Assembly: GCA_036399335.1 (NCBI GenBank)
Contig: DASWNF010000014.1
Span: 209,642 to 273,641, forward strand
Length of the DNA stretch: 64,000 nucleotides
Source of the DNA: Minisyncoccota bacterium
GTDB taxonomy: Bacteria; Patescibacteriota; Minisyncoccia; Phycocordibacterales; Phycocordibacteraceae
Direction of reading: 5' to 3'
Part shown: positions 1 to 64,000 of the stretch, in pieces
Layout: each line of letters opens with the position of its first letter
Numbering within the stretch: the first letter of the stretch is position 1
Position numbers and translations under genes: made by a program
The notes under the pieces: generated by a model
Told to the model about the DNA's origin: nothing
What the model saw: only the letters and a program-made list of their open reading frames with translations
The model's database searches: none

Positions 1-192
1 CAGGTCGTGAACCGCATCACCCTCCCCGGCGCGCTCTTCCTCGGCTTCGTCGCCGTCATCCCGTTCATCATCCAGGGCATTACGGGAATCACCGCCGTCC
101 TCATCGGCGGTACGGCACTCCTCATTGCCGTCCAGGTGCTTATCGACCTCATCCGCAAGATTGAGGCGCAGATCTCACTCCGCGAATACTAA
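1..192 (+). CDS. secY: preprotein translocase SecY, C-terminal fragment (5' end outside window)
   Basis: ORF 7..192 translation ends ...GTALLIAVQVLIDLIRKIEAQISLREY, typical SecY C-terminus; followed by adk/map as in the conserved operon. Confidence 0.8.
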   Translation, partial: QVVNRITLPGALFLGFVAVIPFIIQGITGITAVLIGGTALLIAVQVLIDLIRKIEAQISLREY

Positions 193-213
193 GAAGCCTG
201 GTATTTCAAACAG

Positions 214-237
214 AAAACCGCCTATATGGGCGGTTTT
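214..237 (+). terminator. hairpin aaaaccgcc-tata-tgggcggtttt downstream of secY
   Basis: perfect 7-bp GC stem flanked by A/T runs, seen directly. Confidence 0.5.
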
Positions 238-264
238 CTGTTTTGGGGATGCTACTATTCCTGG

Positions 265-918
265 ATGAAGAAGTCCGAGATACTCGCAAAGACCGTTACA
301 TTCGTTCAAGACCGGCTCAAGGGCGAGGGTACCGGCCACGACTGGTGGCATATCGAGCGCGTGTTAAGTAATGCCCGGGCAATCATGCGTACGGAGAAGG
401 CAGACCGCTTTGTCGTCGACATGGCACTCCTCCTCCACGACGTGGGAGACCGGAAGGTCATCCATAAGCCCGAAGACGACTACACCATCGCCGAACGGTG
501 GCTCGGGAAGTGCGAAGTCCCGCATGACGTGGCCGGGCGGGTGATGTTCATCATCAGGAATATGTCGTTCAGCGCTTCGGCAGGGAAACGGCTTGAGGGC
601 GCACCGAAGGAATTCTACATCGTACAAGACGCGGACCGGCTTGATGCGCTCGGCGCCATCGGTATTGCCCGTGCATTCGCCTTCGGCGGGAGCCGTTCGC
701 GCCCGCTGTATGACCCGTCGAAAAAGAAGCAAACCTTCAAGACTTCCGAGGAGTACCGGAAGTTGAATAGTTCGACCATCCATCATTTCCACGAGAAAAT
801 CCTGCACCTACAGGACCTCATGAATACCAAGGCGGCAAAGCGAATCGCCGCCAAGCGGCATGCCTATACGGAAAAATACCTAGAACAGTTCCTAAAAGAG
901 TGGAAGGGGGAGCGGTAG
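265..918 (+). CDS. HD-domain phosphohydrolase
   Basis: HD motif context ...MALLLHDVGD... and DADRLDALGAIG typical of HD superfamily; start moved to ATG 265 after the terminator; TACTAT -10-like hexamer 6 nt upstream. Confidence 0.65.
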   Translation: MKKSEILAKTVTFVQDRLKGEGTGHDWWHIERVLSNARAIMRTEKADRFVVDMALLLHDVGDRKVIHKPEDDYTIAERWLGKCEVPHDVAGRVMFIIRNMSFSASAGKRLEGAPKEFYIVQDADRLDALGAIGIARAFAFGGSRSRPLYDPSKKKQTFKTSEEYRKLNSSTIHHFHEKILHLQDLMNTKAAKRIAAKRHAYTEKYLEQFLKEWKGER

Positions 919-919
919 G

Positions 920-1498
920 CTAGACCTTGTTAGCAATCCACTCCCGGTACTCCTTAATGACCATCCCGACGACCGTGTCGAGGTCATTGTGCTCGGTATC
1001 GATAACAAGGTCGTATTGGCTCAGGTCATTCACGTTGAGCTGGTAAAGGTCTTGGTAGCGTTTGGTCTCGCTCGCAATGCGCTCCAGGGTCGCGTTATAC
1101 ACGTCCTCAACGGATTCCGCGTGCTGGCTTGTGCGTCCTTTGGCTTGGATCTGCTTATAGATGCGTTCGGACGCGATGTGGGGATCAAGCGACAAGTACA
1201 CCTTGAAGGACGCCGGGATCCAGTGGAAGGCAGTCCGGGAGTCGATGACGAGGCGCTCGCTGTCGTTCATCTCGCGGAGGCGCTTGTCGACGGTGTAGTC
1301 GATTTCTTTCTCAAGTTCCGCAGCCTTATTTATCTCTTCGATGGAAAGGCCGCGCTCGGCCGCAACGGCCCGGAACAGGTCGCCTGAAGAGAAATGGGTG
1401 TAGCCCAGTTCGGTAGCGACACAGCGGGCCGTGCTCGATTTTCCGCTTCCGAGAAAGCCGGCGATGGTAATGATTCTCTTTTTGGGGTGCGGGTTCAT
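920..1498 (-). CDS. cmk: cytidylate kinase
   Basis: P-loop ITIAGFLGSGKSST at N-terminus, overall Cmk-like; start at MNPHPKKR. Confidence 0.7.
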   Translation of the reverse strand: MNPHPKKRIITIAGFLGSGKSSTARCVATELGYTHFSSGDLFRAVAAERGLSIEEINKAAELEKEIDYTVDKRLREMNDSERLVIDSRTAFHWIPASFKVYLSLDPHIASERIYKQIQAKGRTSQHAESVEDVYNATLERIASETKRYQDLYQLNVNDLSQYDLVIDTEHNDLDTVVGMVIKEYREWIANKV

Positions 1499-1557
1499 GC
1501 AAATCTTGCTACAGTATGGTCGAATCATAACTTCATTTGAAGAACACGCAATCATCC

Positions 1558-2136
1558 ATGGAACGCAAAAATATCGATACTGTGCTCATCATCGGCCGCC
1601 CGGGTTCGGGAAAGGGTACGCAGGCAAGGATACTCTCGGAGAAGTTCGGCTGGGCCCGTCTCTCGACCGGCGACCGCATCAAGCAGATCCGCGACGGCCA
1701 TGAGCCGTTCTCCCCGCGCGTGCGCGAGCTGTATGACAAGGGCAAGCTCCTTCCTGACTGGTTTGCCGATTACCTCCTTGAGAGCGCGCTCCTCGACCGC
1801 GAGTCGTACGTGGGCGTCGTCCTCGAGGGCTTTGGCCGTACGAAGGGCCAGGCCGAACACTTCTGCGAGATAGTGTCGTGGCTCGGACGGAACCTCGTCG
1901 TGCTTAATCTCGAAGTTTCGGATGACGAGGTCGTGCGGCGCATGGTTGCGCGCGCGGCACAGGAGGACCGCCCGGACTCTTCCGAGGAAACCTTGCGCAC
2001 ACGCCTTGCCCAGTATGCGGAGCTGACCGCACCCGCCCTCGAATTTTTCCGCGAGCAGGGGTACGTCGTCGATATCGACGGCGAAGTCCCCCCCGAAGAA
2101 GTCGCGGAAGCCATCTCCGGCGCACTCGCGAAATGA
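1558..2136 (+). CDS. adk: adenylate kinase
   Basis: LIIGRPGSGKGTQA P-loop, LSTGD, adenylate kinase architecture; sits between secY and map. Confidence 0.85.
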   Translation: MERKNIDTVLIIGRPGSGKGTQARILSEKFGWARLSTGDRIKQIRDGHEPFSPRVRELYDKGKLLPDWFADYLLESALLDRESYVGVVLEGFGRTKGQAEHFCEIVSWLGRNLVVLNLEVSDDEVVRRMVARAAQEDRPDSSEETLRTRLAQYAELTAPALEFFREQGYVVDIDGEVPPEEVAEAISGALAK

Positions 2137-2897
2137 TCGTCCGCACCGAGGAACAGAAGCGCGGGTTAATCGAGGCAGGGAAGCGCCTCGGCAACATCCT
2201 CGCGCTCCTTGAGGCCGATGTGCGCCCGGGGGTTACTACGAAGGAACTCGACCTTCGTGCCGAGTCACTTATCCGCGAAGGGGGCGATACGCCTGCCTTC
2301 AAGGGCTATATGCCGGAGGGTGCCCGGTACCCGTTTCCAGCGGCGCTCTGCATCTCGGTCAACGATGAGGTCGTCCATGGCATCCCGGGCGACCGGGCCC
2401 TCCGTGAGGGGGATCTCGTCACGCTCGACCTCGGCCTCATACATGATGGGTTCGTCGTCGATGCGGCCATTACCGTGCCCGTGGGGCAGGTGGACAAGGC
2501 TTCGTACGAGCTCATGGACGCGACCCGCGAGGCGCTCGAGCGCGCCATTGCCGCAGCGCGGCCCGGGCGACGTATCGGCGACATCTCATACGCGACCGGC
2601 AAGGCGTTCCAGGGAACCGGCTTCTCCGTCGTGAAGGTGCTCGGGGGGCACGGCGTGGGCGAGAGCGTCCACGAAGACCCCTGGATAGGGAACGACGGCC
2701 ACCCCGGGACGGGTCCCGAGATAGTGCCAGGGATGGTGCTCGCGCTTGAGCCCATCGCAAACGCCGGAAAGGCCTCGGTCGTGCTTGATAACGACGGGTA
2801 TACGTACCGGACCCGCGACGGCTCGCGAAGCGCGCATTTCGAGCACTCCATTTTGATAGAAGAGGCAGGGACTATCGTGCTTACGGCTCGTTCATAA
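2133..2897 (+). CDS. map: methionine aminopeptidase type I
   Basis: MetAP signature residues (DLVTLDLG, GHGVGESVHEDP, LALEP) and operon position after adk. Confidence 0.9.
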   Translation: MIVRTEEQKRGLIEAGKRLGNILALLEADVRPGVTTKELDLRAESLIREGGDTPAFKGYMPEGARYPFPAALCISVNDEVVHGIPGDRALREGDLVTLDLGLIHDGFVVDAAITVPVGQVDKASYELMDATREALERAIAAARPGRRIGDISYATGKAFQGTGFSVVKVLGGHGVGESVHEDPWIGNDGHPGTGPEIVPGMVLALEPIANAGKASVVLDNDGYTYRTRDGSRSAHFEHSILIEEAGTIVLTARS

Positions 2898-2981
2898 ACG
2901 CTTCAGCGTCCTACGTCCATACTGTTGAGGTTACCGCAACGGTAATTCGAATTACTGAATCACAACTTTACTGACACGCAT

Positions 2982-3215
2982 ATGGCTACAATCGTAAATA
3001 CCCCGGGCGGCTCGAATGATAACGGTTCCGGCTGGGCCGTTGCCGTCATCGTACTCCTCGTCGTCCTCGTCGGCGCCTTCCTCCTTTGGGGCGGCGTAGG
3101 CGGTGGTGGTGACAACAACATCGACGTGAACGTCCCTACTCCGGAGGTGAACATCCCAACTCCTGACGTAAGCGTTCCTACTCCGGCTCCAGGCGGCGCT
3201 GCAACTTCGCAGTAA
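2982..3215 (+). CDS. small membrane-anchored protein with Pro/Thr tandem repeats
   Basis: N-terminal TM helix, three ~24-nt tandem repeats encoding VNVPTPEV / NIPTPDVS / VPTPAPGG. Confidence 0.3.
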   Translation: MATIVNTPGGSNDNGSGWAVAVIVLLVVLVGAFLLWGGVGGGGDNNIDVNVPTPEVNIPTPDVSVPTPAPGGAATSQ

Positions 3216-3233
3216 GCCGATATCCGCAAGCAG

Positions 3234-3260
3234 AAAAAGGCCGCGTATGCGGCCTTTTTC
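3234..3260 (+). terminator. intrinsic terminator aaaaaggccgcgtatgcggcctttttc
   Basis: GC hairpin + T tract. Confidence 0.6.
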
Positions 3261-3349
3261 TCTGGCACTTCCTGCTTTGCCCCTTGGGGGACATTAACGT
3301 ATAGTAGGCGTATAGCAGCGCCCCGCGGCGATTTTTTACTTTAATCAGC

Positions 3350-3961
3350 ATGTCCAATCCGCACCCAAGCACCGAGCGCACGCTCGTTATCGTTAAGCCA
3401 GATGGCGTCCAGCGCGGCCTCATCGGCGAAGTCATTAAGCGGTATGAAAGCGTCGGGCTCAAGCTCGTCGGCATCAAGATAGGTGTCCCGACGGCCGAGA
3501 AGATCGAGGCGCATTATACGCTCGACCCTGAATGGCGCCGCATTACCGGCGAGAAGACCATCGAGAGCTACAAGTCCAAGGGCCTTACCCCGCCTTCGGA
3601 AGACCCGCTCGAGATTACGGCCGTTATCCTCGCGAACCTGAAGACGTACATGACCGCCGGTCCGGTTGTCTTCATGGTTTGGCAAGGCGCGCACGCCGTG
3701 AAGATCGTCCGCAAGCTTACCGGCGGCACCGAGCCGCTTACGTCGGATGTCGGTACTATCCGTGGCGATTATGTCCTCGATTCGTACCAGATGGCCGACC
3801 TCGACGGCCGCGCCGTACGGAACGTCATCCACGCTTCCGGTTCCGCAGAAGAAGCGGATAACGAGATCAAGCACTGGTTCATGCCGAGCGAAGTCGTCGA
3901 TTACCGCCTTATCCAGGAAAGCGTCCTCTACGACGCGAACATGGACGGCATCCTCGACTAA
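3350..3961 (+). CDS. ndk: nucleoside diphosphate kinase (extended form)
   Basis: ERTLVIVKPDGVQRGLIGEVIKRYE... NDK N-terminal signature, NVIHASGSAEEA (active-site His region). Confidence 0.85.
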   Translation: MSNPHPSTERTLVIVKPDGVQRGLIGEVIKRYESVGLKLVGIKIGVPTAEKIEAHYTLDPEWRRITGEKTIESYKSKGLTPPSEDPLEITAVILANLKTYMTAGPVVFMVWQGAHAVKIVRKLTGGTEPLTSDVGTIRGDYVLDSYQMADLDGRAVRNVIHASGSAEEADNEIKHWFMPSEVVDYRLIQESVLYDANMDGILD

Positions 3962-4145
3962 AGTACGGCTGCAGAGCTTGGCCAGAATCGGACTCGCGGT
4001 ATACTCTTTCCGGAGCCGCCGATTCGAAAGTCAACTTGCTCAATTCTAGGGAGTCTCATACGAGACGGCGCGAGCTTCGGCTCTACCGACGTCCTGCGGA
4101 CACCCACGTGGCACATAAAAGTTGCCACACGAAGGCGGCTCTAAC

Positions 4146-4175
4146 AAAAGGCCGGTCCGAAAGGACCGGCCTTTT
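4146..4175 (+). terminator. intrinsic terminator aaaaggccggtccgaaaggaccggccttttg
   Basis: perfect hairpin + T tract after ndk. Confidence 0.65.
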
Positions 4176-4196
4176 GCGCATGCTACTCTAGGCATT

Positions 4197-4550
4197 ATGA
4201 GACTTGCGTGGCTCTTCCTCGCCCTCGTGCTTGCGGCACTTCTCGCCGGCGTGCATACCTATGCGCTTACGAACTTCTGGTATTGGTATTTCCCTTGGCT
4301 CGACGTCCCCGTCCACTTCCTTGGCGGCGCCTTCATGGGAGCGGCCGTCGTCGGGGTGCTCGGGACGTATCGGCCCAAGATCTTCCTCCTCACCGTTGCC
4401 GCCGGCGCTATCGGATGGGAGCTTTTTGAGCTCGCCATCAATATCGGGCGGGAGTCGAATTTCATACTTGATACGTCGCTCGACCTGCTCATGGATGCGC
4501 TCGGCATAACGGCAACCTACTTGGCTGCCCGGCTTACCTTATGGCGCTAA
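4197..4550 (+). CDS. small integral membrane protein (VanZ-like?)
   Basis: 3-4 predicted TM helices; start at ATG 4197 (MRLAWLF) after terminator. Confidence 0.4.
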   Translation: MRLAWLFLALVLAALLAGVHTYALTNFWYWYFPWLDVPVHFLGGAFMGAAVVGVLGTYRPKIFLLTVAAGAIGWELFELAINIGRESNFILDTSLDLLMDALGITATYLAARLTLWR

Positions 4551-5938
4551 CCCTCACCTTCCACGGCGGTGCGGAGAGCGTCACCGGCTCGAACTTCCTC
4601 GTCGAAGGGAAGCACGGCAAGCTCCTCGTCGATTGTGGCGTCGAGCAGGGACGCGACTTCTGCGAAAGCTGCATGTATGACGCCTTCCCGTACGACGTCA
4701 CCTCGATAGACGCGCTTATCATCACCCACGCCCACCTCGACCACATCGGCCGCGCCCCGAAACTTATGCGCGAGGGCTTCAAGGGCCGCGTATATATGAC
4801 GGCGCCCACCCGCGACCTCATGACGCTCATCCTGCTCGATTCGGCGCACATCCTTGCCGGCGAAGCGCGCGCGCGCGGCCGCGACCCGCTGTATACCGAG
4901 CACGACGTCGAAGCCCTGCTCAACCACACCGAGGTCGTTGAGTACGGCGAGGAGTGGGAGGCGGCACCGGGTCTCTCCTGTATCCTCCGCCAAACCGGGC
5001 ACATCCTGGGGTCGGCGAGCGTGCGCATCAAGGACGAGGAAGGCACCTCGCTCGCGCTTACGGGCGACATCGGTAACGCGCCGTCGCCTTATCTTCCTGA
5101 CCCCGAGCCCGTTACCGACGCCGATGTCATGGTCATGGAAAGCGTGTACGGCGACCGCGTGAATTCCCAGGAAGGGCGCGTCGAGATGCTCCGCGATGAG
5201 CTCAATAAGGCGATAGCCCGGGGCGGCGCCGTGCTCATCCCGGCCTTTTCCATAGAGCGGTCGCAACTCATGCTGTATGAAATCTCGAACCTCATGGAAG
5301 CAGGGGAGATACCGAAAGTCCCCGTCTTCCTCGACTCGCCGCTTGCCATCAAGGTGACCGACGTATACGCCAAATGGGCCGACAAGTATTTTAAGCCCGA
5401 AGTCGACGACGAGCTGAAACGCGAGCACGATATCTTCCGTTTCCCCTTCCTTACCCAAACCCCGGCGCGCGAAGACTCCGAGGCCATCGGCGAGACGCCC
5501 AACCCGAAGATAATCCTCGCGGGTGCCGGCATGTCCCATGGGGGGCGCATCGCCCGCTGGGAAGAGCGCTACCTTCCGGATCCTGCGACGACGCTTATGA
5601 TTGTCGGCTACCAGGCCCCAGGAAGCCCGGGACGCCTTCTGGAGGACGGCGCCAGGTCCATGCGCATAAATGGCCGCGACATAGCCATACGCGCCAAAGT
5701 AGGCACCTTCAGGGGCTGGTCTGCGCACGCGGACCGCGAAGGGCTTCTTGCCTTTGCGGAGAAGTCCCTCCCGCGCACGAAAACCATTTTCTGCGCGCTC
5801 GGCGAACCGGCAAGCGCCCGGTTCCTCGCCCAGCGCATCCATGGCTTCCTCGGCATTAAGGCCATCGTGCCCACGGCAGGGGAGCGATGGGAAATTACGA
5901 AGGAGGGCGTACGGCGGGTCGGGAACGCCAAGCCATAA
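4541..5938 (+). CDS. MBL-fold metallo-hydrolase of the beta-CASP RNase family (RNase J / CPSF-like)
   Basis: HxHxDH motif (ITHAHLDHIG), beta-CASP and C-terminal RNA-specificity region; 465 aa. Confidence 0.75.
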   Translation: MALTLTFHGGAESVTGSNFLVEGKHGKLLVDCGVEQGRDFCESCMYDAFPYDVTSIDALIITHAHLDHIGRAPKLMREGFKGRVYMTAPTRDLMTLILLDSAHILAGEARARGRDPLYTEHDVEALLNHTEVVEYGEEWEAAPGLSCILRQTGHILGSASVRIKDEEGTSLALTGDIGNAPSPYLPDPEPVTDADVMVMESVYGDRVNSQEGRVEMLRDELNKAIARGGAVLIPAFSIERSQLMLYEISNLMEAGEIPKVPVFLDSPLAIKVTDVYAKWADKYFKPEVDDELKREHDIFRFPFLTQTPAREDSEAIGETPNPKIILAGAGMSHGGRIARWEERYLPDPATTLMIVGYQAPGSPGRLLEDGARSMRINGRDIAIRAKVGTFRGWSAHADREGLLAFAEKSLPRTKTIFCALGEPASARFLAQRIHGFLGIKAIVPTAGERWEITKEGVRRVGNAKP

Positions 5939-5943
5939 ATAAG

Positions 5944-5974
5944 AAAACCGCCTCTCGGATGAGAGGCGGTTTTC
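5944..5974. terminator. bidirectional terminator aaaaccgcctctcggatgagaggcggtttt
   Basis: hairpin with A tract on one side and T tract on the other, between convergent genes. Confidence 0.7.
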
Positions 5975-5986
5975 TTATTAGGCGTC

Positions 5987-6337
5987 TTAGCCTTGTACCT
6001 GCTTTGCGACGCGCGCGAAGGACTCGGGACGATGCTGTGCGAGCTCGGAGAGGACCTTGCGGTCAAGCGTGAAGCCCTTCGTCTTCATCTTGGCGATGAA
6101 GGTGCTGTATGAGGCGTAGCCGTTCTCGCGGATAGCGGCGTTCAGGCGTACGATCCACAGCTGGCGGAAGACCGTCTTCTTGTCGCGGCGGTGGTTGAAG
6201 GCGTTCTTGCCGGCGTGCACGAGCGACTCCTTTGCGAGGCGCTCCTTGGTACCGCGGCCATGGCGATAGCCCTTGGCGCGCTTCAATACGTTGCGGCGGC
6301 GCTTTGCTGAAATTACTCCTCCTTTTACTCGGGCCAT
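5987..6337 (-). CDS. rplT: 50S ribosomal protein L20
   Basis: MARVKGGVISAKRRRNVLKRAKGYRHGRG... canonical L20. Confidence 0.9.
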   Translation of the reverse strand: MARVKGGVISAKRRRNVLKRAKGYRHGRGTKERLAKESLVHAGKNAFNHRRDKKTVFRQLWIVRLNAAIRENGYASYSTFIAKMKTKGFTLDRKVLSELAQHRPESFARVAKQVQG

Positions 6338-6357
6338 AATCTAAAAGTTATTAACGC

Positions 6358-6549
6358 TTACTTGCTCGGGGTCGACAGGAAGCTGCGGCGGATATGGTTC
6401 GAAACCGTCAGGGTCTGGCCACGGCGCTTCACGCCCTTCGTACGGCCACCTTCCTTGGCATTGAAATGGTCCTGGCCCGGCTTGCGGGCGACAAGCTTAC
6501 CTTTCTTCGTGACGCGTATGCGCTTCGTGTATGACTTGTTGGTTTTCAT
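6358..6549 (-). CDS. rpmI: 50S ribosomal protein L35
   Basis: MKTNKSYTKRIRVTKKGKLVARKPGQDHFNAKE canonical L35; infC-rpmI-rplT order. Confidence 0.9.
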   Translation of the reverse strand: MKTNKSYTKRIRVTKKGKLVARKPGQDHFNAKEGGRTKGVKRRGQTLTVSNHIRRSFLSTPSK

Positions 6550-6552
6550 AAA

Positions 6553-7137
6553 TTAATCGGTGGTTTGCGGGGTAGCGTCTGCGTCTTTCGGAGCTTTCAG
6601 GGTGGCCTTAGGGTCGCGTTCGATGATGCCGGCGAAGCCTTTCGGCGCTCGCGTAACGGGCTCGGCGATGCGGTACGCGTACGGGATGAGAAGCAGGAAC
6701 TTCTCGAGGCGGCTCTTTAGGAACGCCTCTTCCATACCCTTATAGCGGCCTTTGAGGAAGAGCTCGGCGCGCACCCGGTGACCCTCGTCGAGCCATTCAG
6801 CCGCCTTCCGCGCTTTGAGCCGCATATCGTTCTCGCTCGTGCCGACCTTGATCTGGACTTCCTTGGTCTCGGAGACCTTGGCCTTGGCCCTGGCAGCGCT
6901 TTCCCGCTTCTTCAGCTCGTACTGAAACTTACCATAATCCATGACTTTCGCAACGGGAGGCTTGGCATTCGGCGATATTTCAATGAGGTCGAGGCTCGCT
7001 GCCTCGGCGGCCTTCATAGCCTCGGCAAAGGAAAGGACGCCGAGGTTCTCCCCCTCGGCGCCTATGACGCGCAGCTCAGGCGCGCGTATCTCACGGTTGA
7101 TGCGTATTTTCTCGGTGCTCACGTGCTTGTTTTTCAC
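6553..7137 (-). CDS. infC: translation initiation factor IF-3
   Basis: INREIRAPELRVIGAEGENLGVLSFAEAMKAAEAASLDLIEISPNAKPPVAKVMDYGKFQYE IF3 N and C domains; operon context. Confidence 0.85.
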   Translation of the reverse strand: MKNKHVSTEKIRINREIRAPELRVIGAEGENLGVLSFAEAMKAAEAASLDLIEISPNAKPPVAKVMDYGKFQYELKKRESAARAKAKVSETKEVQIKVGTSENDMRLKARKAAEWLDEGHRVRAELFLKGRYKGMEEAFLKSRLEKFLLLIPYAYRIAEPVTRAPKGFAGIIERDPKATLKAPKDADATPQTTD

Positions 7138-7236
7138 ATCATACCACGCAGGATGGCTAGAAACAAGACGGTTTTGGACCTCTACCCCCAGACATATTGA
7201 CGGAGCTCGGCCGCTGGTGCAGTACTATAGGCATAT

Positions 7237-7680
7237 ATGGATATTGACCTCCAGGAAGGATGGGGCCATCTCGAGAGGTGGATACGGACAGAGCGCCTCG
7301 GACGCCGCCGTTATGTTGAAGCAGTGGTGCTTACCTTGGTCGTCGGCTTCGCGACCATCCTCACGCCGTTCCTTTTCATCTTGCTCCTCCCCGACTTCAA
7401 CAGCGATTTCCTTATGGTGCCGGTCGCTTCGGTGGGCATCGCCGCAGCCATCATTATGCTCCTCGTCTACATTGCCGCCTCAATTGCCCGGCTTCGCGAT
7501 ATGGGCAGGTCGACGAACTGGTTCGTTGCCGGCCTCATTCCCTACCTGAACGTCATATTCTTCATGGTGCTCGCCCTTACGGAAGGGAAGCGCTCGAAGG
7601 AGCGGTCGGGACGTAAGCCCGCACGCGAGGCAAAAGAATCCGAACCGGTCCTAGCCGAGGCCGTACCCGAAGCGACCTAA
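7237..7680 (+). CDS. DUF805-like inner membrane protein
   Basis: RRRYVEA... RLRDMGRSTNWF...LIPYLN pattern resembles DUF805/YhaH family; 3 TM. Confidence 0.45.
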   Translation: MDIDLQEGWGHLERWIRTERLGRRRYVEAVVLTLVVGFATILTPFLFILLLPDFNSDFLMVPVASVGIAAAIIMLLVYIAASIARLRDMGRSTNWFVAGLIPYLNVIFFMVLALTEGKRSKERSGRKPAREAKESEPVLAEAVPEAT

Positions 7681-7682
7681 GT

Positions 7683-8648
7683 ATGGCCGGATTAGTCCAG
7701 GCAGTCATCTTCGTCGTCTCGCTCGCCGTCGTTTGGATCTTTGCCGGCATACTGGTTGAGGCCGTCAGCCGCATCTCCCGCCAGTACTGCCGGAACGGTT
7801 TCTTCACGGCCTTTTTCGTCCTTGGCTTCCTGACGTCGATAAGCGAGTTCTCCGTGGCGATTAACTCGAGCCTTGCCGGCGTACCTTCCGTCTCTGCCGG
7901 GAACTTGATCGGCGCGTCCTATGTCATCCTTTTCCTCATCGTGCCCTTGCTCGCCATTGCCGGCGGTGGGATAGCCCTCAACCAAGCGGTCTCGCCACGG
8001 AGTATCTTTATTACGATTGCGGCGACGGTACTTCCCGTGCTCCTTATCGTCGACGGCGACGTGACCCGGGGAGAGGGGTTGCTCGCGCTTCTTGCATACG
8101 CCGCCGTCGCCTTTACGCTGTACCGCCAGAAGCGCGAAATTGCCGCGTGCGACATTGAACGGGGGGACGGCCAGCGCCTCGCGCCGTTGTTTGCCGACCT
8201 GGGCAAGATCCTTGCCGGCGGCATAGCGATATTCACGGCCGCGCATTTCCTCGTCGAAGAAGCCGTGTACTTTGCCGGCATCCTTGGCGTGCCCGTATCG
8301 CTTGTCGGCCTGCTCTTACTGTCTATCGGCACGAACGTGCCCGAGCTAGTCATTGCTGCTCGGGCCGTAATGCGCGGGCGCACCGACATCGCCTTCGGGG
8401 ACTACCTCGGCTCGACTTCCATGAATACGTTCATCTTCGGCCTCCTCGCACTCTTCTCGGGCCGGTTCTACGTAGCGGCAGAGGAATTCGTCATGACGGC
8501 GGCGCTTTTCGTCGTAGGCGGCATCGTCCTCTTCCTTTTTGCTTACTCACGACGCTACATTTCTCGTACTGAGGGGGCGTTCCTCCTGCTGTTCTACATC
8601 ACCTTTGTCGTGCTCCAGGCGTATGCCGCCGCACGGATAGCTGGTTAG
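7683..8648 (+). CDS. Na+/Ca2+ exchanger (CaCA family) membrane protein
   Basis: two alpha-repeat regions incl. LSIGTNVPELVIA motif, ~10 TM. Confidence 0.7.
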   Translation: MAGLVQAVIFVVSLAVVWIFAGILVEAVSRISRQYCRNGFFTAFFVLGFLTSISEFSVAINSSLAGVPSVSAGNLIGASYVILFLIVPLLAIAGGGIALNQAVSPRSIFITIAATVLPVLLIVDGDVTRGEGLLALLAYAAVAFTLYRQKREIAACDIERGDGQRLAPLFADLGKILAGGIAIFTAAHFLVEEAVYFAGILGVPVSLVGLLLLSIGTNVPELVIAARAVMRGRTDIAFGDYLGSTSMNTFIFGLLALFSGRFYVAAEEFVMTAALFVVGGIVLFLFAYSRRYISRTEGAFLLLFYITFVVLQAYAAARIAG

Positions 8649-9214
8649 TGGCTTAATTCGTACCAGGAGTCGTAGAAAGTTTGGCGGACCTTCGCGAAGG
8701 GCGATGCGTCTACATAGTCGAGCACCCACTCCTGCCGCATTTCGCTCTCAGGAATATTGCAGGTTTCCGCTTGTGCAGCGTTTGAGGTGGTGGTAATCCT
8801 GGCGGACGCCGTTCGCGTGTCGGCTGTGAGGACTGCGTTCGTACACTTGCCGTCCTGGGTTGCCGTAATGGCCCCTTCGTCAGTCCAGTCGGTGACGACG
8901 TAGTAGCCAATTTCCTGGTAAAAGTAATCGCCTTGCCAAATGCTCACCTGCGTTAAGGCGCATTCTGACTTTTCCTTCCGACAATCGATGAGCACCCCCT
9001 GCGGTCCTTTTGCCTTAGCGGCTTCCGACAAACGCCATGCACCACGGAATTGGGTGGCGCCCGGTTGCGGCTGCACTTCGCTTTGTAGAAGCACTTGGTC
9101 CTCGGGACCGACTGTGCCGACGTCGTATACGGAAGGCGTAAGCGTGCGTACGGCAGTAGCGACGAAGAACAGGGCGACGACGGCTAGCGTCCAGCGGATA
9201 GTTGTTGAGGTCAT
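8645..9214 (-). CDS. hypothetical secreted/membrane-anchored protein
   Basis: N-terminal signal/anchor MTSTTIRWTLAVVALFFVATA, Cys-containing ectodomain. Confidence 0.45.
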   Translation of the reverse strand: MTSTTIRWTLAVVALFFVATAVRTLTPSVYDVGTVGPEDQVLLQSEVQPQPGATQFRGAWRLSEAAKAKGPQGVLIDCRKEKSECALTQVSIWQGDYFYQEIGYYVVTDWTDEGAITATQDGKCTNAVLTADTRTASARITTTSNAAQAETCNIPESEMRQEWVLDYVDASPFAKVRQTFYDSWYELSH

Positions 9215-9323
9215 GGGTAGGTATTAGGGTAACCTCTACAGTATGGCGCACTTAACCGGGAATTCACTGCTTCTTGTGCATAGTATTCCGCATGCAGGGC
9301 ATATCCTGCGCTCACACATTCGT

Positions 9324-9737
9324 ATGACCAAAACACTTGCAACCTTATTCGGTATCGTCTACCTCCTTATGGGTATCGCGGGCACCGTGAACACGCGGCT
9401 CGTAGGCACGGACGGGCTTTTCGCAGCCGATGCGGCGTATAGCATTGCCCTCATGGTCATTGGCGCCGTACTCCTCTTCGCTGCACTCTTCAAACAGGAC
9501 GCAGCGCGCAGCATCACGTTTAGTGTAGGCGCCCTCCTCGCGCTTGTTGCGCTCTCAAGCCTCCTCTTCACGCCCGGCCGTGGGGAAGTGCTCGGCATGT
9601 TCGTAAACAGCGTAGACCACGTGCTCAACCTCGCCATCGGCCTCACGATTGCTGGAACGGCGTACTTCGAGCGCTCGCGCGTCTCGAGTTCGCTCCGCGA
9701 TATGCGGTACCTCCGTCCCGTACGCCACGCGATGTAG
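9324..9737 (+). CDS. small membrane protein (DUF4383-like)
   Basis: 4 TM helices, start at MTKTLATLF. Confidence 0.45.
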   Translation: MTKTLATLFGIVYLLMGIAGTVNTRLVGTDGLFAADAAYSIALMVIGAVLLFAALFKQDAARSITFSVGALLALVALSSLLFTPGRGEVLGMFVNSVDHVLNLAIGLTIAGTAYFERSRVSSSLRDMRYLRPVRHAM

Positions 9738-9757
9738 CCAGAAGGAATTACCGAAGG

Positions 9758-9784
9758 AAAAAGCCGCCCTAGGGCGGCTTTTTC
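9758..9784 (+). terminator. intrinsic terminator aaaaagccgccctagggcggcttttt
   Basis: perfect hairpin + T tract. Confidence 0.7.
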
Positions 9785-9842
9785 CTTGTACGCACTGCCC
9801 GTCAGAGGAACGTGGATTATGTGAGGTAGACTATGCGAGTTT

Positions 9843-10457
9843 GTGTCTATGGAACCGAAACCCATCCTATTCGTAGATTTCGACGGCACCCTCTGTCAGG
9901 ATCGCTTCTGGCGTAGCTTGCCTGCGGACAAATACCAGAAGGTACAAGAAGTGCTCTTCGGCGACGATAGGGCATATCTCCAAGCGTGGATGAAGGGCGG
10001 ACATACGTCCGAAGAGGTAAACCAGATGCTCGCCGGACATCTCGGCATGCCCTTCGAGGAATTGTGGCGGCTTTTCGTGCACGATGCCGCAACCATGGAG
10101 GTTTCAACAGAGGCGCTAGAGATGATAAGGGGCCTGCGTAATGCGTACACCACTATCCTAATTACGGTGAACATGGACAGCCTGTCACGATTTACGGTCC
10201 CGGCGCTTAAGCTCGACGCCTATTTTAATGACATCAGTAATTCTTACTACGAAGGTAAGTTTAAAAACGATAACGGTGGGGAAGTCTTTAGGGACTACCT
10301 GAATAAATATGAAGCGCCTGTAGAGCGCAGCATCCTTATTGATGACTCATCGACTGCGTGCGAGACCTTCCGTACGCTAGGGGGTGTGGCCTACCAGGTC
10401 ACGCATGAAGAAGACGTCGTACGTCACTTAGGCAGGTCCGTACCACTGCCTGCGTAG
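9843..10457 (+). CDS. HAD-superfamily hydrolase
   Basis: motif I FVDFDGTL near N-terminus, LIDDS motif IV-like. Confidence 0.6.
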   Translation: MSMEPKPILFVDFDGTLCQDRFWRSLPADKYQKVQEVLFGDDRAYLQAWMKGGHTSEEVNQMLAGHLGMPFEELWRLFVHDAATMEVSTEALEMIRGLRNAYTTILITVNMDSLSRFTVPALKLDAYFNDISNSYYEGKFKNDNGGEVFRDYLNKYEAPVERSILIDDSSTACETFRTLGGVAYQVTHEEDVVRHLGRSVPLPA

Positions 10458-10460
10458 GCT

Positions 10461-10742
10461 TTAGCTCCCCGAGAAACCTGGGATATTGAAAATGCCGACA
10501 GCTAGGTCTGCCCAGATTACAAGTACGGCAAATATCGCGCCAAGGGCGAGGACGATTCGATGGCCCTTCTTAGGTACCCGGTTTGCAATGAACTCGTAGG
10601 CAAATCCGGCGCCGAGGAGTAGGGCGCCGATAACGACGAAGTCCCCCAGGCCCCAATTCACCTGGTCGGTAAACAGCATTGCTATCAAGGGGATGAGTAA
10701 TATGAGCGCTGTGCCGAGCAAGATACGGGTGCTGTTTTTCAT
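10461..10742 (-). CDS. small membrane protein
   Basis: two TM helices, 93 aa. Confidence 0.4.
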   Translation of the reverse strand: MKNSTRILLGTALILLIPLIAMLFTDQVNWGLGDFVVIGALLLGAGFAYEFIANRVPKKGHRIVLALGAIFAVLVIWADLAVGIFNIPGFSGS

Positions 10743-10837
10743 AATTGCTATAACACTAGGGCTTACGTAAAAGTTTCCTTGCGATAAGTATATATAAGAG
10801 TCAGTAAAAGAACGCTATTGAAATGTATAATTCAGGC

Positions 10838-11782
10838 ATGTCCGAAAAACGCCCCTCACTCTCCAAGATGCCTGGCCAGCGCTTCGACCCTGCAGCCAGG
10901 GAGCGGCGGAAAGAGCTTGAGGCCTTAGATCTTCCGGAAGACGAATTAGTGAAGGCGCTTATTCCCGAGAAGGTAGACCTGGAGGGAGAAGTGCGGACAG
11001 CCGAGTCTTATGCCGTTTCAAGTTTTGTCATCGAAAAGTTCTGGGACTACCTCCGGACAAGAATTACGTCGGAAGCATTAACTCTACCGGAGAACCCGAA
11101 AGGGAATACGGTAAGCCAGCGCTTTGCGTACGCCTTGAGTGATAGCCTGGACGTATATCGGGACCAATTCATCGATGACTTCCGCAACTCCCTTACCGGG
11201 AAGCAGGACGAAGAGATATCAAAGGCAGACGCCCTTACGTTCCGCTACTTCCAAATGAAGAAAGAAGAGCTGGGACACATAGGATTCCCGTCGATGAAGG
11301 ACCTCGTATCCCTTATCGGTCGGATGGGGGATGTCGTGCCGCAGGTCTATGAAAGAGATCTGGGCCGTGTGCCCACCGAGGAGGAGCTGGTCGCCTCGCT
11401 TGGGCACCCTTCGCTCAAGCGCCTGTTTATGGAAATGATGACAAATAGCCGGAGTGCCGTTCAGGTGACCCTAAACCGGCTGGAAGATGGATTCTCTAAT
11501 CTGGATGACTATACCGGTACCTTTAACCCAAAATACTTTGAGGTACGCGAGTCGAACGGGCAGCCGCACGTCGCGCTTCGCCCTGAAGTCGTGGAGTGGA
11601 TTCGCAGCATGTGGGTGAAGGGAGCTGAAGCATTAGCTGAAAGGGGAATGGCTTTCCCAAGGGCCCTCCAATGCCCGGTCCTCTTTACAGGGAAGTTTAT
11701 AGAAATGCACGACTGGGTTGTCGGAGAGTTTAAGAAATTCAACCAGTTAGAGAAAAGCGGAGGCTTGGGAGCAACAGAATAG
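10838..11782 (+). CDS. hypothetical protein (lower-GC segment)
   Basis: long ORF; TATAAT + 6 nt + ATG at 10838 (MSEKRP) suggests leaderless start; no recognisable motifs. Confidence 0.5.
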   Translation: MSEKRPSLSKMPGQRFDPAARERRKELEALDLPEDELVKALIPEKVDLEGEVRTAESYAVSSFVIEKFWDYLRTRITSEALTLPENPKGNTVSQRFAYALSDSLDVYRDQFIDDFRNSLTGKQDEEISKADALTFRYFQMKKEELGHIGFPSMKDLVSLIGRMGDVVPQVYERDLGRVPTEEELVASLGHPSLKRLFMEMMTNSRSAVQVTLNRLEDGFSNLDDYTGTFNPKYFEVRESNGQPHVALRPEVVEWIRSMWVKGAEALAERGMAFPRALQCPVLFTGKFIEMHDWVVGEFKKFNQLEKSGGLGATE

Positions 11783-11811
11783 AGGCCTTACGGCTTGCTA
11801 CACTACTTTTA

Positions 11812-12849
11812 ATGAAAGAGTCTCCGTCAATGCGGCACACTCTCTACCCAGAGGAGAGAGGGGAACCCATCGCACAAACCTTGAAGCAGCTGCGAGACCA
11901 TTCCTACAACCTGGATGCTCACGCCGCCCGTGAGGGCGAATCGGTAAAGACCGAGATATACGCGCTCACGGCCTATATCCTTGAGCAGGTCCACCCTGAG
12001 GCGGTAAGACATCTATATGAGCGAGAGGGTGAGGTAGCGGCCTATGACAACCTCCGGTTCCCTTACGCGGAGGGAGCCACGCTTTCGACGTCTAAAGAGT
12101 ATGCGGCCCTAAGCCCGAGCGAATTGTTCAGCAGGATCCCAAACATCGAGGACGCATACCCGAGGGCTTTTAATCAAGCGCTTAAGCGCTGGCTAGCGGA
12201 GGAAGAGACGGATGGCTATGCCACGCATGCCTGGAGGAGGCTCAGCGAGTTAACGGGACAAGTTCACCCCGGCTCATTCGAGGAAGTCTCAAGAGGCGCA
12301 GCGGAATTCGTTACCCGAGGAGTCCATACGGCTGGGAAGGTCAGCTGGAATATCATGCGCGCCATCCCGATTGCCTACGAAGCAAGATTTAGCCGGGTAA
12401 TTACGCCGGACGAGTTCAGGGATCTAGCTAAGGAAGCGGAGACGCTAGTCATCATGCTCGCCTCAATGCATATATCCAGTTTCTCTAATACGTATGACTT
12501 TATAAGAAGCCGCGCGTCGTCTATAAGCCGGCATCGGCAGTTGGAGTACCCTCTAGAATTATTCAAGCTAGAAGTTAAGGACGGGGAGCCCACTATTGCC
12601 TTTGACGAGTTGACCGTTGCGGCATATGAGGAGTACAGGCAAAAGAAACAGGTTAAGCACGTCCGCGAAAACGAATCTCGCCTAGGATGTCCGGCACGGG
12701 ACGCGCGAGTCCAAGGAGCTACCGGAAGCCCGGAAAGCGTTGTCGCCTCGGTGCACCGTGCGTACCTGGATCTCGCGGGCAAGTATCTGGTCCCGAACCT
12801 TAAGAAGTACACGGAAGGAGCTGCACTGCATGCTGCTCGGGACTGGTAG
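11812..12849 (+). CDS. hypothetical protein (lower-GC segment)
   Basis: 345-aa ORF directly downstream of previous; no recognisable motifs. Confidence 0.5.
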   Translation: MKESPSMRHTLYPEERGEPIAQTLKQLRDHSYNLDAHAAREGESVKTEIYALTAYILEQVHPEAVRHLYEREGEVAAYDNLRFPYAEGATLSTSKEYAALSPSELFSRIPNIEDAYPRAFNQALKRWLAEEETDGYATHAWRRLSELTGQVHPGSFEEVSRGAAEFVTRGVHTAGKVSWNIMRAIPIAYEARFSRVITPDEFRDLAKEAETLVIMLASMHISSFSNTYDFIRSRASSISRHRQLEYPLELFKLEVKDGEPTIAFDELTVAAYEEYRQKKQVKHVRENESRLGCPARDARVQGATGSPESVVASVHRAYLDLAGKYLVPNLKKYTEGAALHAARDW

Positions 12850-13089
12850 GAGAAGAAGACCGCTTACGCGGTTTCTTCTATTGATGGGAGGTCCGTGAGA
12901 GGAGGGACTCACATGGGAAGTTCCAGAGTTCTTTGGGTACAAGAAGCGGGGTATCGAAACACTGTCCGATAAGTTCATCTAAAATACATATAAACTTAAG
13001 TAACTTAATCAAGTTCTATCAGTATCTATGGTACTGCCCATGAACAGTTGCTCTGTAGAGAGCGCGTATCAATTTAAGCTCACTATTAC

Positions 13090-13869
13090 ATGAACATGAC
13101 TAAATCCAGTTTCAGCACCCTGGCCCTCCTCGGGTTCATTGCGGTTCCTGCACTCACCTTCGCAGCCACGTACGAATACGTAGACACGAGCGGCAATGTC
13201 CGCACCGTCGAGGCAGATAACTCGGCCCAGGCTCAGGCCCGTGCCACTAATATCGCTCCACGAAGCGGAGTATCGCTCCATGGCGGTGCGGGTGCTTCGG
13301 CATCGGCGCATGCCATGCACGGTGGAACCGACACGAAGGCCGCAAGCCTCCGTGTCCTCCTGAACGCCCTTAACCGCGAGCATGCAAACCTCGCGTCCGA
13401 GACGCTTCGCCACGTGCACGACAACGATCCGAGTACGGCTGCGGCAGCAGGCGCGCTCGACAAAAACTCGATTGCGCTCGCGCAGTCAGTCGGAAGCGTA
13501 TACGGGCCTGAGGCAGAGAAGCAGTTCCTTGAGATTTGGAGGAGCCACATCGGTTTCTTCGTCGAGTACTCGACCGCCGCTCGCGCAGGCGACGAGAGTG
13601 GCATGGCACGCGCCGAGGCCAACCTCGCCGGCTATGTGAACCGTATCTCGGACTTCCTTTCGGGTGCAAACCCGAACCTCCCGCGCGCAGCCGTACACCA
13701 GGTGGTATCGACGCACGTCGCGCTCCTTAAGAGCACGGTCGATGCGCACGCTGACGGTGACTTCACGGCGTCTCACAGCCATCAGCGCGCGACCGATGCG
13801 CAAATCGGTACGGAGGTTGCGGATACCCTCGCCGGCGCAATCGTAAAGCAGTTCCCCGCAAAGTTCTAA
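13090..13869 (+). CDS. secreted hypothetical protein
   Basis: signal peptide MNMTKSSFSTLALLGFIAVPALTFAAT, His/Ala-rich. Confidence 0.5.
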   Translation: MNMTKSSFSTLALLGFIAVPALTFAATYEYVDTSGNVRTVEADNSAQAQARATNIAPRSGVSLHGGAGASASAHAMHGGTDTKAASLRVLLNALNREHANLASETLRHVHDNDPSTAAAAGALDKNSIALAQSVGSVYGPEAEKQFLEIWRSHIGFFVEYSTAARAGDESGMARAEANLAGYVNRISDFLSGANPNLPRAAVHQVVSTHVALLKSTVDAHADGDFTASHSHQRATDAQIGTEVADTLAGAIVKQFPAKF

Positions 13870-13900
13870 GCACGTATTAGGTATAGATGTTGCACGGACA

Positions 13901-13926
13901 TTCAGGAAGACTTCGGTCTTCCTGAA
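13901..13926 (+). terminator. hairpin ttcaggaagac-ttcg-gtcttcctgaa
   Basis: 11-bp perfect stem after 13090 gene; no clean T tract. Confidence 0.35.
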
Positions 13927-13959
13927 TACCGGTGAGGCATCGCCGACTAACCACTTCAT

Positions 13960-14373
13960 ATGAAAAACTTATCTTGGACCAATTATTTCGCTCTCCTCAC
14001 CCTCCTCTCCTTTGCTGCGGCAGGCGTCGCCTATGCCGCACAGGCAGAGGGCACGAAGCAAGCTGCCGTACCGGAGACCATACACCAGGTCGCGCTTATC
14101 GACGGCGAAGCGTTCCCGAACGAGCTCATAATCCCAATCGGAGACCGGGTGCAGTTCAACAGCCAAGACGGGCTTACGCACGACATCTCGACCGGGAAGG
14201 GAAACGACTACGACCATGAGCACGAGCACGTAACTACCGGTGTCTCGTCCGGTCACTTCGGGCCGGACGAGGCGTACCTTGTGACCCTCCCTGGCGCTGG
14301 TACCTACTACTTCCATGACCACTACAACCCCGACGCGTTCATCACCGTACTCGTGTACGAACCGGAGGCCTAG
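13960..14373 (+). CDS. secreted cupredoxin-like domain protein
   Basis: signal peptide; GDRVQFNSQDG...YYFHDHYNPD resembles cupredoxin fold strands; paralogous to 34424..34942. Confidence 0.4.
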   Translation: MKNLSWTNYFALLTLLSFAAAGVAYAAQAEGTKQAAVPETIHQVALIDGEAFPNELIIPIGDRVQFNSQDGLTHDISTGKGNDYDHEHEHVTTGVSSGHFGPDEAYLVTLPGAGTYYFHDHYNPDAFITVLVYEPEA

Positions 14374-14423
14374 CGGTTTAGCGCGGAGCCCAGTACCATT
14401 AGCAGCATGCTAGGCCAATCGCC

Positions 14424-14888
14424 ATGACCATACTCAAAAAACTCGCTGCCGCATCGCGCAACCATACGACGTATGACATCGGGCTCCTTCAGGCAAAGGT
14501 GTACCGGCTACTCAAGCAGCAGACCAATGCTGCGCTCGCGCCCCTTAACATCGCCAGCGTGCACTGGGCGCTTCTCGGCCTCGCGTACAAGAGCACGAAG
14601 GGAGTGCGCCCGAGCGAGGCTGCGCGCGAGATGGGCGTCGAGGCGCCCTTCGTGACGACGCTCGCGCAAGACCTGGTGAAGCTCGGCTACCTCGACCTCG
14701 TACGCGACCCGGACGACAGCCGCGCAAAACTCCTTTGCCTTACGGATGCAGGGAAGGCATTCGTAAACGAGACCGAACCATTCCTCCGCGCGAAGATGAA
14801 GGACTCGCTCAAGGACATCGGCATCAACGACCTCGGCACCTACGTAATGGTGCTCGAGCAGATTGTCCGGAATAGCCAGGGCAAGTAG
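14424..14888 (+). CDS. MarR-family transcriptional regulator
   Basis: winged-HTH region SEAAREMGVEAPFVTTLAQDLVKLGYLDLVRDPDDSRAKLLCLTDAGK typical MarR. Confidence 0.7.
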   Translation: MTILKKLAAASRNHTTYDIGLLQAKVYRLLKQQTNAALAPLNIASVHWALLGLAYKSTKGVRPSEAAREMGVEAPFVTTLAQDLVKLGYLDLVRDPDDSRAKLLCLTDAGKAFVNETEPFLRAKMKDSLKDIGINDLGTYVMVLEQIVRNSQGK

Positions 14889-14964
14889 TGAAGTGCTCCG
14901 TTAATCGGAGGCTCACTCTACTTTCGCTATGCATGCGGTATACGCCCACGTCTAACCATCATCC

Positions 14965-15621
14965 ATGAACGCTCTCATTTTCAACTGCACACTGAAGAAG
15001 TCGCCGACGGTATCAAACACGCAAGCTCTCATAGATAAAGTCGTGCGCGAATTCGACTCGCTTGGCGTTTCCTCCGAAGTCGTACGCATCGCTGACTACC
15101 ATATCGCTCCCGGAACGAGCTCCGACGAAGGTAACGGCGACCAGTGGCCGCAGCTTTTACCCAAAGTCCGCGCCTGCGACATCTTCATAATTGCTACGCC
15201 CATTTGGGTCGGCTTCACCGGTTCACTCGCGCAACGCGTCATCGAGCGCCTCGATGACGTCTTCCACAATGAGGAACACCAGGACCCCAAGACGGGCCAG
15301 ACGTTCTTTTATGGAAAGGTGGGTGGCACGATCGTAACCGGGAACGAAGATGGCGCGCATGGAGTCGTGGCGCGTGTAAACTGGGCGCTGAACGAATTCG
15401 GTTGCACCATCCCTCCCTCAGCCAATACGTACTGGGTGGGGAAGGCAGGCCCGGGCCCTAGTTATCTTGATGACGATGGGACCAGCTATCTCTATACAAA
15501 TAAGACCCTACGGCACATGGCGCATAACCTTGCCTACATGGCCGGGGTCCTGAAGGCGCATCCAATATCTACGAATCTGAATGCGCTTACCGAGGAAGCG
15601 AAGAAGGAAAGTCGGGAGTAG
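14965..15621 (+). CDS. flavodoxin-like fold NAD(P)H-dependent FMN reductase family protein
   Basis: MNALIFNCTLKKSP...DIFIIATPIWVGFTGSLAQRVIERLD... flavodoxin-like/NADPH-FMN reductase pattern. Confidence 0.6.
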   Translation: MNALIFNCTLKKSPTVSNTQALIDKVVREFDSLGVSSEVVRIADYHIAPGTSSDEGNGDQWPQLLPKVRACDIFIIATPIWVGFTGSLAQRVIERLDDVFHNEEHQDPKTGQTFFYGKVGGTIVTGNEDGAHGVVARVNWALNEFGCTIPPSANTYWVGKAGPGPSYLDDDGTSYLYTNKTLRHMAHNLAYMAGVLKAHPISTNLNALTEEAKKESRE

Positions 15622-15876
15622 CAAAATAGAAAACCACCCGAAGGCGGTTCTCTAATGTCCATATGTCTCCATATAGTTCTATATCGGTGGACACCCTGTC
15701 GGAAATTTGGAACCAGCTCGAAAGCTATGTTTTGCGCTCGTACGAACTGATACGCAACGCAGGGATGCTAGCTATTCCCAAGGAAAGTGCGGCGTAAGGG
15801 GTCACATGTTGGTAATAGAACCTACTAATATATCTAACAAAAGCCCCAGACAGAGTCCGGGGCCAAGGTAGTTTGT

Positions 15877-15920
15877 TTCTGTTGCCAAGCGGTCTACCAT
15901 CCGCTCCGAATCTTATTCAA
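15877..15920. repeat. 44-nt direct repeat copy 1 (ttctgttgccaagcgg-loop-ccgctccgaaNcttattca)
   Basis: near-identical to 16217..16260 except central loop and 2 flanking nt; contains short GCGG/CCGC hairpin. Confidence 0.8.
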
Positions 15921-15933
15921 ACGGTCCTACCGC

Positions 15934-16086
15934 TTAGCGCTTGGGGCGCTGCGCGGGCGGACGGGGCTGGGAAACCCCGGCCGAACCGGTATTGGCTCCG
16001 GCCATGCTCTCACCTCCTTTCTGATCGATTGAGGGACGGGGATTGGAGACCCCCGCAGAACCAACATTCACTCCTGACACGTACAT
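15934..16086 (-). CDS. small Gly/Ser/Pro-rich peptide, internally tandem-duplicated (candidate precursor peptide)
   Basis: minus-strand ORF MYVSGVNVGSAGVSNPRPSIDQKGGESMAGANTGSAGVSQPRPPAQRPKR (50 aa; below the 60-aa ORF-track cutoff). Two Shine-Dalgarno GGAGGTG boxes: one spaced 8 nt before an in-frame GTG three codons into the ORF (ATG 16084 itself has only a 2-nt spacer), one 6 nt before the internal ATG at 16005. Halves align at nucleotide level with differences concentrated at 3rd codon positions of this frame. Confidence 0.5.
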   Translation of the reverse strand: MYVSGVNVGSAGVSNPRPSIDQKGGESMAGANTGSAGVSQPRPPAQRPKR

Positions 16087-16216
16087 CACCTCCTCTCTCG
16101 TCAGACGGTTAAAGAACTAATCTCGATGAGACCTCGACGAATCAAGGGCTCAATAGAGGGGAGAAGTGGTGCTTCTCCCAGTAGTTTTATTTCCACCTCC
16201 TTTCGGATTGGGAAAC

Positions 16217-16260
16217 TTCTGTTGCCAAGCGGGATTGCACCCGCTCCGAAGCTTATTCAG
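16217..16260. repeat. 44-nt direct repeat copy 2
   Basis: see copy 1; lies between rSAM stop (16277) and peptide ORF. Confidence 0.8.
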
Positions 16261-16276
16261 CTCCGCTCCTCCTCGG

Positions 16277-17437
16277 TTACCCGAGGAATCGCTGCACAGT
16301 AGCCAACTCAGCGCTGAATGACTCCTTTCCGATTGCTCTCCACCACTTCTCAGCGGTTTCTGCGAATACGGTTGGGACGTCCAGTTCCTCGGACACTCGC
16401 GCGATGCTGAAGTGGGAAAGGTCGTTGCCTTTCGCATCCGTACCCCGCTGGAGGTCTTCCAGCGAATGTTGGATGCAGAAGGGAACCCTCCACCAACCGT
16501 CAGCATCAACAACGAGCGTCTCGTTGACCTGCAGAGATTTCGGATAGAAGTACAGCGGGATGCCCACATCGAGTACGATGGCGTTATATTCGACCATCGC
16601 GTTCGACAGAGCCTTCCGTGCCGTCTCCTTACCGAGAATCTGTAGCAGGACAACGAAGTCTGCGAGGGAGTACGTCCGGAGAAATACCGGACGCTCCCAC
16701 GTGGACCCAAGAAGCTGTTCCAGCGCCTTCGTTAGCTCCCGCTCATCCGCGCGCATGTGCTCGAGTCCAGGCCTCAACGACATAGTCGTCAGATGCCATT
16801 CATCGACCAGGGGAGCGAGCATTTCGCCCGTCTCCCGCACATCGTCGCAGTTGAGCGAGCTGAGCGTATAAAGCGACGTCACCTTCCCGGTTGGGCTTAC
16901 AAGCCGCCGAGCGTTGGTGAGTCCCTTCATCGCCCACGCGTAAGCCTGCTGGCTCGCGCGCTGTGCATTGTGGGTGCGTTCCGTCCCGTCCACCGATACG
17001 TCGAGCGTATCGATTTCAAGGCCTTCCCGCTCACAGAGCGACAGCATCGCCGGGGTCACGTATTGGCCGTTGTTAATGACCGATACGCTGTATCCGGCGC
17101 GCTTGATCGCTGCGAGGACCGGCACCTGATGCGGGAGCAGTTGCCTGCCCTCATGCACCAGGTGACCAGATCCTGTGAGCTGCTCGAGCACGGAGATCAG
17201 AACCTCCGCGCTGAGCCGTTCGGAGTATCCTTTCGGACCCTCGAACGGGAAGATGCAGTGCTCGCACTGCACGGCGCAACCACCACGTACGATCCACGAG
17301 AGAAGGGGAGGGATCTCCGAACGCAGCTGCGCCCGGATATGGTCTCCGAGATCTTCGCTGTGGACGACGGCGTGGAGCCAGGAGTCGATCGCCGTCCCAT
17401 TGGACGCCGACTCACTCGGGGTGGGGTCTTGGGTCAT
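16277..17437 (-). CDS. radical SAM domain protein
   Basis: CxxxCxxC cluster GGCAVQCEHC near N-terminus (aa ~53-60); 386 aa; no clear SPASM Cys cluster seen. Confidence 0.55.
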   Translation of the reverse strand: MTQDPTPSESASNGTAIDSWLHAVVHSEDLGDHIRAQLRSEIPPLLSWIVRGGCAVQCEHCIFPFEGPKGYSERLSAEVLISVLEQLTGSGHLVHEGRQLLPHQVPVLAAIKRAGYSVSVINNGQYVTPAMLSLCEREGLEIDTLDVSVDGTERTHNAQRASQQAYAWAMKGLTNARRLVSPTGKVTSLYTLSSLNCDDVRETGEMLAPLVDEWHLTTMSLRPGLEHMRADERELTKALEQLLGSTWERPVFLRTYSLADFVVLLQILGKETARKALSNAMVEYNAIVLDVGIPLYFYPKSLQVNETLVVDADGWWRVPFCIQHSLEDLQRGTDAKGNDLSHFSIARVSEELDVPTVFAETAEKWWRAIGKESFSAELATVQRFLG

Positions 17438-17649
17438 GGCGCATCTCCTGCTTGGCGTGATTGCCAGTCAACGTTCAAAACTCTGGTGTGATTCTGCGTT
17501 GAATCCAGGCTATAGTCAAGACAACTGACTCAAAAATGCAGGCATAAATAGCGCAATATGTCCTGTATATAGAAGCTATTATAAATACTAGTTACGATTA
17601 GTCGTCAGAAATATTGACACTAAATCAAAAATAGAATACGCTTTAAAAT

Positions 17650-18384
17650 ATGAATATCTCAGAGGCGCTATCGATCCTGGGCCTAAATGAGAAGCAGACG
17701 GCTGTTTACTTGGCCCTCCTTCAGCTCGGAAAGGGCAGTGCTTACTCGATCGCAGATAAAAGTGGGCTGAAGCGCCCGACCACTTACGTCATTCTTGGCG
17801 AGCTGGTCGATAAGGGTCTTGTCGAACGCGTCCCTAGAGCGCGTAAGCAGCTGTACCGCGCTATCTCTCCAGAACAGGCCTTTGGCGTGGCAGAGGAGAG
17901 GCTTTCGTTAGCTAAAGAGAAGCTACCTGAACTGCTCGCTATGACTAAGGGAGCAGAAACAAAGGTGAGCGCCATTTACTTCGAAGGGCAGAAGGGGTTA
18001 AAGCAGCTCATGGAGTACAAGCGTGACGAAGACAAAGGGAAAGAAGTTCGGGCTTTTTACGCTACTGCCGCGGGCCTGCCCCAGGAACTTGAAGACTACT
18101 TCAGCGAATACAACGAGAAGCTAAGGAAGCGAGGTGTCACAATGCGAGCGATAGTCCCAGATCACCCCTCCCTCGAGCCACATCGTGCTCTCGACGAACA
18201 TTTGAAACGCGATGTTAAGAAGGTGCCATATGATCAGTACTCCTCTGAGATTGCTATCGATATATCGGACCGCGTCGTGCGCATTCAGGACTATAAAAAC
18301 CTCCAGGGTATTGCCATAGAGAATGCCGACGTAGCTAAGACCATGCGGGAGATATTCGAGATGTTGTGGAGTAGGGTAGATTGA
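17650..18384 (+). CDS. TrmB-family HTH transcriptional regulator
   Basis: N-terminal LGLNEKQTAVYLALLQLGKGSAYSIADKSGLKRPTTYVILGELVDKGLVERV matches TrmB HTH; 244 aa. Confidence 0.7.
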   Translation: MNISEALSILGLNEKQTAVYLALLQLGKGSAYSIADKSGLKRPTTYVILGELVDKGLVERVPRARKQLYRAISPEQAFGVAEERLSLAKEKLPELLAMTKGAETKVSAIYFEGQKGLKQLMEYKRDEDKGKEVRAFYATAAGLPQELEDYFSEYNEKLRKRGVTMRAIVPDHPSLEPHRALDEHLKRDVKKVPYDQYSSEIAIDISDRVVRIQDYKNLQGIAIENADVAKTMREIFEMLWSRVD

Positions 18385-18408
18385 GCGGCCTGAAGATGAA
18401 GTAAGATA

Positions 18409-19485
18409 ATGAAAGCAAACATGCCAAGAATCAAAAGACCAAACGAACTCCATGCAGTTGATTTCTTCTGCTCTGGCGGAGGTATGACCTGCGGCCTTCG
18501 ACAGGCGGGGATCGAGGTCATTGCTGGGATAGATAATGATCCCCAGTGTAAGGAAACATACGAGAAGAATAATCCAGGCACTCAGTTTATTCTCGCCGAT
18601 GTGTTCGATCTAAAAGAGAAAGAACTCTCCAAGCAGCTGAATCTGAAGCGCAATGACGATAATCTAATACTCATTGGATGCAGCCCCTGCCAATTCTGGT
18701 CCATAATTCAAACAAGCAAAAAGAAGGCCGAGAAATCAAAGAATCTCCTCGTTGAGTTCAAGAGATTCGTGGACTACCTGAACCCAGGTTACGTCCTTGT
18801 AGAGAACGTGCCAGGGATTCTAGCCAGGAAAGACGAAAGCGGACTTGCTGCCTTTATTGAGGACCTCGAACGTAAGGGATATAGCGTTCACTACGAAGTA
18901 GTGAACATGAGTGAACATGGGGTTCCCCAGATGCGAAAACGCTTCTCCCTTATCGCAAGCCGGTTACATAAGGAACCACTCAAGCTCTCAAAAGAAGCTT
19001 CTTACTTCCCGTTGGTAAAAGATGTGATTGGAAAGGAGAAGGGCTTCAAGTCCATTCCTGCTGGATATCATGACAAGACCGACACACAACATTCAACAGC
19101 GAATCTTACGCAGAAGAATCTCGAACGACTGGAGAAAACTAAAAAAAATGGAGGATCATGGCTAGATTGGGCAGAGGACCCTAAACTTAAGCGGAAGTCA
19201 TACAAGGGTAAGGAATTTAAAGATAACTACGGGCGCATGCGTTGGGACAAGCCTGCGCCGACAATTACTACTAAGTTCGCAAGCATCTCAAATGGACGTT
19301 TCGCTCACCCAGAAGAAAACCGAGGCATTTCGCTCCGGGAGGGAGCAACTCTTCAGACGTTCCCGGCCGATTATGTATTTCATACTGAGAGCTTTGGCGT
19401 TGCTGCGCGCATCATAGGTAACGCGGTACCCCCAGCGTTTGCAAAGAAATTGGGCAAGCGTATTGTGAACGCACACAAAACCTAG
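18409..19485 (+). CDS. DNA (cytosine-5)-methyltransferase
   Basis: motif I FCSGGGMTCG, motif IV GCSPCQFWS (PC), motif VI ENV, motif VIII QMRKRF, motif X GNAVPP all in canonical order. Confidence 0.9.
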   Translation: MKANMPRIKRPNELHAVDFFCSGGGMTCGLRQAGIEVIAGIDNDPQCKETYEKNNPGTQFILADVFDLKEKELSKQLNLKRNDDNLILIGCSPCQFWSIIQTSKKKAEKSKNLLVEFKRFVDYLNPGYVLVENVPGILARKDESGLAAFIEDLERKGYSVHYEVVNMSEHGVPQMRKRFSLIASRLHKEPLKLSKEASYFPLVKDVIGKEKGFKSIPAGYHDKTDTQHSTANLTQKNLERLEKTKKNGGSWLDWAEDPKLKRKSYKGKEFKDNYGRMRWDKPAPTITTKFASISNGRFAHPEENRGISLREGATLQTFPADYVFHTESFGVAARIIGNAVPPAFAKKLGKRIVNAHKT

Positions 19486-21138
19486 ATGGCAAATCAACCT
19501 CTTGAAATGACGTTCGACCCGGCCACCATCGATCATCTCGGTGTCCGGATGTATTCTACGTTGCCTCCTGTGTTGGCTGAGCTAATTGCAAACTCGTATG
19601 ACGCGGATGCCCATAAGGTCGAGATAGGCCTTTTTGATGGCGATGAGACCAAGACTATTGTTGTCCACGACAACGGTCATGGGATGTCATTCAGCGACAT
19701 CAATGAAAAATTCTTGCGGATTGGACGTAATCGCCGTGACGAAGAAGACCAGAGAGAGACGCCAGAAGGAAGGAAGGTAATTGGTAAAAAAGGTCTTGGC
19801 AAACTCTCCTTCTTCGGCATTGCTAACGAAATTGAAATCGCTACCAGGAAAGAAGGGAAAGAAAACGTCTTTATCATGCGATGGGATGATATCAGGGATG
19901 CAAAGGCCGTATACAGTCCAGAAACCGTATTAGTAGATCGCGAATGCGACCCCGAGAGCAAGGGAACAACTATAACCCTAAGAGGGTTGAGAAGAAGTAC
20001 AGATTTTGACCCCCAGGCACTTGCAATATCACTATCGAAAATCTTCATCGTAGACGATGATTTTGAGATTCAAATAAGTCACAATGGCGAGACACCAGTT
20101 GAGGTGGAGAATGATAAAAAATACGACGACCTCGATAAAGAAGTTGAGTGGGACGTGCCAGATGAAGTAACCTTCGAATCTGACTACGAGAAAGCTGCAG
20201 AAATTAATGGCCACCTTATCGCTGCAGGGAAGCCGATTTCGCCCCGGACTAACATGCGGGGCGTGACGTTATTCTCCCGGAAGAAGTTGGTAAATCTTCC
20301 AGAATATTTCTCGGAAAGCACTTCGAGTCACTTCTTCTCGTATCTCACCGGTTGGCTTGAGGTCGATTTTATCGACGAGCTGGATGAAGATGTTATCTCG
20401 ACAGACCGACAGTCGCTAAACTGGGGCCATCCAGAAATGGAGAAACTAAGAGATCATTTGAGGAAGATGATGAACTGGCTCGAACAGGATTGGCGTCGCA
20501 AAAGGGAGGCCGTTAGAAAGAAGAAGATAGAGGAGCAGACGGGAATCAATACGGAAGACTGGTTCAGCAAGCTCCCTGAGGGAGTCCGCGCAAGCGCAGA
20601 GGCTGTGGTTAAGGCGATCGTGAAAGATTCTGAGCTTCCAGAAGAAGTAAGCACACGCGCCGTTAGAGACTTTCATTCTCTTGTTCCTGAATATCCCAGA
20701 TATCACTGGCGTCAGCTTCATCCAGAAATCCAAGATGCTTCCCGTGAGTACTACGAGCAAGGCGACTACTACCACGCGTTCATTGAAGCGGCTAAACGAT
20801 ACGTGAATGCTGTTCGATCCAAGGCAGTCCGAACAACACGTGACGAGCGCGCACTCATGCAAGAAGTATTTCCTGCTGCAAATCCGATGCTTTCTGTAAC
20901 AGAAGGGTATACCAAACCAGACGGAACAGACTTCACCGCAGATACTCTGACAAACATCCGTATAGCTCACCAGATGTTTTCCGAAGCAGTCATTTGCGGA
21001 GGGAGGCATCCTATATCTCACGAAGAGATTGCAGACCTGAGAGACTCCAGACTCTTTACTGAGGACGACTGTCTCGATGTACTAAGCCTCCTGTCGCACC
21101 TATTCTGGAGACTCGAGCATTCCACAAAATTGAGATAA
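19486..21138 (+). CDS. GHKL/MORC-type ATPase (HATPase_c_3-like) fused to C-terminal Ymh/TIGR02391-like putative HEPN domain
   Basis: Bergerat N-box ELIANSYDADA, G1 box VHDNGHGM, G2 GKKGLGKLS; C-terminal LHPEI...YYHAFIEAAKRYVNAVRSKA...GGRHPISHE with Rx4H HEPN-like motif; start codon overlaps MTase stop. Confidence 0.65.
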   Translation: MANQPLEMTFDPATIDHLGVRMYSTLPPVLAELIANSYDADAHKVEIGLFDGDETKTIVVHDNGHGMSFSDINEKFLRIGRNRRDEEDQRETPEGRKVIGKKGLGKLSFFGIANEIEIATRKEGKENVFIMRWDDIRDAKAVYSPETVLVDRECDPESKGTTITLRGLRRSTDFDPQALAISLSKIFIVDDDFEIQISHNGETPVEVENDKKYDDLDKEVEWDVPDEVTFESDYEKAAEINGHLIAAGKPISPRTNMRGVTLFSRKKLVNLPEYFSESTSSHFFSYLTGWLEVDFIDELDEDVISTDRQSLNWGHPEMEKLRDHLRKMMNWLEQDWRRKREAVRKKKIEEQTGINTEDWFSKLPEGVRASAEAVVKAIVKDSELPEEVSTRAVRDFHSLVPEYPRYHWRQLHPEIQDASREYYEQGDYYHAFIEAAKRYVNAVRSKAVRTTRDERALMQEVFPAANPMLSVTEGYTKPDGTDFTADTLTNIRIAHQMFSEAVICGGRHPISHEEIADLRDSRLFTEDDCLDVLSLLSHLFWRLEHSTKLR

Positions 21139-21363
21139 AATCATCAAGGTCGCGATGCGACTAAAACGCCTAAACCAAGGAGCGATCCGAGGCATGGCCA
21201 AATAAAAACCTACGCGAGCAGAAGCGGCCTCATAGGCTGGCTCTACTCGCGTAGGTCGGTGTCCCGAAAGGGCCTGGGTGATGTCCGAAAGGGTGTCATC
21301 GCCAGTTCTGTGGGGCCGCTTCTGTATCCAGACGGCCTCCTTACCAAAACCTACGCGAACCAT

Positions 21364-22014
21364 ATGAATCAGCCACATCGAGGGTTTACCGCCCTCACAA
21401 TCGCCATACTCCTCGGAATTCTGGTATTGCTGGGAGGAGTGGCAGCCACGATCGCGCTTAAGGCAGAAAAAACCGCCGTTGTGCCACTTACTGAGGCAAC
21501 CAGCACCGTTGCCGCACAAATCGCCCCTGAAGAGAACGTTGAGGCTCGTGTGGGCATCTTTCAAGCACCTGAAGTGACATCGCCAGCCGTAATTACACCG
21601 GCAGCGCCAGGAGTAGATCTAAAAGCAAGCTGTGTGACACAGGAAGCTCGCCTTTATCAGAAGCTTTTGTCCGAACTGCCCAAGCCCTCAGTAGCCACAC
21701 TCGATCGGCAGCGCAGCGCGCTTCTAAAGGCTCTGTATCCAGACTCAATGCCAGCAACAACGGAAGCAGAGCGCGCATCGCTCACGAGCGAACAGAGGCA
21801 AGCAGTAGCGTCGAAAGATTCAGATGCGATCACGACTGAGATCGATGAAGTGGCATACAGTCGGGAGAAGCTGGAACAGCAGGTCAATAACATCGACCGC
21901 CTATTTGACCCCTACAGCACACGCCTTAGGTGCGGTCAGGTGACCACAGAGGAACAGATTGCTCACGAACTGAAGCGCCTGGCCGACGAGATAGAAAGGC
22001 TGAATAAGTTTTAG
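21364..22014 (+). CDS. hypothetical membrane-anchored protein
   Basis: single TM (LTIAILLGILVLLGGVAATIAL) then Ala/Thr/Pro-rich and coiled-coil C-terminus. Confidence 0.45.
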   Translation: MNQPHRGFTALTIAILLGILVLLGGVAATIALKAEKTAVVPLTEATSTVAAQIAPEENVEARVGIFQAPEVTSPAVITPAAPGVDLKASCVTQEARLYQKLLSELPKPSVATLDRQRSALLKALYPDSMPATTEAERASLTSEQRQAVASKDSDAITTEIDEVAYSREKLEQQVNNIDRLFDPYSTRLRCGQVTTEEQIAHELKRLADEIERLNKF

Positions 22015-22535
22015 TCTGCGTGCACAAAAGTCGGAGGATCCTAGAAAGTCCGACAGGGGAAAACTATTTTTGCGAACCTAGTAAATAGGCCATGAAAAGC
22101 ACACTTTAGAATAGTTTTCCCCCTTAAATCGGGTTTTCTGGAAAAGGAGTTTTGTGCACCTTTGCGCCCTGTCTGTAGCCTCGATATAATGGTCGAGGAA
22201 ACAACAAAATAATCGAAAGTAATCGATATCTGAAAGCTGATTGGTCCGTAAGGACTGACGCCGATCTGCGTAAAGTAACCCCAAGCCCGTTCGTCTTAGT
22301 TTCTGGGGGGCCGCTTCTACAGCAAGGGTTCTCCAGCTTACCCACTTGCTGGTATCGATTAGTCGTACTGCGCCTTTGGCAGTAAGGCTGAGTGTGAAGC
22401 CTCAGGATTGATCGCGACTGCATATGCAGCCGTGCTTAATCCCGAGGCTTTTCGCGTTTCTGTCAGCCGGTATTTGCCCCTCTTCTGTTGGGTATGGTCA
22501 ACCGGCTGACCTTATCCAACAGAAGGAGGACAAAC

Positions 22536-22721
22536 ATGTTAACGGTTGAAGAATGTAAGAGGCTTATAGGAGCACCAAGCATGCCTGACGGCGAAGTTAA
22601 GCGAATCAGAGAGCTGTTGTACGCCTTTGTGGAAAGAACGCTGGACTATGTAGATGAAACCGGCATGTTTGTCTCTGAAAAGCCGGTATGTCAAACAAAC
22701 ACAATGAACACAGTAAAGTAA
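22536..22721 (+). CDS. small protein upstream of and overlapping recombinase (possible accessory/RDF-like, speculative)
   Basis: strong SD gaaggagg 7 nt before ATG 22536; 61 aa; overlaps recombinase start by 34 nt. Confidence 0.35.
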   Translation: MLTVEECKRLIGAPSMPDGEVKRIRELLYAFVERTLDYVDETGMFVSEKPVCQTNTMNTVK

Positions 22722-24340
22722 TAGCCTTAATCTATTGCAGGGTCTCATCTGAGCGCCAAGCAAAGGAAGGGCACGGACTAGATAGCCAGGAACACAGATG
22801 CCGGGCGTATGCTGATACGAAGGATTATCACGTTGAGGAAGTATTCAGAGACAGCGCAAGCGGAGGAGGGGACTTTATGAACCGTCCCGCAATGCAAGAA
22901 ATGCTGCATTACATCGATAAGCATCCGCACAAAAACTACACGGTTATCTTCGACGATCTGAAGAGGTTTGCTCGAGACACTGTGTTTCACCTCAAGCTGC
23001 GTGCTGCGCTACAGATGCGCAACGTGAAGCCGGAATGTCTAAACTACGTGTTCGACGATTCCCCGGAGGGAACCTTCGTAGAAACGATATTCGCGGCACA
23101 AGGTCAACTAGAGCGTGAACAAAATAGGCGACAGGTAATTCAAAAGCAGAAGGCGCGACTTGAGCAGGGTTACTGGCCTTTCTATCCGCCGCCAGGTTAC
23201 CAGCAAGTCAGAGAGGTTGCTCATGGAAAAGTCCTAAGGATTATTGAACCTGAGGCGAGTCTCATTCGAGAAGCGTTTGAGGGATTTGCATCTGATCGGT
23301 TCATGACTCAAGCTGATGTGGCTCGTTTTCTACAAGACTCTAATTACAACAAGGGTCGCCCAGTGTACGTAGAAGGCGTAAGACGACTCCTTAGAAGGGT
23401 AGTGTATGCCGGATACGTAGAGCGAGAGGAGTGGGAGGTCTCCAGGCGACCAGGTCAGCATAAGGGACTAGTCAGTATTGAAGTATTCCAGAAGGTGCAG
23501 GAGAAACTCGACGGTAAATGTAAAGTTCGATCGCGACTAAGCGACCGAATGGACTTCGCGTTACGAGGCCTGTTGCTCTGTGATTACTGCAACAAAACTC
23601 TCACAGGCAGCTGGAGTAGAGGTAGGAACAAAATGTATCGTTACTACCGCTGCAAGACGTCAACGTGTGTTCGCTTCAATAAGAGTGTTAATGGCGACTT
23701 CGTTGATAGAGAATTCAAGACCCTATTACGGTCAGCCGTACCACGTATTGAGTTGCTTGAGCTGGCAAAAAGAGTACTGATAGACCTCTGGGGCAAAAGA
23801 GTGAAGCTGTTGGATCAACGCAGAATAGAAGTAGAAAGGAAAATTGAGGAGTCGTCTCGACAGGTCGATCTTCTGACAACACGAATCACGAGAACAATGG
23901 ACGAGTCGCTTATATACGTCTATGAGCGTCAAATATTGAAGGCTAGAGACGATAGCATCGCCCTACAAGGGCAACTTAAAACGATTGGTCTGTCAGCGGC
24001 TCATATTGAAACCGCCCTCGAGGTGGTTACAAGTTATCTAAAAGATCCAGTAAGTACATGGGAAAATGGAGACTTAAAAGCAAAAAGACTAGTCTTCGGA
24101 CTAGTCTTTGCTGATAAGTTGGTCTTCCACCATAAAGATGGGTTTGAAACCGCACAAAAGCCGCTTATTACGGGGCTATTTGAGCAAATCTCTACCAAAG
24201 AATCACAGGATGTGGAGGTGGGGAGAGTTGAACTCCCGTCCAGCCTGGCTTTGAGAGCGATTCTACGACGCGTAGTCGGCATTGAAGATTCGGCAGGGGC
24301 ATCGGAATGCCGACGAAAACGTCCTTGCCTAGGTCCTTAA
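22688..24340 (+). CDS. large serine recombinase (phage-integrase type)
   Basis: N-terminal resolvase catalytic domain ALIYCRVSSERQ (catalytic Ser), recombinase domain, zinc-ribbon CDYC...YYRC, coiled coil; C-terminal ~128 nt overlap tmRNA 3' end on opposite strand. Confidence 0.85.
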   Translation: MSNKHNEHSKVIALIYCRVSSERQAKEGHGLDSQEHRCRAYADTKDYHVEEVFRDSASGGGDFMNRPAMQEMLHYIDKHPHKNYTVIFDDLKRFARDTVFHLKLRAALQMRNVKPECLNYVFDDSPEGTFVETIFAAQGQLEREQNRRQVIQKQKARLEQGYWPFYPPPGYQQVREVAHGKVLRIIEPEASLIREAFEGFASDRFMTQADVARFLQDSNYNKGRPVYVEGVRRLLRRVVYAGYVEREEWEVSRRPGQHKGLVSIEVFQKVQEKLDGKCKVRSRLSDRMDFALRGLLLCDYCNKTLTGSWSRGRNKMYRYYRCKTSTCVRFNKSVNGDFVDREFKTLLRSAVPRIELLELAKRVLIDLWGKRVKLLDQRRIEVERKIEESSRQVDLLTTRITRTMDESLIYVYERQILKARDDSIALQGQLKTIGLSAAHIETALEVVTSYLKDPVSTWENGDLKAKRLVFGLVFADKLVFHHKDGFETAQKPLITGLFEQISTKESQDVEVGRVELPSSLALRAILRRVVGIEDSAGASECRRKRPCLGP

Positions 24341-24639
24341 TTTAAGCGCGCTGCCCGGACATGCAGGCGCCGATCCCGTAGGAGATTCCGCCCTGACCTT
24401 CCGCTACGGGAACCGGGAAGGGGAGGACGTCGCTAAGCGAAGCGAGCTAAAAGCTCAAGCTTACGCGCTCGCGAACGCAAAGTTGAAACTGTTCTTCGAG
24501 AAATACGGAGAAACAGTGTTCTTTGCGCTTGCAACAGTGTTGTTTGCAAGTATTTGTAGTTGCGGGATTTAGATGGACAGCAACCTTCCATCGCGTCGCA
24601 CGTATCTCAAAGTACAGACCGTCAAAGCCGGTCACCCCC
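24213..24639 (-). ncRNA. ssrA: tmRNA (ssrA)
   Basis: 5' GGGGGUGACCGGCUUUGACGG (cf. E. coli GGGGCUGAUUCUGGAUUCGACGG); 3' GGACGGGAGUUCAACUCUCCC-CACCUCC-A (cf. E. coli GGACGCGGGUUCAACUCCCGC-CAGCUCC-ACCA); 7-bp acceptor with G3:U70; internal tag ORF GCA AAC AAC ... GCG UAA = ANNTVASAKNTVSPYFSKNSFNFAFASA; adjacent to smpB. Confidence 0.8.
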
Positions 24640-24677
24640 GGGCTCGATTAGTAACAGGAGCACTAATCGAGCCCGGG
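24637..24677. other. 16-bp perfect inverted repeat (cccgggctcgattagt / actaatcgagcccggg) between smpB stop and tmRNA 5' end
   Basis: seen directly; stem 3' arm overlaps first 3 nt of tmRNA. Confidence 0.8.
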
Positions 24678-24693
24678 ACCGATCGACCTGCTA

Positions 24694-25140
24694 TCAGGTA
24701 CGACGTTTCATTGCGCGATCCATGTCTCGTTTCGCGTCCTTAAGCTTCAAGTCTTCCCGTTTGTCGGACTTGTTCTTACCGCTCACGATGGCCACGCGCA
24801 CCTTCACATATCTCCCACTATTATACACTTCAAGTGGCACTACTGTCAATCCTTTGCGCTCTTCCGCTTCGGCTAAATCCGCTATCTCGGTCTTGTTTAA
24901 AAGGAGGCGGCGGTTCCGTTCCGGGTTATACCCGGCAGGAGTATTCCCTTGCTGGTACGGGGGAATGGACATGCCAATGAGAAAGGCCTCGCCCCCGCGT
25001 ACGACGACGCGCGAACCGTCCAGTTTCCCTTGTTTTGCGCGCACGGCCTTTACTTCGGCCCCGGATAGCTCGATGCCCGCCTGGAGCGTCGAAAGTACGG
25101 AGTAGCGGAGGCGCGCTTTCTTGTGTTCGATGAGCGTCAT
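24694..25140 (-). CDS. smpB: SsrA-binding protein SmpB
   Basis: GIELSGAEVKAV...GKLDGSRVVVRGGEAFLIGMSIPPY...RNRRLLLNK canonical SmpB. Confidence 0.9.
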   Translation of the reverse strand: MTLIEHKKARLRYSVLSTLQAGIELSGAEVKAVRAKQGKLDGSRVVVRGGEAFLIGMSIPPYQQGNTPAGYNPERNRRLLLNKTEIADLAEAEERKGLTVVPLEVYNSGRYVKVRVAIVSGKNKSDKREDLKLKDAKRDMDRAMKRRT

Positions 25141-25191
25141 GTCTTCGTCAGATTTTCAGGAAGCTACCATATATTGTATAGTCTAGAAACT

Positions 25192-27153
<1,962 letters not shown>

Positions 27154-27170
27154 CTATAGAAGAACGTAAT

Positions 27171-27202
27171 AGAAAAGAGGCCGCAGCGTGAGCTGCGGCC
27201 TC
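27171..27202. terminator. hairpin gaggccgcagc-gtga-gctgcggcctc with A tract on plus side (T tract for minus-strand gene)
   Basis: perfect 11-bp stem between convergent ftsH and 27206..27790. Confidence 0.55.
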
Positions 27203-27205
27203 CAA

Positions 27206-27790
27206 CTATTCGCCCTGTCCCTTCGGCTGCTTCCACGCGCGGTACGCGAGATAGATGCCGGTAAGTTCGGTCACGGCTTCGATGCCAACCATGAGCATGA
27301 TGCCGGTCCTGGTGCTGACGTACCCATAGCGCAAGGCAAAAGATGAGCCGTACAAAGCCAGAAGCAGGAAGCTCGACCAGGCCCGGAGGTTTTCGGATGC
27401 GTTCGGGTCAACCTGCACCCGCAACTCCCAGGCGAGCACATAAGTAACGATGTCCACCACGCGCGCGACCCGGGGATGGCTTGCGGCGAACCGCGTCCAC
27501 GCGATGCCCGCCATGCGTATCGTCCACCAGAGTACGCCGAAGGCGGCGTAGAGGGTCGGGGCGACGAACAATCCCCGCCACTGCCCGTATCCCAGGGCTT
27601 GCCACGTGGTTGCGCCGAAGACATAGATGACCGCGAAAAGCGCCATGTTCCGGAAGAGTCCTTTGCCCTTCCCGACTTCGTAATAAGGCCATAAGACGGC
27701 CCATCTCCAGCCGAATAATCCTTCGGACATGAACCGTCTCCTTGTGCGTTGATCCGACTGAACCATACCCACTTTCCACTCGGTCTGCAA
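27206..27790 (-). CDS. hypothetical integral membrane protein
   Basis: 5-6 TM helices, Trp/Tyr-rich. Confidence 0.45.
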   Translation of the reverse strand: MQTEWKVGMVQSDQRTRRRFMSEGLFGWRWAVLWPYYEVGKGKGLFRNMALFAVIYVFGATTWQALGYGQWRGLFVAPTLYAAFGVLWWTIRMAGIAWTRFAASHPRVARVVDIVTYVLAWELRVQVDPNASENLRAWSSFLLLALYGSSFALRYGYVSTRTGIMLMVGIEAVTELTGIYLAYRAWKQPKGQGE

Positions 27791-27836
27791 GGATGATTGG
27801 TGCCTACTCTTTTTGTTTGTATAGTGGATTAACCAA

Positions 27837-27912
27837 CCACCCTTAGCTCAGTTGGTTAGAGCTCCGAGCTTATACCTCGGCGGTCCTTGGTTCGAGTCCA
27901 AGAGGGTGGACC
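27837..27912 (+). tRNA. tRNA-Ile (anticodon UAU)
   Basis: cloverleaf folded by hand: acceptor CCACCCU/AGGGUGG, D-arm GCUC-AGUUGGUUA-GAGC, anticodon stem CCGAG/CUCGG with loop CUUAUAC (U33, UAU, A37), T-arm CUUGG-UUCGAGU-CCAAG. Confidence 0.7.
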
Positions 27913-27989
27913 TGTATGAGGTGCGGGGCTTAAGTCGCAGGTGAGGGATATTGCCATAAGAAAAACCGGCCGCACGGGTGTGCGACCGG

Positions 27990-28508
27990 TCAATGCGTTG
28001 CCCTCTTTGGGCGAGCGGGGGTTTCGAGGATCCGCTCGATAATCGGCGCGGGAAGAGCGGGAATTTGCTGGGCCAATTCATGCGCCTTGCGGTGCATCGC
28101 CCGGACCATGTCCTGCTTACGCGGACCCATGTCGTGGACGATGGAATTCTTGTCGGCCGCGCAGAAGGTTGCGATGTCGGCAATATGGGCGGGCGAGTAG
28201 AAGGGCTTGATAACGCCGTTCCAGTACTCGGCAACCAGGTAGGTAAGCCAGGTGAATTTCGCGCCCACGAACTTCCGGCTGCGCGGGTCCTTCAGCAGCA
28301 CGACAGCACATGACGGTGATATGTAGTGCAGACAAGTGTCGATGAGGCCGGCGTCCCGCATGAAGCACTTCCCGACCACGAGCGCGTCTTCCTTATCCGA
28401 ATACGCAACCCCGTAGGCCGCGAGCTCGCGCCGAAGCAAAACCAAATCTTCGTCCCTGAGGATTCTAGTCACAATGCCCTCCGTAGCAGTCTGGGAGTAC
28501 GCTACCAC
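27990..28508 (-). CDS. hypothetical protein
   Basis: 172-aa ORF, no recognisable motifs. Confidence 0.4.
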   Translation of the reverse strand: MVAYSQTATEGIVTRILRDEDLVLLRRELAAYGVAYSDKEDALVVGKCFMRDAGLIDTCLHYISPSCAVVLLKDPRSRKFVGAKFTWLTYLVAEYWNGVIKPFYSPAHIADIATFCAADKNSIVHDMGPRKQDMVRAMHRKAHELAQQIPALPAPIIERILETPARPKRATH

Positions 28509-28519
28509 TTCCGCCCGAC

Positions 28520-30694
28520 TTATTCCATGTAGAGCTTCCGTGTCTTCTCCTCGACGATCTTCCTGAGTGCGGGAAGGGAAGTCAGGTCGGGGTCAGCCTC
28601 GACCAGTTTCGAAGCCTCGGTGCGCGCGGCTTCGACGAGCTTCAAGTTCTTAATCGCTTCCATGGCGATGTCGGAGACGCCCCACTGCCGGGAGCCGGCG
28701 AGTTCCCCGGCGCCGCGGAGCGCGAGGTCGTATTCGGCGAGCTCGAAGCCGTCCTTGGCGGTCGTAAGGGCCTTCAGGCGGTCCTTGGTCGCAGGCCCGT
28801 ATGACTCGGGAAGGACGAAGCAGTATGCCTGGTGGTTACTCCGGATTACGCGGCCGCGGAGCTGGTGGAGCTGCGCGAGGCCGAAGCGCTCGGCACCTTC
28901 GATTAATATGACGGTGGCATTCGGTACGTTCACGCCGACTTCGACGACTGAGGTCGCGACGAGGATGTCGGTCGTACCGTCCTCAAAGGCCTTCATGGAC
29001 TTCTCCTTTTCCGCAGGCGTCATCTTGCTGTGGAGGATGCCGATAGAGCTCTCGGGGAAGACCTCGCGCTTCAGACGCTCGGCCTCGGCCTTCACGGACT
29101 TTGCCTGTACGGCGAGCTCCTTCGTCGGGTCGGGTTCGTCGATGCGCGGACAAATGACGTATGCCTGGCGGCCTTCGGCGAGTTCCTTGCGGACGCGGTC
29201 GTATGCCTCCGTACGCTTCTCGGGGCCGACGACTTCGGTGAGGATAGGTTTGCGCCCTTTAGGCATTTCGTCGAGGAGCGAGAGGTCGAGGTCGCCGTAT
29301 ATGGTGAGCGCGAGCGTGCGGGGGATGGGAGTCGCCGTCATGGAAAGGAGGTGCGGCGAGATGTCATGCTTCTTCGTGAGCTTCTGGCGGTGGGCTTTCC
29401 CGAAGCGGTGCTGCTCATCGATGATGGCGTAGGCGAGGTTCTGGAACTCGAGCGATTTATATACGAGGGCATGCGTGCCGATGACGATGGGGATCTCGCC
29501 GTTCGCGACCCACTTCGCGAATTGCGCGCGCGATACCTTCGCCGACTCCTCGTACGGCACCTTGGACGGGAACTTCCGGCATTCGCTCCCGGTGATGAGG
29601 CCTATGGGAATAGGGTGGTCGCGGAAGTACGAGACGAAGGTGGAGAAGTGCTGCTTCGCAAGGATCTCCGTAGGGCACATGTAGGCGACCTGGAGGCTGC
29701 CCGCCTTTCTCCCGGGCGGCTTACTCGTCGCTACGAGGTAGCTCGTCGCTGCGGCCACTGCCGTCTTACCGCTGCCGACGTCACCTTCGAGCAAGCGCCG
29801 CATCGGGTGCATCCGCTCGAAGTCCTCGACGATGCTCTCTATGGAACGCTCCTGGGCTCCCGTCGGGGGGAAGGGGAAGGAGGCGATGAAATCCGTAAGC
29901 GCCTTACGGTCCACCTCAACGGGAAGCGCCTTCTCGCGGACGGCATGAAGCCGCTCGCGCTGCATGGCGAGCTGGATGCCGAAGATTTCCTCGAAGGCGA
30001 ACCGCTTCTTCGCGACCTCGGCGTCCTCATTCTTCTTGGGTGCATGGAGGAAGACAAGGGCTGTCGAAAGCGCCGGGAGCTTATAGCGCGCGAGTATTTC
30101 GGGCGGTACAGGGTCTTCGATGGTTTCGTGCACGCGCGCCTCGAAGATGCGCTTCATCGCGTGGAGGAACCAAAGGGATGATACGCCGCGGCTCTCCGGG
30201 TATATGGCAAAGAGGGCGTCTTCCACCAGCGGCGCGCCGCTCTCAGTCTTCGTGAAGAGGGAGTCATGCACGTCTTCGGGAGAAACGGGCGAGCGGTCGA
30301 TGTCGGGGTTCGCGAGGTATATCTTCGCGCCCGTACCGGCAATACGCCCTGATGCCTTTACGACCTGCCCGTCGGCAAGCGTCTTCGCGATGTACGGCTG
30401 GTTGAACCACATGAGCTTAATGCGCCCCGAAGCATCTTCGAGCCACGCTTCGGCAAGTGGCCGGCGGCTCTTCCACGCCTTCCTCGTGTCGGGCTTCCGG
30501 ATGGTGCCGTAGAGGGTGACGTCGGCGCCGGCGGCGACGTTTGCGACGGTCCCGGTCGGGCCGGCCGCTTCGTAGCGGGCAGGGAAGTGGTAGAGGAGGT
30601 CACGGACGGTCTCAATACCGAGACGCTTCAGCGCCGTCTTCTGGTCGGGCTTGAGGCGGGTGAAGTGCTGCGTTACGAGGTCGTCGGCGTGCAT
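28520..30694 (-). CDS. recG: ATP-dependent DNA helicase RecG
   Basis: wedge/OB N-terminus, helicase motifs GDVGSGKT (I), DEQHRFG (II), SMTATPIPRT (III), QLRGRVIRS (VI); 724 aa. Confidence 0.85.
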   Translation of the reverse strand: MHADDLVTQHFTRLKPDQKTALKRLGIETVRDLLYHFPARYEAAGPTGTVANVAAGADVTLYGTIRKPDTRKAWKSRRPLAEAWLEDASGRIKLMWFNQPYIAKTLADGQVVKASGRIAGTGAKIYLANPDIDRSPVSPEDVHDSLFTKTESGAPLVEDALFAIYPESRGVSSLWFLHAMKRIFEARVHETIEDPVPPEILARYKLPALSTALVFLHAPKKNEDAEVAKKRFAFEEIFGIQLAMQRERLHAVREKALPVEVDRKALTDFIASFPFPPTGAQERSIESIVEDFERMHPMRRLLEGDVGSGKTAVAAATSYLVATSKPPGRKAGSLQVAYMCPTEILAKQHFSTFVSYFRDHPIPIGLITGSECRKFPSKVPYEESAKVSRAQFAKWVANGEIPIVIGTHALVYKSLEFQNLAYAIIDEQHRFGKAHRQKLTKKHDISPHLLSMTATPIPRTLALTIYGDLDLSLLDEMPKGRKPILTEVVGPEKRTEAYDRVRKELAEGRQAYVICPRIDEPDPTKELAVQAKSVKAEAERLKREVFPESSIGILHSKMTPAEKEKSMKAFEDGTTDILVATSVVEVGVNVPNATVILIEGAERFGLAQLHQLRGRVIRSNHQAYCFVLPESYGPATKDRLKALTTAKDGFELAEYDLALRGAGELAGSRQWGVSDIAMEAIKNLKLVEAARTEASKLVEADPDLTSLPALRKIVEEKTRKLYME

Positions 30695-30818
30695 AGTCTC
30701 AGTATACGCGCCCGCATGGATGCGTCATCGGGCATTCATGTCGTATATGCGTCACTAAGGAGCATTAGGGCAAACGCTGAGCTTGTGGGGCTGCGCGTGC
30801 TCGGTATACTAAGTTTAT

Positions 30819-32189
30819 ATGCTACGTACTTTCACTTCTTTTCTTTCCCTCGTGCTTATCTTTACGTTTACCGTAAGCCCAGCGATGGCTGCCACTAAAG
30901 ACGGTTTCTCAAAAGGCGCCTCAGTGAACCAGCTGCAAGATAAATACGAGGACGGTAAAATCCGCATCCTCATAGCCGCAGGGCATGAGCCTGGCTACGG
31001 TGGCGCCGTATACCAGGGCGTCTATGAGCGCGAGATTGTCACCGACATCGCCGACGAGCTCGAGGGCCTGCTTGAAGCCAACCCAAACTACGAGGTCATC
31101 GTTACGCGCGACGACAGCGCTTGGAACAAGAGCCTCGATAAGTACTTCGATAAGAATGAAAAGAAAATAGCGAAATTCGTAAGTACCCAGAAGAAAAAGA
31201 TGGAGAAGCTCCTCAAGAAGGGAACAGTGAAGGATGCGGCTGAGGGGCACGGTGTCGCTGCGCCGACCGACGTGGCGCTTCGCCTCTACGGCATTAACAA
31301 ATGGGCAAACGAAAATAAGATCGACCTCGTCGTAAATCTCCACATCAACGACGCTCCCGACCACGGACCGGACCAGCCATCGCAGCACCATGGCTACGCT
31401 ATCTACGTCCCGGATTCCATATTCGGCAACAGCAAGACGGCAAAGGCGCTCGGTAACGACATCGCTGACCGCCTCGACGCGCTTTCCGACGTCTCGACCA
31501 ATACCCAGGAACGAGCCGGGGTCGTGCCGCATCGCGAATTCATCGCCATCGGCGCGTACGGTACGCTGAACGTACCGAGCGTACTCATCGAGTACGGATA
31601 CATCACGGAGCCGCGCTTCACCCTCGTAGAGCACCGCGAGCAGGTGACCGAAGATACTGCCTACCAGACGTACCTCGCCATCCAGGACTTCTTCGGCGAT
31701 CCGGTTGAGAACCCGCGCAAGGTAAAGAAGCTCCCGACGACCTGGCCCGAGCCCGAGCCGCTTCCGGTAGCGACGACGACGCCCGTTTTTGCAACGACCA
31801 CGACAACTACGACGGTAGTGGTGACCCCTCCGGCACCGGTGGTGGTGGCCACGCCTGCGCCCGTAGTCATCCCGCCAACACCCGCTCCTGCTCCTGCGGC
31901 AGTCGTTACGGCGAATGCGTGCGCAGCCTTCACGACCAAGCTCTCGCTCATGGCCGATACGGATGCGCCGAGCGACGACGTGAAGCGTCTCCAGCAGATC
32001 CTCGCGAAGGATAAGACGATTTATCCTGAGGGCCTCGCAACGGGCTTCTTCGGCCCTGCCACCGAGCGCGCCGTTAAAGCCTTCCAGAAGAAGCAGGGAA
32101 TCGTGACCGAAGGTACGCCCGAGACGACCGGATACGGTGCCGTGGGCCCGAAGACTGCCAAGGCGCTCCTCGCTATTTGCACTCCGTAA
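30819..32189 (+). CDS. N-acetylmuramoyl-L-alanine amidase (Amidase_3) with Thr/Pro linker and C-terminal peptidoglycan-binding domain
   Basis: signal peptide; AGHEPGYGGAV and NLHINDAP amidase_3 motifs; TTTPVFATTTTTTTVVVTPPAPVVVATPAPVVIPPTPAPAPAA linker; PG_binding_1-like LQQILAKDKTIYPEGLATGFFGPATERAVKAFQKKQGI. Confidence 0.75.
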   Translation: MLRTFTSFLSLVLIFTFTVSPAMAATKDGFSKGASVNQLQDKYEDGKIRILIAAGHEPGYGGAVYQGVYEREIVTDIADELEGLLEANPNYEVIVTRDDSAWNKSLDKYFDKNEKKIAKFVSTQKKKMEKLLKKGTVKDAAEGHGVAAPTDVALRLYGINKWANENKIDLVVNLHINDAPDHGPDQPSQHHGYAIYVPDSIFGNSKTAKALGNDIADRLDALSDVSTNTQERAGVVPHREFIAIGAYGTLNVPSVLIEYGYITEPRFTLVEHREQVTEDTAYQTYLAIQDFFGDPVENPRKVKKLPTTWPEPEPLPVATTTPVFATTTTTTTVVVTPPAPVVVATPAPVVIPPTPAPAPAAVVTANACAAFTTKLSLMADTDAPSDDVKRLQQILAKDKTIYPEGLATGFFGPATERAVKAFQKKQGIVTEGTPETTGYGAVGPKTAKALLAICTP

Positions 32190-32204
32190 ATAACCTCTCT
32201 TAAT

Positions 32205-32236
32205 AAAGACCCCCTTCTGCAAGAAGGGGGTCTTTA
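32205..32236 (+). terminator. intrinsic terminator aaagacccccttctgcaagaagggggtcttta
   Basis: perfect hairpin + T-rich tail. Confidence 0.65.
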
Positions 32237-32281
32237 TTCTAGGTACTTGCAATTATTTAGAAGCTATGGTATAGTAGACTC

Positions 32282-32713
32282 ATGAAATACATAAGCCAAT
32301 TTATGCACCTATCACCTCGTTTTTTCGCCGTCTTTGCCCTCATGCTCGCCTCCGCCTTGCCAGTAGCCGTAGACGCAGCAGCAAAGCGCTCGATTCCTGT
32401 TAATGTACAGGCCCAACAGCAACTACAGCTTGATGCGGCACCCCGCCTCCTTCCTGCTACCGTTACTTCCGGCATGTACACGACGGGAAGGCCCACCATT
32501 ACGGGTACGGCACCAGGCCATGCGGCCGTCGGGTTCTCGATTAGCAACGGGGATAAGTACTACGGAAGCGGCACTTTCCCGGTCGTAAACGGAAGATGGT
32601 CGCACACCCTTACCGAGGCCATCCCTGACGGCCGCTATACCGTACACCTATACGGCACAAACAACATTGAAATTGCACGCGGTACCCTCATCATTAACGC
32701 AAGGGCACAGTAA
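32282..32713 (+). CDS. secreted hypothetical protein (Ig-like?)
   Basis: signal peptide FFAVFALMLASALPVAVDAAA. Confidence 0.45.
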   Translation: MKYISQFMHLSPRFFAVFALMLASALPVAVDAAAKRSIPVNVQAQQQLQLDAAPRLLPATVTSGMYTTGRPTITGTAPGHAAVGFSISNGDKYYGSGTFPVVNGRWSHTLTEAIPDGRYTVHLYGTNNIEIARGTLIINARAQ

Positions 32714-32730
32714 CCGGCGTAGCGTTACGA

Positions 32731-32774
32731 AAAAGAACGAAGGCTGTCCACACGGACAGCCTTCGTTCTTTTTC
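32731..32774 (+). terminator. intrinsic terminator aaaaagaacgaaggctgtccacacggacagccttcgttctttttc
   Basis: long perfect hairpin with A/T tracts. Confidence 0.7.
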
Positions 32775-32790
32775 GTATACTGAGCCTCCC

Positions 32791-33927
32791 ATGACCCCCC
32801 AAGAAAAGAAAATCCTCGCAGCCTTCAAGGCTAGCGGTGCGCGCATAGAGACCGCCTCGCGCGTGAAGCTGGCGTCGAAGGAAGACCTTTCCCTCTACTA
32901 CACGCCGGGAGTCGGCGTCGCCTCGCGCCACCTAGCCGAAAAGCCCGAAGACGCGCGCAAGATGTCCGTGAAGCGCAACTCGGTGGCCATCGTCTCGGAT
33001 GGTTCGGCCGTGCTCGGCCTCGGCAACATCGGCCCGTACGGCGCACTCCCTGTGATGGAAGGGAAGGCGCTTATCTTTAAGGAGTTTGCCGGCATCGACG
33101 CGTGGCCAATCGTACTTTCCACCCAGGATCCCGAAGAAATAGTTCGTACGGTCGTCGCTATCGCTCCCGGCTTCGGCGGCATTAACCTCGAAGACATCAA
33201 GGCCCCTGAATGTTTCTATGTCGAAGAGCGTCTCCACGAGCTCCTCGATATCCCCGTCATGCATGACGACCAGCACGGCACGGCCATAGTCGCGCTCGCC
33301 GGTCTCGTAAACGCAGCCAAGATCGTGAAGAAGGACCTGAAGAAGCTGCGCGTCGTCATTTCGGGAGCGGGCGCCGCAGGAACGGCCGTTGCGTACCTCT
33401 TCGTTGCCGCAGGCATTACGGATATTGTCGTGCTCGACCGCGCCGGTGCCCTATACGCAGGAAGGAAGGGTCTCGAAGGCCCAAAGAAGATGCTCGCACG
33501 CCGTACCAACCCCCGAAAGGTGAAGGGCGGGCTCACGGATGTGCTCCCGGGTGCGGACGTATTCATCGGGCTCTCAGGCCCTGGCCTCATGACGGCAGAG
33601 CATGTGCGCACAATGGCAAAGGATGCCATTGTCTTCGCGCTCTCGAACCCAACCCCTGAAATCATGCCTGAGGAAGCGAAAAAGGGAGGCGCTAAGGTGG
33701 TTGCCACCGGGCGCTCCGACTTCCCGAACCAAATCAATAATGCTCTGGTATTCCCGGGCATCTTCCGCGGTGCCCTCGATAAGGGCGTTACGAAGATCAC
33801 GGAAGACACGAAGCTGCGTGCAGCTCGCGCGCTCGCTGCGCTCGTAAAGAAGCCAACCGCCAACCGCATCATTCCTGGTGTCTTTGATGCCGGCGTCGTG
33901 CCGGCCGTCGCCAGGGCCGTGCGGTAG
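32791..33927 (+). CDS. NAD(P)-dependent malic enzyme (short form)
   Basis: YTPGVG, malic-enzyme N-domain and NAD-binding GAGAAGTA Rossmann motif. Confidence 0.8.
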   Translation: MTPQEKKILAAFKASGARIETASRVKLASKEDLSLYYTPGVGVASRHLAEKPEDARKMSVKRNSVAIVSDGSAVLGLGNIGPYGALPVMEGKALIFKEFAGIDAWPIVLSTQDPEEIVRTVVAIAPGFGGINLEDIKAPECFYVEERLHELLDIPVMHDDQHGTAIVALAGLVNAAKIVKKDLKKLRVVISGAGAAGTAVAYLFVAAGITDIVVLDRAGALYAGRKGLEGPKKMLARRTNPRKVKGGLTDVLPGADVFIGLSGPGLMTAEHVRTMAKDAIVFALSNPTPEIMPEEAKKGGAKVVATGRSDFPNQINNALVFPGIFRGALDKGVTKITEDTKLRAARALAALVKKPTANRIIPGVFDAGVVPAVARAVR

Positions 33928-33938
33928 GGAAGACGACT

Positions 33939-33969
33939 AAAAAGCCCCGGGCAATCCCGGGGCTTTTTC
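33939..33969. terminator. bidirectional terminator aaaaagccccgggcaatcccggggcttttt
   Basis: perfect hairpin with A and T tracts between convergent genes. Confidence 0.7.
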
Positions 33970-34424
33970 TAATCGCGTTGGATGGCTTCACGGATGCGCT
34001 CGAAGACGCTGGCGAACCAGGCGCGGTCGCGTACGCTCCCACATTCTTCGGCCACGCGTGCGAGCGGTACCCACTTAGCCTCAGCAATCTCGTGCGACGG
34101 AGCGAGTACGGCTCCTCGCGCAGCGGCATAGAGGTACATGTGGATCTCTTTTATCTCAGAGCGCTCGTTATCGCCTGCAGGCGTCATGTGGTATCGCTCG
34201 TAGGTGCCGAGGTCGCCGAGATATTCGAGCTCGGTGAGCCCGGTTTCCTCCGCGATTTCCCGGCGCGCGGTCTCTTCCTCGTCTTCACCCTCCTCGACGT
34301 GACCCTTTGGGAAGAACCAAGTACGGGTGCCGTGCACATGACGCACCATGGCTATCTGCGCCCGGTCGCCGAGCACGATGCCCCCGGCGGCGCGTACGCG
34401 CTCGACGTGTACAGGATCCGGCAT
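33969..34424 (-). CDS. NUDIX hydrolase
   Basis: Nudix box GHVEEGEDEEETARREIAEETG. Confidence 0.8.
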   Translation of the reverse strand: MPDPVHVERVRAAGGIVLGDRAQIAMVRHVHGTRTWFFPKGHVEEGEDEEETARREIAEETGLTELEYLGDLGTYERYHMTPAGDNERSEIKEIHMYLYAAARGAVLAPSHEIAEAKWVPLARVAEECGSVRDRAWFASVFERIREAIQRD

Positions 34425-34942
34425 TACCGGGTTACGGTCACAGTGCCGCCGTGGCTCGAGTTCGCGTGGTTGTGGTAATCGAAGGCACCGGCCTTAGTGA
34501 ACGTGAAGCTGTACCGGGCGCCTGCCGAGCACTGGTCAAAGACGCTCGCGCTTGTCGCTGTACCGTTTGCACAATGTTCAGCAGTCGACGTACCGTCATA
34601 GTTCGTATGGGTAGGGTGTTCGTCCACGCCCACCCACATGCGGCCTGAGGTGGAGTTGACCCAGGTCACCGTCGTGCCGGTCGGCACGGTGATGTTTGCC
34701 GGGGAGAAGCCGTTCGGGCCGTAGGTGACGGTCATGCCTGCAGCAGCTGGGGCAGGGGCCGTAGCCGCTGCGGACGGAGCTGGGGCGGGCATGTTCCCGA
34801 CTGCTTGCGAGTTCGTCGCGTTCGTCGTAGTTGCCGGCTGGTTCTTCTCGGTCTCACTTGTGCCGCCTGAAAAGGCCAACAGGCCGACCAAGAGAAGGAC
34901 GAGTATCGCCGCGATGATAATGAGGATGGTTCGTGTATTCAT
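34424..34942 (-). CDS. secreted cupredoxin-like domain protein
   Basis: N-terminal TM/signal; TVPTGTTVTWVNSTSGRMWVGVDEHPTH...FDYHNHANSSHGGTVTVT cupredoxin-like strands; paralog of 13960..14373. Confidence 0.45.
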   Translation of the reverse strand: MNTRTILIIIAAILVLLLVGLLAFSGGTSETEKNQPATTTNATNSQAVGNMPAPAPSAAATAPAPAAAGMTVTYGPNGFSPANITVPTGTTVTWVNSTSGRMWVGVDEHPTHTNYDGTSTAEHCANGTATSASVFDQCSAGARYSFTFTKAGAFDYHNHANSSHGGTVTVTR

Positions 34943-35156
34943 AAGGCTAGGTTATGTCGGTAATGTTGTTCCAGTGTAGCGCTTTAAGGAAGATACGGTA
35001 CCTGGGGATGGGTGAACGGGGAGTTAAATCTTTTTTCTTCGCCTGAATACAGGGGGAGGTGTTAGATACCAGAAACAAAAAAGCCACCTTCTCCTTGCTT
35101 CCGGTATGCGAGTCGCTACAAAACCAGACCTCCAGTCTGCTGATAGTAAATACTGT

Positions 35157-35246
35157 TGGCGGAGACGGCGGGATTCGAACCCGCGAGGGGTTTTACCCCC
35201 TACCTCGTTAGCAGTGAGGCGCTTTCGGCCACTCAGCCACGTCTCC
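35157..35246 (-). tRNA. tRNA-Ser (anticodon GCU)
   Basis: reverse complement GGAGACGUGGCUGAGUGGCCGAAAGCGCCUCACUGCUAACGAGG...long variable arm...GGGUUCGAAUCCCGCCGUCUCCGCCA; anticodon loop CUGCUAA; CCA encoded. Confidence 0.8.
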
Positions 35247-35294
35247 GGATGTCGCTATCCTACTGTATTCGAAGCCCGTTTCCAAATTTCCAAA

Positions 35295-35918
35295 TTAATG
35301 TGCAAGCGCAAGGGGAATTATGCGCCCGCCCGCATTTCGGAGCACCCGGACTGCCTCACATAGGGTTGCGCCTGTCGTTACGACGTCGTCAATGAGGAAG
35401 TAGGTAACCTCAGGATCGGGAACGTTCCTAGGCGCGAAGGCGCCTCGTACGTTTCGTACCCGTTCCGCCTTACCCTCAAGCGAAGTCTGCGGAAGCGTAT
35501 CCCGTGCGCGCTGAAGGAGCGAGGTCACGACCGGTATGCGAAGTTGCCTTGCTGCACGCAGAGCAACCTCCTCTACCTGGTTGTACCCGCGCTCTTTTTT
35601 GCGGACGCCCGAAAGGGGGAGGGGGACAAGTGCAAAAGCCCGTTTCTCATAGAGGTATTGTTCAGCGCACTCTTCTTCAAGGTAGCGGGCGAGCACGTCA
35701 CCAAGAATATGCTGGGCACGGGTATTACCGTGGAATTTCGCCTCGAGTATCGACGCGCGCACTACCGGGTCTTCGTAATGAAGCAGTGCGGTCACTTCAA
35801 GCTCTCTGAGGAGCAGCGTGCGGGGAACGAGCTGCGGCGCGAGGCCGGAGATTCCAAGCTCGCGTACGGATACCTCGGTATCGCGCGGCGGGAAGATGAA
35901 ATCAAGCACATGGAGCAT
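35295..35918 (-). CDS. comFC: ComF-family protein (phosphoribosyltransferase domain)
   Basis: C-terminal PRTase motif TYFLIDDVVTTGATL; size and position next to type IV pilus cluster. Confidence 0.6.
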   Translation of the reverse strand: MLHVLDFIFPPRDTEVSVRELGISGLAPQLVPRTLLLRELEVTALLHYEDPVVRASILEAKFHGNTRAQHILGDVLARYLEEECAEQYLYEKRAFALVPLPLSGVRKKERGYNQVEEVALRAARQLRIPVVTSLLQRARDTLPQTSLEGKAERVRNVRGAFAPRNVPDPEVTYFLIDDVVTTGATLCEAVRVLRNAGGRIIPLALAH

Positions 35919-36029
35919 GCCTTATTTTAGTCAGTGTCCGCAAGGGAAGCTCATGTGGAGGGGGTGCGGAAGAGCGTATCGGCTGCAGGAAAACCTTACC
36001 GTCAAAGTCCAAGATGGTACAATTCGCGC

Positions 36030-37118
36030 ATGGGTTTTTTCTCTGACTTCCTCGGCACAAAGAAGAAGAGCCAAAGCGTTATTGGCGTTGATGTCGGGTC
36101 GTCGTCCTTGAAGGTCGTGCAGCTCCGGCGGGACAGCGAGACTGCCGTCCTTGAGACCTATGGCGAGCTTGCGCTTGGTCCCTACGCAGGCGGCGATGTT
36201 GGCCAGGCGACCAACCTTCCTGCGGACAAGATTGCAGAGACGCTCCGCGACCTCTTGCGCGAGTCGAGCGTGACGACGAACGAAGCCGGGATTTCCATAC
36301 CGTTCTCGCGGTCGCTCCTTACGCTCATCACGCTCCCGAAGCGCGACGACCCGGAAGAGCAGCGGACGATAGTCGAGCTCGAGGCGCGCAAATACATTCC
36401 CGTGCCGGTGTCCGAAGTGCAGCTCGACTGGTTCGTCATTCCCGAGCCCCTCGAAGAAGGCGCGCAGCCATCCGACAAGATGAAGGTCCTCGTCGTTGCC
36501 GTGCACAACGACGAGCTTAAGCTCCTCGAAGGCATCGTTACTGGGGCGAACCTCGCCGCAAGCTTTTATGAGATAGAGATATTCAGCACGATACGTTCCG
36601 TAGTCGAGGAGCCGATAAAGCCCGTCCTCGTCCTCGATATCGGCGCATCGGCAACCAAGGTCTACGTCGTCGAGCACGGCGTCGTCGCCTTTTCGCATAA
36701 CATTCCCCGCGGTGGGCAGGATGTCACCCGGAACCTCGCCACTGCGCACGGCATGGCCGTGGGGCAGGCCGAGAACGCAAAGAAGCAGTACGGCTTCACG
36801 GCGACCGGGCAGCCCTATGACGTGCGGACCCTTGAGAACGTCTTCTCGCGCATTTTCGAAGAAGCGAAGCGCGTCATGATGCAGTACGAGACGACGAACC
36901 AGAAGGCCATTGCTGCGCTCGTACTTACGGGCGGCGGAGGGGTCACCAAGGGCCTCGAGGGCTATGCGAAGTCGTTCTTCTCCGTGCCGGTCACGATTGC
37001 CGACCCTTTCAAAAAGACCGAAGCGCCGGCATTCATGCGCCCCGTACTTGCTGAAATAGGACCGGAATTCGCCGTTGCCGTCGGCCTCGCCTTGAGGAAA
37101 CTCGAAGAACTTTCATAA
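36030..37118 (+). CDS. pilM: type IV pilus assembly ATPase-like protein PilM
   Basis: actin-like fold, N-terminal VIGVDVGSSSLKVVQL, C-terminal ...AVAVGLALR; start at ATG 36030. Confidence 0.7.
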   Translation: MGFFSDFLGTKKKSQSVIGVDVGSSSLKVVQLRRDSETAVLETYGELALGPYAGGDVGQATNLPADKIAETLRDLLRESSVTTNEAGISIPFSRSLLTLITLPKRDDPEEQRTIVELEARKYIPVPVSEVQLDWFVIPEPLEEGAQPSDKMKVLVVAVHNDELKLLEGIVTGANLAASFYEIEIFSTIRSVVEEPIKPVLVLDIGASATKVYVVEHGVVAFSHNIPRGGQDVTRNLATAHGMAVGQAENAKKQYGFTATGQPYDVRTLENVFSRIFEEAKRVMMQYETTNQKAIAALVLTGGGGVTKGLEGYAKSFFSVPVTIADPFKKTEAPAFMRPVLAEIGPEFAVAVGLALRKLEELS

Positions 37119-37160
37119 CGCTCCAGAAGCGCGACAATCACGAGGAATTCATGCAAGCCG

Positions 37161-38090
37161 ATGCATGATGCGCGGATACTAGTAAGCGGCAGAATCCGTA
37201 TGTACAAGGGTAAAGACATGATAGGAAAGCCGGTTGTTAACGTCGCGACCGGTGAAATGATAGATAAGGTGCGGGACGTATTCTTCGACGCCGCAGAACG
37301 GCGGGTCCTCGGTTTTTTGGTGGACGAAGGCGGACTTCTCGCTTCGGCGCGCGTCCTCCCGTTCGCTTCCGCGGACGTCATCGGGCCCGACGGGATATTG
37401 GTCTCCACTGACGCGGCTATCGTGCGCGCGAGCGAGGCTCCGCACGGCACGAACATCCTGAACGAGAATAACGTCGTCGTCGGTACGAAGATCATGACTG
37501 AAGACGGCAAGGACCTCGGTACGATTAACGATTTCTTCTTCGAAGAAACGACCGGGGCAATTGAAGGTTACGAGGTAACCGGCGGCTTGTTTGCCGATGC
37601 CGTATCCGGGAAGTCGTATCTCCCGAGCCCGTTGTCCTTCCGCATCGGCCGCGACGTCGCCTTCGTGCCTGCTGAGACCGAGACGCTCATTGAGCAACAG
37701 ACGGGAGGCCTTGCGGCCATGATGGCGCGCACCCAGGACACCATGCAGAGCACGCGCCGCGACCTTGAGTCCCGGACGCCTGACCTCACGGACGCCGTAA
37801 AGCGCGCGTGGGAGCGGGCGAAGCAAGTGACGGCGGAGGTGACGGGACGTACTGAGGAGAAGATTGAGGAAAAGCGCGTCGAAGCAGCGCTCGGCCGCCC
37901 CGTCACGCGCGTCATCCTCGACCGTGACGACACGCCGATCCTCAATACGGGGGACATCATTACTAACGAAGCGGTGGCTAAGGCTCGCGAACGCGGCGTG
38001 CTGAACATGCTTCTCTCGTCCGTCTATACCGCCGGTCCCGAATTCAGCTCCGACGAGCTTAAGACGAAGCCCGGGGAGCAGGGCATCTAA
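37161..38090 (+). CDS. PRC-barrel domain protein (tandem PRC domains)
   Basis: repeated KGKDMIGKPVVNVATGEMIDKVRDVFFD / VVGTKIMTEDGKDLGTINDFFFEE / PILNTGDIITNEAV PRC-like segments; true start uncertain (37161-37221). Confidence 0.45.
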   Translation: MHDARILVSGRIRMYKGKDMIGKPVVNVATGEMIDKVRDVFFDAAERRVLGFLVDEGGLLASARVLPFASADVIGPDGILVSTDAAIVRASEAPHGTNILNENNVVVGTKIMTEDGKDLGTINDFFFEETTGAIEGYEVTGGLFADAVSGKSYLPSPLSFRIGRDVAFVPAETETLIEQQTGGLAAMMARTQDTMQSTRRDLESRTPDLTDAVKRAWERAKQVTAEVTGRTEEKIEEKRVEAALGRPVTRVILDRDDTPILNTGDIITNEAVAKARERGVLNMLLSSVYTAGPEFSSDELKTKPGEQGI

Positions 38091-38099
38091 TTAAGACTT

Positions 38100-38618
38100 A
38101 TGGAAACAACAAATGACGTGCGCCTAGTCGGCAAGCCATCAAAGCTGCCGCTCATTATCCTCGGGCTTCTTGTCCTTGCGCTCCTCGGGTACCTTCTCTG
38201 GCACTCCGGAAAGGCGCAAGAGGGTGCGGAACAAGGCCAGCAGCAGATGCAGCAGCAAGTCGGGGCCGACGTACGCGACATCGCGGGCGTGTACGGGGTA
38301 ACGAATACTGCCGACCTTCACAACCGCAACCTTGCCCTGGAAGACGTGACGGTAAGTCGGGTCATCAGCGACCGGCTCTTTTACGTCCATCAAGGGAACG
38401 AGGCGCAGCCGCTTCTCGTCTACCTTGCCGATCGCCTCGACGAAGGGGAGAACGAAGGCGGAGTGCGCATCCAGGTCGGACAGAAGCTGAGCGTTTCAGG
38501 CGAGCTTAAGGACGTATCCCAGGCCGGCATCGACGAGGGCGACGATTATGCCGCCGACGAAGTGGGTATTATCCGCGGCGAGCGCGTCTATCTCGAGGCA
38601 AAGCGCACCAATTCGTAA
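38100..38618 (+). CDS. hypothetical membrane-anchored protein
   Basis: single N-terminal TM, Gln-rich linker. Confidence 0.4.
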   Translation: METTNDVRLVGKPSKLPLIILGLLVLALLGYLLWHSGKAQEGAEQGQQQMQQQVGADVRDIAGVYGVTNTADLHNRNLALEDVTVSRVISDRLFYVHQGNEAQPLLVYLADRLDEGENEGGVRIQVGQKLSVSGELKDVSQAGIDEGDDYAADEVGIIRGERVYLEAKRTNS

Positions 38619-38657
38619 ACATCCTACGCGCGGGCAGCCAGCGCAAGGAGAAACCGC

Positions 38658-38685
38658 AAAGGCCCGGCAGTACTGCCGGGCCTTT
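38658..38685 (+). terminator. hairpin aaaggcccggcagtactgccgggccttt
   Basis: perfect 10-bp stem + T tract. Confidence 0.55.
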
Positions 38686-38765
38686 CGCATATGGCACACC
38701 GCCCGTACCTATATATGTGCATAACAGGCCTACATTGACCGACGGCGTAGCGTATACTGTATTTC

Positions 38766-39482
38766 GTGGCCATTTCTCCAGGCATTCCGACCTCGTTCGT
38801 GCCGCGACAGCCGTCGCAGGATACGAAACGCTCCCGCGCAACCGGGCACAACCTCTTCCTCGTGGTCGCCCTCTTCGTTGCCGGCCTCGCCGTCATCGCT
38901 GCCGTAGGTACCTATGCGTATGACAAGTACCTCACTCACGTCCTTGAATCGAAGGCCGAGGCACTCGCACTCGCGCAGCGGGAAGTGAACGTCGAACAGG
39001 TCGAAGGCTTTGTCCGCCTGCGCGATCGCCTCGTCGTTGGCCAGGATCTTCTCGAAAACCATATGGCGCTTTCCCAGGTATTCGACGTACTTGAGTCCCG
39101 CACGCTCGGGACGGTACGTTTCTCCACGCTTGAGCTCGTCGTCGCAGACGACCACACGGCGCGCATCGACATAGACGGTACGGCGCGCAACTTCAACGCA
39201 CTCGCAGCCCAAAGCAATGCCTTTGCCGCAGAGAAGGGTATCCGCCGCGCTATCTTCTCAAATATTGTCGTAAACAAGGACAATACGGTCCGCTTCCGGC
39301 TGACCGCCGACCTTGATCCGCGCCTCCTCGTACTTACGGGCACCGACTTGCCGGCAGGCGGCACGCTCATGGTACCGGCCGTGGCCCCTGCGCCCTCAAC
39401 CGGTACTGCCGCACCGGCAGCTACGACGACGGCGACGGGAACTCCGGCCCTGCAGCCCGCCACACCCCAAACTTCGCTATGA
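38766..39482 (+). CDS. pilN: PilN-like pilus assembly protein
   Basis: N-terminal TM then coiled coil, position between pilM and pilO. Confidence 0.5.
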   Translation: MAISPGIPTSFVPRQPSQDTKRSRATGHNLFLVVALFVAGLAVIAAVGTYAYDKYLTHVLESKAEALALAQREVNVEQVEGFVRLRDRLVVGQDLLENHMALSQVFDVLESRTLGTVRFSTLELVVADDHTARIDIDGTARNFNALAAQSNAFAAEKGIRRAIFSNIVVNKDNTVRFRLTADLDPRLLVLTGTDLPAGGTLMVPAVAPAPSTGTAAPAATTTATGTPALQPATPQTSL

Positions 39483-40033
39483 TTTCCCGACTTTTCCCCG
39501 CAGTTTCTCTCATAATCGCCATCGGCCTCTTCTTCGGGTACATCAACCCGACGCGTACCGGCTCCATCGCGGAGACCCAAGCCCAGATAGATAGCTATGA
39601 CAGCGCGCTTCTCGCCGCAGAGCGCTTCAAGGAGAAGGAAGGGGAGCTTATCGTCGAGCGCGCGAACATCCCCTCGGACGGGCTCGCGCGCCTCGAGGCG
39701 TTCTTGCCGGACGGCGTCGATAACGTGCAGATCATCCTCGATCTGAATACCCTTGCCGCGCGCTCGGGCATGAAGCTTTCGGACTTCGATACGGCTACGC
39801 CGAGTGACGCCGTCACGACCGGAGACCCGGCCTTCTCGCTTGAGAGCGCTGGCCCCGTCGAGTCGCTCGACATCACCGTATCGGCTACGGGTACGTATGA
39901 GTCCTTCCGCACCTTCCTCGACGGCATTGAGCGGAGCCTCCGCATCCTCGATGTCGTCAGTGTCGAGGTCACGGATTCGGCGACCGGCGTGTACACCTAC
40001 ACGATGACCGTGCGCCTTTACTGGCTCCGCTAA
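39479..40033 (+). CDS. pilO: PilO-like pilus assembly protein
   Basis: N-terminal TM, coiled coil, C-terminal beta domain; overlaps pilN stop. Confidence 0.5.
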   Translation: MISRLFPAVSLIIAIGLFFGYINPTRTGSIAETQAQIDSYDSALLAAERFKEKEGELIVERANIPSDGLARLEAFLPDGVDNVQIILDLNTLAARSGMKLSDFDTATPSDAVTTGDPAFSLESAGPVESLDITVSATGTYESFRTFLDGIERSLRILDVVSVEVTDSATGVYTYTMTVRLYWLR

Positions 40034-40335
40034 TGCTTATGCACTTTTCACGCAAGAACATCCTCACGTTCCTCGCCGCGGCAATCGTGCTCGCGGGAGG
40101 TTTCTATTACTTCTTCTTCATCGCCGCACCAAGCGAAGATACGGTGCTTTCGGACGGCGCACCAGCGAGCGAAGCCGAAGTGTCCTTCATCGCGCTCGTC
40201 GGCAAGCTCGACCCGATTGAATTCGACACGCGCATCCTTTCCGACCCGCGCTTCATGACGCTCGTCGACATCCGCACTGAAGTCGTCGCCGAGCCGGTCG
40301 GCCGTACGGATCCGTTCGGTCCTCTCGGACGGTAG
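40033..40335 (+). CDS. small membrane-anchored protein (PilP-like?)
   Basis: TM then short periplasmic segment; stop/start overlap with pilO. Confidence 0.35.
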   Translation: MLMHFSRKNILTFLAAAIVLAGGFYYFFFIAAPSEDTVLSDGAPASEAEVSFIALVGKLDPIEFDTRILSDPRFMTLVDIRTEVVAEPVGRTDPFGPLGR

Positions 40336-40352
40336 CACTCCGGCTTTTCCCC

Positions 40353-40394
40353 CACACGACAAAGGCGCTCCTAGAGGAGCGCCTTTGTCGTGTG
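40353..40394. other. 19-bp perfect inverted repeat cacacgacaaaggcgctcc-taga-ggagcgcctttgtcgtgtg
   Basis: seen directly between small gene and pilB. Confidence 0.8.
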
Positions 40395-40453
40395 CGATAA
40401 TAAGATGAGTTATGGCAGGGATTTACCCATTACGGCGCGACGCACGATAGCGC

Positions 40454-42190
40454 ATGAACATACTCGGACTCCTTACGGAATCGGGCGCGCTCACGGCTGA
40501 CGAGGCGAAAGCCATCGCGACGGAAGCGCGTTCAACGAATGCGCCGGTTGAGACGCTGCTCGAGAAGCGCGGCATTAATGTCGTGGACACCTTGAAGCGT
40601 GCGAGCGAACGGTACGGCATCCCCGTACGCACGCTCGCCGAAGGGAAGGTAGGGAAGGAGGCCCTAGAATACATTCCCGAGGAGTCCGCCCGCCACTACG
40701 GCTTCGTGCCGATCGGCGTTGAAGACGGCGCACTCGCCGTCGGCGTTACGGATCCGGACAACATCGAGGCGCTCGATGCGCTCCAGTTCATCTCAAGCCG
40801 CGTCGGCCTCCCGTATAAGGTCTTCCTCATCAGTTCCTTGGACTTCGCGAAAGTACTTGAAGAATACGGCAGCCTGACCGAGAAAGTGAGTGAGGCCCTT
40901 TCCGAGCTTGAGCCCGTACGTGAAGCGGATACGCGCTCACGGAAGGATGAGGCCATTGATACGGTCATCAAGGAGGACGCACCGGTTACGAAGATCGTCT
41001 CGACGATACTCCGGTACGCGGTTGAAGGCGGGGCGTCCGACGTCCATGTTGAGCCGTCTCCTGAGAAGACCCACGTGCGCTTCCGTATGGATGGCGAACT
41101 CCATACCTCGCTTGAGCTTCCGGGCAAGGTGCATCCGGCCGTCGTCGCGCGCATCAAGATCCTCTCCCAGATGCGCCTCGATGAGAAACGTAAGCCGCAG
41201 GACGGCCGCTTCTCGGCTACGGTAGAAAAGCGCCGCATCGACTTCCGCGTGTCCACGTTCCCGACCCAGTTCGGCGAGAAGGTCGTCATGCGTATCCTCG
41301 ACCGCTCAAAGTCGCTTGCGACTATCGAAACCCTCGGCTTCTCCAAGCGCGATGCCGCAACCATCCGTGAAATCATCGACCGGCCGTACGGCATCGTACT
41401 TATCTCGGGGCCGACCGGATCGGGTAAGTCGACGACCCTCTTCGCCATGCTTTCGGCGCTCGACCGCGAGGCGTATAACGTCGTGTCCGTGGAGGATCCG
41501 GTCGAGTACGAGGTCCCTGGCGTGTCGCAGTCGCAGGTGCACCCGGAAATCGGCTACACCTTCGCGGCGGGCCTCCGTTCCATCCTGCGCCAGGACCCGG
41601 ACATCATCATGGTGGGTGAGATCCGCGATAAGGAGACCGCGCAGCTCGCCATCCAGGCCGCGCTAACGGGTCACCTCGTCTTCTCGACCATCCACACCAA
41701 TACGGCTGCAGGCGTCATCCCACGCCTCGTCGATATGGGCGTCGACCCGTACCTCATTGCGCCGACGCTCATCGCGGCCATCGGCCAGCGGCTCGTCCGC
41801 CGCCTCTGCCCGGGAGCAGGCAAGGAAATGCCCGTGTCCGACAGCATCAAGATCATGCTCGACAAGGAATTTAGCGACCTGCCCCAGGAAGCACGCGACA
41901 CCCTTCCCGAGTTCAAGTCGTTCTATGAAGCTGCGCCGACCCCTGAGTGCCCGAACGGCACGCGCGGGCGTATGGCCGTTTTTGAGATATTGAAGATGGA
42001 TAAGGACCTCGAAAAGGTGATCCTAAAGGATGCCATTGAGGAGCATGTCTATGATGCCGCTCGTGCAAAAGGCATGATGACGATGCGCGAGGATGCTATC
42101 ATTAAGGCACTGGCTGGGGAGATCCCGTTCTCGGAAGTGAGCACCCTCGGCGGGGCGCTCCTCACCGAAGACGAGACTCCGGCCGCATAA
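40454..42190 (+). CDS. pilB: type IV pilus assembly ATPase PilB/GspE
   Basis: N-terminal GSPII_E_N-like domain, Walker A GPTGSGKSTT, Asp box, His box, tetracysteine-like C region. Confidence 0.85.
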   Translation: MNILGLLTESGALTADEAKAIATEARSTNAPVETLLEKRGINVVDTLKRASERYGIPVRTLAEGKVGKEALEYIPEESARHYGFVPIGVEDGALAVGVTDPDNIEALDALQFISSRVGLPYKVFLISSLDFAKVLEEYGSLTEKVSEALSELEPVREADTRSRKDEAIDTVIKEDAPVTKIVSTILRYAVEGGASDVHVEPSPEKTHVRFRMDGELHTSLELPGKVHPAVVARIKILSQMRLDEKRKPQDGRFSATVEKRRIDFRVSTFPTQFGEKVVMRILDRSKSLATIETLGFSKRDAATIREIIDRPYGIVLISGPTGSGKSTTLFAMLSALDREAYNVVSVEDPVEYEVPGVSQSQVHPEIGYTFAAGLRSILRQDPDIIMVGEIRDKETAQLAIQAALTGHLVFSTIHTNTAAGVIPRLVDMGVDPYLIAPTLIAAIGQRLVRRLCPGAGKEMPVSDSIKIMLDKEFSDLPQEARDTLPEFKSFYEAAPTPECPNGTRGRMAVFEILKMDKDLEKVILKDAIEEHVYDAARAKGMMTMREDAIIKALAGEIPFSEVSTLGGALLTEDETPAA

Positions 42191-42199
42191 CCATCCCCT

Positions 42200-42580
42200 A
42201 TGCCCGCACCCTATCGCATCTACCTCGTCGACGACGACCGGTTCCTCCTCGACATGTATGCCGTGAAGTTCCGGAACGCCGGCCATGACGTTACCGCCTT
42301 CCAGGGAGGGGAACTCGCGCTTGAGGCCCTTCGCACGGATCCGAAGCCGAACGCCCTCCTCCTCGACATCGTCATGCCCGGCATCGACGGCTTCGAAGTG
42401 CTCGAGACGATAAAGAAAGAGAACCTGGCCGAGGGCGTGAAAATCGTCGTCCTTTCTAACCAGGGCGCCGAAGCCGACCTTGAGCGCGCAACGGCGCTCG
42501 GCGCGGCAGGCTATATCATCAAGGCTTCGGCCATCCCGTCCGAGGTGTACGCGGAGACGATAAAGATAATCGAGCAATAG
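42200..42580 (+). CDS. CheY-like response regulator receiver protein
   Basis: YLVDDD...LLDIVMPGIDGFEVL...IKAS receiver-domain residues. Confidence 0.75.
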   Translation: MPAPYRIYLVDDDRFLLDMYAVKFRNAGHDVTAFQGGELALEALRTDPKPNALLLDIVMPGIDGFEVLETIKKENLAEGVKIVVLSNQGAEADLERATALGAAGYIIKASAIPSEVYAETIKIIEQ

Positions 42581-42581
42581 C

Positions 42582-43649
42582 ATGGCGTCCGACCCCAAGG
42601 CACTCATCAGCACCCTCCTCGATACCGTCGTATCCGAAGGCGGTTCCGACCTCCATCTTTCCGTAGGCCATAACCCGATCATCCGCGTCGCAAGCTCCCT
42701 CGTGCCGCTTCTCCAGCACCCCTTGCTTGAGCCGTCCGATACCGAAGCCATCCTCAAGCATCTTCTTCCCGCAGACCGCTGGGCGACTTTCGAGCGCGAC
42801 CAGTCGGTCGACTTTTCATTCGCGCATACGGCGCAGGCGCGCTTCCGCATTAACGGTTACGTCGTCCAGGGCGGGGTAACGCTCGCGACGCGCCTCATCC
42901 CGCATGAGACGCGTACGTTCGCCTCCCTTAACTTGCCGCCTATCCTCGAGGTGTTTACCCAGCGGCAGCAGGGATTCTTCCTCGTCGTAGGGCCGGTGGG
43001 GCAGGGGAAGTCGACGACGCTTGCCGCGCTCATCGACCGCATCAACGAGACGCGCGCCGAGCACATCGTCACGATTGAGGATCCGGTCGAGTACCTCTTC
43101 GACCCCAAAAAGTCCCTCATCCACCAGCGCGAGGTGCACATCGACGCGCCATCCTTTGCCGCCGCGCTTACGGCTGCATTCCGTGAAGACGTAAACGTCA
43201 TCATGGTGGGAGAGATGCGCGACCAGGAGACCATCTCTTCGGCCGTCACGGCCGCCGAGACGGGCCACCTCGTCCTTTCGACCCTACATACCAACAATGC
43301 CGCGCAGACGATCGACCGCATCATCGACATGTTCCCGTCGAGCCAGCAGGCGCAGGTGCGCGTGCAGCTTGCGGGTTCGCTCGCCGGCATCTTCTCCCAG
43401 CGTCTCGTACCCCGCATCTCGGGCGGGCTCATCCCGGCCTACGAATTGCTTATCAATAACAGCGCGGTCTCGAACCTCATCCGCGAAGGCCGTACGCACG
43501 AGATAACGACCGTCATCCAGACTTCGTCCCAAGAGGGCATGATCGACATGGACCGTTCGCTTGCCGAGCTCGTGCGCCGCGGCGAGGTGACGATCGAACA
43601 CGCGTATTCGCGCGCGCTCGACCCGAAGACCTTCGAGCGCTACCTCTAA
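42582..43649 (+). CDS. pilT: twitching motility ATPase PilT
   Basis: Walker A GPVGQGKSTT, GEMRD, PilT-type C-terminus. Confidence 0.85.
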   Translation: MASDPKALISTLLDTVVSEGGSDLHLSVGHNPIIRVASSLVPLLQHPLLEPSDTEAILKHLLPADRWATFERDQSVDFSFAHTAQARFRINGYVVQGGVTLATRLIPHETRTFASLNLPPILEVFTQRQQGFFLVVGPVGQGKSTTLAALIDRINETRAEHIVTIEDPVEYLFDPKKSLIHQREVHIDAPSFAAALTAAFREDVNVIMVGEMRDQETISSAVTAAETGHLVLSTLHTNNAAQTIDRIIDMFPSSQQAQVRVQLAGSLAGIFSQRLVPRISGGLIPAYELLINNSAVSNLIREGRTHEITTVIQTSSQEGMIDMDRSLAELVRRGEVTIEHAYSRALDPKTFERYL

Positions 43650-43652
43650 CGT

Positions 43653-44861
43653 ATGCTTTTCAATTACCGCGCACTCGACAGGGACGGCCATGAACGCACC
43701 GGTACCGTCGAGGCCCTGAACCTTGATGTCGCCGTATCGACGCTCCAGCGTCGCAGCCTCATCGTCTCGTCGATTGACCCGGCGGCAGAGAAGTCGCTCC
43801 TCCAGAAGGACATTGCGCTCTTCAAGCGCGTGAGCAACCGCGATGTCGTCATCCTCTCGCGCCAGATTGCCACGCTGTTCGAGGCGCAGGTATCGGCGCT
43901 CCGCATCTTCCGCCTCCTCGCAGCTGAAGTTGAGAACAAGTACCTCTCCGAAATCCTCACCCAGCTCGCCGACGACCTGCAGGGAGGAAGCCCGATCTCA
44001 AAGGCCATGGCGCGGCACCCGAAGGTATTCTCGAACTTTTACGTAAACATGGTCCATGCGGGCGAAGAGTCAGGAAAGCTCTCCGAGACCTTCGGGTACC
44101 TTGCCGACTACCTCGACCGCACGTACGAGGTGCAGAGCAAGGCGCAGAACGCACTCATCTACCCGGCGTTCGTCATCGGCGTCTTCGTCATCGTCATGGC
44201 ACTCATGCTGACGATGGTCATCCCGCGCATCAGTACGATCCTGATCGAGTCAGGGCAGGAGATACCGCTCTACACGAAGATCGTCATCGGGATCTCGAAC
44301 TTCCTCGTCAACTACGGCTTCTTCATCCTTATCGCCATGGTCGTGGCCGCGGTCTTCGGGTATCGCGCGCTTGAGACGCCGGCGGGTAAGCTCTTCTTCG
44401 ATAGCTTCAAGCTCGATATCCCGTACCTCGGGGACCTCTACCAGAAGCTCTATCTCTCGCGCATTGCCGATAACTTCTCGACCATGCTCGTCTCGGGCGT
44501 GCCGGTCGTCGAAGCCGTGGAAATTACGGCGTCGGTCGTGGGAAGCGCGACGTACGAGCGCGTGCTCCGGGAGACGGGAGAAGCCGTGAAAGGCGGTTCT
44601 AATATCGCAGACGCCCTCGGCCAGCATCCTGAAATCCCGGGCATCATGACGGCCATGGTGCGCGTGGGGGAGGAGACGGGCGAGCTCGGCAACATCCTCA
44701 CGACACTTGCGAAGTTCTATCGCCGCGAAGTGACGACGGCCGTCGACACGCTTGTCGACCTCATCGAACCGCTCATGATCGTGCTCCTCGGCCTCGGCGT
44801 CGGTACACTCCTCGCTTCCGTGCTCATCCCGATTTACAACCTAGCCGGCAGCATTTCGTAG
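43653..44861 (+). CDS. pilC: type IV pilus platform protein PilC/GspF
   Basis: two GspF repeats, 3 TM, 402 aa. Confidence 0.8.
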   Translation: MLFNYRALDRDGHERTGTVEALNLDVAVSTLQRRSLIVSSIDPAAEKSLLQKDIALFKRVSNRDVVILSRQIATLFEAQVSALRIFRLLAAEVENKYLSEILTQLADDLQGGSPISKAMARHPKVFSNFYVNMVHAGEESGKLSETFGYLADYLDRTYEVQSKAQNALIYPAFVIGVFVIVMALMLTMVIPRISTILIESGQEIPLYTKIVIGISNFLVNYGFFILIAMVVAAVFGYRALETPAGKLFFDSFKLDIPYLGDLYQKLYLSRIADNFSTMLVSGVPVVEAVEITASVVGSATYERVLRETGEAVKGGSNIADALGQHPEIPGIMTAMVRVGEETGELGNILTTLAKFYRREVTTAVDTLVDLIEPLMIVLLGLGVGTLLASVLIPIYNLAGSIS

Positions 44862-44963
44862 GATCCGTAAAGGGGCTATCCACACCGTGCACCAATCTAC
44901 GGCCGCGCTCGCGTACAATATAGGGAGCGGAGATTAATCACCCGCATCGACATTCTTAATTCT

Positions 44964-45416
44964 ATGAAATTTGCATCATCATCGGTCCGACGCGGCTTTA
45001 CGCTCATTGAGCTCCTCGTCGTGATCGCTATCATCGGTATCCTCTCGTCGGTCGTGCTCGCCTCCCTCAACACCGCACGTAACAAGGGTGCAGATGCGGC
45101 CATCAAGTCGAACCTCGCCAATGCCCGCCCAGAAGCTGAGATCTTCTACGATACGGGAAGCACCTACACGGGCGTTTGCGGGACGGCTGCCAACGCCATC
45201 GGCGACAACGTCGATGCGGCTGGCCTCGCCGGCGGCAGCGCCACGGGCGATATCTGTAACGTCGCTTCTGACGGTTCGGCATGGGCTGCAGCAGCGCCGC
45301 TCAAGGTGCAGAACCAGTTCGGCACTTCATCAGCAGGTGACTACTACTGTGTCGACTCAAAGGGCACGGCAAAAGTCATTGACGCTACCCTCGCCTCCGC
45401 AACGGCCTGCCCATAG
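44964..45416 (+). CDS. type IV pilin (prepilin)
   Basis: class III signal RRGFTLIELLVVIAIIGIL, C-terminal Cys pair. Confidence 0.8.
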   Translation: MKFASSSVRRGFTLIELLVVIAIIGILSSVVLASLNTARNKGADAAIKSNLANARPEAEIFYDTGSTYTGVCGTAANAIGDNVDAAGLAGGSATGDICNVASDGSAWAAAAPLKVQNQFGTSSAGDYYCVDSKGTAKVIDATLASATACP

Positions 45417-45434
45417 GGTACGCCGTTCGAAACG

Positions 45435-45470
45435 AAAACACGCAGGCCGCTCGGCCTGCGTGTTTTCGTT
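45435..45470 (+). terminator. intrinsic terminator aaaacacgcaggccgctcggcctgcgtgttttcgtttt
   Basis: perfect hairpin + T tract after major pilin gene. Confidence 0.7.
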
Positions 45471-45518
45471 TTCCCCGCGCTGCCAGCCCGCATGCCTGCG
45501 GTCACGTATACTGGAACC

Positions 45519-46073
45519 ATGTCAGCATCTATTCCCCGTGTCCGTGTGCATCGCGCCTTTACGCTCATGGAGCTCCTCGTCGTCATTGCCATCATCGGCG
45601 TGCTTTCGGCGATTGTACTCGCCGCGCTGAACGAATCGCGCAGTAAGGGCCGGGACGCGGCGGTGAAGCAGGCGATGTCCGGCACCCTTGCCCAAGCGGA
45701 AGTATTTTTCCAGCAGAACGGCAACCGGTACGTCGTGAGCCCGACCACGGCAAATACGGATGTTTGCCGGAAGACTGCAGACGGCTCAACGACGAGCGGG
45801 GCACCCGGCGTCTATTACCAAATCAAGAGCGCTGCGGACGCTGTCGGTGCTGCGGCCCCTATCGACTCGAGCACCGTACGCACCCAGGTAGGGAGCCCGA
45901 CGCAGGCCGTATGCCACTCTTGCCCGAATGCGACCGGCTGGGGCTGCAGCCCGGTAAATACCTGGGCCGCTGCCGTGCCGCTCAAGTCGGGCGGGTATTA
46001 CTGCGTCGACAGTAACGGCTACAACGGGTATGTGACGACCCCGCTTGCGTCAGGACAGATGCAATGCACGTAA
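45519..46073 (+). CDS. second type IV pilin
   Basis: RAFTLMELLVVIAIIGVL prepilin N-terminus, C-terminal Cys pairs. Confidence 0.75.
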   Translation: MSASIPRVRVHRAFTLMELLVVIAIIGVLSAIVLAALNESRSKGRDAAVKQAMSGTLAQAEVFFQQNGNRYVVSPTTANTDVCRKTADGSTTSGAPGVYYQIKSAADAVGAAAPIDSSTVRTQVGSPTQAVCHSCPNATGWGCSPVNTWAAAVPLKSGGYYCVDSNGYNGYVTTPLASGQMQCT

Positions 46074-46825
46074 CCGTCATTGTCCTCTTCGCCGTACTCG
46101 GCGCCATGGTCGCGAGTTTCCTCGGCGTCATCAGTGAGCGCGCATATACCGGCCAATCATGGAGCCGCGGCCGCTCGAAGTGCAACTCGTGCCGGGAGAC
46201 CCTAAGCGCTCCTGACCTCATCCCGGTTATATCATGGCTTACGACCCGGGGCACCTGCCGCTACTGTGGTTCGCGCCTCCCGTACGCGTATGTCATTACT
46301 GAAGCGCTCTTCGGCGGATTGTTCGTGGTTGCGTATGCAATGCTCGGCCCAGGCTTCCCGCTCGTTGCCTTTCTCGCGGCGCTATCTGCTCTCGGTTTCA
46401 TCGTCCTTTACGACCTCCGCCATACCCTCGTACCGCCCGTCGCATCATTCATCTTCTTTGCAGCATCCCTGGTCTTCGCCCTATCGCTCCGCCCCGACCA
46501 GTCGTCGCTCGGGCTCACGCTCATGCTCGCCGGGGGGCTGGGCATGGTACTCCTCCTCATCCATGTCTTCTCCTGCGGCCGGGCGATGGGACTCGGTGAT
46601 GCGCCCATTACGTTCTCGCTCGCCCTCCTCGTGGGGCATGCAACCGCCTTTACCGGTTTCCTGTTTTCGTTTTGGATCGGCGCGTTGTTCGGTATCGGCG
46701 TGTTGTTGGCCCGTCGGGGAGGGCCTACAATGGGTATAGAGGTGCCGTTCGTGCCTTTTTTGGCAGCCGGCTTTCTCCTCGCTTATTTCGTACCATGGAA
46801 TCCCTTCCCATTCTTCGGCCTATAG
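46064..46825 (+). CDS. pilD: prepilin peptidase (A24 family) PilD
   Basis: N-terminal Cys-rich Zn-binding CNSC...CRYC, multiple TM, A24 peptidase layout. Confidence 0.75.
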   Translation: MHVTVIVLFAVLGAMVASFLGVISERAYTGQSWSRGRSKCNSCRETLSAPDLIPVISWLTTRGTCRYCGSRLPYAYVITEALFGGLFVVAYAMLGPGFPLVAFLAALSALGFIVLYDLRHTLVPPVASFIFFAASLVFALSLRPDQSSLGLTLMLAGGLGMVLLLIHVFSCGRAMGLGDAPITFSLALLVGHATAFTGFLFSFWIGALFGIGVLLARRGGPTMGIEVPFVPFLAAGFLLAYFVPWNPFPFFGL

Positions 46826-47475
46826 CCCCTAAGCGTACTGCGCTTGCGCGCGGCTTTACCCTGGTCGAGATGGTGGTCGTGCTTGCCATCATCATCGTCA
46901 TTACGGGCGTGGTCATTAACGGGCAGTCCACGTATAACGAATCGCTCATCCTTACGGATACGGCGTATACGGTAGCCTTCTCGGTGCGGCAGGCGCAGTC
47001 GCTCGGTCTCGCAAGCCGCGCGACAAACGTCGGTTCGACGATCGTGTCGAACGCAGGGTATGGGGTGCGCTTTGCGGGCGCGACGGGGTACACCGTCTTT
47101 GCCGATACCGGAGGCCCCACGAGCCTCGGTACTTCCGTGTGCCCGACGGGTGCGGGAGGTACGCCTGAAGAGTCCAAGCCTGGCAACTGCAAGTACGATC
47201 CGGGGACTGACCGCATCGTCTCGACGAATACGTTCAGCCGCCAGTTCACCATCGGCACCCTCTGCGGCAAGGTGAGCGGGGGCGCAACATGTACGCCCGT
47301 TACCTCCATAGATGCCGTCTTCATGCGCCCCGAGACCCGAGCGATACTTACGGGTCCCGCTGGCCAGGTATACTCCTGCATCGAAGTGCACGTGAAAGCG
47401 CCGACGGGGAATGCGACGCGCGTCGTCCGCGTCTCCCAGCTCGGCGAGATATCGGTCGGACAAAGCTGCCCATGA
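46795..47475 (+). CDS. pseudopilin/minor pilin
   Basis: ARGFTLVEMVVVLAIIIVITGVV prepilin-type N-terminus. Confidence 0.65.
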   Translation: MESLPILRPIAPKRTALARGFTLVEMVVVLAIIIVITGVVINGQSTYNESLILTDTAYTVAFSVRQAQSLGLASRATNVGSTIVSNAGYGVRFAGATGYTVFADTGGPTSLGTSVCPTGAGGTPEESKPGNCKYDPGTDRIVSTNTFSRQFTIGTLCGKVSGGATCTPVTSIDAVFMRPETRAILTGPAGQVYSCIEVHVKAPTGNATRVVRVSQLGEISVGQSCP

Positions 47476-48038
47476 TAAAGGACACGACACCGCGCGGGTA
47501 TACCCTCATCGAGCTCATTGTCTCGGTTGCCATCTTCTCCATCGTCATGCTTGTTGCCGGTGCGGCTTTCCTCGCGCTCATCAACCTCGATAGGCAGGCG
47601 CGCGCGACGAACGACGTCGTCACGAACCTTTCGTATGTCGTTGACTCGATGGCGCGTTCGATACGCACGGGCACGGCGTACCGTTGTTCGGGCACGGGGG
47701 ATTGCTGGTCGTCCACCTCTGCGGGGACACAGCTCACCTTTACGGACGCATCCGGGCGTTCGGTGACGTACCGGAGGATAGTTGCCGGCGCGAAGGGTTC
47801 CGTCCAGGAATGCATTACGGGCACGGACGGTACGACTTGCATGGCGCTTACCGACCCGCGCATTAACGTAGAGCGCCTTGATTTTTACGTTCGCGGTACG
47901 GCAACGAAGCGTGCCGGCGACGCGACCCAGCCGACGGTAGTCTTCACCTTGCGCGGAAGCGTGGCGCCGGACGCACGCAGCGCCCCCGTCACCTTTGTTA
48001 TCGAGAGCGGTGCGACCCAACGCCTCATTGACCTATGA
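47472..48038 (+). CDS. pseudopilin/minor pilin
   Basis: RGYTLIELIVSVAIFSIVM; ATGA overlap with upstream stop. Confidence 0.65.
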   Translation: MIKDTTPRGYTLIELIVSVAIFSIVMLVAGAAFLALINLDRQARATNDVVTNLSYVVDSMARSIRTGTAYRCSGTGDCWSSTSAGTQLTFTDASGRSVTYRRIVAGAKGSVQECITGTDGTTCMALTDPRINVERLDFYVRGTATKRAGDATQPTVVFTLRGSVAPDARSAPVTFVIESGATQRLIDL

Positions 48039-48567
48039 TCCATCCGACTAACCACCGCGGCTTTACCCTCGTCGAGACCCTCGTCGCCATTACCATACTT
48101 GTCATGGCTGTCGTCGGGCCCCTCTATGCCGTGCACCGTTCCGTCATCGCCTCATATACGGCGCGTGACGCACTCATCGCGACGGCGCTCGCGCAGGAAG
48201 GTGTTGAGTACATCCGGAGCGTACGCGACACGAACTACCTCTCGGAGCAGGATTGGCTTACGAACTTGTCCCCCTGCGTGGTTAACGGGAGCGAAGGCCC
48301 GTCTGATTACGGCTGCGCCGTCGACCCGAACCCGACCACTCCCGTCATCCAGGCGTGCGCGAGCCAGGGTGGGGGAGGGTGCGCGAAACTCAAACTCGAT
48401 GGGGCTTCGCGGTACCGTATCGGTGCCGGTACCGATACCAGCTTCTCGCGGAAGGTGACCATCACGCCGGTCGGCTCAGGCGGTACTGAAGTGGAGCTTA
48501 CGGTCACGGTCTCGTGGTCGACGCTCCGCATCCCGTACACGGTTACCGTGCGCGAGCACCTCTATAA

Positions 48568-48577
<10 letters not shown>
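48035..48577 (+). CDS. pseudopilin/minor pilin
   Basis: RGFTLVETLVAITILVMAV. Confidence 0.65.
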
Positions 48578-51131
<2,554 letters not shown>

Positions 51132-51156
51132 CGGCCCCTTGTGCTAGCATGACCGC

Positions 51157-51450
51157 ATGGCATCAGTAGAAGACGTAAAGAAGCTTGCCGCGCTCGCGCG
51201 CCTTTCCATACCCGAAGAGACGCTTACGGCGCGTGCGGCAGAATTCGACCGCGTCGTCGCGTACATCGCCCAGCTCGATGAGCTCCATATCAAGTCGGAC
51301 GGCGTGCCGGTAGCGCCCGCGCACCGTAATGTCTTCCGGAAGGACGGCGAACCAACGCCGCCCGGCACGTGGACGGAAAAGCTCGTCGGCATGTTCCCGA
51401 AGCGCGATGGCGACCACCTTTCCGTAAAGAAAATCCTCTCCCAGGACTAA
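51157..51450 (+). CDS. gatC: Asp/Glu-tRNA amidotransferase subunit C
   Basis: VKKLAALARLSIPEETL... GatC N-terminus, 97 aa, immediately upstream of gatA. Confidence 0.8.
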   Translation: MASVEDVKKLAALARLSIPEETLTARAAEFDRVVAYIAQLDELHIKSDGVPVAPAHRNVFRKDGEPTPPGTWTEKLVGMFPKRDGDHLSVKKILSQD

Positions 51451-51451
51451 T

Positions 51452-52885
51452 ATGGCCAAACCTTTGAACGAACTCACCATTACCGAAGCGGCACAGGGCC
51501 TGCGTAGCAAGGCGTATTCCGTACGCGAACTGTGGGATACGTGCGCGGCTGCCGCCGTCGCGCGTAACGGGGAACTCAATGCCTACCTCGAACTTTTTGC
51601 CGCTGACGAAGACGCTATTGCAAAGGCGCAGGCGCGCATAGACGGGGGAGGGGACGGTGCGCCGCTGCTTTGCGGCATACCGCTCGCCATTAAGGACAAC
51701 CTCCTTATCGAGGGCCACATCGCGAGCGCCGCGTCCAAGATGCTGGGGAATTATGTCGCGCCGTACGATGCGACCGTTATCCGTAAACTGAAGGAAGCCG
51801 GCGCACTCTTCCTTGGGCGCACAAACATGGACGAGTTTGCCATGGGCAGCTCGACGGAGAATTCCGCATACGGACCGTCGAAGAACCCGTACGACGTACG
51901 CCGCGTCCCGGGCGGTTCCTCGGGCGGCTCCTCTTCCGCAGTCGCCGCGCACCTCGCGCTTGGCGCGCTCGGGACCGATACCGGCGGGTCTATCCGGCAG
52001 CCTGCAGCCCACTGCGGCCTGGTCGGCCTCAAGCCTACCTATGGTGCGGTCTCGAGGTACGGCGCTATCGCGCTTGGCTCCTCGCTTGACCAGATCGGCC
52101 CCCTTACGAAGTCCGTAGCGGACGCGAAGGCGCTCCACGAGGTCCTGTCGGGCCCTGATCCGCTCGACGCCACTACGCTGCCTGCCGGCACCTATCCGAG
52201 CGAGACTCTCCCTGCAAAGCTCCGTATCGGCGTGCCATACCACCTCCTTGAAGAAGGTTTGGACGCAGATGTCCGCGCGGCTTTTGATGCCACGCTTTCA
52301 AAGCTCGTGGCTGCCGGGCATACGCTTATTGATGTTGCGCTCCCGACGAGCCCATACGGCCTCCCTTCGTATTACGTCGTCATGCCGGCCGAAGCGTCGA
52401 CGAACCTCGCGCGCTACGACGGCATACGCTATGGCCATGCCGCACGGGGCACGACCTTGCTCGACGACTATGTGCAGTCGCGTAGCGAAGGCTTCGGCGA
52501 GGAGACGCAGCGCCGCATCCTTCTCGGAACCTTCGTACTTTCAAGCGGGTATATCGATGCGTACTACCGCAAGGCCGAGGCTGCGCGCGACGCACTCCGA
52601 GCCGAGTACGATGCGGCCTTTGCAGGCGTTGACGTCATCGCCTTCCCGACGACCCCGTCACCTGCGTTTAAGTTCGGAGAAAAGAGTGACCCTGTTTCCA
52701 TGTACCTCGAAGACATCTTTACCGTGACCGCAAACCTTACCGGCATGCCTGCGCTTTCCGTACCTATGGGCAGTGTTACGCGCGACGAGGTGTCGCTTCC
52801 TGTCGGTATCCATTTCACCGCGCCGCATGGCCGCGAAGACCTTCTGTTTACTATCGGCGCAGAAGTAACCGGCGAGACGCTATAA
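51452..52885 (+). CDS. gatA: Asp/Glu-tRNA amidotransferase subunit A
   Basis: amidase signature GGSSGGSSSAVAA, catalytic Ser-cisSer-Lys triad context. Confidence 0.9.
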   Translation: MAKPLNELTITEAAQGLRSKAYSVRELWDTCAAAAVARNGELNAYLELFAADEDAIAKAQARIDGGGDGAPLLCGIPLAIKDNLLIEGHIASAASKMLGNYVAPYDATVIRKLKEAGALFLGRTNMDEFAMGSSTENSAYGPSKNPYDVRRVPGGSSGGSSSAVAAHLALGALGTDTGGSIRQPAAHCGLVGLKPTYGAVSRYGAIALGSSLDQIGPLTKSVADAKALHEVLSGPDPLDATTLPAGTYPSETLPAKLRIGVPYHLLEEGLDADVRAAFDATLSKLVAAGHTLIDVALPTSPYGLPSYYVVMPAEASTNLARYDGIRYGHAARGTTLLDDYVQSRSEGFGEETQRRILLGTFVLSSGYIDAYYRKAEAARDALRAEYDAAFAGVDVIAFPTTPSPAFKFGEKSDPVSMYLEDIFTVTANLTGMPALSVPMGSVTRDEVSLPVGIHFTAPHGREDLLFTIGAEVTGETL

Positions 52886-52892
52886 TCAGGGG

Positions 52893-53486
52893 ATGGAAAC
52901 GACCGATTCGGGCATACACTTCCTGAACCTCTCCTATTTCTTCCGTGCCATCTACGAGTTCATTTTCGGTGCGGGTGATGTAAGCTCAAGCTTTTCCGGA
53001 TTCCTCGCCTTCCTCGGCCAGCTCTGGATTGTCCTTACCATTCTCGCCGTACTCATCTCGCTCGCGGCCATCTGGGTCATGGTGTACTCGACGATGCGTA
53101 TCTTCCAGGTGCGGCAGGAAGAGGCACCGCTTTATGCAACCATCTCCCAGTACGATGAGCATGAGCGCCTTGAGACCTCGCGCTGGACGTACATCAAAGA
53201 GCTCATCCAAGGGACGAACGAGGCGAGTTGGCGCCAGGCCATCATCGAAGCCGACATCATTCTTGATGAGATGCTGACCCGGCTTGGCTACGTCGGCACG
53301 TCGGTAGGGGAGAAACTGCGGCAGGCAAACCCTACCCACTTCCAGACCTTGAATAACGCCTGGGAGGCGCACCGGGTGCGTAACCAAATCGCCCATGAAG
53401 GCTCCGCGTTTGAGCTGACCGACCGCCTCGCTTACCGAACCATCGCAAACTACGAGGCTGTGTTCCGCGAGCACGAGGAGCTTTAG
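52893..53486 (+). CDS. hypothetical membrane protein
   Basis: 2 TM; TATAAT + 6 nt + ATG. Confidence 0.45.
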   Translation: METTDSGIHFLNLSYFFRAIYEFIFGAGDVSSSFSGFLAFLGQLWIVLTILAVLISLAAIWVMVYSTMRIFQVRQEEAPLYATISQYDEHERLETSRWTYIKELIQGTNEASWRQAIIEADIILDEMLTRLGYVGTSVGEKLRQANPTHFQTLNNAWEAHRVRNQIAHEGSAFELTDRLAYRTIANYEAVFREHEEL

Positions 53487-53589
53487 GGGTACCTAGCAAC
53501 CTTTCTCCGACCCCAAAACACATACGGGTGACTTGCATTCCGCATGAATCGGCGTATTATATGGTTAACGGGCAATTAAGGGCGTATAT

Positions 53590-53662
53590 AGCGGGGTAGA
53601 GGAGAGGTACCTCGGGAGGCTCATAACCTCCAGACGCCGGTTCGATTCCGGCCCCCGCAACA
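53590..53662 (+). tRNA. tRNA with CAU anticodon (Met / initiator / Ile2 unresolved)
   Basis: hand fold: acceptor AGCGGGG/CCCCGCA with 1:72 A-A mismatch, D GAGG-AGAGGUA-CCUC, anticodon GGAGG-CUCAUAA-CCUCC, T GCCGG-UUCGAUU-CCGGC. Confidence 0.55.
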
Positions 53663-53757
53663 AGGTAGTGCGGCCTGCACCAAAGACCGATACGGATGAA
53701 ATGCACAGAAGCCGCTTACTAGCGCCTTCTGTGCCATGTAAAAGCTATACTAGGCGC

Positions 53758-54096
53758 ATGACGTTGGATTCATTCTTTGCGACATATGACTCACTCACTT
53801 CTATAAATATCATGGAAGAGATAGGGGTTCGCCAGTCAATACAGAACATTGCCTTCCATGTAATTTTTCTTGTCTTGTGGTCAGGGATAGCGCTGCTGCT
53901 TGTTGACGCTTACAGGACCGGAAAGGTCAAAAGAATGCGACATGTATATCAGGGTCACTCGAAAGAGTATTGGGCGAACCCTTACTGGGATAAAAAGCAG
54001 AATCCGGTTTCGTTCGGGGTTTCGGTCGCGGGGTACATTGTTATTCTTATCCTCTTTACGCTTATTATCTTCCTTCCCCTACTTCAAGCGCTATAG
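53758..54096 (+). CDS. small membrane protein
   Basis: 2 TM; lower GC; start uncertain. Confidence 0.35.
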   Translation: MTLDSFFATYDSLTSINIMEEIGVRQSIQNIAFHVIFLVLWSGIALLLVDAYRTGKVKRMRHVYQGHSKEYWANPYWDKKQNPVSFGVSVAGYIVILILFTLIIFLPLLQAL

Positions 54097-54236
54097 GGTT
54101 CAAGACCGACACGAGCAACACGATTCGGAGACATACCAGCAGGTGTAAACATGGTTCCGTTCCGCCAAGGGTTACAAGTACAACAGGCGCTGAAGGCGTC
54201 TTTTGTGCTGGTCAGGTCAAGCTATACTGTAGTTGA

Positions 54237-54953
54237 ATGACCAGAAACAAAATCCTCTTTGCCATCGCACTCGTAGTCATTGGTACGCTTGTATACTTTT
54301 TTGCAGGAAGTCACGATTCTTCTCCGGCTCCTTCCCCGAACCATTTGAGCATTACTACTACTGCAGGAAACTACGGATTGTTTATAGACAACGATGATAA
54401 TGTCTATTTCTCCACCCAAGATGCAAACGTACGGAACATCATAAAAACTTATCTTACAGAGCAGAAAAACTACCCCTATGAAATAACTGATGCCGAAAAC
54501 TACGGGCGCTCGCTCGTGTTCTATTACACCAAGGATGTATTCATCTGGGCGTCGAGGAGCGACTGGGCCGACAGGAACAGCCTAACGTCATTCAGTATGC
54601 GCGACATGAAGACCGGGGAAGATATCGGCGATTGTGGAATATACAAGGAAGCTGGTTTATACAAAGATGAAAACCTATTGCTTTCCGCGACGATTATAGA
54701 TACTGGTTACGATATAAAGCAGGGCGTATGTCTTTATGAAAGGGGAGCACCCAATTTCACGTATGTTGATCTTACTCCAGAATTGGTTTCCTCAGAAACA
54801 CTCTTTAACGATCCAGAGGGTCGGAATCTTCGAGCGAACATCAAAGACGTCAATGTAGATAAAAGAACTCTCGTTGTAGATGTGTACGATGAGGAGAAGA
54901 AAGACGCAGAAGGCAACCACCCCTACAAACGCAGTATTGAAGTTTCCTATTAA
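54237..54953 (+). CDS. hypothetical secreted/lipoprotein-like protein (low GC)
   Basis: signal anchor; ~43% GC. Confidence 0.5.
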   Translation: MTRNKILFAIALVVIGTLVYFFAGSHDSSPAPSPNHLSITTTAGNYGLFIDNDDNVYFSTQDANVRNIIKTYLTEQKNYPYEITDAENYGRSLVFYYTKDVFIWASRSDWADRNSLTSFSMRDMKTGEDIGDCGIYKEAGLYKDENLLLSATIIDTGYDIKQGVCLYERGAPNFTYVDLTPELVSSETLFNDPEGRNLRANIKDVNVDKRTLVVDVYDEEKKDAEGNHPYKRSIEVSY

Positions 54954-55098
54954 GAACCAGTGCCTTTCCGCCTGGCCTATTCCCCTCACAAAAATCGCGA
55001 AAGTGGCTTAGATCTACTCAAAGCCCGAGGGAATAAGAAAGCGCTCCCAAAGAACCCTTAGAACCTCTCGATTCCCGGGTACAAGCTATACTTTCTCT

Positions 55099-56268
55099 GT
55101 GACTACAATTGTTTCCACCGCCCAGATGAAGCGTTACTACCTCTACAACTTCCTCGTGAGTTCAGCGAGCATCACCGGCGGACACTTCACCATGGTGTAT
55201 TTCTACCTCCATGGATTCTCCATTACAGCCATTATCACTGCAGTCCTTACCTACGGTTTGACGTGCCTCGCAATCCTAAAGCCGGTCGGTATATTAATAG
55301 AACGCCTTGGCCCGCAGACAACATTCAGGCTCCATGCCGTGGCAGAGGTAGCAAAATATTTAGCGCTCATTTCAATCTTCCTATTTCCTCTGTGGGACTA
55401 TCAGTTCTTTCTGCTAATCCAGTTCTTCAATGCCTTCAGGGTAATGATGAGCCGTATTCCGCTCACCGCCTACTTCTCCGCGTACGGAGATAACCTCCAT
55501 CGGGGTTCGCAGATCGGCCTCACGAATAACGTCCAGGTTGCGGCTACGGTTATCGTACCCGCTCTTGCGGGAGCTCTCATTGAGGATACCGGCCTCGTCC
55601 TCATCTCGACCATCAGCCTTGTGGTGAATCTTATTGCCATATCGGTGCTTAAGTTCGACGGTAGCGTGAGAGTACGGAACCCTGTGCGCTTTAAGAGACT
55701 TATGCAAGCAGTACCCCGACCCTTCACTCGGGCATTCTTCGTGGGCCACTTCCCGTACCCGTTTGTTGCCGATCTTGTATCGATCTATATAGCTGTTGTC
55801 TTCGGTTCCTTCACGGTACTCGGCCTCTTCATCGCGCTCCGTACCGCTGTGTCCGTGCTCCTTAACTATGTCGTGGGGCGCATGACGGACGCGCACCGCG
55901 CACGCAGGTTCTTCTTCTGGGGAGCGCTTGTAAGTTCGACCTTCTGGATGTTCTTGCCATTCATACAAGATGCATGGGCAATCGTCCTACTCCAATTCAC
56001 CCTTGGTCTCGCTGGCCTCGTTACCTCGATTCCTTTCGAGGGGGCGTATCACAACGCCGCAAAGGAAGCTGACAAGCCACTCGAGTTTGCTGTTTGGAGA
56101 GAGGTAGCGCTTCAGTCCGGCATGGTCCTCGGCTGCATTCTGTTCATATTCCTTCTCGAATCTGGGTTGGTTGCGGACTGGCGAATGCTCCTGCCGCTTG
56201 GCGCGATTTCGGCGTTCGCCATGCTATTTGCATTGCCCTATATAAGGCACGTCGATACGGTTAAGTGA
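55099..56268 (+). CDS. MFS-type transporter
   Basis: ~12 TM, MFS-like. Confidence 0.5.
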   Translation: MTTIVSTAQMKRYYLYNFLVSSASITGGHFTMVYFYLHGFSITAIITAVLTYGLTCLAILKPVGILIERLGPQTTFRLHAVAEVAKYLALISIFLFPLWDYQFFLLIQFFNAFRVMMSRIPLTAYFSAYGDNLHRGSQIGLTNNVQVAATVIVPALAGALIEDTGLVLISTISLVVNLIAISVLKFDGSVRVRNPVRFKRLMQAVPRPFTRAFFVGHFPYPFVADLVSIYIAVVFGSFTVLGLFIALRTAVSVLLNYVVGRMTDAHRARRFFFWGALVSSTFWMFLPFIQDAWAIVLLQFTLGLAGLVTSIPFEGAYHNAAKEADKPLEFAVWREVALQSGMVLGCILFIFLLESGLVADWRMLLPLGAISAFAMLFALPYIRHVDTVK

Positions 56269-56414
56269 CGAGTGGGTGATTAGCTCAAACAAAATATCTC
56301 AGACGCGTACCTCGCCTCAAAGAGGCTCTCTAGTTTTGTTCCTGAATCCCTCGTCACATGGTGCAAAAAGACGCTAAGACGCTTTTGCGGTTCGGCCCAA
56401 GTTATACTTTAGCC

Positions 56415-56900
56415 ATGAATGGAAGTGCAGCCGAGAAACTCCTCAACCCGAATTTGTATCAGGTTTTTCTCATGGCCAACCCGTCGCGGCTTTTGGTTTT
56501 CACACACCCATGGTTCGTGGTGAACCGTAAGGGGGTTGTGTCTCGGTGGGCTATCGGCCGCGCTGCTGTCAACGGAAATCCTCGCTTCGGCTGGGTCAAT
56601 AAAGACGCGCTTCCACCATTCTCCGGCGTTCCGCTGCTCTTGTTCCTCGGGCTGCGCAAGCCCGCATGGAAAGGAAGGCTTCTCGGCTACACGGAAGGAG
56701 GCGAAGGTTCTCTCGCCGCGCAAATGGCTGACTGCATTGAGAACTCGAAGGACACGTACCCGTACCGCGATAGGTATGTGCCTTCGGGACCAAACTGCAA
56801 CACCTACATCCAGTGGGTTCTTGCCCAATTTCCAGATGCAGGATTAAAACTGCCGTGGAATGCGGTGGGGAAAGGGTATAAGGCACAATCTTCATTATGA
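56415..56900 (+). CDS. hypothetical protein
   Basis: start moved to ATG 56415 directly after CAAGTTATACT motif. Confidence 0.4.
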   Translation: MNGSAAEKLLNPNLYQVFLMANPSRLLVFTHPWFVVNRKGVVSRWAIGRAAVNGNPRFGWVNKDALPPFSGVPLLLFLGLRKPAWKGRLLGYTEGGEGSLAAQMADCIENSKDTYPYRDRYVPSGPNCNTYIQWVLAQFPDAGLKLPWNAVGKGYKAQSSL

Positions 56901-57074
56901 AAACCTTCACTAATGAACTTGGAAATAAGATCATCATTGAGACAGTCGAGAAGGTCATCAATGGCATAGACGGCATCTTAATCTGCATAGAGGGACCTGC
57001 GTCCAAGACTGAGATCCATGTTACGCGGATGGAAGCAAAAGTCCTTCTAGATCAACTGAACTCGGTCCTAATCT
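56898..57074 (+). CDS. small hypothetical protein (58 aa, below ORF-track cutoff)
   Basis: MKTFTNELGNKIIIETVEKVINGIDGILICIEGPASKTEIHVTRMEAKVLLDQLNSVLI; ATGA overlap with upstream stop. Confidence 0.35.
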
Positions 57075-57143
57075 AATTGATGGCTAGGTCCTGCCGTATA
57101 CGACCAGCTAAGGAGCGGCGGCAGGCCAAGTTATACTTCGAAC

Positions 57144-57617
57144 ATGCTTACTGAGCTGCAGAAAGAAGTACTTATATACCTAATCCGCTCCCTAGAGGAG
57201 AGCGGCGTTGAATTCCAGGTGAGTGGAGGGCTTGCGGCGATGGCGTATGGGGCACGGCGACCGCTCTATGACATCGACCTGGAAATTTATAAGAAGGACG
57301 TCGAAAAAGTACGGAACCTCTTTAAGGACTACATTACCGAAGACTGGAACCATTTGGCCGAGGGTCCGGAAGACCAGTTCGACCTCTGGATGATGACACT
57401 TAGCGTGCGCGGAGTGCCGGTCGACATAAATCAGGTAGAAGGAAGCCGCGTCAGGCCCGTCGGAGGAGCATGGGTGCCGCAGCCGGAAACAATGCACCCC
57501 CAGCTTTTGGAATTTGAAGGCATAAAACTTCCTGTCCAAGACAAGGACGAGCTCATTGGGTACAAGCGTATCTTGGCCAGGGACACTGACCTAGAAGACG
57601 TAGACCAAATAACATAG
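57144..57617 (+). CDS. nucleotidyltransferase-fold protein (antibiotic-NTase-like?)
   Basis: hG[GS]x9-13DhD motif VSGGLAAMAYGARRPLYDIDLEI. Confidence 0.45.
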   Translation: MLTELQKEVLIYLIRSLEESGVEFQVSGGLAAMAYGARRPLYDIDLEIYKKDVEKVRNLFKDYITEDWNHLAEGPEDQFDLWMMTLSVRGVPVDINQVEGSRVRPVGGAWVPQPETMHPQLLEFEGIKLPVQDKDELIGYKRILARDTDLEDVDQIT

Positions 57618-57619
57618 GT

Positions 57620-59365
57620 ATGACCCCGCCACTGCCTAAGACACCATTGCGCTTCTTTCTAGCCATCAACCGGAAAGATTTTCCGTTGATGACCCTGAAC
57701 CTCATCCTCTACGGGATGGGCGGGGCGTCACTCGTCGTTTTCTCGTACCTGCTCGGGGAGGTGATCGATGGCCTCACCAGCGGGGTTACGGCGTCCTTGC
57801 CCACACTCCTATGGCTCATGTTCGGGACCATCATCTGGTATACGTTGAGCTACCGTCTCGGGCACGTGTGCGAGGTCATCGTACGTTCCCGGCTCCGGAG
57901 CCGTACGAAGAAAACATTATTTAGGCACACTAACTCGCTCTCCTTCGGCTATTTTGCTGAACGGTTCGCGGGAGAGATAGCGCATAAGGTGGCCATATGT
58001 GCGGATGCCTTCGAGCGGATGTTCTTGGTCATAAGCAACAATATACTTGAGGACACCGTACTCCTTTTGCTTTCTGCAGCGGTACTAGGCAGCATCAACC
58101 CTTGGTATGGTGTCTTCTTGCTCGTATGGGCGGCCGTAGTCGTGGGCGGAGTGACGTTCTTTGCCCGACGGATGGATGCGCGCGCCGGGCACTATGCCTC
58201 GTCTGAGACGCGTACTTCCGGCGCGCTCGTAGACGTATATGCGAACATCGGCGCCGTAAAGGTGTATGGAAAGTCCGAGAACGAGGGAGTCTACAAGCAG
58301 ATTGAGGCGGAGGCAGAGGCGCTTAGATCCCTCGGGAAATGGGAAGTGCTTATGTATGCCTTTGCTGACTTCGCACTCATCACGATGGTCGCGGGGCTCA
58401 TGGTCATAAGCGTGCTGCTTTATAGCAGCGCACTGGTGACGATAGGTGCCCTTGTTACCGTCACCGGTGTGGGTTTCCGTTTATACGGCTCAATATGGGA
58501 TATCGGCCCGCGCCTGAGCGAACTGATCCGCTATCGCGGTGAAGCGCGCCAGAACCTGAGCGACTTGATGGTGGCCCCGTCCGTAGTGGACGGGGAGCAC
58601 GCGCCCCATGCGACACACGAGAAGGTCGAGGTGGAGTATCGGGATGTCCGGTTCGCGTACGCGCCCGGCCGGACGATACTCGACGGGCTGTCCCTCACCG
58701 TGCATCCCGGCGAGAAGCTCGGTATCGTCGGCCTTTCGGGTGCGGGTAAGACGACCTTCGCTAATTTGTTGCTACGCTTCTTTGACGTACAGGAAGGCGG
58801 AATTTATGTTAACGGACAAGACATTCGGGAATGTACGCAGGAATTCCATCGGTCCCACATCTCGTACGTTTCGCAGGACACGTCTTTGTTCCACGCGTCT
58901 ATTGCTGAGAACATCGCCTACGGCGCGACGGCAGTCTCAAGGGAAGACATCGAGCGCGCCGCCACGCTCGCCTATGCCACTGAGTTCATCGAAGCGCTGC
59001 CACAGAAGTACGAAAGCATTGTGGGCGAAAGGGGAGTCAAACTTTCGGGCGGCCAGCGCCAGCGCATTACCATAGCCAGGGCATTGCTCGCCGACCGGCC
59101 CCTCTTCCTGCTCGACGAGGCTACGAGCGCACTCGACAGCGACAGCGAACAGAAGATACAGAAAGGGCTCGCGCTGCTTATGGAGAACAAGACGGTCATT
59201 GCCATCGCTCACCGCCTCTCGACCCTCGCACATATGGACCGGATTATTTTCATGGAAGCCGGCAAGATTATCGAAAGCGGTTCTCATGAAGAACTGTTGG
59301 CACAAAATGGCGCGTATGCGCAGCTCTGGCATATGCAGGCGGGCGGCTTCCTGCCGTCGCACTAG
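57620..59365 (+). CDS. ABC transporter, fused permease/ATP-binding exporter (MsbA-like)
   Basis: 6 TM + Walker A GLSGAGKTT, signature LSGGQRQR, Walker B LLDEATSALD. Confidence 0.85.
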   Translation: MTPPLPKTPLRFFLAINRKDFPLMTLNLILYGMGGASLVVFSYLLGEVIDGLTSGVTASLPTLLWLMFGTIIWYTLSYRLGHVCEVIVRSRLRSRTKKTLFRHTNSLSFGYFAERFAGEIAHKVAICADAFERMFLVISNNILEDTVLLLLSAAVLGSINPWYGVFLLVWAAVVVGGVTFFARRMDARAGHYASSETRTSGALVDVYANIGAVKVYGKSENEGVYKQIEAEAEALRSLGKWEVLMYAFADFALITMVAGLMVISVLLYSSALVTIGALVTVTGVGFRLYGSIWDIGPRLSELIRYRGEARQNLSDLMVAPSVVDGEHAPHATHEKVEVEYRDVRFAYAPGRTILDGLSLTVHPGEKLGIVGLSGAGKTTFANLLLRFFDVQEGGIYVNGQDIRECTQEFHRSHISYVSQDTSLFHASIAENIAYGATAVSREDIERAATLAYATEFIEALPQKYESIVGERGVKLSGGQRQRITIARALLADRPLFLLDEATSALDSDSEQKIQKGLALLMENKTVIAIAHRLSTLAHMDRIIFMEAGKIIESGSHEELLAQNGAYAQLWHMQAGGFLPSH

Positions 59366-59422
59366 GCTCCTGGCCGGACTGACCCCCCTGGGACTTTCCG
59401 ATACTGATGTTAGGATTGAGGC

Positions 59423-59815
59423 ATGAAATCAGTCACCATCTGTTCGAGCAATAAGTTCGCGAAGGAGGCGCTTGAATTCGCTGCCGAACTCGAGAAGCTC
59501 GGTGTCACCGTATTCGTCCCTGAATTTTATACGTACCATCATGGTCCCCTTGAGGACATTAGTGACCATAACCGGGAATACCTGGCCATGGGCCTTACAT
59601 ACGCGCATTTCCAGAAGATCCGCAAAGCTGACGCAATCCTCCTTTACAACGTCGACGGGTACATCGGCACGAGCGTAACGCTTGAACTCGGGTTTGCCGT
59701 CGGGCTGGGGAAGCGGGTGTATGCCATCTCGGACAAGGAGGAAGACGTATGCCGGGGCATTCTCGTGGACGGCATTACGGCCACCCCTGCGGAACTCGCG
59801 CGCGCCCTCGCCTAG
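59423..59815 (+). CDS. nucleoside 2-deoxyribosyltransferase-like protein
   Basis: TICSSNKF...ADAILLYNVDGYIGTSVTLELGFAVGLGKRVYAI pattern. Confidence 0.45.
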   Translation: MKSVTICSSNKFAKEALEFAAELEKLGVTVFVPEFYTYHHGPLEDISDHNREYLAMGLTYAHFQKIRKADAILLYNVDGYIGTSVTLELGFAVGLGKRVYAISDKEEDVCRGILVDGITATPAELARALA

Positions 59816-59816
59816 C

Positions 59817-60287
59817 ATGCAGTCCTGCGACAATACGAGCGCAGGCGTACTCGTCTTTCGCGAAGGGAAGCTGCTTCTTATTGATCGCGCAAAGCCTCCG
59901 TATGGGTACGCGGCACCCGCAGGGCATGTGGACGACCACGGCACGCCGGGAGACCTAGAGGAGGAGCGCTATAGGGATGCGGCGCACGACGAGCTTCGTG
60001 AGGAAACGGGACTTAGCGCGTCATCGCTTACGCTTCTCGGGGAAGGGCGCAAAGAGCTCGCGTGCAGACGCGGCGGCACCTGGCACTACTGGCGCGTCTA
60101 TGTGGCTGAGGCTTCGGGGGAGGTCGTACTTAATCCGGACGAGGCCGTACGGCATATCTGGTGCGACAAGGCGCAGCTGGAGGCGCTGCTTCGGGGAGGT
60201 GCTATCGAGACCGAACACGGGAGCGTAACGCTCGAGCCCGTATGGATCGACTGGCTCGGGGAACTCGACATCGTCTCGCAGTTCTAG
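59817..60287 (+). CDS. NUDIX hydrolase
   Basis: Nudix box GHVDDHGTPGDLEEERYRDAAHDELREETG; start at ATG 59817. Confidence 0.7.
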   Translation: MQSCDNTSAGVLVFREGKLLLIDRAKPPYGYAAPAGHVDDHGTPGDLEEERYRDAAHDELREETGLSASSLTLLGEGRKELACRRGGTWHYWRVYVAEASGEVVLNPDEAVRHIWCDKAQLEALLRGGAIETEHGSVTLEPVWIDWLGELDIVSQF

Positions 60288-60351
60288 CCCTGCAAGGCAA
60301 CTTTATATATATCTTAGTAATATTTCATATCTAAGGACGTATACTGGCACT

Positions 60352-61086
60352 ATGACCACTTACACCCTTTCGGACACGAACCTCGTGCTCGGGAACCCGC
60401 TCCGGCAATACGTGCTTCGCGTGCGCGACCTCCCGGAAGAAGACCGCCCGCGCGAGCGCCTCTTGAAGCACGGGCCGGCAGCGCTTTCCATACAGGAGCT
60501 CCTTGCCGTCGTACTTATGACCGGCACGAAGAGCGAAGAAGTGCTCGCCATGGCGCGTCGCATCATGACCGAATACGGTGAGCGCAACATCCTGACGGCA
60601 ACCGATGCCGCCGCACTTGCCGAAGGCCTCGGCATCCCGGAAGGGAAGGCGCTCCAGATTGTCGCCTGTGGGGAGCTCGGAAGGCGTTTCTTTAAGGGAA
60701 GCCGGGACGGTGCGCCCGTCATCCGCACCGCACGCGACGTCTTCGAGCACGTGACCGACATGCGCAAGCTCCAGAAGGAACACCTCCGCGGGCTTTACTT
60801 GAACGGCCACTACCAGCTCATCCACGACGAGACGATATCCATCGGCACGGTCGACTCGAACATCATCCATCCGCGCGAAGTATTCCGCCCTGCCATTGCG
60901 TACGGCGCCGCAGGCGTCGTGCTCGTCCATAACCACCCGTCAGGCCAAACGAAGCCGAGCGGCGCGGACAGGACCGTGACGGAGCAGGTTGCCGAAGCGG
61001 GACGGCTCCTCGGCATCGACCTCGTGGACCACGTTATCGTTACCGAGGATTCGTTTGCGAGTGTACTGGCGCCAGAGGAAAGGTAA
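60352..61086 (+). CDS. radC: RadC-like JAB-domain protein
   Basis: HhH N-terminus; JAMM motif HNHPSG... Confidence 0.8.
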   Translation: MTTYTLSDTNLVLGNPLRQYVLRVRDLPEEDRPRERLLKHGPAALSIQELLAVVLMTGTKSEEVLAMARRIMTEYGERNILTATDAAALAEGLGIPEGKALQIVACGELGRRFFKGSRDGAPVIRTARDVFEHVTDMRKLQKEHLRGLYLNGHYQLIHDETISIGTVDSNIIHPREVFRPAIAYGAAGVVLVHNHPSGQTKPSGADRTVTEQVAEAGRLLGIDLVDHVIVTEDSFASVLAPEER

Positions 61087-62473
61087 GTGAGAAGGTCGTG
61101 CCCGCGCCGGCCTCGCTCTCTGCGGTAATGGTGCCGCCGTGGTCTACGACAATGCTCTTCACTATAGAGAGTCCGAGACCCGTGCCCGAGGTCCCATACT
61201 TCGTCGAACCCCGGTAGAACCGCTCAAAGATGTGCGACAGGTCTTCAGCGGCGATGCCTATGCCGGTATCGGTGATGGTTACGTGCGCCGTGTGGTCTTC
61301 GACGCGCAGGCGAAACCCTATCTCCTTTACGCCGTCTTCGCGCATATACTTCACCGCATTGCTCGCCAGGTTCATAAGCGCCTCGCGTAGGCGTTTTTCG
61401 TTGCCGACTACCATGACGCCCGGCGTAATGTCGCCCTCAACCTTGATATCGGCCGAATCGGCAATGACGCTCACTTCTTCGGCGAGTTCCTCAAGGAGTG
61501 CGGAGAGGGAGACGCGTGCGCGCCCTTCTTTTTTCAGTGATTGTTCAAGTGTCGCGAGTTCCATGAGGTCGTATATGAATGTCGACAGCGAATCGACGGA
61601 CTGTTCGAGGGCGGCAAGCTCGGTATCGTGCGCTACCGTCCGTCGCAGGCGGTCAATCTTGCTTTTCAAGATGGCGAGCGGCGTCTGGAGGTTATGTGAA
61701 AGGTCGACGATCATGCGCCGTTGCTCCTCCTGGAGCGCCCGAATCTCACGCGTGCGCTCGTCGACCTTTGCCTCGAGCATCTTCACTACCAGGCGCAGAT
61801 TAATAAGCTTATGCCGCAATATCGAGTACCCGCAGCCGACGATAAAGGCGACGGACGCCATGGGACCGACTGAGTAAAAGCGAAGCTCTCCCATGAGCGG
61901 CAGGACGACGTCAAACACGATTTCGCCAAGAAGCATGATGAGCAGCCCGACAAGGCTATAGAGGAGCTGCATCTTGCGCTCAAGCGAGTCGGTATACCGA
62001 TAGGCGCGGAAAAGACGCACGGCCCCATAGGCGAAGCCGGCGAAGAGGAGAAAGAAGGAAACACTGTAGATCGGTCCCGGTACGATTTGTGCCGGCGCTC
62101 CCTCGGGGAACGACATCCCCGATATCGCAAGCGACGAGAAGGCGAACAAGGATACGGCGATATTCGGCAGCGCGTAGAGGGTAATGCGGCGCCACGATGG
62201 GGGCTCGCCGTCGATGAGTACGTCCACCAGGTACAGGAAATAGAAGAGCGTTGCGGCACCGCCCATGAAGGCGATGCCGCTCGTAAGCCGAAGCGCCGTC
62301 TCCGTGTAAGAAATATCAGCGAGCACGTTACCGCCAATCCACACGCCTGCGGCAAGCATGTAATACCCAAGCGCCGCATGGAGTGCGGTATAGCGGTGGC
62401 GGAGTAAAAGAACAGCCGCCCCCACGACGAATAGTGTCGATAGGAAGGCGGCTGAAGAGGTGACGGTGAACAT
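61040..62473 (-). CDS. sensor histidine kinase
   Basis: 6 N-terminal TM, HisKA LSHNLQTPLA, HATPase N/G boxes (GTGLGLSIV). Confidence 0.8.
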   Translation of the reverse strand: MFTVTSSAAFLSTLFVVGAAVLLLRHRYTALHAALGYYMLAAGVWIGGNVLADISYTETALRLTSGIAFMGGAATLFYFLYLVDVLIDGEPPSWRRITLYALPNIAVSLFAFSSLAISGMSFPEGAPAQIVPGPIYSVSFFLLFAGFAYGAVRLFRAYRYTDSLERKMQLLYSLVGLLIMLLGEIVFDVVLPLMGELRFYSVGPMASVAFIVGCGYSILRHKLINLRLVVKMLEAKVDERTREIRALQEEQRRMIVDLSHNLQTPLAILKSKIDRLRRTVAHDTELAALEQSVDSLSTFIYDLMELATLEQSLKKEGRARVSLSALLEELAEEVSVIADSADIKVEGDITPGVMVVGNEKRLREALMNLASNAVKYMREDGVKEIGFRLRVEDHTAHVTITDTGIGIAAEDLSHIFERFYRGSTKYGTSGTGLGLSIVKSIVVDHGGTITAESEAGAGTTFSLTFPLAPVHSQTNPR

Positions 62474-62474
62474 G

Positions 62475-63182
62475 TTATCGGTGCGGGTATTCGGAGACGA
62501 TGAAGGCGCCGTAGTTCCGGCTTGCCGGGTCGGTCATATAGTCGCGGACGATCGCGAAGAGGCCGAGCCGCGTATCCCGTACATGAAATGCTAGCACGGG
62601 ATCCGGGCGCCTGAGCGCCGGAAGCCCGAGCGCGGGATGTTCTGGAGCTTGCGGCCATACGCGCATCCCGAGAAGCCGGGCGCTCTCGCAGGCATACCAG
62701 AGCGCAAGGTCGTCTTCGCGCTCGTTCGCCTCGTTCGGAAGCCGCCTAAGGAAGCTTCCGAACGAAGACAATCGGGTATACCCGAGGAAGTATTTCATGC
62801 GCATTTCCTCGAGAAGCTCGTGCACGGCCCGGTTAAGGGCGATGCCTGCGCCCGGCACCGTTGCGGTGACGTTGATGCCGTAGACCGAATCGCCAAAGAG
62901 GTCATGCGCGTGCACAGAGAACCCCTTGTCGGTAAGCTTCCCGCGGTCGAGGAAGTCAGCCGCCTCGTCCGGACTGAAGTGCACTTGCCGGCCAAAGTAG
63001 TATCCGCAGATAGCAGCTCCCTGCTCGGCGACCAGGAAGAAGGGCGAGCCTTCCGCATACCAGTGCGCAAGGTCGGTCTTCGAGAGCACGGGGGTGCCGC
63101 GCCTGGTCCAGGACTTTTGTTCGAGCAAGGCGAGGGCATCGAGGTCATCCCTACGCGCCCGCCGGATCGTGAACGGTTCCAT
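62475..63182 (-). CDS. GNAT-family acetyltransferase-like protein
   Basis: IRRARRDDLDALALLE...; start at MEPFTIRR. Confidence 0.4.
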   Translation of the reverse strand: MEPFTIRRARRDDLDALALLEQKSWTRRGTPVLSKTDLAHWYAEGSPFFLVAEQGAAICGYYFGRQVHFSPDEAADFLDRGKLTDKGFSVHAHDLFGDSVYGINVTATVPGAGIALNRAVHELLEEMRMKYFLGYTRLSSFGSFLRRLPNEANEREDDLALWYACESARLLGMRVWPQAPEHPALGLPALRRPDPVLAFHVRDTRLGLFAIVRDYMTDPASRNYGAFIVSEYPHR

Positions 63183-63219
63183 GTTGCGTTCCTTCTGTTC
63201 GCACGGTTGAAAGATCAAA

Positions 63220-63636
63220 TCAGCGCCGCAATTGCGGCTCGGGTGTAGGTAGGGGGAGGTTGTGGAAGCCGCGTCCGCGGGTGATGACCTGTGTCTCGAC
63301 GTTAGTCAGGCCGAAAGCTTGAGTGATGTATTCAGCTGCCGTCTGTGTATCGAAAAGCTTGCACGAATAGATGTCGGCGGTAACGAAGCCGCGCTCTTCA
63401 TACGTGTGGATGCTGATGTGCGATTCCATGATGAAGGTAAAGCCGGAAAGTCCACGGATGCCTTCTTCGTCGACGTACACCGTATGGGGTTCGCCGAGCG
63501 GCCGCATACCTATTGAGGGCGGCAGCGTTTGAAGCAGATTGCGCAGCTTGGCGCCGTCCGCGCAATCGCGCACATCCGCGCCGTACCCGTCGAGGGCAAG
63601 CAAAAGGCCATAGGCCGCTGAGTCGGGCGTGCTCAT
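63220..63636 (-). CDS. speH: S-adenosylmethionine decarboxylase proenzyme (SpeH/small SpeD type)
   Basis: processing-site motif FIMESHISIHTYEE; 138 aa from MSTPD. Confidence 0.7.
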   Translation of the reverse strand: MSTPDSAAYGLLLALDGYGADVRDCADGAKLRNLLQTLPPSIGMRPLGEPHTVYVDEEGIRGLSGFTFIMESHISIHTYEERGFVTADIYSCKLFDTQTAAEYITQAFGLTNVETQVITRGRGFHNLPLPTPEPQLRR

Positions 63637-64000
63637 TTTTGTATGACCGGGGCAAGAAGGGTACGGCTCGTCCAATACGCACATCCTTCAGGGGGCACGA
63701 CTTCGCAAAGACTTTTCCCGATACGCGTAAAGCCCGCTGACGTGAGCGCTTCCAGGTGCTCCGTCGAGTAGTCATCAATCTCGTCCGAATAGTAAGTGAG
63801 CGTGCCATCCGGCGTGAGGAGGCGGTGCGCTTCCTTAAAGAAGGGGAAGTGATTCCGGTGTATGTCAGCTTCCGTGAGCGGATACGTATCAAAGAGTATG
63901 CCGTTGATACTTCCGGACGGGAGGGTGCTCGCAGCTTCTTCCCAAAAGCCGAAAAGGGGCGTGACGCTCGGGTGCTCGGCCGCAAATGCCTCGAGCTTCC
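63633..64000 (-). CDS. spermidine-synthase-like aminopropyltransferase, C-terminal part (5' end outside window)
   Basis: ...GILFDTYP...FFKEAHRLLTPDGTLTYY MTase-fold C-terminus; stop overlaps speH start (ATGA). Confidence 0.45.
   Translation of the reverse strand, partial: KLEAFAAEHPSVTPLFGFWEEAASTLPSGSINGILFDTYPLTEADIHRNHFPFFKEAHRLLTPDGTLTYYSDEIDDYSTEHLEALTSAGFTRIGKSLCEVVPPEGCAYWTSRTLLAPVIQK

What the first reader, a model, noticed from the sequence alone, without database searches (positions are those of the whole stretch)
15877..17437. Radical SAM enzyme followed by a tandem-duplicated, SD-led 50-aa Gly/Ser/Pro-rich peptide: candidate RiPP-like modification locus
On the minus strand the rSAM gene (Cx3Cx2C GGCAVQCEHC) is followed about 190 nt downstream (rSAM stop 16277, peptide ATG 16086) by an ORF missed by the 60-aa ORF track. 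The ORF is MYVSGVNVGSAGVSNPRPSIDQKGGES | MAGANTGSAGVSQPRPPAQRPKR. The two halves are a tandem duplication, core G-S-A-G-V-S-[N/Q]-P-R-P. Each half is preceded by a strong GGAGGTG Shine-Dalgarno box, which is rare in this genome because host genes look leaderless. The upstream box lies 8 nt before an in-frame GTG three codons into the ORF (the first ATG itself has only a 2-nt spacer); the downstream box lies 6 nt before the internal ATG. Nucleotide differences between the halves fall mostly on third codon positions of this frame (TCT/TCG, GCG/GCC, GTC/GTT, CCC/CCG), arguing for purifying selection on the peptide and against the overlapping plus-strand ORF 15873..16112. The peptide has no Cys, so it would not be a classic thioether substrate.
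Basis: partly seen in the sequence, partly recalled or inferred. Interest (0 to 1): 0.7.

Follow-up and report, generated by a model that had tools for sequence, protein, structure and literature searches.

The report
Radical SAM enzyme with tiny partner peptides
In this candidate-phyla-radiation bacterium and its relatives, an unusual radical SAM enzyme is almost always encoded next to one to five copies of a very short peptide with a near-invariant GANTGSAG motif, and next to a TrmB-type regulator; this looks like an undescribed peptide-modification system in bacteria from which almost no natural products are known.

Summary
The window comes from a Ca. Paceibacterota (CPR) genome. The 386-aa radical SAM gene (16277-17437, minus) is followed by a two-unit small ORF (15934-16086).

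In 28 of 29 non-redundant, assessable homologous loci (enzyme identity 26-72%), a same-strand tiny ORF next to the enzyme encodes the core x-[AV]-N-x-G-S-x-G, typically M-x-GANTGSAG. It usually has a Pro/Arg/Lys-rich tail and is often led by AAGGAGGTGA. No such core occurs in 42 unrelated rSAM loci. Starting from peptide similarity alone, 3 of 3 look-ups landed beside a family enzyme.

Variation falls on third codon positions (1.71 bits against 0.46 and 0.43) and includes TCN/AGY serine switches, so the peptide is translated.

In close relatives two covarying RNA elements, absent from Rfam, fill the "190-nt gap". The chemistry is unknown. I found no prior description.

The parts
17650..18384 (+). 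TrmB-family winged-helix transcription regulator, transcribed divergently from the rSAM gene
   Evidence: Pfam PF01978 scores 63.3 bits against a cut-off of 25.6. An orthologue (34-61% identity) lies divergently upstream of the rSAM gene in essentially every locus with enough upstream sequence.
17603..17618 (.). Conserved box GTCAATA-N4-TGA[CT][AG] (here GTCAATATTTCTGACG). On the trmB strand it contains TTGACA, placed as a -35 box for a leaderless trmB mRNA. It is also a candidate operator half-palindrome.
   Evidence: Present 29-34 nt from the trmB start codon in 26 of 29 non-redundant loci. The function is inferred.
17491..17519 (-). Promoter-like site for the rSAM-peptide operon (TTGACT, 17-nt spacer, CAGAAT)
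   Evidence: A consensus scan found one site where 1.1 were expected, so it is not significant on its own. TTGACT-type boxes lie at similar positions in some homologous intergenic regions.
16277..17437 (-). Radical SAM enzyme, 386 aa, with Cx3Cx2C at C54/C58/C61 and no auxiliary-cluster cysteines
16211..16262 (-). RNA motif A, copy 1: the hairpin CGGAG-stem-loop-stem-CUUGG followed by the invariant tail CAACAGAA, immediately 3' of the rSAM stop
   Evidence: It is a 43-nt direct repeat with copy 2. The CM R1 hit scores 55 bits. There are 19 hits with E<0.01 in close relatives, each just 3' of the rSAM stop or of another cistron in the locus (peptide ORFs or other small ORFs). 95.6% of cells are paired and 3 pairs show compensatory change. 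CTTGGCAACAGAA occurs twice in the window against 0.02 expected.
16194..16201 (-). Orphan AGGAGGTG box between motif A and motif B, with no start codon at usable spacing
   Evidence: The 31-aa 'ORF' 16101-16196 that starts inside it overlaps motif B and is probably not a gene.
16109..16183 (-). RNA motif B: two adjacent hairpins (P1 GGGAGAAG/CUUCUCCC; P2 closed by CUC/GAG with a variable inner stem) and the tail GAGAUU-GUUCUUU, ending just before the peptide's SD
   Evidence: The fold is the same in four copies. The CM R2 hit scores 87 bits, and 12 further hits with E<=0.03 lie in related loci, where checked after a motif A copy and before the next cistron. 93% of cells are paired and 18 of 22 pairs show compensatory change, against 42-56% paired in the slid controls. 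There is no Rfam match.
16088..16094 (-). Shine-Dalgarno box 1 (AGGAGGT, within GAGAGGAGGTGAT)
15934..16080 (-). Peptide ORF read from the likely GTG start (16080). It gives a two-core peptide (M)SGVNVGSAGVSNPRPSIDQKGGES-MAGANTGSAGVSQPRPPAQRPKR. The ATG at 16086 is an alternative start. Core 1 is 16051-16074.
   Evidence: The family architecture is M-x-G-[AV]-N-x-G-S. The 50-aa product is on record only as 'hypothetical protein'.
16012..16018 (-). Internal Shine-Dalgarno box 2 (AGGAGGT), read in frame as K-G-G-E
   Evidence: The same in-frame SD plus ATG between cores occurs in L006, L072, L015 and L017.
15934..16005 (-). Peptide unit 2 from the internal ATG (16005): MAGANTGSAGVSQPRPPAQRPKR. 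Core 2 is 15976-15999.
   Evidence: It is the canonical family member (alignment A4).
15871..15922 (-). RNA motif A, copy 2, immediately 3' of the peptide stop
   Evidence: 59 bits.
15842..15864 (-). Intrinsic terminator hairpin (10 pairs, 7 of them G-C) followed by TTTTGTT; end of the operon

Best explanation
This is a three-part cassette of candidate-phyla-radiation bacteria. It comprises a TrmB-family regulator, a single-cluster radical SAM enzyme, and one to five copies of a very short ribosomally made peptide that is the enzyme's substrate.

**Shown**
- The three genes are co-inherited across at least 28 loci and several CPR lineages.
- The peptide frame is under amino-acid-level selection.
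- The invariant part of the peptide is N-x-G-S within [GA]-[AV]-N-[TVI]-G-S-x-G. It sits two residues after the initiator Met or is repeated internally.
- The peptide cistrons carry a near-perfect extended Shine-Dalgarno sequence, in a genome that otherwise hardly uses one.
- The enzyme's fold groups it with peptide-modifying rSAM maturases, but it has no auxiliary Fe-S cysteines.

**Inferred**
- The operon is transcribed from one promoter under TrmB control.
- The strong SD sites make the peptide in large excess over the enzyme.
- In the window's clade, the A-then-B RNA module between cistrons uncouples peptide and enzyme mRNA levels. Hairpin A would serve as a 3' end and structure B as a 5' leader after processing.
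- The enzyme's [4Fe-4S]/SAM site generates 5'-deoxyadenosyl radical, which abstracts a hydrogen from the N-x-G-S core.
- The core has no Cys and no aromatic residue, and the enzyme has no second cluster to accept an electron. I therefore favour a redox-neutral outcome (epimerisation, or a rearrangement or crosslink within the core) over thioether or cyclophane formation.
- The Pro/Arg/Lys-rich tail serves as a follower-type recognition element or as the part that binds the target.
- No protease or exporter is conserved with the locus, so the product may act inside the cell or leave by general routes.
For: **Forward co-occurrence.** 28 of 29 non-redundant assessable family loci have one or more cores on the same strand within 900 nt of the rSAM gene. 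The strict core pattern has 0 hits in the 42 unrelated rSAM loci L029-L070.

**Reverse co-occurrence.** A peptide profile search returned 48 proteins of 29-66 aa, all unnamed and carrying at least one core, usually one to three. All 3 looked up lie directly 3' of a family rSAM gene with a divergent trmB.

**Translation.** Across 48 distinct 24-nt cores, entropy is 0.46, 0.43 and 1.71 bits at codon positions 1, 2 and 3. Synonymous codon differences number 4590 against 2180 non-synonymous. Out-of-register frames give about 320-360 against about 5500. The antisense frame whose third positions coincide with the sense frame gives 3255 against 2568, as expected. Serine is encoded by both TCN and AGY.

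**Regulator.**, with the conserved box.

**SD rarity.**

**RNA modules.**
Against: - No experiment or expression data shows that the peptide is made or modified.
- There is no recognisable leader peptide and no RiPP recognition element (only PF04055 was found).
- No protease or transporter is conserved in the neighbourhoods, which is unusual for secreted RiPPs.
- The most divergent member, L020, has no detectable peptide on its 3.4-kb contig.
- The proposed chemistry is inference only. Known rSAM epimerases use a conserved Cys as hydrogen donor, and this family has none.
- Some members' peptides are only 11-12 aa (MGGANTGSTGK), shorter than any substrate I know for such enzymes.
Confidence: 0.75

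Rival explanations
1. The peptide is translated and co-inherited with the enzyme but is not its substrate. It acts as a small partner, for example an activity modulator or chaperone of the enzyme, or the ligand or anti-repressor of the TrmB regulator. The rSAM enzyme would work on a small molecule, as its structural neighbours BlsE, DesII, viperin and MoaA do.
For: Small-molecule rSAM enzymes (BlsE, viperin, MoaA, DesII) score almost as well as the peptide maturases in the fold searches, and BlsE is the only PDB hit by sequence profile (E 0.009). There is no leader, RRE, protease or exporter. A dedicated regulator is always present.
Against: Multiple tandem copies and multi-core fusions of a tiny motif, each with a very strong SD, fit a consumed substrate better than a stoichiometric partner. 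An 11-aa peptide is unlikely to be a folded subunit. The top structural matches are peptide maturases.
Confidence: 0.13
2. The conserved stretch is an untranslated RNA or DNA element, such as a regulatory RNA or repeat, and the ORF is fortuitous.
For: The locus is rich in structured RNA (motifs A and B). The ORFs are very short, and most gene callers either missed them or labelled them 'hypothetical'.
Against: Variation is concentrated at third codon positions of one frame, and serine switches between the TCN and AGY codon families. A start codon at 5-9 nt from a perfect SD, and an in-frame stop, are kept in every locus although the tails diverge freely. No Rfam family matches.
Confidence: 0.02
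3. The rSAM enzyme is a diverged housekeeping enzyme (AhbC/NirJ-like tetrapyrrole modification, or another cofactor or RNA function), and the peptide genes are unrelated passengers.
For: The best NCBIfam hits are AhbC, NirJ, NirJ1 and AhbD.
Against: Those hits score 24-37 bits against cut-offs of 500-650 and cover only the generic N-terminal core. The family is sporadic, with about 72 clusters at 50% identity, rather than universal. The peptide linkage survives down to 26-30% enzyme identity and through rearrangement of the peptide to the upstream side, which passengers would not do.
Confidence: 0.03
4. Sub-rival about this window only: the first half of the ORF (GVNVGSAG) is a decaying duplicate, and only the second unit (MAGANTGSAG...) is functional.
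For: The first core departs from the consensus at two positions (A to V and T to V). It has no stop codon of its own, and its tail (SNPRPSIDQ) lacks the basic end.
Against: The variants [AV]-N-V-G-S occur repeatedly in other loci and database peptides (L076, L082, P0216, P0221). The unit keeps a perfect SD and a start at ideal spacing. Fused multi-core ORFs with an internal SD and ATG are common in the family.
Confidence: 0.2

Closest known systems
SPASM/twitch-domain radical SAM RiPP maturases (SkfB, SuiB/StrB, CteB, PqqE, ChlB) and anSME
   Different: There is no SPASM or twitch cysteine motif. Only the three cluster cysteines are invariant, and some members have only 4 Cys in all. No PqqD-like recognition domain was detected. 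The peptide has no leader, no Cys and no aromatic residue. No score comes near any family cut-off.
Regulator-linked RaS-RiPP operons of streptococci (shp/rgg-controlled str, tqq, wgk, nxxc, rrr, ggg clusters; review PMC9389541)
   Same: Both are small operons of a short precursor named by a conserved motif plus one rSAM enzyme, placed beside a dedicated transcription regulator (for the review; for this locus).
   Different: The regulator here is a TrmB-type winged helix, not Rgg. No transporter gene is conserved. The enzymes there have SPASM domains and make Lys-Trp, thioether, ether or Arg-Tyr links that need residues absent from this core.
Radical SAM peptide epimerases (PoyD of proteusins; YydG/EpeE of epipeptides)
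   Different: They use a conserved Cys as hydrogen donor (PMC9389541), and no such Cys is conserved here. Proteusin precursors have long NHLP-type leaders (my own knowledge). No sequence-level match was found.
Two-gene rSAM/peptide cassettes of unknown role, such as SCIFF with its maturase (my own knowledge of Haft's TIGRFAM work, not tested here)
   Same: A minimal enzyme-plus-peptide pair, widely but sporadically distributed within one lineage, with no protease or exporter.
   Different: SCIFF is Cys-rich and its enzyme is a SPASM thioether synthase. Here the core has no Cys and the enzyme has a single cluster.
Multi-core RiPP precursors (for example cyanobactin PatE; my own knowledge)
   Same: Several copies of the core sit in one ORF (up to three here).
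   Different: Here the cores are separated by in-frame Shine-Dalgarno sequences and ATG codons, so the same DNA can give both fused and single-core peptides. No processing protease is encoded nearby.
Proline-rich antimicrobial peptides of insects and mammals (apidaecin ...PQPRPPHPRL, oncocin; recalled from memory, a lead only)
   Same: The tails of the window's clade read (S/T)QPRPP(K/A)..., short and cationic with PRP motifs.
   Different: No homology was tested or is claimed. The tails vary widely and are absent in the Moraniibacteriota-type peptides (MGGANTGSTGK).

Membership tests
Radical SAM superfamily (PF04055) | Cx3Cx2C motif binding the SAM-cleaving [4Fe-4S] cluster | tested here: met
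   C54, C58 and C61 are invariant in 25 aligned members. PF04055 scores 34.7 bits against a cut-off of 29.5.
Radical SAM superfamily (PF04055) | Partial TIM-barrel core fold | tested here: met
SPASM/twitch rSAM peptide maturases | C-terminal cysteine motif binding one or two auxiliary Fe-S clusters | tested here: not met
   No invariant Cys exists outside Cx3Cx2C. Several members have only 4 Cys in total. No SPASM model matched.
SPASM/twitch rSAM peptide maturases | Score above the curated cut-off of a named maturase family | tested here: not met
   The best maturase hit, TIGR04103, scores 30.2 bits against a cut-off of 725; SkfB scores 22 against 300.
RiPP biosynthetic locus | Short gene-encoded precursor next to its modifying enzyme, with the pairing conserved across species | tested here: met
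   28 of 29 loci in the forward direction and 3 of 3 in reverse. Coding signature.
RiPP biosynthetic locus | Leader (or follower) region plus core region in the precursor | tested here: inconclusive
   The core begins at residue 3, so there is no N-terminal leader. The Pro/Arg/Lys-rich tail could be a follower but is missing in the 11-12-aa peptides.
RiPP biosynthetic locus | Post-translational modification of the peptide by the enzyme | not testable with these tools
   This needs co-expression or in vitro assay with MS.
RiPP biosynthetic locus | Dedicated protease and/or exporter (common but not obligatory) | tested here: not met
   Neighbouring genes differ from locus to locus, and no recurring peptidase or transporter is seen.
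Sactipeptides / ranthipeptides | Cys donor residues in the core peptide | tested here: not met
   There is no Cys in the conserved core.
rSAM peptide epimerases (PoyD, YydG) | Conserved Cys acting as hydrogen-atom donor | tested here: not met
   Only the three cluster cysteines are invariant. The requirement is as described in PMC9389541.
AhbC / NirJ tetrapyrrole-modifying rSAM enzymes | Equivalog-level HMM score | tested here: not met
   TIGR04546 scores 37.1 bits against a cut-off of 650; TIGR04051 scores 28.9 against 515.
TrmB family regulators (the neighbouring gene) | N-terminal TrmB winged-helix DNA-binding domain | tested here: met
   PF01978 scores 63.3 bits against a cut-off of 25.6, over residues 7-75. 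The C-terminal 170 residues match no Pfam family.
Any Rfam family (for RNA motifs A and B) | Covariance-model match | tested here: not met
   Nothing reaches gathering score in the region. The best E-values are 1-10, to unrelated families.

The most novel reading that the evidence does not exclude
A single-cluster radical SAM enzyme performs a so far undescribed radical reaction on an Asn-x-Gly-Ser motif that has no Cys and no aromatic residue, in leaderless peptides as short as 11 residues. The product is not a classical secreted antibiotic. It would be an intracellular or host-directed effector or peptide-derived cofactor of episymbiotic CPR bacteria, for example a cationic Pro/Arg-rich peptide aimed at ribosomes or nucleic acids. 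A dedicated TrmB regulator would sense it, and a new pair of intercistronic RNA elements would tune its expression.
Probability: 0.3. Interest if true: 0.85.

Novelty: new variant of a known kind. Interest (0 to 1): 0.72.

Why it matters
- **Organisms.** Candidate-phyla-radiation bacteria have tiny genomes, are mostly uncultured symbionts, and are regarded as nearly devoid of specialised metabolism. A conserved, regulated enzyme-peptide cassette spread over many of their lineages would be one of the first tractable pieces of CPR-specific chemistry.
- **Enzymology.** The pair is a minimal test case: one rSAM enzyme with one cluster, and substrates of 11-25 residues with a four-residue invariant core and no reactive side chain of the usual kinds. 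Any modification found is therefore likely to be new chemistry or a new way of doing known chemistry.
- **Gene finding.** The locus shows that 11-50-aa genes with perfect SD sites are being missed in genomes that otherwise use leaderless mRNAs.
- **RNA biology.** The two covarying intercistronic RNA elements are new candidates for Rfam.

Tried and rejected
- **Rfam.** Gathering thresholds over the whole window and E<=10 over 15750-16350 gave nothing for the locus.
- **Peptide against family libraries.** Pfam and NCBIfam scans of the 51-aa peptide gave no family at E<=1.
- **PADLOC.** Only weak generic pVip hits to the rSAM core, at 21-24 bits. The adjacent genes 18409-21138 are a type II restriction-modification pair that is not conserved with the locus.
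- **PDB by sequence profile.** Only BlsE, at E 0.009.
- **Metagenome scan with the enzyme alignment.** I kept them as a negative control.
- **AFDB fold search.** The library was unavailable.
- **Peptide profile with single-core units.** Rejected as too short, then redone with two-core peptides.
- **Two look-ups** returned gene tables but no DNA.
- **Literature.** No paper contains 'GANTGS', and none describes rSAM-peptide systems of CPR/Patescibacteria in the held library.
- **Enzyme pI as a test for tail binding.** pI ranges from 5.2 to 9.1 across members, so it is uninformative.
- **Candidate ORFs rejected.** The 31-aa ORF 16101-16196 is rejected as a gene because it overlaps covarying RNA motif B and its start lies inside the SD box. 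The plus-strand ORF 15873-16112 is rejected because the codon pattern favours the minus-strand frame.
- **Core-like hits rejected as chance.** The match at 29589 lies out of frame inside a 724-aa helicase gene. The match at 6366 was found only by a loosened pattern.
Full report
**Source and observation.** The rSAM protein is 100% identical to a record named 'MAG TPA: radical SAM protein [Candidatus Paceibacterota bacterium]', so the window comes from a candidate-phyla-radiation (CPR/Patescibacteria) genome.
- The 386-aa rSAM ORF is 16277-17437 (minus) and contains GGCAVQCEHC.
- The small ORF is 15934-16086/16089. Its two halves are a 46-nt direct repeat, 74% identical and 75 nt apart.
- AGGAGGTG boxes precede each half.
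- AGGAGGTG occurs five times in 64 kb against 1.36 expected, and three of the five lie within 16011-16201.
- In a crude survey only 6 of 56 long ORFs have any SD-like sequence upstream. Many have a TATACT-type box 7-10 nt before the ATG.

**The decisive test: do homologous enzymes neighbour similar peptides?** The enzyme has 59 close database relatives and about 72 clusters at 50% identity with E<=1e-30. Those with a source name are from CPR lineages. I collected 20 loci from species-representative genomes, 8 family loci from metagenomes and 9 more by exact look-up.

Nearly every locus has a tiny same-strand ORF right after the rSAM stop, or in six loci right before its start. In most loci it is led by AAGGAGGTGA or a close variant. 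It encodes M-x-G-A-N-T-G-S-[AT]-G followed by a short tail. Examples:
- MTGANTGSAGTDEQRPVKR
- MAGANTGSAGVGKPRRPKKGKK
- MSGANTGSAGTQQNPRPAKPIKRKKTKK
- MAGANTGSAGATQPRPPKK
- MGGANTGSTGK together with MDSGASTGSAGK
- MSGANTGSKGSRNGGANTGSVGS

After removing four near-duplicate loci, five loci cut off at the enzyme's 3' end, and the three loci that were found through the peptide, 28 of 29 loci carry one to five cores within 900 nt. The exception is L020, the most divergent enzyme (26% identity), on a 3.4-kb contig. The 42 unrelated rSAM loci that the metagenome scan also returned contain no match to the strict core pattern.

**Reverse test.** A profile of two-core peptides found 48 database proteins of 29-66 aa. 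All are unnamed or 'hypothetical', have no Pfam domain, and carry at least one GANTGSxG-type core, usually one to three. The three I looked up each lie immediately 3' of a family rSAM gene (32-57% identity) with a divergent trmB.

**Is the small ORF translated?** Across 48 distinct 24-nt core sequences, positional entropy is 0.46, 0.43 and 1.71 bits at codon positions 1, 2 and 3. Synonymous codon differences outnumber non-synonymous ones 4590 to 2180 in this frame. Out-of-register frames give about 340 against 5500. Serine is written with both TCN and AGY codons. This is selection on an amino-acid sequence, not on an RNA or DNA motif.

Within the window, by my count, 7 of the 11 differences between the two halves are at third positions. 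The family-wide invariant residues are N, G and S (N-x-G-S), plus the final G in most.

**Start codons and multi-core layout.** The extended box GAGGAGGTGAT complements the 16S rRNA 3' end, by my own knowledge of the anti-SD sequence. The ATG at 16086 lies inside it, 2 nt after GGAGG. The in-frame GTG at 16080 lies 8 nt after GGAGG and gives M-S-G-V-N-V-G-S-A-G, exactly the family layout. L076 and L078 show the same GGAGGTGATG...ATG arrangement.

The second unit starts at the ATG at 16005, behind an SD that is read in frame as K-G-G-E. In-frame SD plus ATG between cores recurs in L006, L072, L015 and L017. The same DNA can therefore yield a fused two-core peptide and a single-core peptide. Elsewhere the units are separate ORFs (L001, L012, L013).

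The residue after the initiator Met is always small (A, S, T or G). By the known methionine aminopeptidase rule this predicts Met removal; that step is inference.

**The enzyme.**
- Only the generic PF04055 model passes its threshold.
- NCBIfam gives weak hits that cover only the N-terminal core, to AhbC, nif11 maturase 3, NirJ, SkfB, ScmE/F, HxsB, PapB and others. They score 14-37 bits against cut-offs of 300-725.
- In 25 aligned members the only invariant cysteines are the three of Cx3Cx2C. Some members have four cysteines in all, so an auxiliary SPASM or twitch cluster is excluded.
- The AlphaFold model is confident (pLDDT 91.9, pTM 0.89).
- Foldseek finds only generic similarity, with TM about 0.4-0.57.

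The enzyme thus belongs to the structural neighbourhood of peptide maturases. It has replaced the Cys-rich C-terminal domain with a Cys-free one carrying its own invariant residues (W214-H215, R222, R254, Y256, N285, P299, S301, E306-T307, D311, D313, R317).

**The regulator.** A TrmB-family winged-helix protein (17650-18384; PF01978 at 63 bits) is transcribed divergently from the rSAM gene. This holds in the window and in essentially every locus with enough upstream sequence, at 34-61% identity.

A box GTCAATA-N4-TGA[CT][AG] lies 29-34 nt from the trmB start in 26 of 29 loci (window 17603-17618). On the trmB strand it reads TTGACA, followed about 17 nt later by a TAnnnT box and about 7 nt later by the ATG. 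That is a promoter for a leaderless trmB mRNA overlapped by a half-palindrome, which I take as a candidate autoregulatory operator; this is inference. The other neighbouring genes differ between loci and include no recurring protease or transporter.

**What fills the '190-nt gap'.** In the window's clade two RNA elements accompany the cistrons.

Motif A is CGGAG-stem-loop-stem-CUUGG followed by the invariant tail CAACAGAA.
- It occurs at 16211-16262 and 15871-15922, directly after the rSAM stop and after the peptide stop.
- A covariance model finds 19 copies with E<0.01 in the close-relative loci. Where I checked positions, each lies just 3' of the rSAM stop or of another cistron of the locus, usually a peptide ORF.
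- 95.6% of cells pair and three pairs show compensatory change.

Motif B lies at 16109-16183.
- It consists of two adjacent hairpins and a conserved tail that ends just before the peptide's SD.
- The four clearest copies fold alike although their inner stems differ in sequence.
- A model finds 13 copies with E<=0.03. Those I checked follow a motif A copy and precede the next cistron, which can be a peptide gene, the rSAM gene or another small ORF.
- 93% of cells pair and 18 of 22 pairs show compensatory change, against 42-56% pairing in the slid controls. That alignment was fitted to the model, which favours the structure.
- Neither motif matches Rfam.

I read A-then-B as an intercistronic module. 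A would give a stable 3' end to the upstream message, and B a structured 5' leader to the downstream one after processing in the A/C-rich linker. A ligand- or protein-responsive role for B is equally open. The 31-aa 'ORF' 16101-16196 overlaps motif B and is not a gene.

An intrinsic terminator closes the operon at 15864-15842.

**Mechanism.**
- *Shown:* the co-inheritance of regulator, enzyme and peptide; selection on the peptide; the exceptional SD sites; the single-cluster enzyme with a maturase-like fold.
- *Inferred:* the enzyme binds the peptide and uses 5'-deoxyadenosyl radical to abstract a hydrogen within N-x-G-S.

The core has no Cys or aromatic residue, and the enzyme has no second cluster to take up an electron. 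Thioether, cyclophane and Lys-Trp type crosslinks (reviewed in PMC9389541) therefore do not fit. A redox-neutral reaction, such as epimerisation or an intramolecular rearrangement or crosslink, is my preferred guess, held with low confidence. The lack of a conserved hydrogen-donor Cys counts against a PoyD/YydG-type epimerase mechanism.

The cationic Pro/Arg/Lys tail may be a follower-type recognition element or the target-binding part. Its (S/T)QPRPP form in this clade recalls insect proline-rich antimicrobial peptides, but that is memory, not a test. The tail is absent from the 11-12-aa Moraniibacteriota-type peptides.

**Rivals.**
- The peptide could be a partner or signal rather than a substrate, with the enzyme acting on a small molecule. 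BlsE, viperin and MoaA are close structural neighbours. The multi-copy, multi-core, high-translation design argues against this.
- An untranslated element is excluded by the codon pattern.
- A housekeeping AhbC/NirJ-like role is excluded by the scores, the sporadic distribution and the persistence of the pairing.
- Whether the window's first unit is functional or decaying remains open. Its N-V-G-S variant is common elsewhere.

**Novelty.** Neither the enzyme nor the peptide has a Pfam or NCBIfam family. The peptides on record are unnamed. Full-text searches found no paper containing 'GANTGS' and none describing an rSAM-peptide system of CPR bacteria. That library does not cover all journals.

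I classify this as a new variant of a known kind, a radical SAM/ribosomal-peptide system, with unusual traits:
- no leader peptide;
- substrates as short as 11 residues;
- an N-x-G-S core;
- a single-cluster maturase;
- an obligatory TrmB partner;
- new intercistronic RNA elements.

Noticed in passing
window 21167-21300 (+): A LOOT RNA (RF03000) match at 51 bits against a gathering score of 46.4, just downstream of the restriction-modification genes.
   Followed up: no
window 18409-21138 (+), within the low-GC stretch of about 18000-24000: An m5C DNA methyltransferase and an HATPase/Hypoth_Ymh protein match type II MTase and REase models. GC content drops to 0.47-0.48 here against about 0.6 elsewhere, and a tmRNA gene lies at 24210-24639. 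The region looks like an island inserted next to tmRNA. It is not conserved with the rSAM locus.
   Followed up: partly
whole window: Most long ORFs lack any Shine-Dalgarno sequence (50 of 56), and many have a TATACT/TATAAT-like box 7-10 nt upstream of the ATG. This suggests widespread leaderless mRNAs in this Paceibacterota genome.
   Followed up: partly
window 16341-16351 and 16161-16171: An 11-nt perfect inverted repeat (GAGAAGTGGTG / CACCACTTCTC) links the 3' coding end of the rSAM gene with the 3' strand of motif B hairpin P1. It could form an alternative pairing or be chance, and I did not check whether it is conserved.
   Followed up: no
window 16194-16201 (-): A third perfect AGGAGGTG box sits between motif A and motif B with no usable start codon behind it. 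It may be a relic of a lost peptide unit or part of the RNA module.
   Followed up: partly
L010 6377, 7834, 8708 (+): Three further ...GASTGSAGK-ending small ORFs lie 1.3-3.7 kb downstream of the rSAM gene, in addition to the adjacent MSGASTGSTGK. They are dispersed extra precursor copies.
   Followed up: no
L005 5545-5751 and about 5934-6115 (+); L001 5818-6354 (+): In two relatives, motif B precedes and motif A follows ORFs that are not core peptides: two hydrophobic proteins of about 60 aa in L005 and a 178-aa protein in L001. The A/B RNA module is therefore not restricted to the peptide cistrons.
   Followed up: partly
L072, L077, L081, L007 and the locus of P0014: A second TrmB-family gene lies within a few kb of the first in several loci. 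TrmB paralogues seem abundant in these genomes.
   Followed up: no
window 13090-14373 (+): Two ORFs with signal-peptide-like N-termini (259 aa and 137 aa, the latter His-rich near HEHEH) lie downstream of the locus next to MarR and FMN-reductase genes. I did not examine them.
   Followed up: no

Follow-up and report, generated by a model that had tools for sequence, protein, structure and literature searches.

The stretch of DNA analysed here (the window; 64,000 nucleotides) contains two adjacent genes that encode a C5 cytosine DNA methyltransferase (MTase) and a GHKL-transducer-HEPN protein of 550 aa. Such MTase + GHKL-HEPN pairs are widespread and are predicted to act as restriction-like defence modules; in the window, the pair is cargo on a serine-recombinase island beside ssrA and smpB in a CPR-like bacterium. 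Alignments indicate that the N-terminal ~380 aa of the larger protein are homologous to the BbrUII/HgiDII ("paraMORC3") family, and that the PD-(D/E)xK DNase domain of that family is replaced by a HEPN domain. The pairing of a GHKL-Ymh protein with a C5-MTase has already been described computationally, in 2008 and 2013: R.NmeAIP was listed as GHKL + Hypoth_Ymh (Orlowski and Bujnicki, 2008; PMC2441816), and Ymh-HEPN domains fused to paraMORC GHKL ATPases were found in restriction-modification (R-M) neighbourhoods (Anantharaman et al., 2013; PMC3710099). The sequence-only reading was, hence, mistaken in presenting the architecture as unrecognised; its statement that this kind of protein is experimentally uncharacterised holds, as the literature searched contains no biochemical or genetic experiment on a member of the family.

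Three open reading frames were verified on the plus strand: (i) a TrmB-family regulator of 244 aa (17650-18384); (ii) the MTase, of 358 aa (18409-19485); and (iii) the GHKL-Ymh protein, the predicted MTase-dependent effector or 'R' component (19486-21138). The stop codon of the MTase (TAG, 19483-19485) is followed directly by the ATG of the next gene at 19486, so that the two genes abut and do not overlap as had been read. Public gene callers start the GHKL-Ymh protein at Met8, which gives a product of 543 aa.

The MTase is, judged by its profile matches and motifs, a complete DNA cytosine methylase, in agreement with its earlier designation as a canonical C5-MTase. It gives a single continuous match to PF00145 (E 1.6e-59; 202.4 bits against a cut-off of 22 bits) along profile positions 3-323 of 324, exceeds the cut-off of TIGR00675 (139.9 against 100.65 bits) and matches the PADLOC model MTase_II (E 2.5e-89). 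Motifs I (FCSGGG), IV (SPCQ), VI (ENV), VIII (QMRKR) and X (GNAVPP) can be read in that order in its translation. The enzyme is 55% identical to NmeAI-like MTases of Neisseriaceae and Pasteurellaceae and 36-39% identical to the MTases that partner BbrUII/HgiDII-family proteins, which makes these families related. According to the NmeAI literature, M.NmeAI methylates CCGG. The target recognition domain (TRD) of the window MTase is only 36% identical to that of locus L062, and the partner MTases across loci fall into at least three classes.

Motifs and predicted fold divide the 550-aa protein into four parts: a GHKL ATPase whose catalytic motifs are intact, a transducer resembling that of Hsp90 and MORC proteins, a linker of helices and a HEPN domain of the Ymh family. 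The Bergerat-fold GHKL ATPase domain (residues 27-161; 19564-19968) is matched by HATPase_c_3 (E 7.4e-25; 88 bits, cut-off 25) and carries motif I (E32xxxN36, within the ELIAN string at 19579-19593), the G1 box (D62xGxG) and the G2 box (G100KKGxGK). The transducer, or S5-like middle domain (residues 162-315; 19969-20430), was delimited from structural alignments and the NCBIfam model NF050001; it contains the invariant strings SSHFxSYLTG and DxxDVISTxR and is common to HgiDII-type enzymes. A long helix and a helical linker follow (residues 316-408; 20431-20709), in which DSSP assigns helices at 316-352, 365-380 and 386-399, in addition to the support of the alignment. Finally, the Ymh-family HEPN domain (residues 409-542; 20710-21111) is matched by Hypoth_Ymh, PF09509 (E 5.7e-13; 49.2 bits, cut-off 25), and by TIGR02391 (50.2 against 39.45 bits), and includes the conserved HEPN motif Rx4H, R507-H-P-I-S-H512 (RHPISH, 21004-21021), which is predicted to be catalytic. 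An AF2 model of the whole protein (mean pLDDT 85.5) retrieved HtpG/Hsp90 and MORC2/MORC3 with Foldseek (E about 4e-13 to 1e-10, over 370-440 columns), as expected of the two-domain GHKL + transducer fold, and its Ymh domain forms the helical bundle of HEPN proteins. Among 77 MTase-adjacent homologues, E32, N36, D62, G64, G66, G100, K102, G103, G105, K106 and R507 are conserved in every sequence and H512 in 76. The proposed GHKL and Ymh/HEPN assignments, Rx4H included, were therefore confirmed by three profiles above their curated thresholds and by the structure model. The RNase activity is a prediction drawn from the HEPN assignment and its Rx4H motif.

A MORC-specific motif reportedly separates MORCs from paraMORCs (Iyer et al., 2008). 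GHKL-Ymh proteins have been grouped with the paraMORCs (Anantharaman et al., 2013; PMC3710099), and 'MORC' should not serve as a family label for the 550-aa protein.

The sequence-only reading had also stressed that no conventional restriction endonuclease partner is present, a statement that misses a key point: the N-terminal 380 aa of the 550-aa protein match the restriction enzyme model NF050001 (BbrUII/HgiDII; E 2.5e-73, residues 7-380) and the REase_II models of PADLOC, the latter only over the shared N-terminal core. The match to NF050001 reaches 247.7 bits against an equivalog cut-off of 550 bits and covers model positions 2-400 of 659, whereas true HgiDII-family members score 800.8 (L082) and 751.4 bits (L083) at full length. 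This family, which corresponds to paraMORC3 (Iyer et al., 2008), shares with the window a GHKL-transducer-helical core of ~380-400 aa and an adjacent C5-MTase, but differs in its effector. Homology extends over residues ~1-395 and ends at about residue 395-400; genuine HgiDII-family proteins then carry a PD-(D/E)xK nuclease domain (PWLLDP...D...ExK), whereas the alignment shows the window protein without this signature and with the Ymh HEPN domain in its place, beginning near residue 400. An acidic cluster in the transducer domain (D294/D297/D302) is conserved in both Ymh-type and DNase-type proteins. HgiDII itself is an isoschizomer of SalI and cleaves DNA. With a standard annotation pipeline, the pair would probably be classified as Type II R-M.

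Among the closest known systems is NmeAI of Neisseria meningitidis (M.NmeAI, the putative R.NmeAIP and V.NmeAI), whose 'R' protein has the same GHKL + Hypoth_Ymh architecture. As in the window, a C5-MTase lies immediately upstream in the Neisseria loci. A tblastn search against N. gonorrhoeae aligned residues 1-548 of the window protein with 38.6% identity (E 3e-110), and a GHKL-Ymh copy from Uruburuella (Neisseriaceae) is 44% identical to it; in the gonococcal locus both M and 'R' are inactivated. The Neisseria NmeAI loci add a Vsr gene that the window lacks, and the host and mobile context differ; in Neisseria, too, the R gene is a putative one.

The conservation of the pair was assessed in 80 species-level loci with GHKL-Ymh relatives. 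By phmmer, 77 of them have a C5-MTase next to the GHKL-Ymh gene, and a short, divergent C5-MTase in L027 adds one more. The one copy that lacks an MTase, in L042, is a truncated one whose HEPN motif has decayed, and L064 lies at a contig edge. All intact, assessable copies (78/78) are thus found beside a C5-MTase, so that the adjacency, one of the points on which the initial proposal could have failed, is conserved. Only two neighbour families recur among the 80 loci, namely the MTase (in 77) and Vsr (in about 27); no other nuclease gene does so. Since Vsr is present in 27/80 loci, it is regarded as an optional component. Neither Vsr nor a second nuclease gene was found anywhere within the 64-kb window, as had been noted for Vsr. 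The distribution of the module is patchy across phyla, on mobile islands.

The TrmB-type gene that precedes the pair was correctly recognised (PF01978, E 1.9e-17, residues 7-75), but it was wrongly counted as part of the module. It is co-directional with the MTase gene, 24 nt upstream, and has an intermediate GC content of 0.517. No homologue occurs within about 6 kb in any of the 80 related loci and, in consequence, it is not a module component; it may be, at most, a local transcriptional controller.

The island extends from about 17500, where the GC content falls sharply and from which its left edge is inferred, to 24210, the 3' end of ssrA, and is of mosaic composition. GC content is 0.47 for the MTase gene, 0.477 for the GHKL-Ymh gene and 0.472 for the recombinase gene, against 0.575 for the window, and drops to 0.377 in the intergenic segment 17438-17649. 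The large serine recombinase, the integrase of the island (22688-24340, plus strand), matches Resolvase (E 7.1e-23), Recombinase and Zn_ribbon_recom, all above the Pfam cut-off, as well as the integrase family phrog_95 (E 4.8e-66). These data bear out the earlier description of a low-GC element with a serine recombinase. The 3' end of the recombinase ORF overlaps the tmRNA gene ssrA (24210-24639, minus strand; ARAGORN and Rfam RF00023, 110 bits), which is followed by smpB (24694-25140, minus strand). Homologues of the recombinase occupy the equivalent place in L001 and L002, and the order MTase / GHKL-Ymh / recombinase / tmRNA / SmpB is common to two Nomurabacteria loci. No flanking direct repeat was found for the island.

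A LOOT sRNA (RF03000; 21167-21300, plus strand; 51 bits, with a gathering score of 46.4) lies 29 nt past the GHKL-Ymh stop codon. It is found at the equivalent position in L001, L002, L020, L022 and L029, and also in a phage-like contig without the module (L131); it is probably a part of the mobile element rather than of the defence pair. ORF251 (21259-22014, plus strand), a gene call in public records, has no Pfam, NCBIfam, PADLOC or PHROG match above threshold, and the overlap of its start with LOOT casts doubt on that start or on the gene as a whole.

Other known proteins share parts of this architecture. VcSduA (Shedu type I-D), like the window protein, combines in one polypeptide an N-terminal GHKL ATPase, a central domain of clamp-like form and a nuclease effector at the C-terminus (the last predicted in the window), and it is a validated anti-phage protein in which ATPase and nuclease residues are both required (PMC12137116). 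Its effector is, however, a PD-(D/E)xK DNase (DUF4263) and it has no MTase partner, in contrast to the HEPN domain and MTase of the window; Pfam and PADLOC scans of the window protein gave no match to Shedu/DUF4263. Sacsin combines eukaryotic Hsp90-like repeats with a C-terminal HEPN domain but, unlike the window protein, it is a very large eukaryotic chaperone that is not associated with a methylase. Subunit B of PD-Lambda-3 and the pAgo-associated HEPN effectors have only the Ymh-like HEPN domain in common with the window family, their N-terminal domains and partners being different. The PADLOC model PD-Lambda-3_B matches the window protein weakly (3.3e-4) and L086, a Burkholderia family member with a Ymh-type HEPN domain, more clearly (4.3e-13); the latter also matches the pAgo-associated HEPN (Aga_HEPN; 3.7e-10).

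What the pair does can be read in several ways. The label R.NmeAIP implies a classical Type II restriction endonuclease, in which the GHKL-Ymh protein would itself recognise the target of the MTase and cut unmethylated DNA, either through HEPN as an unprecedented DNase or through an unrecognised site such as D294/D297/D302. The homology to the BbrUII/HgiDII family and to PADLOC REase_II, an MTase pairing as strict as that of any R gene, and the conservation of the acidic cluster in Ymh-type and DNase-type proteins alike are consistent with this. Nevertheless, the homology is limited to the ATPase/transducer core, and the domain that bears PD-(D/E)xK is exactly what the window protein lacks. 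All characterised catalytic HEPN domains are, to our knowledge, metal-independent RNases that use the 2'-OH. Furthermore, no NmeAI endonuclease activity is reported in the literature searched, and a test of low power detected no segment of the GHKL-Ymh protein that varies together with the TRD of the MTase. Together with the incongruent M and R phylogenies of Neisseria (PMC3787668), this last result fits a specificity supplied by the MTase. A Type II endonuclease is, on balance, unlikely. Less likely again is a guardian of the PrrC/RloC type, an RNase role proposed for Ymh-HEPN/paraMORC fusions (Anantharaman et al., 2013; PMC3710099): bound to the MTase, or to some other R-M complex of the host, the HEPN domain would stay latent, and its anticodon nuclease would fire upon phage anti-restriction attack instead of sensing unmethylated DNA. 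PrrC and RloC do resemble the window protein in joining an NTPase to a C-terminal HEPN RNase domain with a genetic link to R-M genes, and the tight packing of the two genes fits a protein complex. But their ATPase is ABC/Rad50-like, not GHKL, and no ABC-type model is among the matches listed in Pfam and NCBIfam scans of the window protein; PrrC is embedded in a full Type I system, and in the window the MTase is the sole partner. The two genes form a module complete in itself. The window has no restriction subunit in need of guarding, and none is a recurrent neighbour among the 80 loci. That Vsr so often accompanies the pair suggests that the MTase does methylate DNA, but this fits either trigger.

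Vsr also bears on a reading with no defence role, in which the GHKL-Ymh protein would be a MutL-like accessory of very-short-patch repair that helps Vsr or the host to fix T:G mismatches arising from m5C deamination. Its core is MutL-like (GHKL + transducer), MutL stimulates Vsr in E. coli, and Vsr is adjacent in the 27 loci mentioned above and in Neisseria. However, 53 of the 80 loci and the window have no Vsr, repair of this kind has no use for the invariant HEPN Rx4H, the core is also common to nuclease-fused proteins, and the patchy distribution on mobile islands argues against it too. We consider this reading very improbable.

The reading that we favour, with roughly even confidence, is that of an NmeAI-type two-gene R-M-like defence and addiction module with an ATP-gated effector that is a predicted ribonuclease. 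In its favour are the conserved ATPase and Rx4H residues, the constant MTase partner of intact copies, the lack of any other recurrent nuclease, the exchange of effector relative to HgiDII-family proteins, the validated role of VcSduA, the matches of L086 to PD-Lambda-3_B and Aga_HEPN, and the RNase role that Anantharaman et al. (2013) put forward independently. Against the RNase part stand the REBASE-derived annotation, which treats the GHKL-Ymh protein as a DNA restriction enzyme, and the names of its closest named relatives (BbrUII/HgiDII), which are those of restriction enzymes. In such a module, host DNA would be marked by the MTase. The GHKL-HEPN protein would be dimeric, as is usual for GHKL ATPases and for HEPN nucleases, and would clamp DNA in an ATP-dependent manner, methylation keeping it silent. 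The trigger would be unmethylated target DNA, met directly or, in the manner of Type III systems, via the MTase as specificity subunit; no sequence-recognition or m5C-reader domain was identified in the GHKL-HEPN protein. ATP-driven closure of the N-terminal region would then switch on the C-terminal HEPN pair, which would cut RNA, not DNA, either the transcripts of the invader or cellular RNA (tRNA, rRNA), and this cleavage would lead to growth arrest or abortive infection.

The three open reading frames that the sequence-only reading had placed in the window were recovered at 17650-18384, 18409-19485 (+) and 19486-21138 (+). The first encodes a 244-aa product with a TrmB-type winged helix (PF01978, E 1.9e-17). 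The second encodes, as had been proposed, a complete and canonical cytosine-5 methyltransferase (C5-MTase) of 358 aa, which lies above the cut-off for both PF00145 (E 1.6e-59, a single match over profile positions 3-323 of 324) and TIGR00675 (139.9 bits; cut-off 100.65), and whose translation shows FCSGGG, SPCQ, ENV, QMRKR and GNAVPP. The third encodes a 550-aa protein in which the two domains suggested earlier do occur, all matches exceeding the curated thresholds: (i) a GHKL ATPase domain at residues 27-161 (HATPase_c_3, E 7.4e-25); and (ii) a Ymh domain at residues 409-542 (Hypoth_Ymh, E 5.7e-13; TIGR02391, E 2.5e-13). The quoted strings ELIAN (19579-19593) and RHPISH (21004-21021) are likewise present. 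The MTase and GHKL-HEPN genes had been said to overlap at their stop and start codons, but in fact they abut (TAG at 19483-19485, ATG from 19486). Public gene callers start the 550-aa protein at Met8; the longer reading frame is plausible because conservation among homologues extends upstream of Met8 (L6). The named PADLOC systems MzaB and PD-Lambda-3_B were rejected as the identity of the module, their matches being weak and confined to single domains.

An AlphaFold2 model of the 550-aa protein, built with 57 homologues as input, reached a mean pLDDT of 85.5. In Foldseek searches, the first ~400 residues align with the two-domain ATPase modules of HtpG/Hsp90, MORC2 and MORC3 (E about 1e-11 to 4e-13, DNA-bound MORC2 among the matches) and, therefore, the N-terminal part comprises a GHKL domain and a transducer (S5-like) domain. 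Across the 77 homologues that adjoin an MTase, residues E32, N36, D62, G64, G66, G100, K102, G103, G105, K106 and R507 are invariant (77/77), and H512 is kept in 76; hence, both predicted active sites are under purifying selection. Searches of PDB sequences with the family profile and with the C-terminus of the BbrUII/HgiDII-type proteins returned only generic GHKL matches or none.

The fusion of these domains, earlier believed to be unrecognised, was described computationally in 2008 and 2013. The putative restriction endonuclease (REase) R.NmeAIP was reported to combine an N-terminal GHKL domain with a C-terminal Hypoth_Ymh domain (Orlowski and Bujnicki, 2008; PMC2441816). Later on, Ymh was assigned to the HEPN superfamily and was found at the C-termini of paraMORC GHKL ATPases in restriction-modification (R-M) neighbourhoods (Anantharaman et al., 2013; PMC3710099). 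The NmeAI system of Neisseria meningitidis comprises three genes, i.e., M.NmeAI (m5C, CCGG), a "restriction gene" and a Vsr gene, and the phylogenies of its M and R components are incongruent (PMC3787668). The N. gonorrhoeae counterpart of the restriction gene matches the window protein over its full length with 38.6% identity. In N. gonorrhoeae NZ_CP119142.1 (2.17 Mb; entered as a "plasmid" but evidently a chromosome), positions 4107-7072 of the fetched sequence L081 hold a frameshifted MTase gene, a GHKL-Ymh gene with in-frame stops and an intact Vsr gene, in this order: at this NmeAI-like locus, M and "R" have decayed together and the repair gene has been retained. Our literature search brought up no experiments on any Ymh or GHKL-Ymh protein. 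What the window holds is an intact additional member of a group known from computational description and catalogued as a putative Type II REase, and no new architecture.

The belief that the 550-aa protein had no REase relative was also mistaken, for its best NCBIfam match is NF050001, "BbrUII/HgiDII family restriction enzyme" (E 2.5e-73). This match scores 247.7 bits against a cut-off of 550 bits and covers only model positions 2-400 of 659, and the PADLOC REase_II models behave in the same partial manner. Genuine NF050001 members, such as a Halobaculum plasmid protein (800.8 bits) and an Escherichia coli P2-like phage protein annotated "ParaMORC3" (751.4 bits), were compared with the window protein, together with more distant HgiDII-type versions from Acinetobacter and Streptococcus. 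All of the fetched HgiDII-type proteins adjoin C5-MTases, and these are related to the MTases that partner GHKL-HEPN proteins (36-39% identity). In the alignment, homology ends at about residue 395-400 of the window protein; from there on, the HgiDII-type proteins carry PWLLDP...R(I/L)D...(I/V)IExK(R/H)P, a PD-(D/E)xK signature which agrees with the RE-fold predicted for paraMORC3 by Iyer et al., and the window protein carries the HEPN domain in its place. As judged from the alignment, the two types differ by an effector swap, DNase versus HEPN, on a common core. In a related GHKL + PD-(D/E)xK protein, VcSduA, anti-phage activity has been validated and both active sites are needed (PMC12137116).

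Some further observations concern the BbrUII/HgiDII family itself. In the P2-like Escherichia phage PhiR44_1, the full gene annotated ParaMORC3 (within 3992-7040 of the fetched sequence) is convergent with a Dcm gene and is flanked by portal and replication genes. The family corresponds to PHROG 6203, an entry labelled "unknown function". Published statements on M.BbrUII conflict, as it is called m5C in PMC5867850 and m6A in PMC5829577, which bears on the experimental weight of the name "BbrUII/HgiDII restriction enzyme".

A protein search returned at least 2486 homologues of the 550-aa protein, core-only HgiDII-type relatives included. The best 120 of them all contain both domains, measure 489-572 aa (543-572 aa in 119 cases) and share 55-100% identity with the query; the closest is an identical copy in public assemblies, apparently from the same organism. 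A pattern scan in which each GTDB species was represented by one genome yielded 155 relatives, and neighbourhoods were counted in the best 80 of these (42-70% identical). Their hosts include CPR/Patescibacteria, DPANN archaea, Bacteroidales, Nitrospirales, Bdellovibrionales, Actinomycetota, Gammaproteobacteria, Neisseriaceae, Pasteurellaceae and streptococci, among others.

The conserved neighbourhood of MTase and GHKL-HEPN genes that the sequence-only reading called for was indeed found in these species-level loci. A C5-MTase gene directly adjoins the GHKL-HEPN gene in 77 of the 80, usually upstream and co-directional, the two genes being -49 to +51 nt apart. The three exceptions are (i) L027, with a short divergent C5-MTase followed by Vsr; (ii) L042, a copy that is truncated and whose HEPN motif is degraded; and (iii) L064, at a contig edge. 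With these accounted for, every intact, assessable copy pairs with a C5-MTase. Vsr is the only other recurring neighbour (27/80), no other nuclease family recurring around the 80 loci. No TrmB homologue stands beside the module in any of the 80 and, in consequence, the regulator in the window belongs to its local context. In a Nomurabacteria locus (L006), a SAM riboswitch occupies 7719-7834 (+), some 60 nt past the GHKL-Ymh gene, and presumably forms the leader of a host gene that follows.

At least three classes can be told apart among the partner MTases, and the identity of their target recognition domain (TRD) to that of the window MTase goes from 59% down to 13%. Pairwise divergences of MTase and GHKL-HEPN protein are only moderately correlated (Spearman 0.42), and a sliding-window analysis of co-variation, of low power, revealed no 30-residue GHKL-HEPN segment that tracks the TRD (largest partial rho 0.19).

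In the window, the module lies on a mobile island. The MTase, GHKL-HEPN and recombinase genes have ~47% GC versus 57.5% for the window, with a sharp fall at about 17500. The recombinase, encoded at 22688-24340 (+), is a large serine recombinase (Resolvase, Recombinase and Zn ribbon domains; phrog_95 integrase) whose reading frame overlaps the 3' end of the opposite-strand ssrA (tmRNA) gene (24210-24639, -) by about 130 nt, smpB being the next gene; the island, therefore, abuts or overlaps ssrA. Two Nomurabacteria MAGs (L001 and L002) have the same order as the window, that is, MTase, GHKL-HEPN, about 2 kb, recombinase, tmRNA and SmpB, with similar tmRNA tag peptides; accordingly, the host is probably a CPR bacterium and the island one of a recurrent type. 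In other loci, tRNA genes flank the module pair. Neither direct repeats nor att sites were found flanking the island, so its left boundary rests on GC content only; missing direct repeats are expected for a serine recombinase. Scans for sigma-70 promoters and terminators gave no more sites than in shuffled sequence.

Several other features of the window can be noted. A 77-aa reading frame at 22488-22721 (+), which overlaps the start of the recombinase gene and has a weak homologue at the matching position of L002 (41% identity over 34 aa), might specify a recombination directionality factor or else be an artefact. Just outside the island, a radical-SAM protein (16277-17437, -) gives weak matches to the PADLOC pVip models (E 4e-6); it was discarded as a viperin-like defence gene, given that NCBIfam models do not call it a viperin and that its GC content resembles that of the host, and is probably an unrelated host gene. 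The non-coding stretch between this gene and a flavodoxin-like gene contains a 43-nt direct repeat (15877-15919 and 16217-16259, 86% identical, 340 nt apart) and a smaller three-copy repeat (16011-16208). A supposed second C5-MTase near 10.3 kb (repeat D2) was dismissed, since the reading frame at that place is not an MTase and the match is due to chance.

A LOOT sRNA (RF03000) lies at 21167-21300 (+), 29 nt past the GHKL-HEPN stop codon. Among the 81 module sequences (80 loci plus the window), exactly six, all CPR-type, contain LOOT, always 29-570 nt downstream of that stop codon, in either orientation, and nowhere else; the other five copies are at 7899-8017 (-) in L001, 7675-7802 (+) in L002, 7821-7942 (+) in L020, 7825-7946 (+) in L022 and 8242-8355 (-) in L029. 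A LOOT-like sequence was also found at 8399-8516 (+) in L131, a phage-like viral contig which encodes a terminase and a large serine recombinase but lacks the MTase and GHKL-HEPN genes; the pattern scan of viral contigs for LOOT otherwise gave mostly chance matches. With only six of 81 module sequences bearing it, and with its presence in the module-less L131, LOOT was rejected as an integral part of the module. Rather, it seems to be a property of CPR serine-recombinase mobile elements that often bear the module alongside, of which it may be an RNA. These data give no support for a functional link with the HEPN RNase, and it is quite improbable that LOOT is its substrate or regulator in the CPR copies.

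As to how the module works, the strict requirement for an adjacent DNA MTase leads us to infer an R-M-like toxin/antidote pair, with the GHKL-HEPN protein as sole candidate effector. Homology predicts the N-terminal module of this protein to be a clamp of the MutL/Hsp90/MORC type that dimerises and is gated by ATP; in the DNase-type relatives, the same module is joined to a DNA nuclease. HEPN nucleases generally act as dimers which pair two Rx4-6H motifs and cut RNA through its 2'-OH. A mechanism of four steps can be put forward: (i) the MTase would mark host DNA; (ii) a GHKL-HEPN dimer would engage unmethylated target DNA; (iii) ATP-driven closure would switch on the HEPN pair; and (iv) the HEPN pair would cleave RNA, be it invader transcripts or cellular RNA, leading to arrest or abortive infection. 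We give this model, in which the MTase marks, the clamp senses methylation and the HEPN pair acts as an RNase, an even chance of being correct as a whole.

The exchange of MTases between lineages without a co-varying partner segment suggests that the MTase may supply sequence recognition, like Mod in Type III systems, and would then contact the GHKL-HEPN protein. A more specific version, an R-M system with an RNase restriction arm in which the MTase is both mark and recognition subunit, the GHKL clamp reads unmethylated DNA and ATP activates HEPN, is proposed tentatively. Under its current cataloguing, the GHKL-HEPN protein would be instead a true DNA REase, as its HgiDII-type relatives are named; with a HEPN domain standing where those relatives have PD-(D/E)xK, we regard this as unlikely. 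Slightly less probable again is a PrrC-like guardian triggered by anti-restriction proteins, along the lines of the proposal that paraMORC-Ymh proteins and PrrC/RloC are functionally analogous (Anantharaman et al., 2013; PMC3710099). Finally, the protein might be a MutL-like helper in Vsr repair; a GHKL clamp and a Vsr neighbour would fit such a role, and Vsr accompanies about a third of the loci, but we consider it most improbable.

In any case, the family is large, extends from CPR bacteria to DPANN archaea, Neisseria and Bacteroidales, and moves on mobile islands. Routine annotation labels its members as Type II restriction enzymes or "TIGR02391 family protein", yet their effector domain comes from an RNase superfamily. 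The window provides one more intact example of the module in a CPR host, and what is still of interest is the mechanism of the family, which may not be DNA cleavage at all. The natural swap from DNase to HEPN on one GHKL core offers a clean comparative handle on how GHKL clamps gate nucleases, a matter also relevant to MutL, MORC and sacsin. If HEPN is the active effector, the sensing of DNA methylation would be coupled to RNA cleavage. Were the RNase-armed R-M system to hold true, R.NmeAIP-type REBASE entries, a class that includes many of the >2000 detected homologues, would not be DNA endonucleases; self and non-self would be decided on DNA and killing carried out on RNA, which would constitute an R-M mechanistic class not yet demonstrated.

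Follow-up and report, generated by a model that had tools for sequence, protein, structure and literature searches.

Positions 15687..24216 of the window (the whole 64,000-nt stretch of contig DASWNF010000014.1, from a Minisyncoccota bacterium, that we analysed) very probably hold one integrated copy of a small integrative element, from a family driven by a clade of large serine integrases whose own gene is split by integration. The island is an 8,525-bp unit with a 5-bp core, GTGGA, on both flanks. The attP site lies inside the integrase ORF, 36 codons ahead of the stop. We also propose that this arrangement acts as a latch on the recombinase. The original prediction, which was made from the sequence alone, was that a serine-recombinase element had integrated at the 3' end of the tmRNA gene (ssrA). 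This was right in kind, but the island proved to be larger than had been thought, with its left end further out.

Table 1. Features of the island and its flanks (positions in the window)
Positions	Strand	Feature	Evidence or remarks
15627..15686	-	Native tmRNA 3' trailer and intrinsic terminator, 8.5 kb away from the tmRNA after insertion	attB reconstruction; hairpin
15687..15691	+	attL core GTGGA, left junction	Left flank matches the empty-site tmRNA trailers of L001, L002 and L006
15687..15797	+	Detached integrase 3' end, VDTLSEIWNQLESYVLRSYELIRNAGMLAIPKESAA*	Tail HMM, translation, free-form reconstruction
15934..16196	-	Small ORFs downstream of the radical SAM gene	Repeats D1, D2, D8; ORF calls
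16277..17437	-	Radical SAM enzyme, host-like G+C	PF04055; weak peptide-maturase/SPASM family matches
17650..18384	+	TrmB-type helix-turn-helix regulator	PF01978, E 1.9e-17
18409..19485	+	C-5 cytosine DNA methyltransferase	PF00145, E 1.6e-59; TIGR00675
19486..21138	+	GHKL-ATPase and Ymh domain protein, BbrUII/HgiDII-like	PF13589, PF09509; NF050001 (below cut-off)
21167..21300	+	LOOT RNA (RF03000)	Rfam, 51 bits (gathering 46.4), model 1-121
21259..22014	+	ORF downstream of LOOT	No family match in Pfam or NCBIfam
22536..22721	+	Small conserved ORF, 61 aa, MLTVEECKRLIG…IRELLYAFVERTLDY…	Directly upstream of the integrase start, overlapping it
22688..24340	+	Large serine recombinase ORF, integrated state	550 aa; Pfam domains, translation
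24084..24109	-	Terminator-like hairpin and U-tract, tmRNA strand	Starts about 100 nt downstream of the tmRNA 3' end
24212..24216	+	attR core GTGGA, right junction of element and tmRNA	Sole sequence common to both junctions; same core position in 23 related loci
24212..24639	-	tmRNA (ssrA), intact, host target gene	ARAGORN; Rfam RF00023
24694..25140	-	smpB, host gene directly upstream of the tmRNA (context)	PF01668, E 8e-44

An integrase gene that runs into the tmRNA gene

The integrase has a Resolvase domain (PF00239, E 7e-23, residues 13-162), and its matches to PF07508 (Recombinase) and PF13408 (Zn_ribbon_recom) are both above the curated cut-offs. Among 35 homologues, Y16, R18, and S20 are invariant. 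In the zinc ribbon, C298, C301, and C322 are also invariant and C327 nearly so. With a resolvase catalytic domain that retains the conserved arginine and the serine nucleophile, and a four-cysteine zinc ribbon after the Recombinase domain, the protein is a large serine recombinase.

For the structure, we used a model of a natural free-form homologue (P0075), which stands in for the window's protein. The coiled-coil insertion in the zinc-ribbon domain (helices 345-393 and 397-425) and a fold like that of solved integrases were thus seen in P0075 rather than in the window's protein itself. Using Foldseek, the P0075 model matched Bxb1 and other integrase complexes with E values of about 4e-19. 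The best structural matches were 9dxh and 9iu2 (Bxb1), 9tep (PhiC31), and 4kis (LI), with about 15-17% identity in the structural alignments. The best sequence match among solved structures was the catalytic domain of TP901-1.

ARAGORN and Rfam both find the tmRNA gene where it had been predicted, next to smpB. The match to RF00023 (24210..24639, minus strand) spans the complete model (1-374) and scores 110 bits, as compared to a gathering score of 47. The tag peptide is ANNTVASAKNTVSPYFSKNSFNFAFASA. The next gene after smpB encodes FtsH.

The final 129 nt of the integrase ORF (24212..24340) are the complement of the tmRNA's acceptor, T-arm, and adjoining sequence, which agrees closely with the original estimate of about 128 nt. 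As had also been predicted, the C-terminus of the recombinase is encoded by the complement of the tmRNA: codons 1-508 belong to the element, codons 509-510 lie across the core, and codons 511-550 are antisense to the tmRNA. Convergent overlap with the 3' end of a tmRNA or tRNA gene recurs in at least 48 of 80 sampled homologous loci from metagenomes (26 with tmRNA and 22 with tRNA), which argues that the overlap is not due to chance.

The boundaries of the island and the empty site

To locate the junctions, we relied on related genomes. Seven related Patescibacteria loci have smpB and tmRNA without the recombinase, and these are empty sites. If 15560..15691 is joined to 24217..24300, the result is collinear with the empty sites L001, L002, and L006 across the tmRNA end, the conserved trailer, and the terminator; the alignment runs through CGATATAGAACTATATGGA…AACCGCC…GG, and the reconstructed attB junction contains AGTTCTATATCGGTGGAGGTGGGGAGAGTTGAAC. 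In other words, related empty targets look like the two outer flanks of the island joined together.

The left end is marked on both sides. Just to the left of it is the native tmRNA trailer, with a terminator-like hairpin at 15654..15627 (minus strand), and just to the right are the detached last 36 codons of the integrase. The match to the trailer and a match to an HMM of the integrase tail (see below) set the left junction at 15687, and not at about 17.4 kb, where the original prediction placed the drop in G+C. An earlier candidate for the left end, near 17487, had a GG or TGTG core and an inverted repeat or palindrome (GAATCACA…TGTGATTC), but it would make attP about 9 bp shorter than in L090, the closest relative. 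Choosing junctions by the longest shared k-mer gave spurious cores, and we replaced this approach by anchoring on a conserved V codon.

The only sequence that attP and attB have in common is GTGGA, and short att sites are typical of serine integrases. On the tmRNA strand, the core at attR reads UCCAC, which is the last three bases of the acceptor stem, the discriminator A, and C74. Because the core is just 5 bp long, no att repeat came up in generic searches for direct or inverted repeats, or when the 3' end of the tmRNA was compared to the window by BLAST. The crossover had been predicted to lie inside the overlap. It does, but in the first 5 nt of the overlap instead of deep within it. Because of this, essentially the whole tmRNA is host DNA, with no 3' fragment from the element. 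The mature tmRNA sequence is not altered by the insertion: the gene is full-length according to both Rfam and ARAGORN, and the core covers only its 3' UCCAC.

Alternatively, the crossover could be deep within the 129-nt overlap, so that the element supplies the 3' end of the tmRNA and the island begins at about 17.4 kb. This would fit the step in G+C content at about 17.5 kb, and four related loci (L090, L094, L095, and L165) have 13-21-nt direct repeats of the tmRNA or tRNA end further out. But the window contains no other copy of the tmRNA 3' end, even with 3 mismatches allowed, and the integrase tail, like the native trailer and terminator, is at 15.63-15.80 kb, not at 17.4 kb. The reconstruction of attB, with nothing but GTGGA shared between the junctions, also contradicts a deep crossover, as does the short attP that results from the candidate at 17487. 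We consider a deep crossover to be very improbable, and we place the crossover at GTGGA.

As had been predicted, G+C is lower across most of the island (0.47-0.54 across 17.5-24.5 kb, versus about 0.58-0.62 in the flanks). Because the leftmost 1.8 kb of the island has host-like G+C, the radical-SAM cassette could have been acquired later than the rest. A low-G+C block at 10.75-13.05 kb had been suggested as a possible part of the insertion. We considered the blocks at 10.8-12.9 kb and 53.6-55 kb and rejected both as parts of the element, as neither contains a recombinase or the tail motif.

The integrase gene is split

The last 36 codons of the integrase (VDTLSEIWNQLESY…) are at the far end of the island. 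When the element is circularised in silico, this tail is in frame with codon 508, and the reconstructed attP junction contains GAATCACAGGATGTGGACACCCTGTCGGAAATTTGG. The resulting free-form protein has 544 amino acids and ends in a conserved helix (…SQD-VDTLSEIWNQLESYVLRSYELIRNA…). In the integrated form, the tail is exchanged for about 41 residues that are antisense to the tmRNA, and the real tail is left at attL. An attP inside the ORF, the splitting of the gene upon integration, and the family-wide layout were all absent from the original prediction.

We built an HMM for the tail from eight homologues free of overlap with a tRNA gene, together with the tail at the left end of L090. This HMM matches the window at 15630..15794 (E 4e-12), and about 30 related loci also have a match on the plus strand, ahead of the integrase gene. 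Among the distinct related loci that include both ends, all 23 have an in-frame split at a GTGGA-type core, with free-form proteins of 527-553 amino acids. The fused, full-length integrase is encoded by eight database proteins and by one apparently circular contig. A tryptophan and an asparagine are invariant in 25 tails recovered from related loci with integrases that share 42-65% identity with the window's. Across 26 codons, the tails of the window and L090 differ by 10 synonymous changes and 1 non-synonymous change, which indicates that the detached tail is under purifying selection at the protein level.

Part of the conservation is at the level of DNA, since the first ~5 codons of the tail double as the P' arm of attP and are constrained in that role too. 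The window, L090, and L086 do not differ at any of the 15 nt that follow the core, and the TGG AAC that encodes the conserved W-N is ~20 bp from the core, where there could be a contact with the zinc ribbon. This raises the possibility that the tail sequence at attL is no functional part of the integrase: selection might act on it only as DNA (as the P' half of attP) or as a small gene in its own right, and attP might overlap the ORF simply because the integrase gene and attP are kept tightly linked. Consistent with this idea, the helix is modelled with just moderate confidence: the core-encoded segment is a low-confidence linker (residues 491-502), which is followed by a 28-residue helix, the confidence of the tail is 54-71, and there is no confident docking of the tail onto the rest of the protein. 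Also, if the outer long repeats in L094 and L165 are taken as the junction, then these loci have short or unrelated tails. On the other hand, the conservation extends for ~26 codons (78 nt), which is far beyond a half-site, and the excess of synonymous changes, the maintenance of the frame in 23 of 23 loci, and the natural fused proteins all argue for a protein-coding tail. We think it unlikely that the tail is conserved only as DNA or as a separate gene, and we favor its being the true C-terminus of the integrase.

Related elements and the mobility of this copy

The database relatives of this clade of integrases number more than 2,000. The clade is large and appears to be dedicated to tmRNA or tRNA sites, mostly in uncultivated Patescibacteria. 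Some homologues are from marine samples, such as a TARA scaffold (L146). In viral contigs, we found no matches with a single-sequence search and only three distant relatives with a profile search.

The apparently circular contig (L084) is 12,376 bp long, and its ends overlap by 55 nt, as would be expected of a circular molecule. It lacks a tRNA or tmRNA gene, and its full-length integrase gene has a GTG GAC core. It also carries Prim-Pol/AAA_25 and ParB genes. As its integrase is 51% identical to the window's, this contig would represent the excised circle of a relative; no such circle was seen for the window's own element. Viral contigs gave no exact match to the attP junction.

The island in the window might instead be a fixed and immobile remnant, with an ORF that reads into the tmRNA by chance and has no current role in mobility. 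When we looked up smpB in other assemblies, in search of a strain with an empty site, we found the identical occupied site in three independent samples, and with Pfam and NCBIfam we identified no genes for replication or transfer in the island. However, there is no damage to the integrase ORF, the tail, either arm, or the small upstream ORF, and relatives have matching arms. The same geometry recurs in hosts with different tmRNA or tRNA targets, so it did not arise by chance. And even if this copy were fixed, the identity of the element would be unchanged. We view an immobile remnant as somewhat unlikely, and we treat the island as an integrated copy of a mobile element.

A proposed latch

We propose that a pair of integrase dimers recombines attP with attB. 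attP would be a dyad with its centre roughly at the core's GG (ACAGGATGT-GG-ACACCCTGT), and attB would have the acceptor and T-arm of the tmRNA on one side and the trailer on the other. Strand exchange would proceed by the usual 2-bp staggered cut of serine integrases. The dyad symmetry of attP is highest at the GG (on average, 7.8 of 22 positions match, versus about 5 elsewhere), although this is a modest signal for placing the central dinucleotide, and neighbouring offsets score nearly as high.

Under this model, the full-length protein would be made by the excised circle only, and integration would alter the enzyme. Because only the circle would make the full-length protein, the swap of tails probably damps or redirects the activity of the recombinase after integration, as a built-in latch. 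Excision would rebuild the integrase gene. Such a latch would be analogous to the "suicidal" SSV-type integrases of archaea.

A more specific and tentative idea, which we would not bet on, is that the swap of the C-terminal helix is a self-contained directionality switch: only the 544-aa form would be proficient for integration, while the tail-swapped form would be silent or biased towards excision. If so, then a whole clade of bacterial serine integrases would use the gene-splitting "suicidal" logic that was previously ascribed only to archaeal tyrosine integrases. This logic would be applied at the near-universal 3' ends of tmRNA and tRNA genes, with a built-in terminator to protect the expression of the tmRNA.

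The best candidate for a directionality factor (or a regulator) is the 61-aa ORF. With tblastn, 12 related loci were found to have it immediately before the integrase gene. It has no match in Pfam or NCBIfam.

A likely replacement terminator

Insertion separates the tmRNA from its native terminator. A hairpin with a U-tract, antisense within the integrase gene, is embedded in the codons for AKRLVFGLVFA and is the likely replacement: it probably terminates transcription of the tmRNA in place of the displaced terminator. The same hairpin is present at the same offset in 8 loci, and 5 more loci have a second type at about +53 nt. Overall, we found a terminator in 14 of 44 loci, at fixed offsets, as compared to 12 of 220 control windows. 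The hairpin overlaps a conserved peptide motif and shows few compensatory changes.

Cargo

The methylase's score for TIGR00675 is 139.9, above the cut-off of 100.65. The adjacent GHKL-ATPase and Ymh domain protein is its probable restriction partner; its similarity to NF050001 (E 2.5e-73, 247.7 bits) is below that family's cut-off of 550.

The LOOT RNA matches the full model above the gathering threshold, which identifies it as a member of this RNA family. LOOT RNAs are also found in 13 related loci (at 52-94 bits in related islands), and in all 12 with mapped boundaries, the RNA is within the mapped island. The ORF downstream of LOOT probably starts further in than its called start, at MNQPHRGF…, and would then have one N-terminal hydrophobic segment.

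The small ORFs downstream of the radical SAM gene are possible precursor peptides: the region has three repeated AAGGAGGTG-type ribosome-binding sites, and two of the coding units repeat each other. The original prediction also held that genes in the island use Shine-Dalgarno sites unlike those of host genes. We found a Shine-Dalgarno-like motif upstream of 1 of 6 ORFs in the island and 6 of 53 other ORFs, which does not bear this out, although with ORFs called from their first start codon, this is a crude and weak test.

Comparison to known systems

The window's integrase has the same domain order as Bxb1, PhiC31, A118/LI, and TP901-1 (catalytic resolvase, recombinase, and a zinc ribbon with a long coiled-coil insertion). 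These systems likewise have short att sites with little identity between attP and attB and a non-palindromic central dinucleotide. Phage serine integrases are not known to have attP inside the integrase ORF. In contrast, attP is inside the ORF here, so that integration changes the C-terminus, and this family has an additional C-terminal linker and helix.

In the integration-dependent immunity of mycobacteriophage BPs, attP is reportedly in a coding sequence, and integration is said to change the protein's C-terminus and its activity or stability. There, the affected gene is that of the repressor and the integrase is a tyrosine recombinase, whereas here the serine integrase's own gene is affected.

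Elements with tyrosine integrases that insert at ssrA carry a 3' fragment of the tmRNA and leave long direct repeats. Our element shares just 5 bp with its target, the whole tmRNA is host DNA, and a terminator is supplied instead. In other respects it resembles the ssrA islands and prophages with tyrosine integrases (Williams 2002; Islander/TIGER; SopE-phi): it uses the same end of the same target gene, the integrase gene abuts the junction, the function of the target is preserved, and there is defence cargo.

For SSV1-type tyrosine integrases, attP is in the integrase gene, the target is of the tRNA type, integration partitions the gene, and only the free form yields the complete enzyme (PMC8371274). 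The window's element is similar in having attP within the integrase gene, a tRNA-type target, and a gene that is split by integration. The differences are that integration removes only the last 36 residues and leaves all catalytic and DNA-binding domains in one piece, and that the ORF then reads on into the antisense of the tmRNA. Also, the enzyme is a serine recombinase, not a tyrosine recombinase, and the host is from Patescibacteria, not archaea. The layout indicates that this integrase behaves like the SSV-type but is outside of that family.

The tycheposons of Prochlorococcus are also small cargo islands that adjoin tRNA and tmRNA genes. The accessible part of the preprint reports that 27 of 937 have a large serine recombinase, not a tyrosine recombinase, and it mentions neither a split integrase gene nor attP within an ORF (bioRxiv 10.1101/2020.12.28.424599). 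More broadly, in the searchable literature outside paywalls, we found no description of such a layout for serine integrases.

Implications

The use of tRNA and tmRNA genes as targets has been regarded as a trait of tyrosine integrases. In a 2020 survey, only 14 of 297 islands with serine integrases were at tRNA or tmRNA sites, and proof was asked for (PMC7192596). In contrast, the clade described here appears to be dedicated to such sites. Serine integrases are also the preferred recombinases for genome engineering, and for enzymes whose attB is a conserved tmRNA or tRNA end, many bacteria would already have landing sites, with no need to engineer them first.

The island gives the orphan LOOT RNA a genomic home, and it shows how small defence islands move in the genome-reduced CPR bacteria. 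An attP inside the integrase gene is the counterpart, among bacterial serine recombinases, of the "suicidal" integrases of archaea, and it suggests a new way to control directionality.

A serine integrase that converges on tmRNA

The original prediction described a recombinase ORF that overlaps the 3' part of the tmRNA next to smpB, and this arrangement is real. ARAGORN identified the tmRNA (ssrA), and the full Rfam model RF00023 matched at 24210..24639 with 110 bits. The ORF has the Resolvase, Recombinase, and Zn_ribbon_recom domains, and its final 129 nt run complementary to the 3' part of the tmRNA. G+C is 0.47-0.54 across 17.5-24.5 kb, versus about 0.6 in the surroundings. The enzyme is a true large serine integrase. 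The island's genes had also been thought to be distinct in their use of Shine-Dalgarno sites, for which a crude count gave no support (1/6 island ORFs versus 6/53 others).

Features of the integrated element and its surroundings in the window
Feature	Position	Strand	Remarks
Element	15687..24216		unit length 8,525 bp
Tail HMM match	15630..15794	+	E 4e-12
Radical SAM gene and small downstream ORFs	15934..17437	-	host-like G+C
LOOT RNA (RF03000)	21167..21300	+	orphan candidate sRNA; Rfam
Imperfect palindrome	22397..22450		29-nt arms
Imperfect palindrome	22473..22534		31-nt arms
Small ORF	22536..22721		61 aa; overlaps integrase start; conserved in at least 12 related loci
Integrase ORF	22688..24340	+	550 aa
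Hairpin, 11 bp, then TTTTTGCTTTT	24109..24084	tmRNA strand	~100 nt downstream of tmRNA 3' end
tmRNA (ssrA)	24212..24639	-	ARAGORN
smpB	24694..25140	-	followed by FtsH
tRNA-Ile (TAT)	27837..27912	+	near FtsH and smpB
tRNA-Met	53590..53661	+

More than 2,000 relatives of the recombinase are present in the databases. The C-termini of nearly all of the top 120 relatives read …SQDVE[MV]xG[IV]EPx[CS]… or …VDPTGLEPATPSLQMRCST…, which are antisense translations of the acceptor and T-arm sequence of tmRNA or tRNA. A profile search gave 80 metagenome loci. According to ARAGORN, the integrase ORF converges on and overlaps the 3' end of a tmRNA or a tRNA (Ala, Ile, Leu, Tyr, Glu, Thr, Phe, or Arg) in 43 of these. 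Rfam found tmRNAs that ARAGORN had missed in five further loci, for a total of at least 48/80, and most of the remaining loci are cut by contig ends. Convergent overlap with a t(m)RNA gene is a family trait of this integrase.

Boundaries of the element

Generic repeat searches did not find an att repeat. A left junction at ~17487 was abandoned, and the junction was placed at 15687 by the tail HMM and the trailer match instead. The HMM describes the alternative C-terminus of about eight homologues (see below), which in the window corresponds to the last 36 codons of the integrase. In some 30 related loci, it matches the plus strand at a point upstream of the integrase. The matching DNA of the window (…tatatcg GTG GAC ACC CTG TCG GAA ATT TGG AAC CAG…) encodes VDTLSEIWNQLESYVLRSYELIRNAGMLAIPKESAA*. 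The native tmRNA trailer and terminator occupy the adjacent 60 nt on the left, in reverse complement. Also, joining 15560..15691 to 24217..24300 gives a sequence that is collinear with the empty sites of three related loci (L001, L002, and L006). Because the tail, the displaced trailer and terminator, and the rebuilt empty site coincide at the left end, we assign the element its boundaries (see table). GTGGA is the only sequence common to both junctions. This anatomy is well supported. The original prediction was right about the kind of insertion, but misplaced both the crossover and the left end. It had also suggested that a second low-G+C block (10800..12900) might belong to the same or another insertion. 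That block lies outside the island, and its two ORFs (10823..11782 and 11812..12849) match no Pfam family and contain neither an integrase nor a tail motif.

Judging from the relatives of smpB, the host is a member of the Patescibacteria (Paceibacterota/Parcubacteria). In seven related loci, smpB is followed by tmRNA without a recombinase, and these tmRNA genes end …CCACCTCCAC. In L001, L002, and L006, a conserved trailer (CGATATAGAACTATATGGA…) and a terminator come after the tmRNA end. Near smpB, the window also has a tRNA-Ile whose anticodon, TAT, is unusual; it is present as well within the smpB-centred loci of related Patescibacteria L002, L003, and L005-L010.

About eight homologues have another conserved C-terminus, the one on which the tail HMM is based (…VEM/VDM-x-x-K-S-W-N-Q-I-E-x-Y-I…). 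On their contigs, no tRNA or tmRNA gene adjoins the integrase, and other element genes follow it instead. In one of them, the contig L084 (12,376 bp), with Prim-Pol/AAA_25 and ParB genes aboard, the two ends overlap by 55 nt, as they would in a circular molecule.

Integration splits the integrase gene

Both junctions read the GTG of the core in one and the same frame, so the circular form encodes a 544-aa integrase (…ISTKESQD-VDTLSEIWNQ…AA*). Upon integration, the last 36 codons go to attL, the left junction, and codon 508 is fused to antisense tmRNA (VEVGRVELPSS…). The in-frame split recurs in all 23 distinct loci that include both ends. Their cores at the t(m)RNA end are GTGGA, GTGGAC, TGTCC, or GTGA, and the reconstructed proteins have 527-553 aa.

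Across 26 codons, the tails of the window and L090 have 10 synonymous differences and 1 non-synonymous difference, and W-N is invariant across the family. By these comparisons, the tail is under purifying selection. The first five tail codons are identical as DNA among close relatives, as would be expected for the P' arm of attP. In the 23 reconstructed attP sites, dyad symmetry peaks with G3G4 of the core as the central dinucleotide, which is a modest signal (7.8/22 matched versus ~5 elsewhere). A homologue that occurs naturally in the free form was modelled with AlphaFold, and the model (mean pLDDT 85.9) matches the solved complexes of the Bxb1, PhiC31, and LI integrases. In it, the residues encoded by the core fall in a linker of low confidence (491-502), and a 28-residue helix (pLDDT 54-71) comes next. 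A functional meaning for the swap of tails is possible, if not quite probable.

Consequences for tmRNA

On the tmRNA strand, the core covers only UCCAC (the last three bases of the acceptor stem, the discriminator, and C74), so the mature tmRNA is unchanged. Integration moves the native trailer and terminator 8.5 kb away. A hairpin in the antisense strand, embedded within the integrase codons for AKRLVFGLVFA, probably stands in for the displaced terminator. The identical hairpin is found at an equal offset in 8 loci, and a second type at ~+53 nt in 5 more. Terminator-like sites are present in 14/44 loci, versus 12/220 control windows deeper in the antisense strand of the integrase. The hairpin alignment has a few compensatory changes. 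More speculatively, read-through antisense to the integrase mRNA may damp integrase expression.

The native t(m)RNA trailer of several hosts is a long palindrome (attL flanks of L086, about 2070..2125; L121, about 30..95; L104, L094, L102, and L138; weaker in the window at 15640..15691). Past the terminator hairpin, the t(m)RNA 3' end recurs as an inverted copy (…CATCTCCAC), through which the trailer could pair with the 3' strand of the acceptor.

Cargo and other parts of the island

The 61-aa ORF is a candidate directionality factor. Two long imperfect palindromes lie just upstream of it and the integrase gene, and may serve the integration module as operators or terminators. The cargo includes a TrmB-type regulator, a Dcm methylase, and a GHKL/Ymh protein that is similar to the BbrUII/HgiDII restriction enzymes. 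Downstream of the radical SAM gene are small ORFs marked by three ribosome-binding sites of the AAGGAGGTG type, which are nearly identical. Two of the coding units repeat each other (…GSAGVS[NQ]PRP…), and the group looks like a peptide-maturase cassette.

LOOT was found in 13 of 22 scanned related loci (L086, L088, L089, L090, L095, L097, L102, L104, L105, L107, L113, L116, and L117). It lies within the mapped island in all 12 boundary-mapped loci; in L088, it is known only to be upstream of the integrase gene. Compared with the integrase gene, it can point either way, and the gene directly downstream of it often encodes a protein with an N-terminal hydrophobic segment. LOOT may be a leader or regulator that belongs to this family of elements.

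State of this copy and possible other insertions

All functional parts of the window's copy are intact. The occupied site is 100% identical in three assemblies from different samples; excision was not observed, and the search of viral contigs gave no attP junction.

In L090, L094, L095, and L165, the t(m)RNA end is also repeated directly over a longer stretch of 13-21 nt (in L090, 4876..4890 versus 11516..11530). These second repeats sit outside the GTGGAC/tail junction by ~40 nt (L165) to ~220 nt (L090), which suggests that an earlier or tandem integration has left its scar at this site. Directly after tRNA-Met in the window, G+C falls to 0.45-0.47 (53590..55500). No family match for the ORFs and no recombinase was found there, and this region may be a remnant of another tRNA-gene insertion.

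Relation to known elements

In the searchable literature, which does not cover paywalled papers, we found no serine integrase described with such a split-gene design. As in the archaeal SSV-type "suicidal" tyrosine integrases, which are described as exclusively archaeal (review, PMC8371274), attP lies inside the integrase gene and the target is of the tRNA type, but here only the C-terminal helix is detached. A minority of tycheposons carry large serine recombinases beside tRNA and tmRNA genes. Also, a tRNA-Met gene was predicted as the site of one Paracoccus phage with a serine recombinase.
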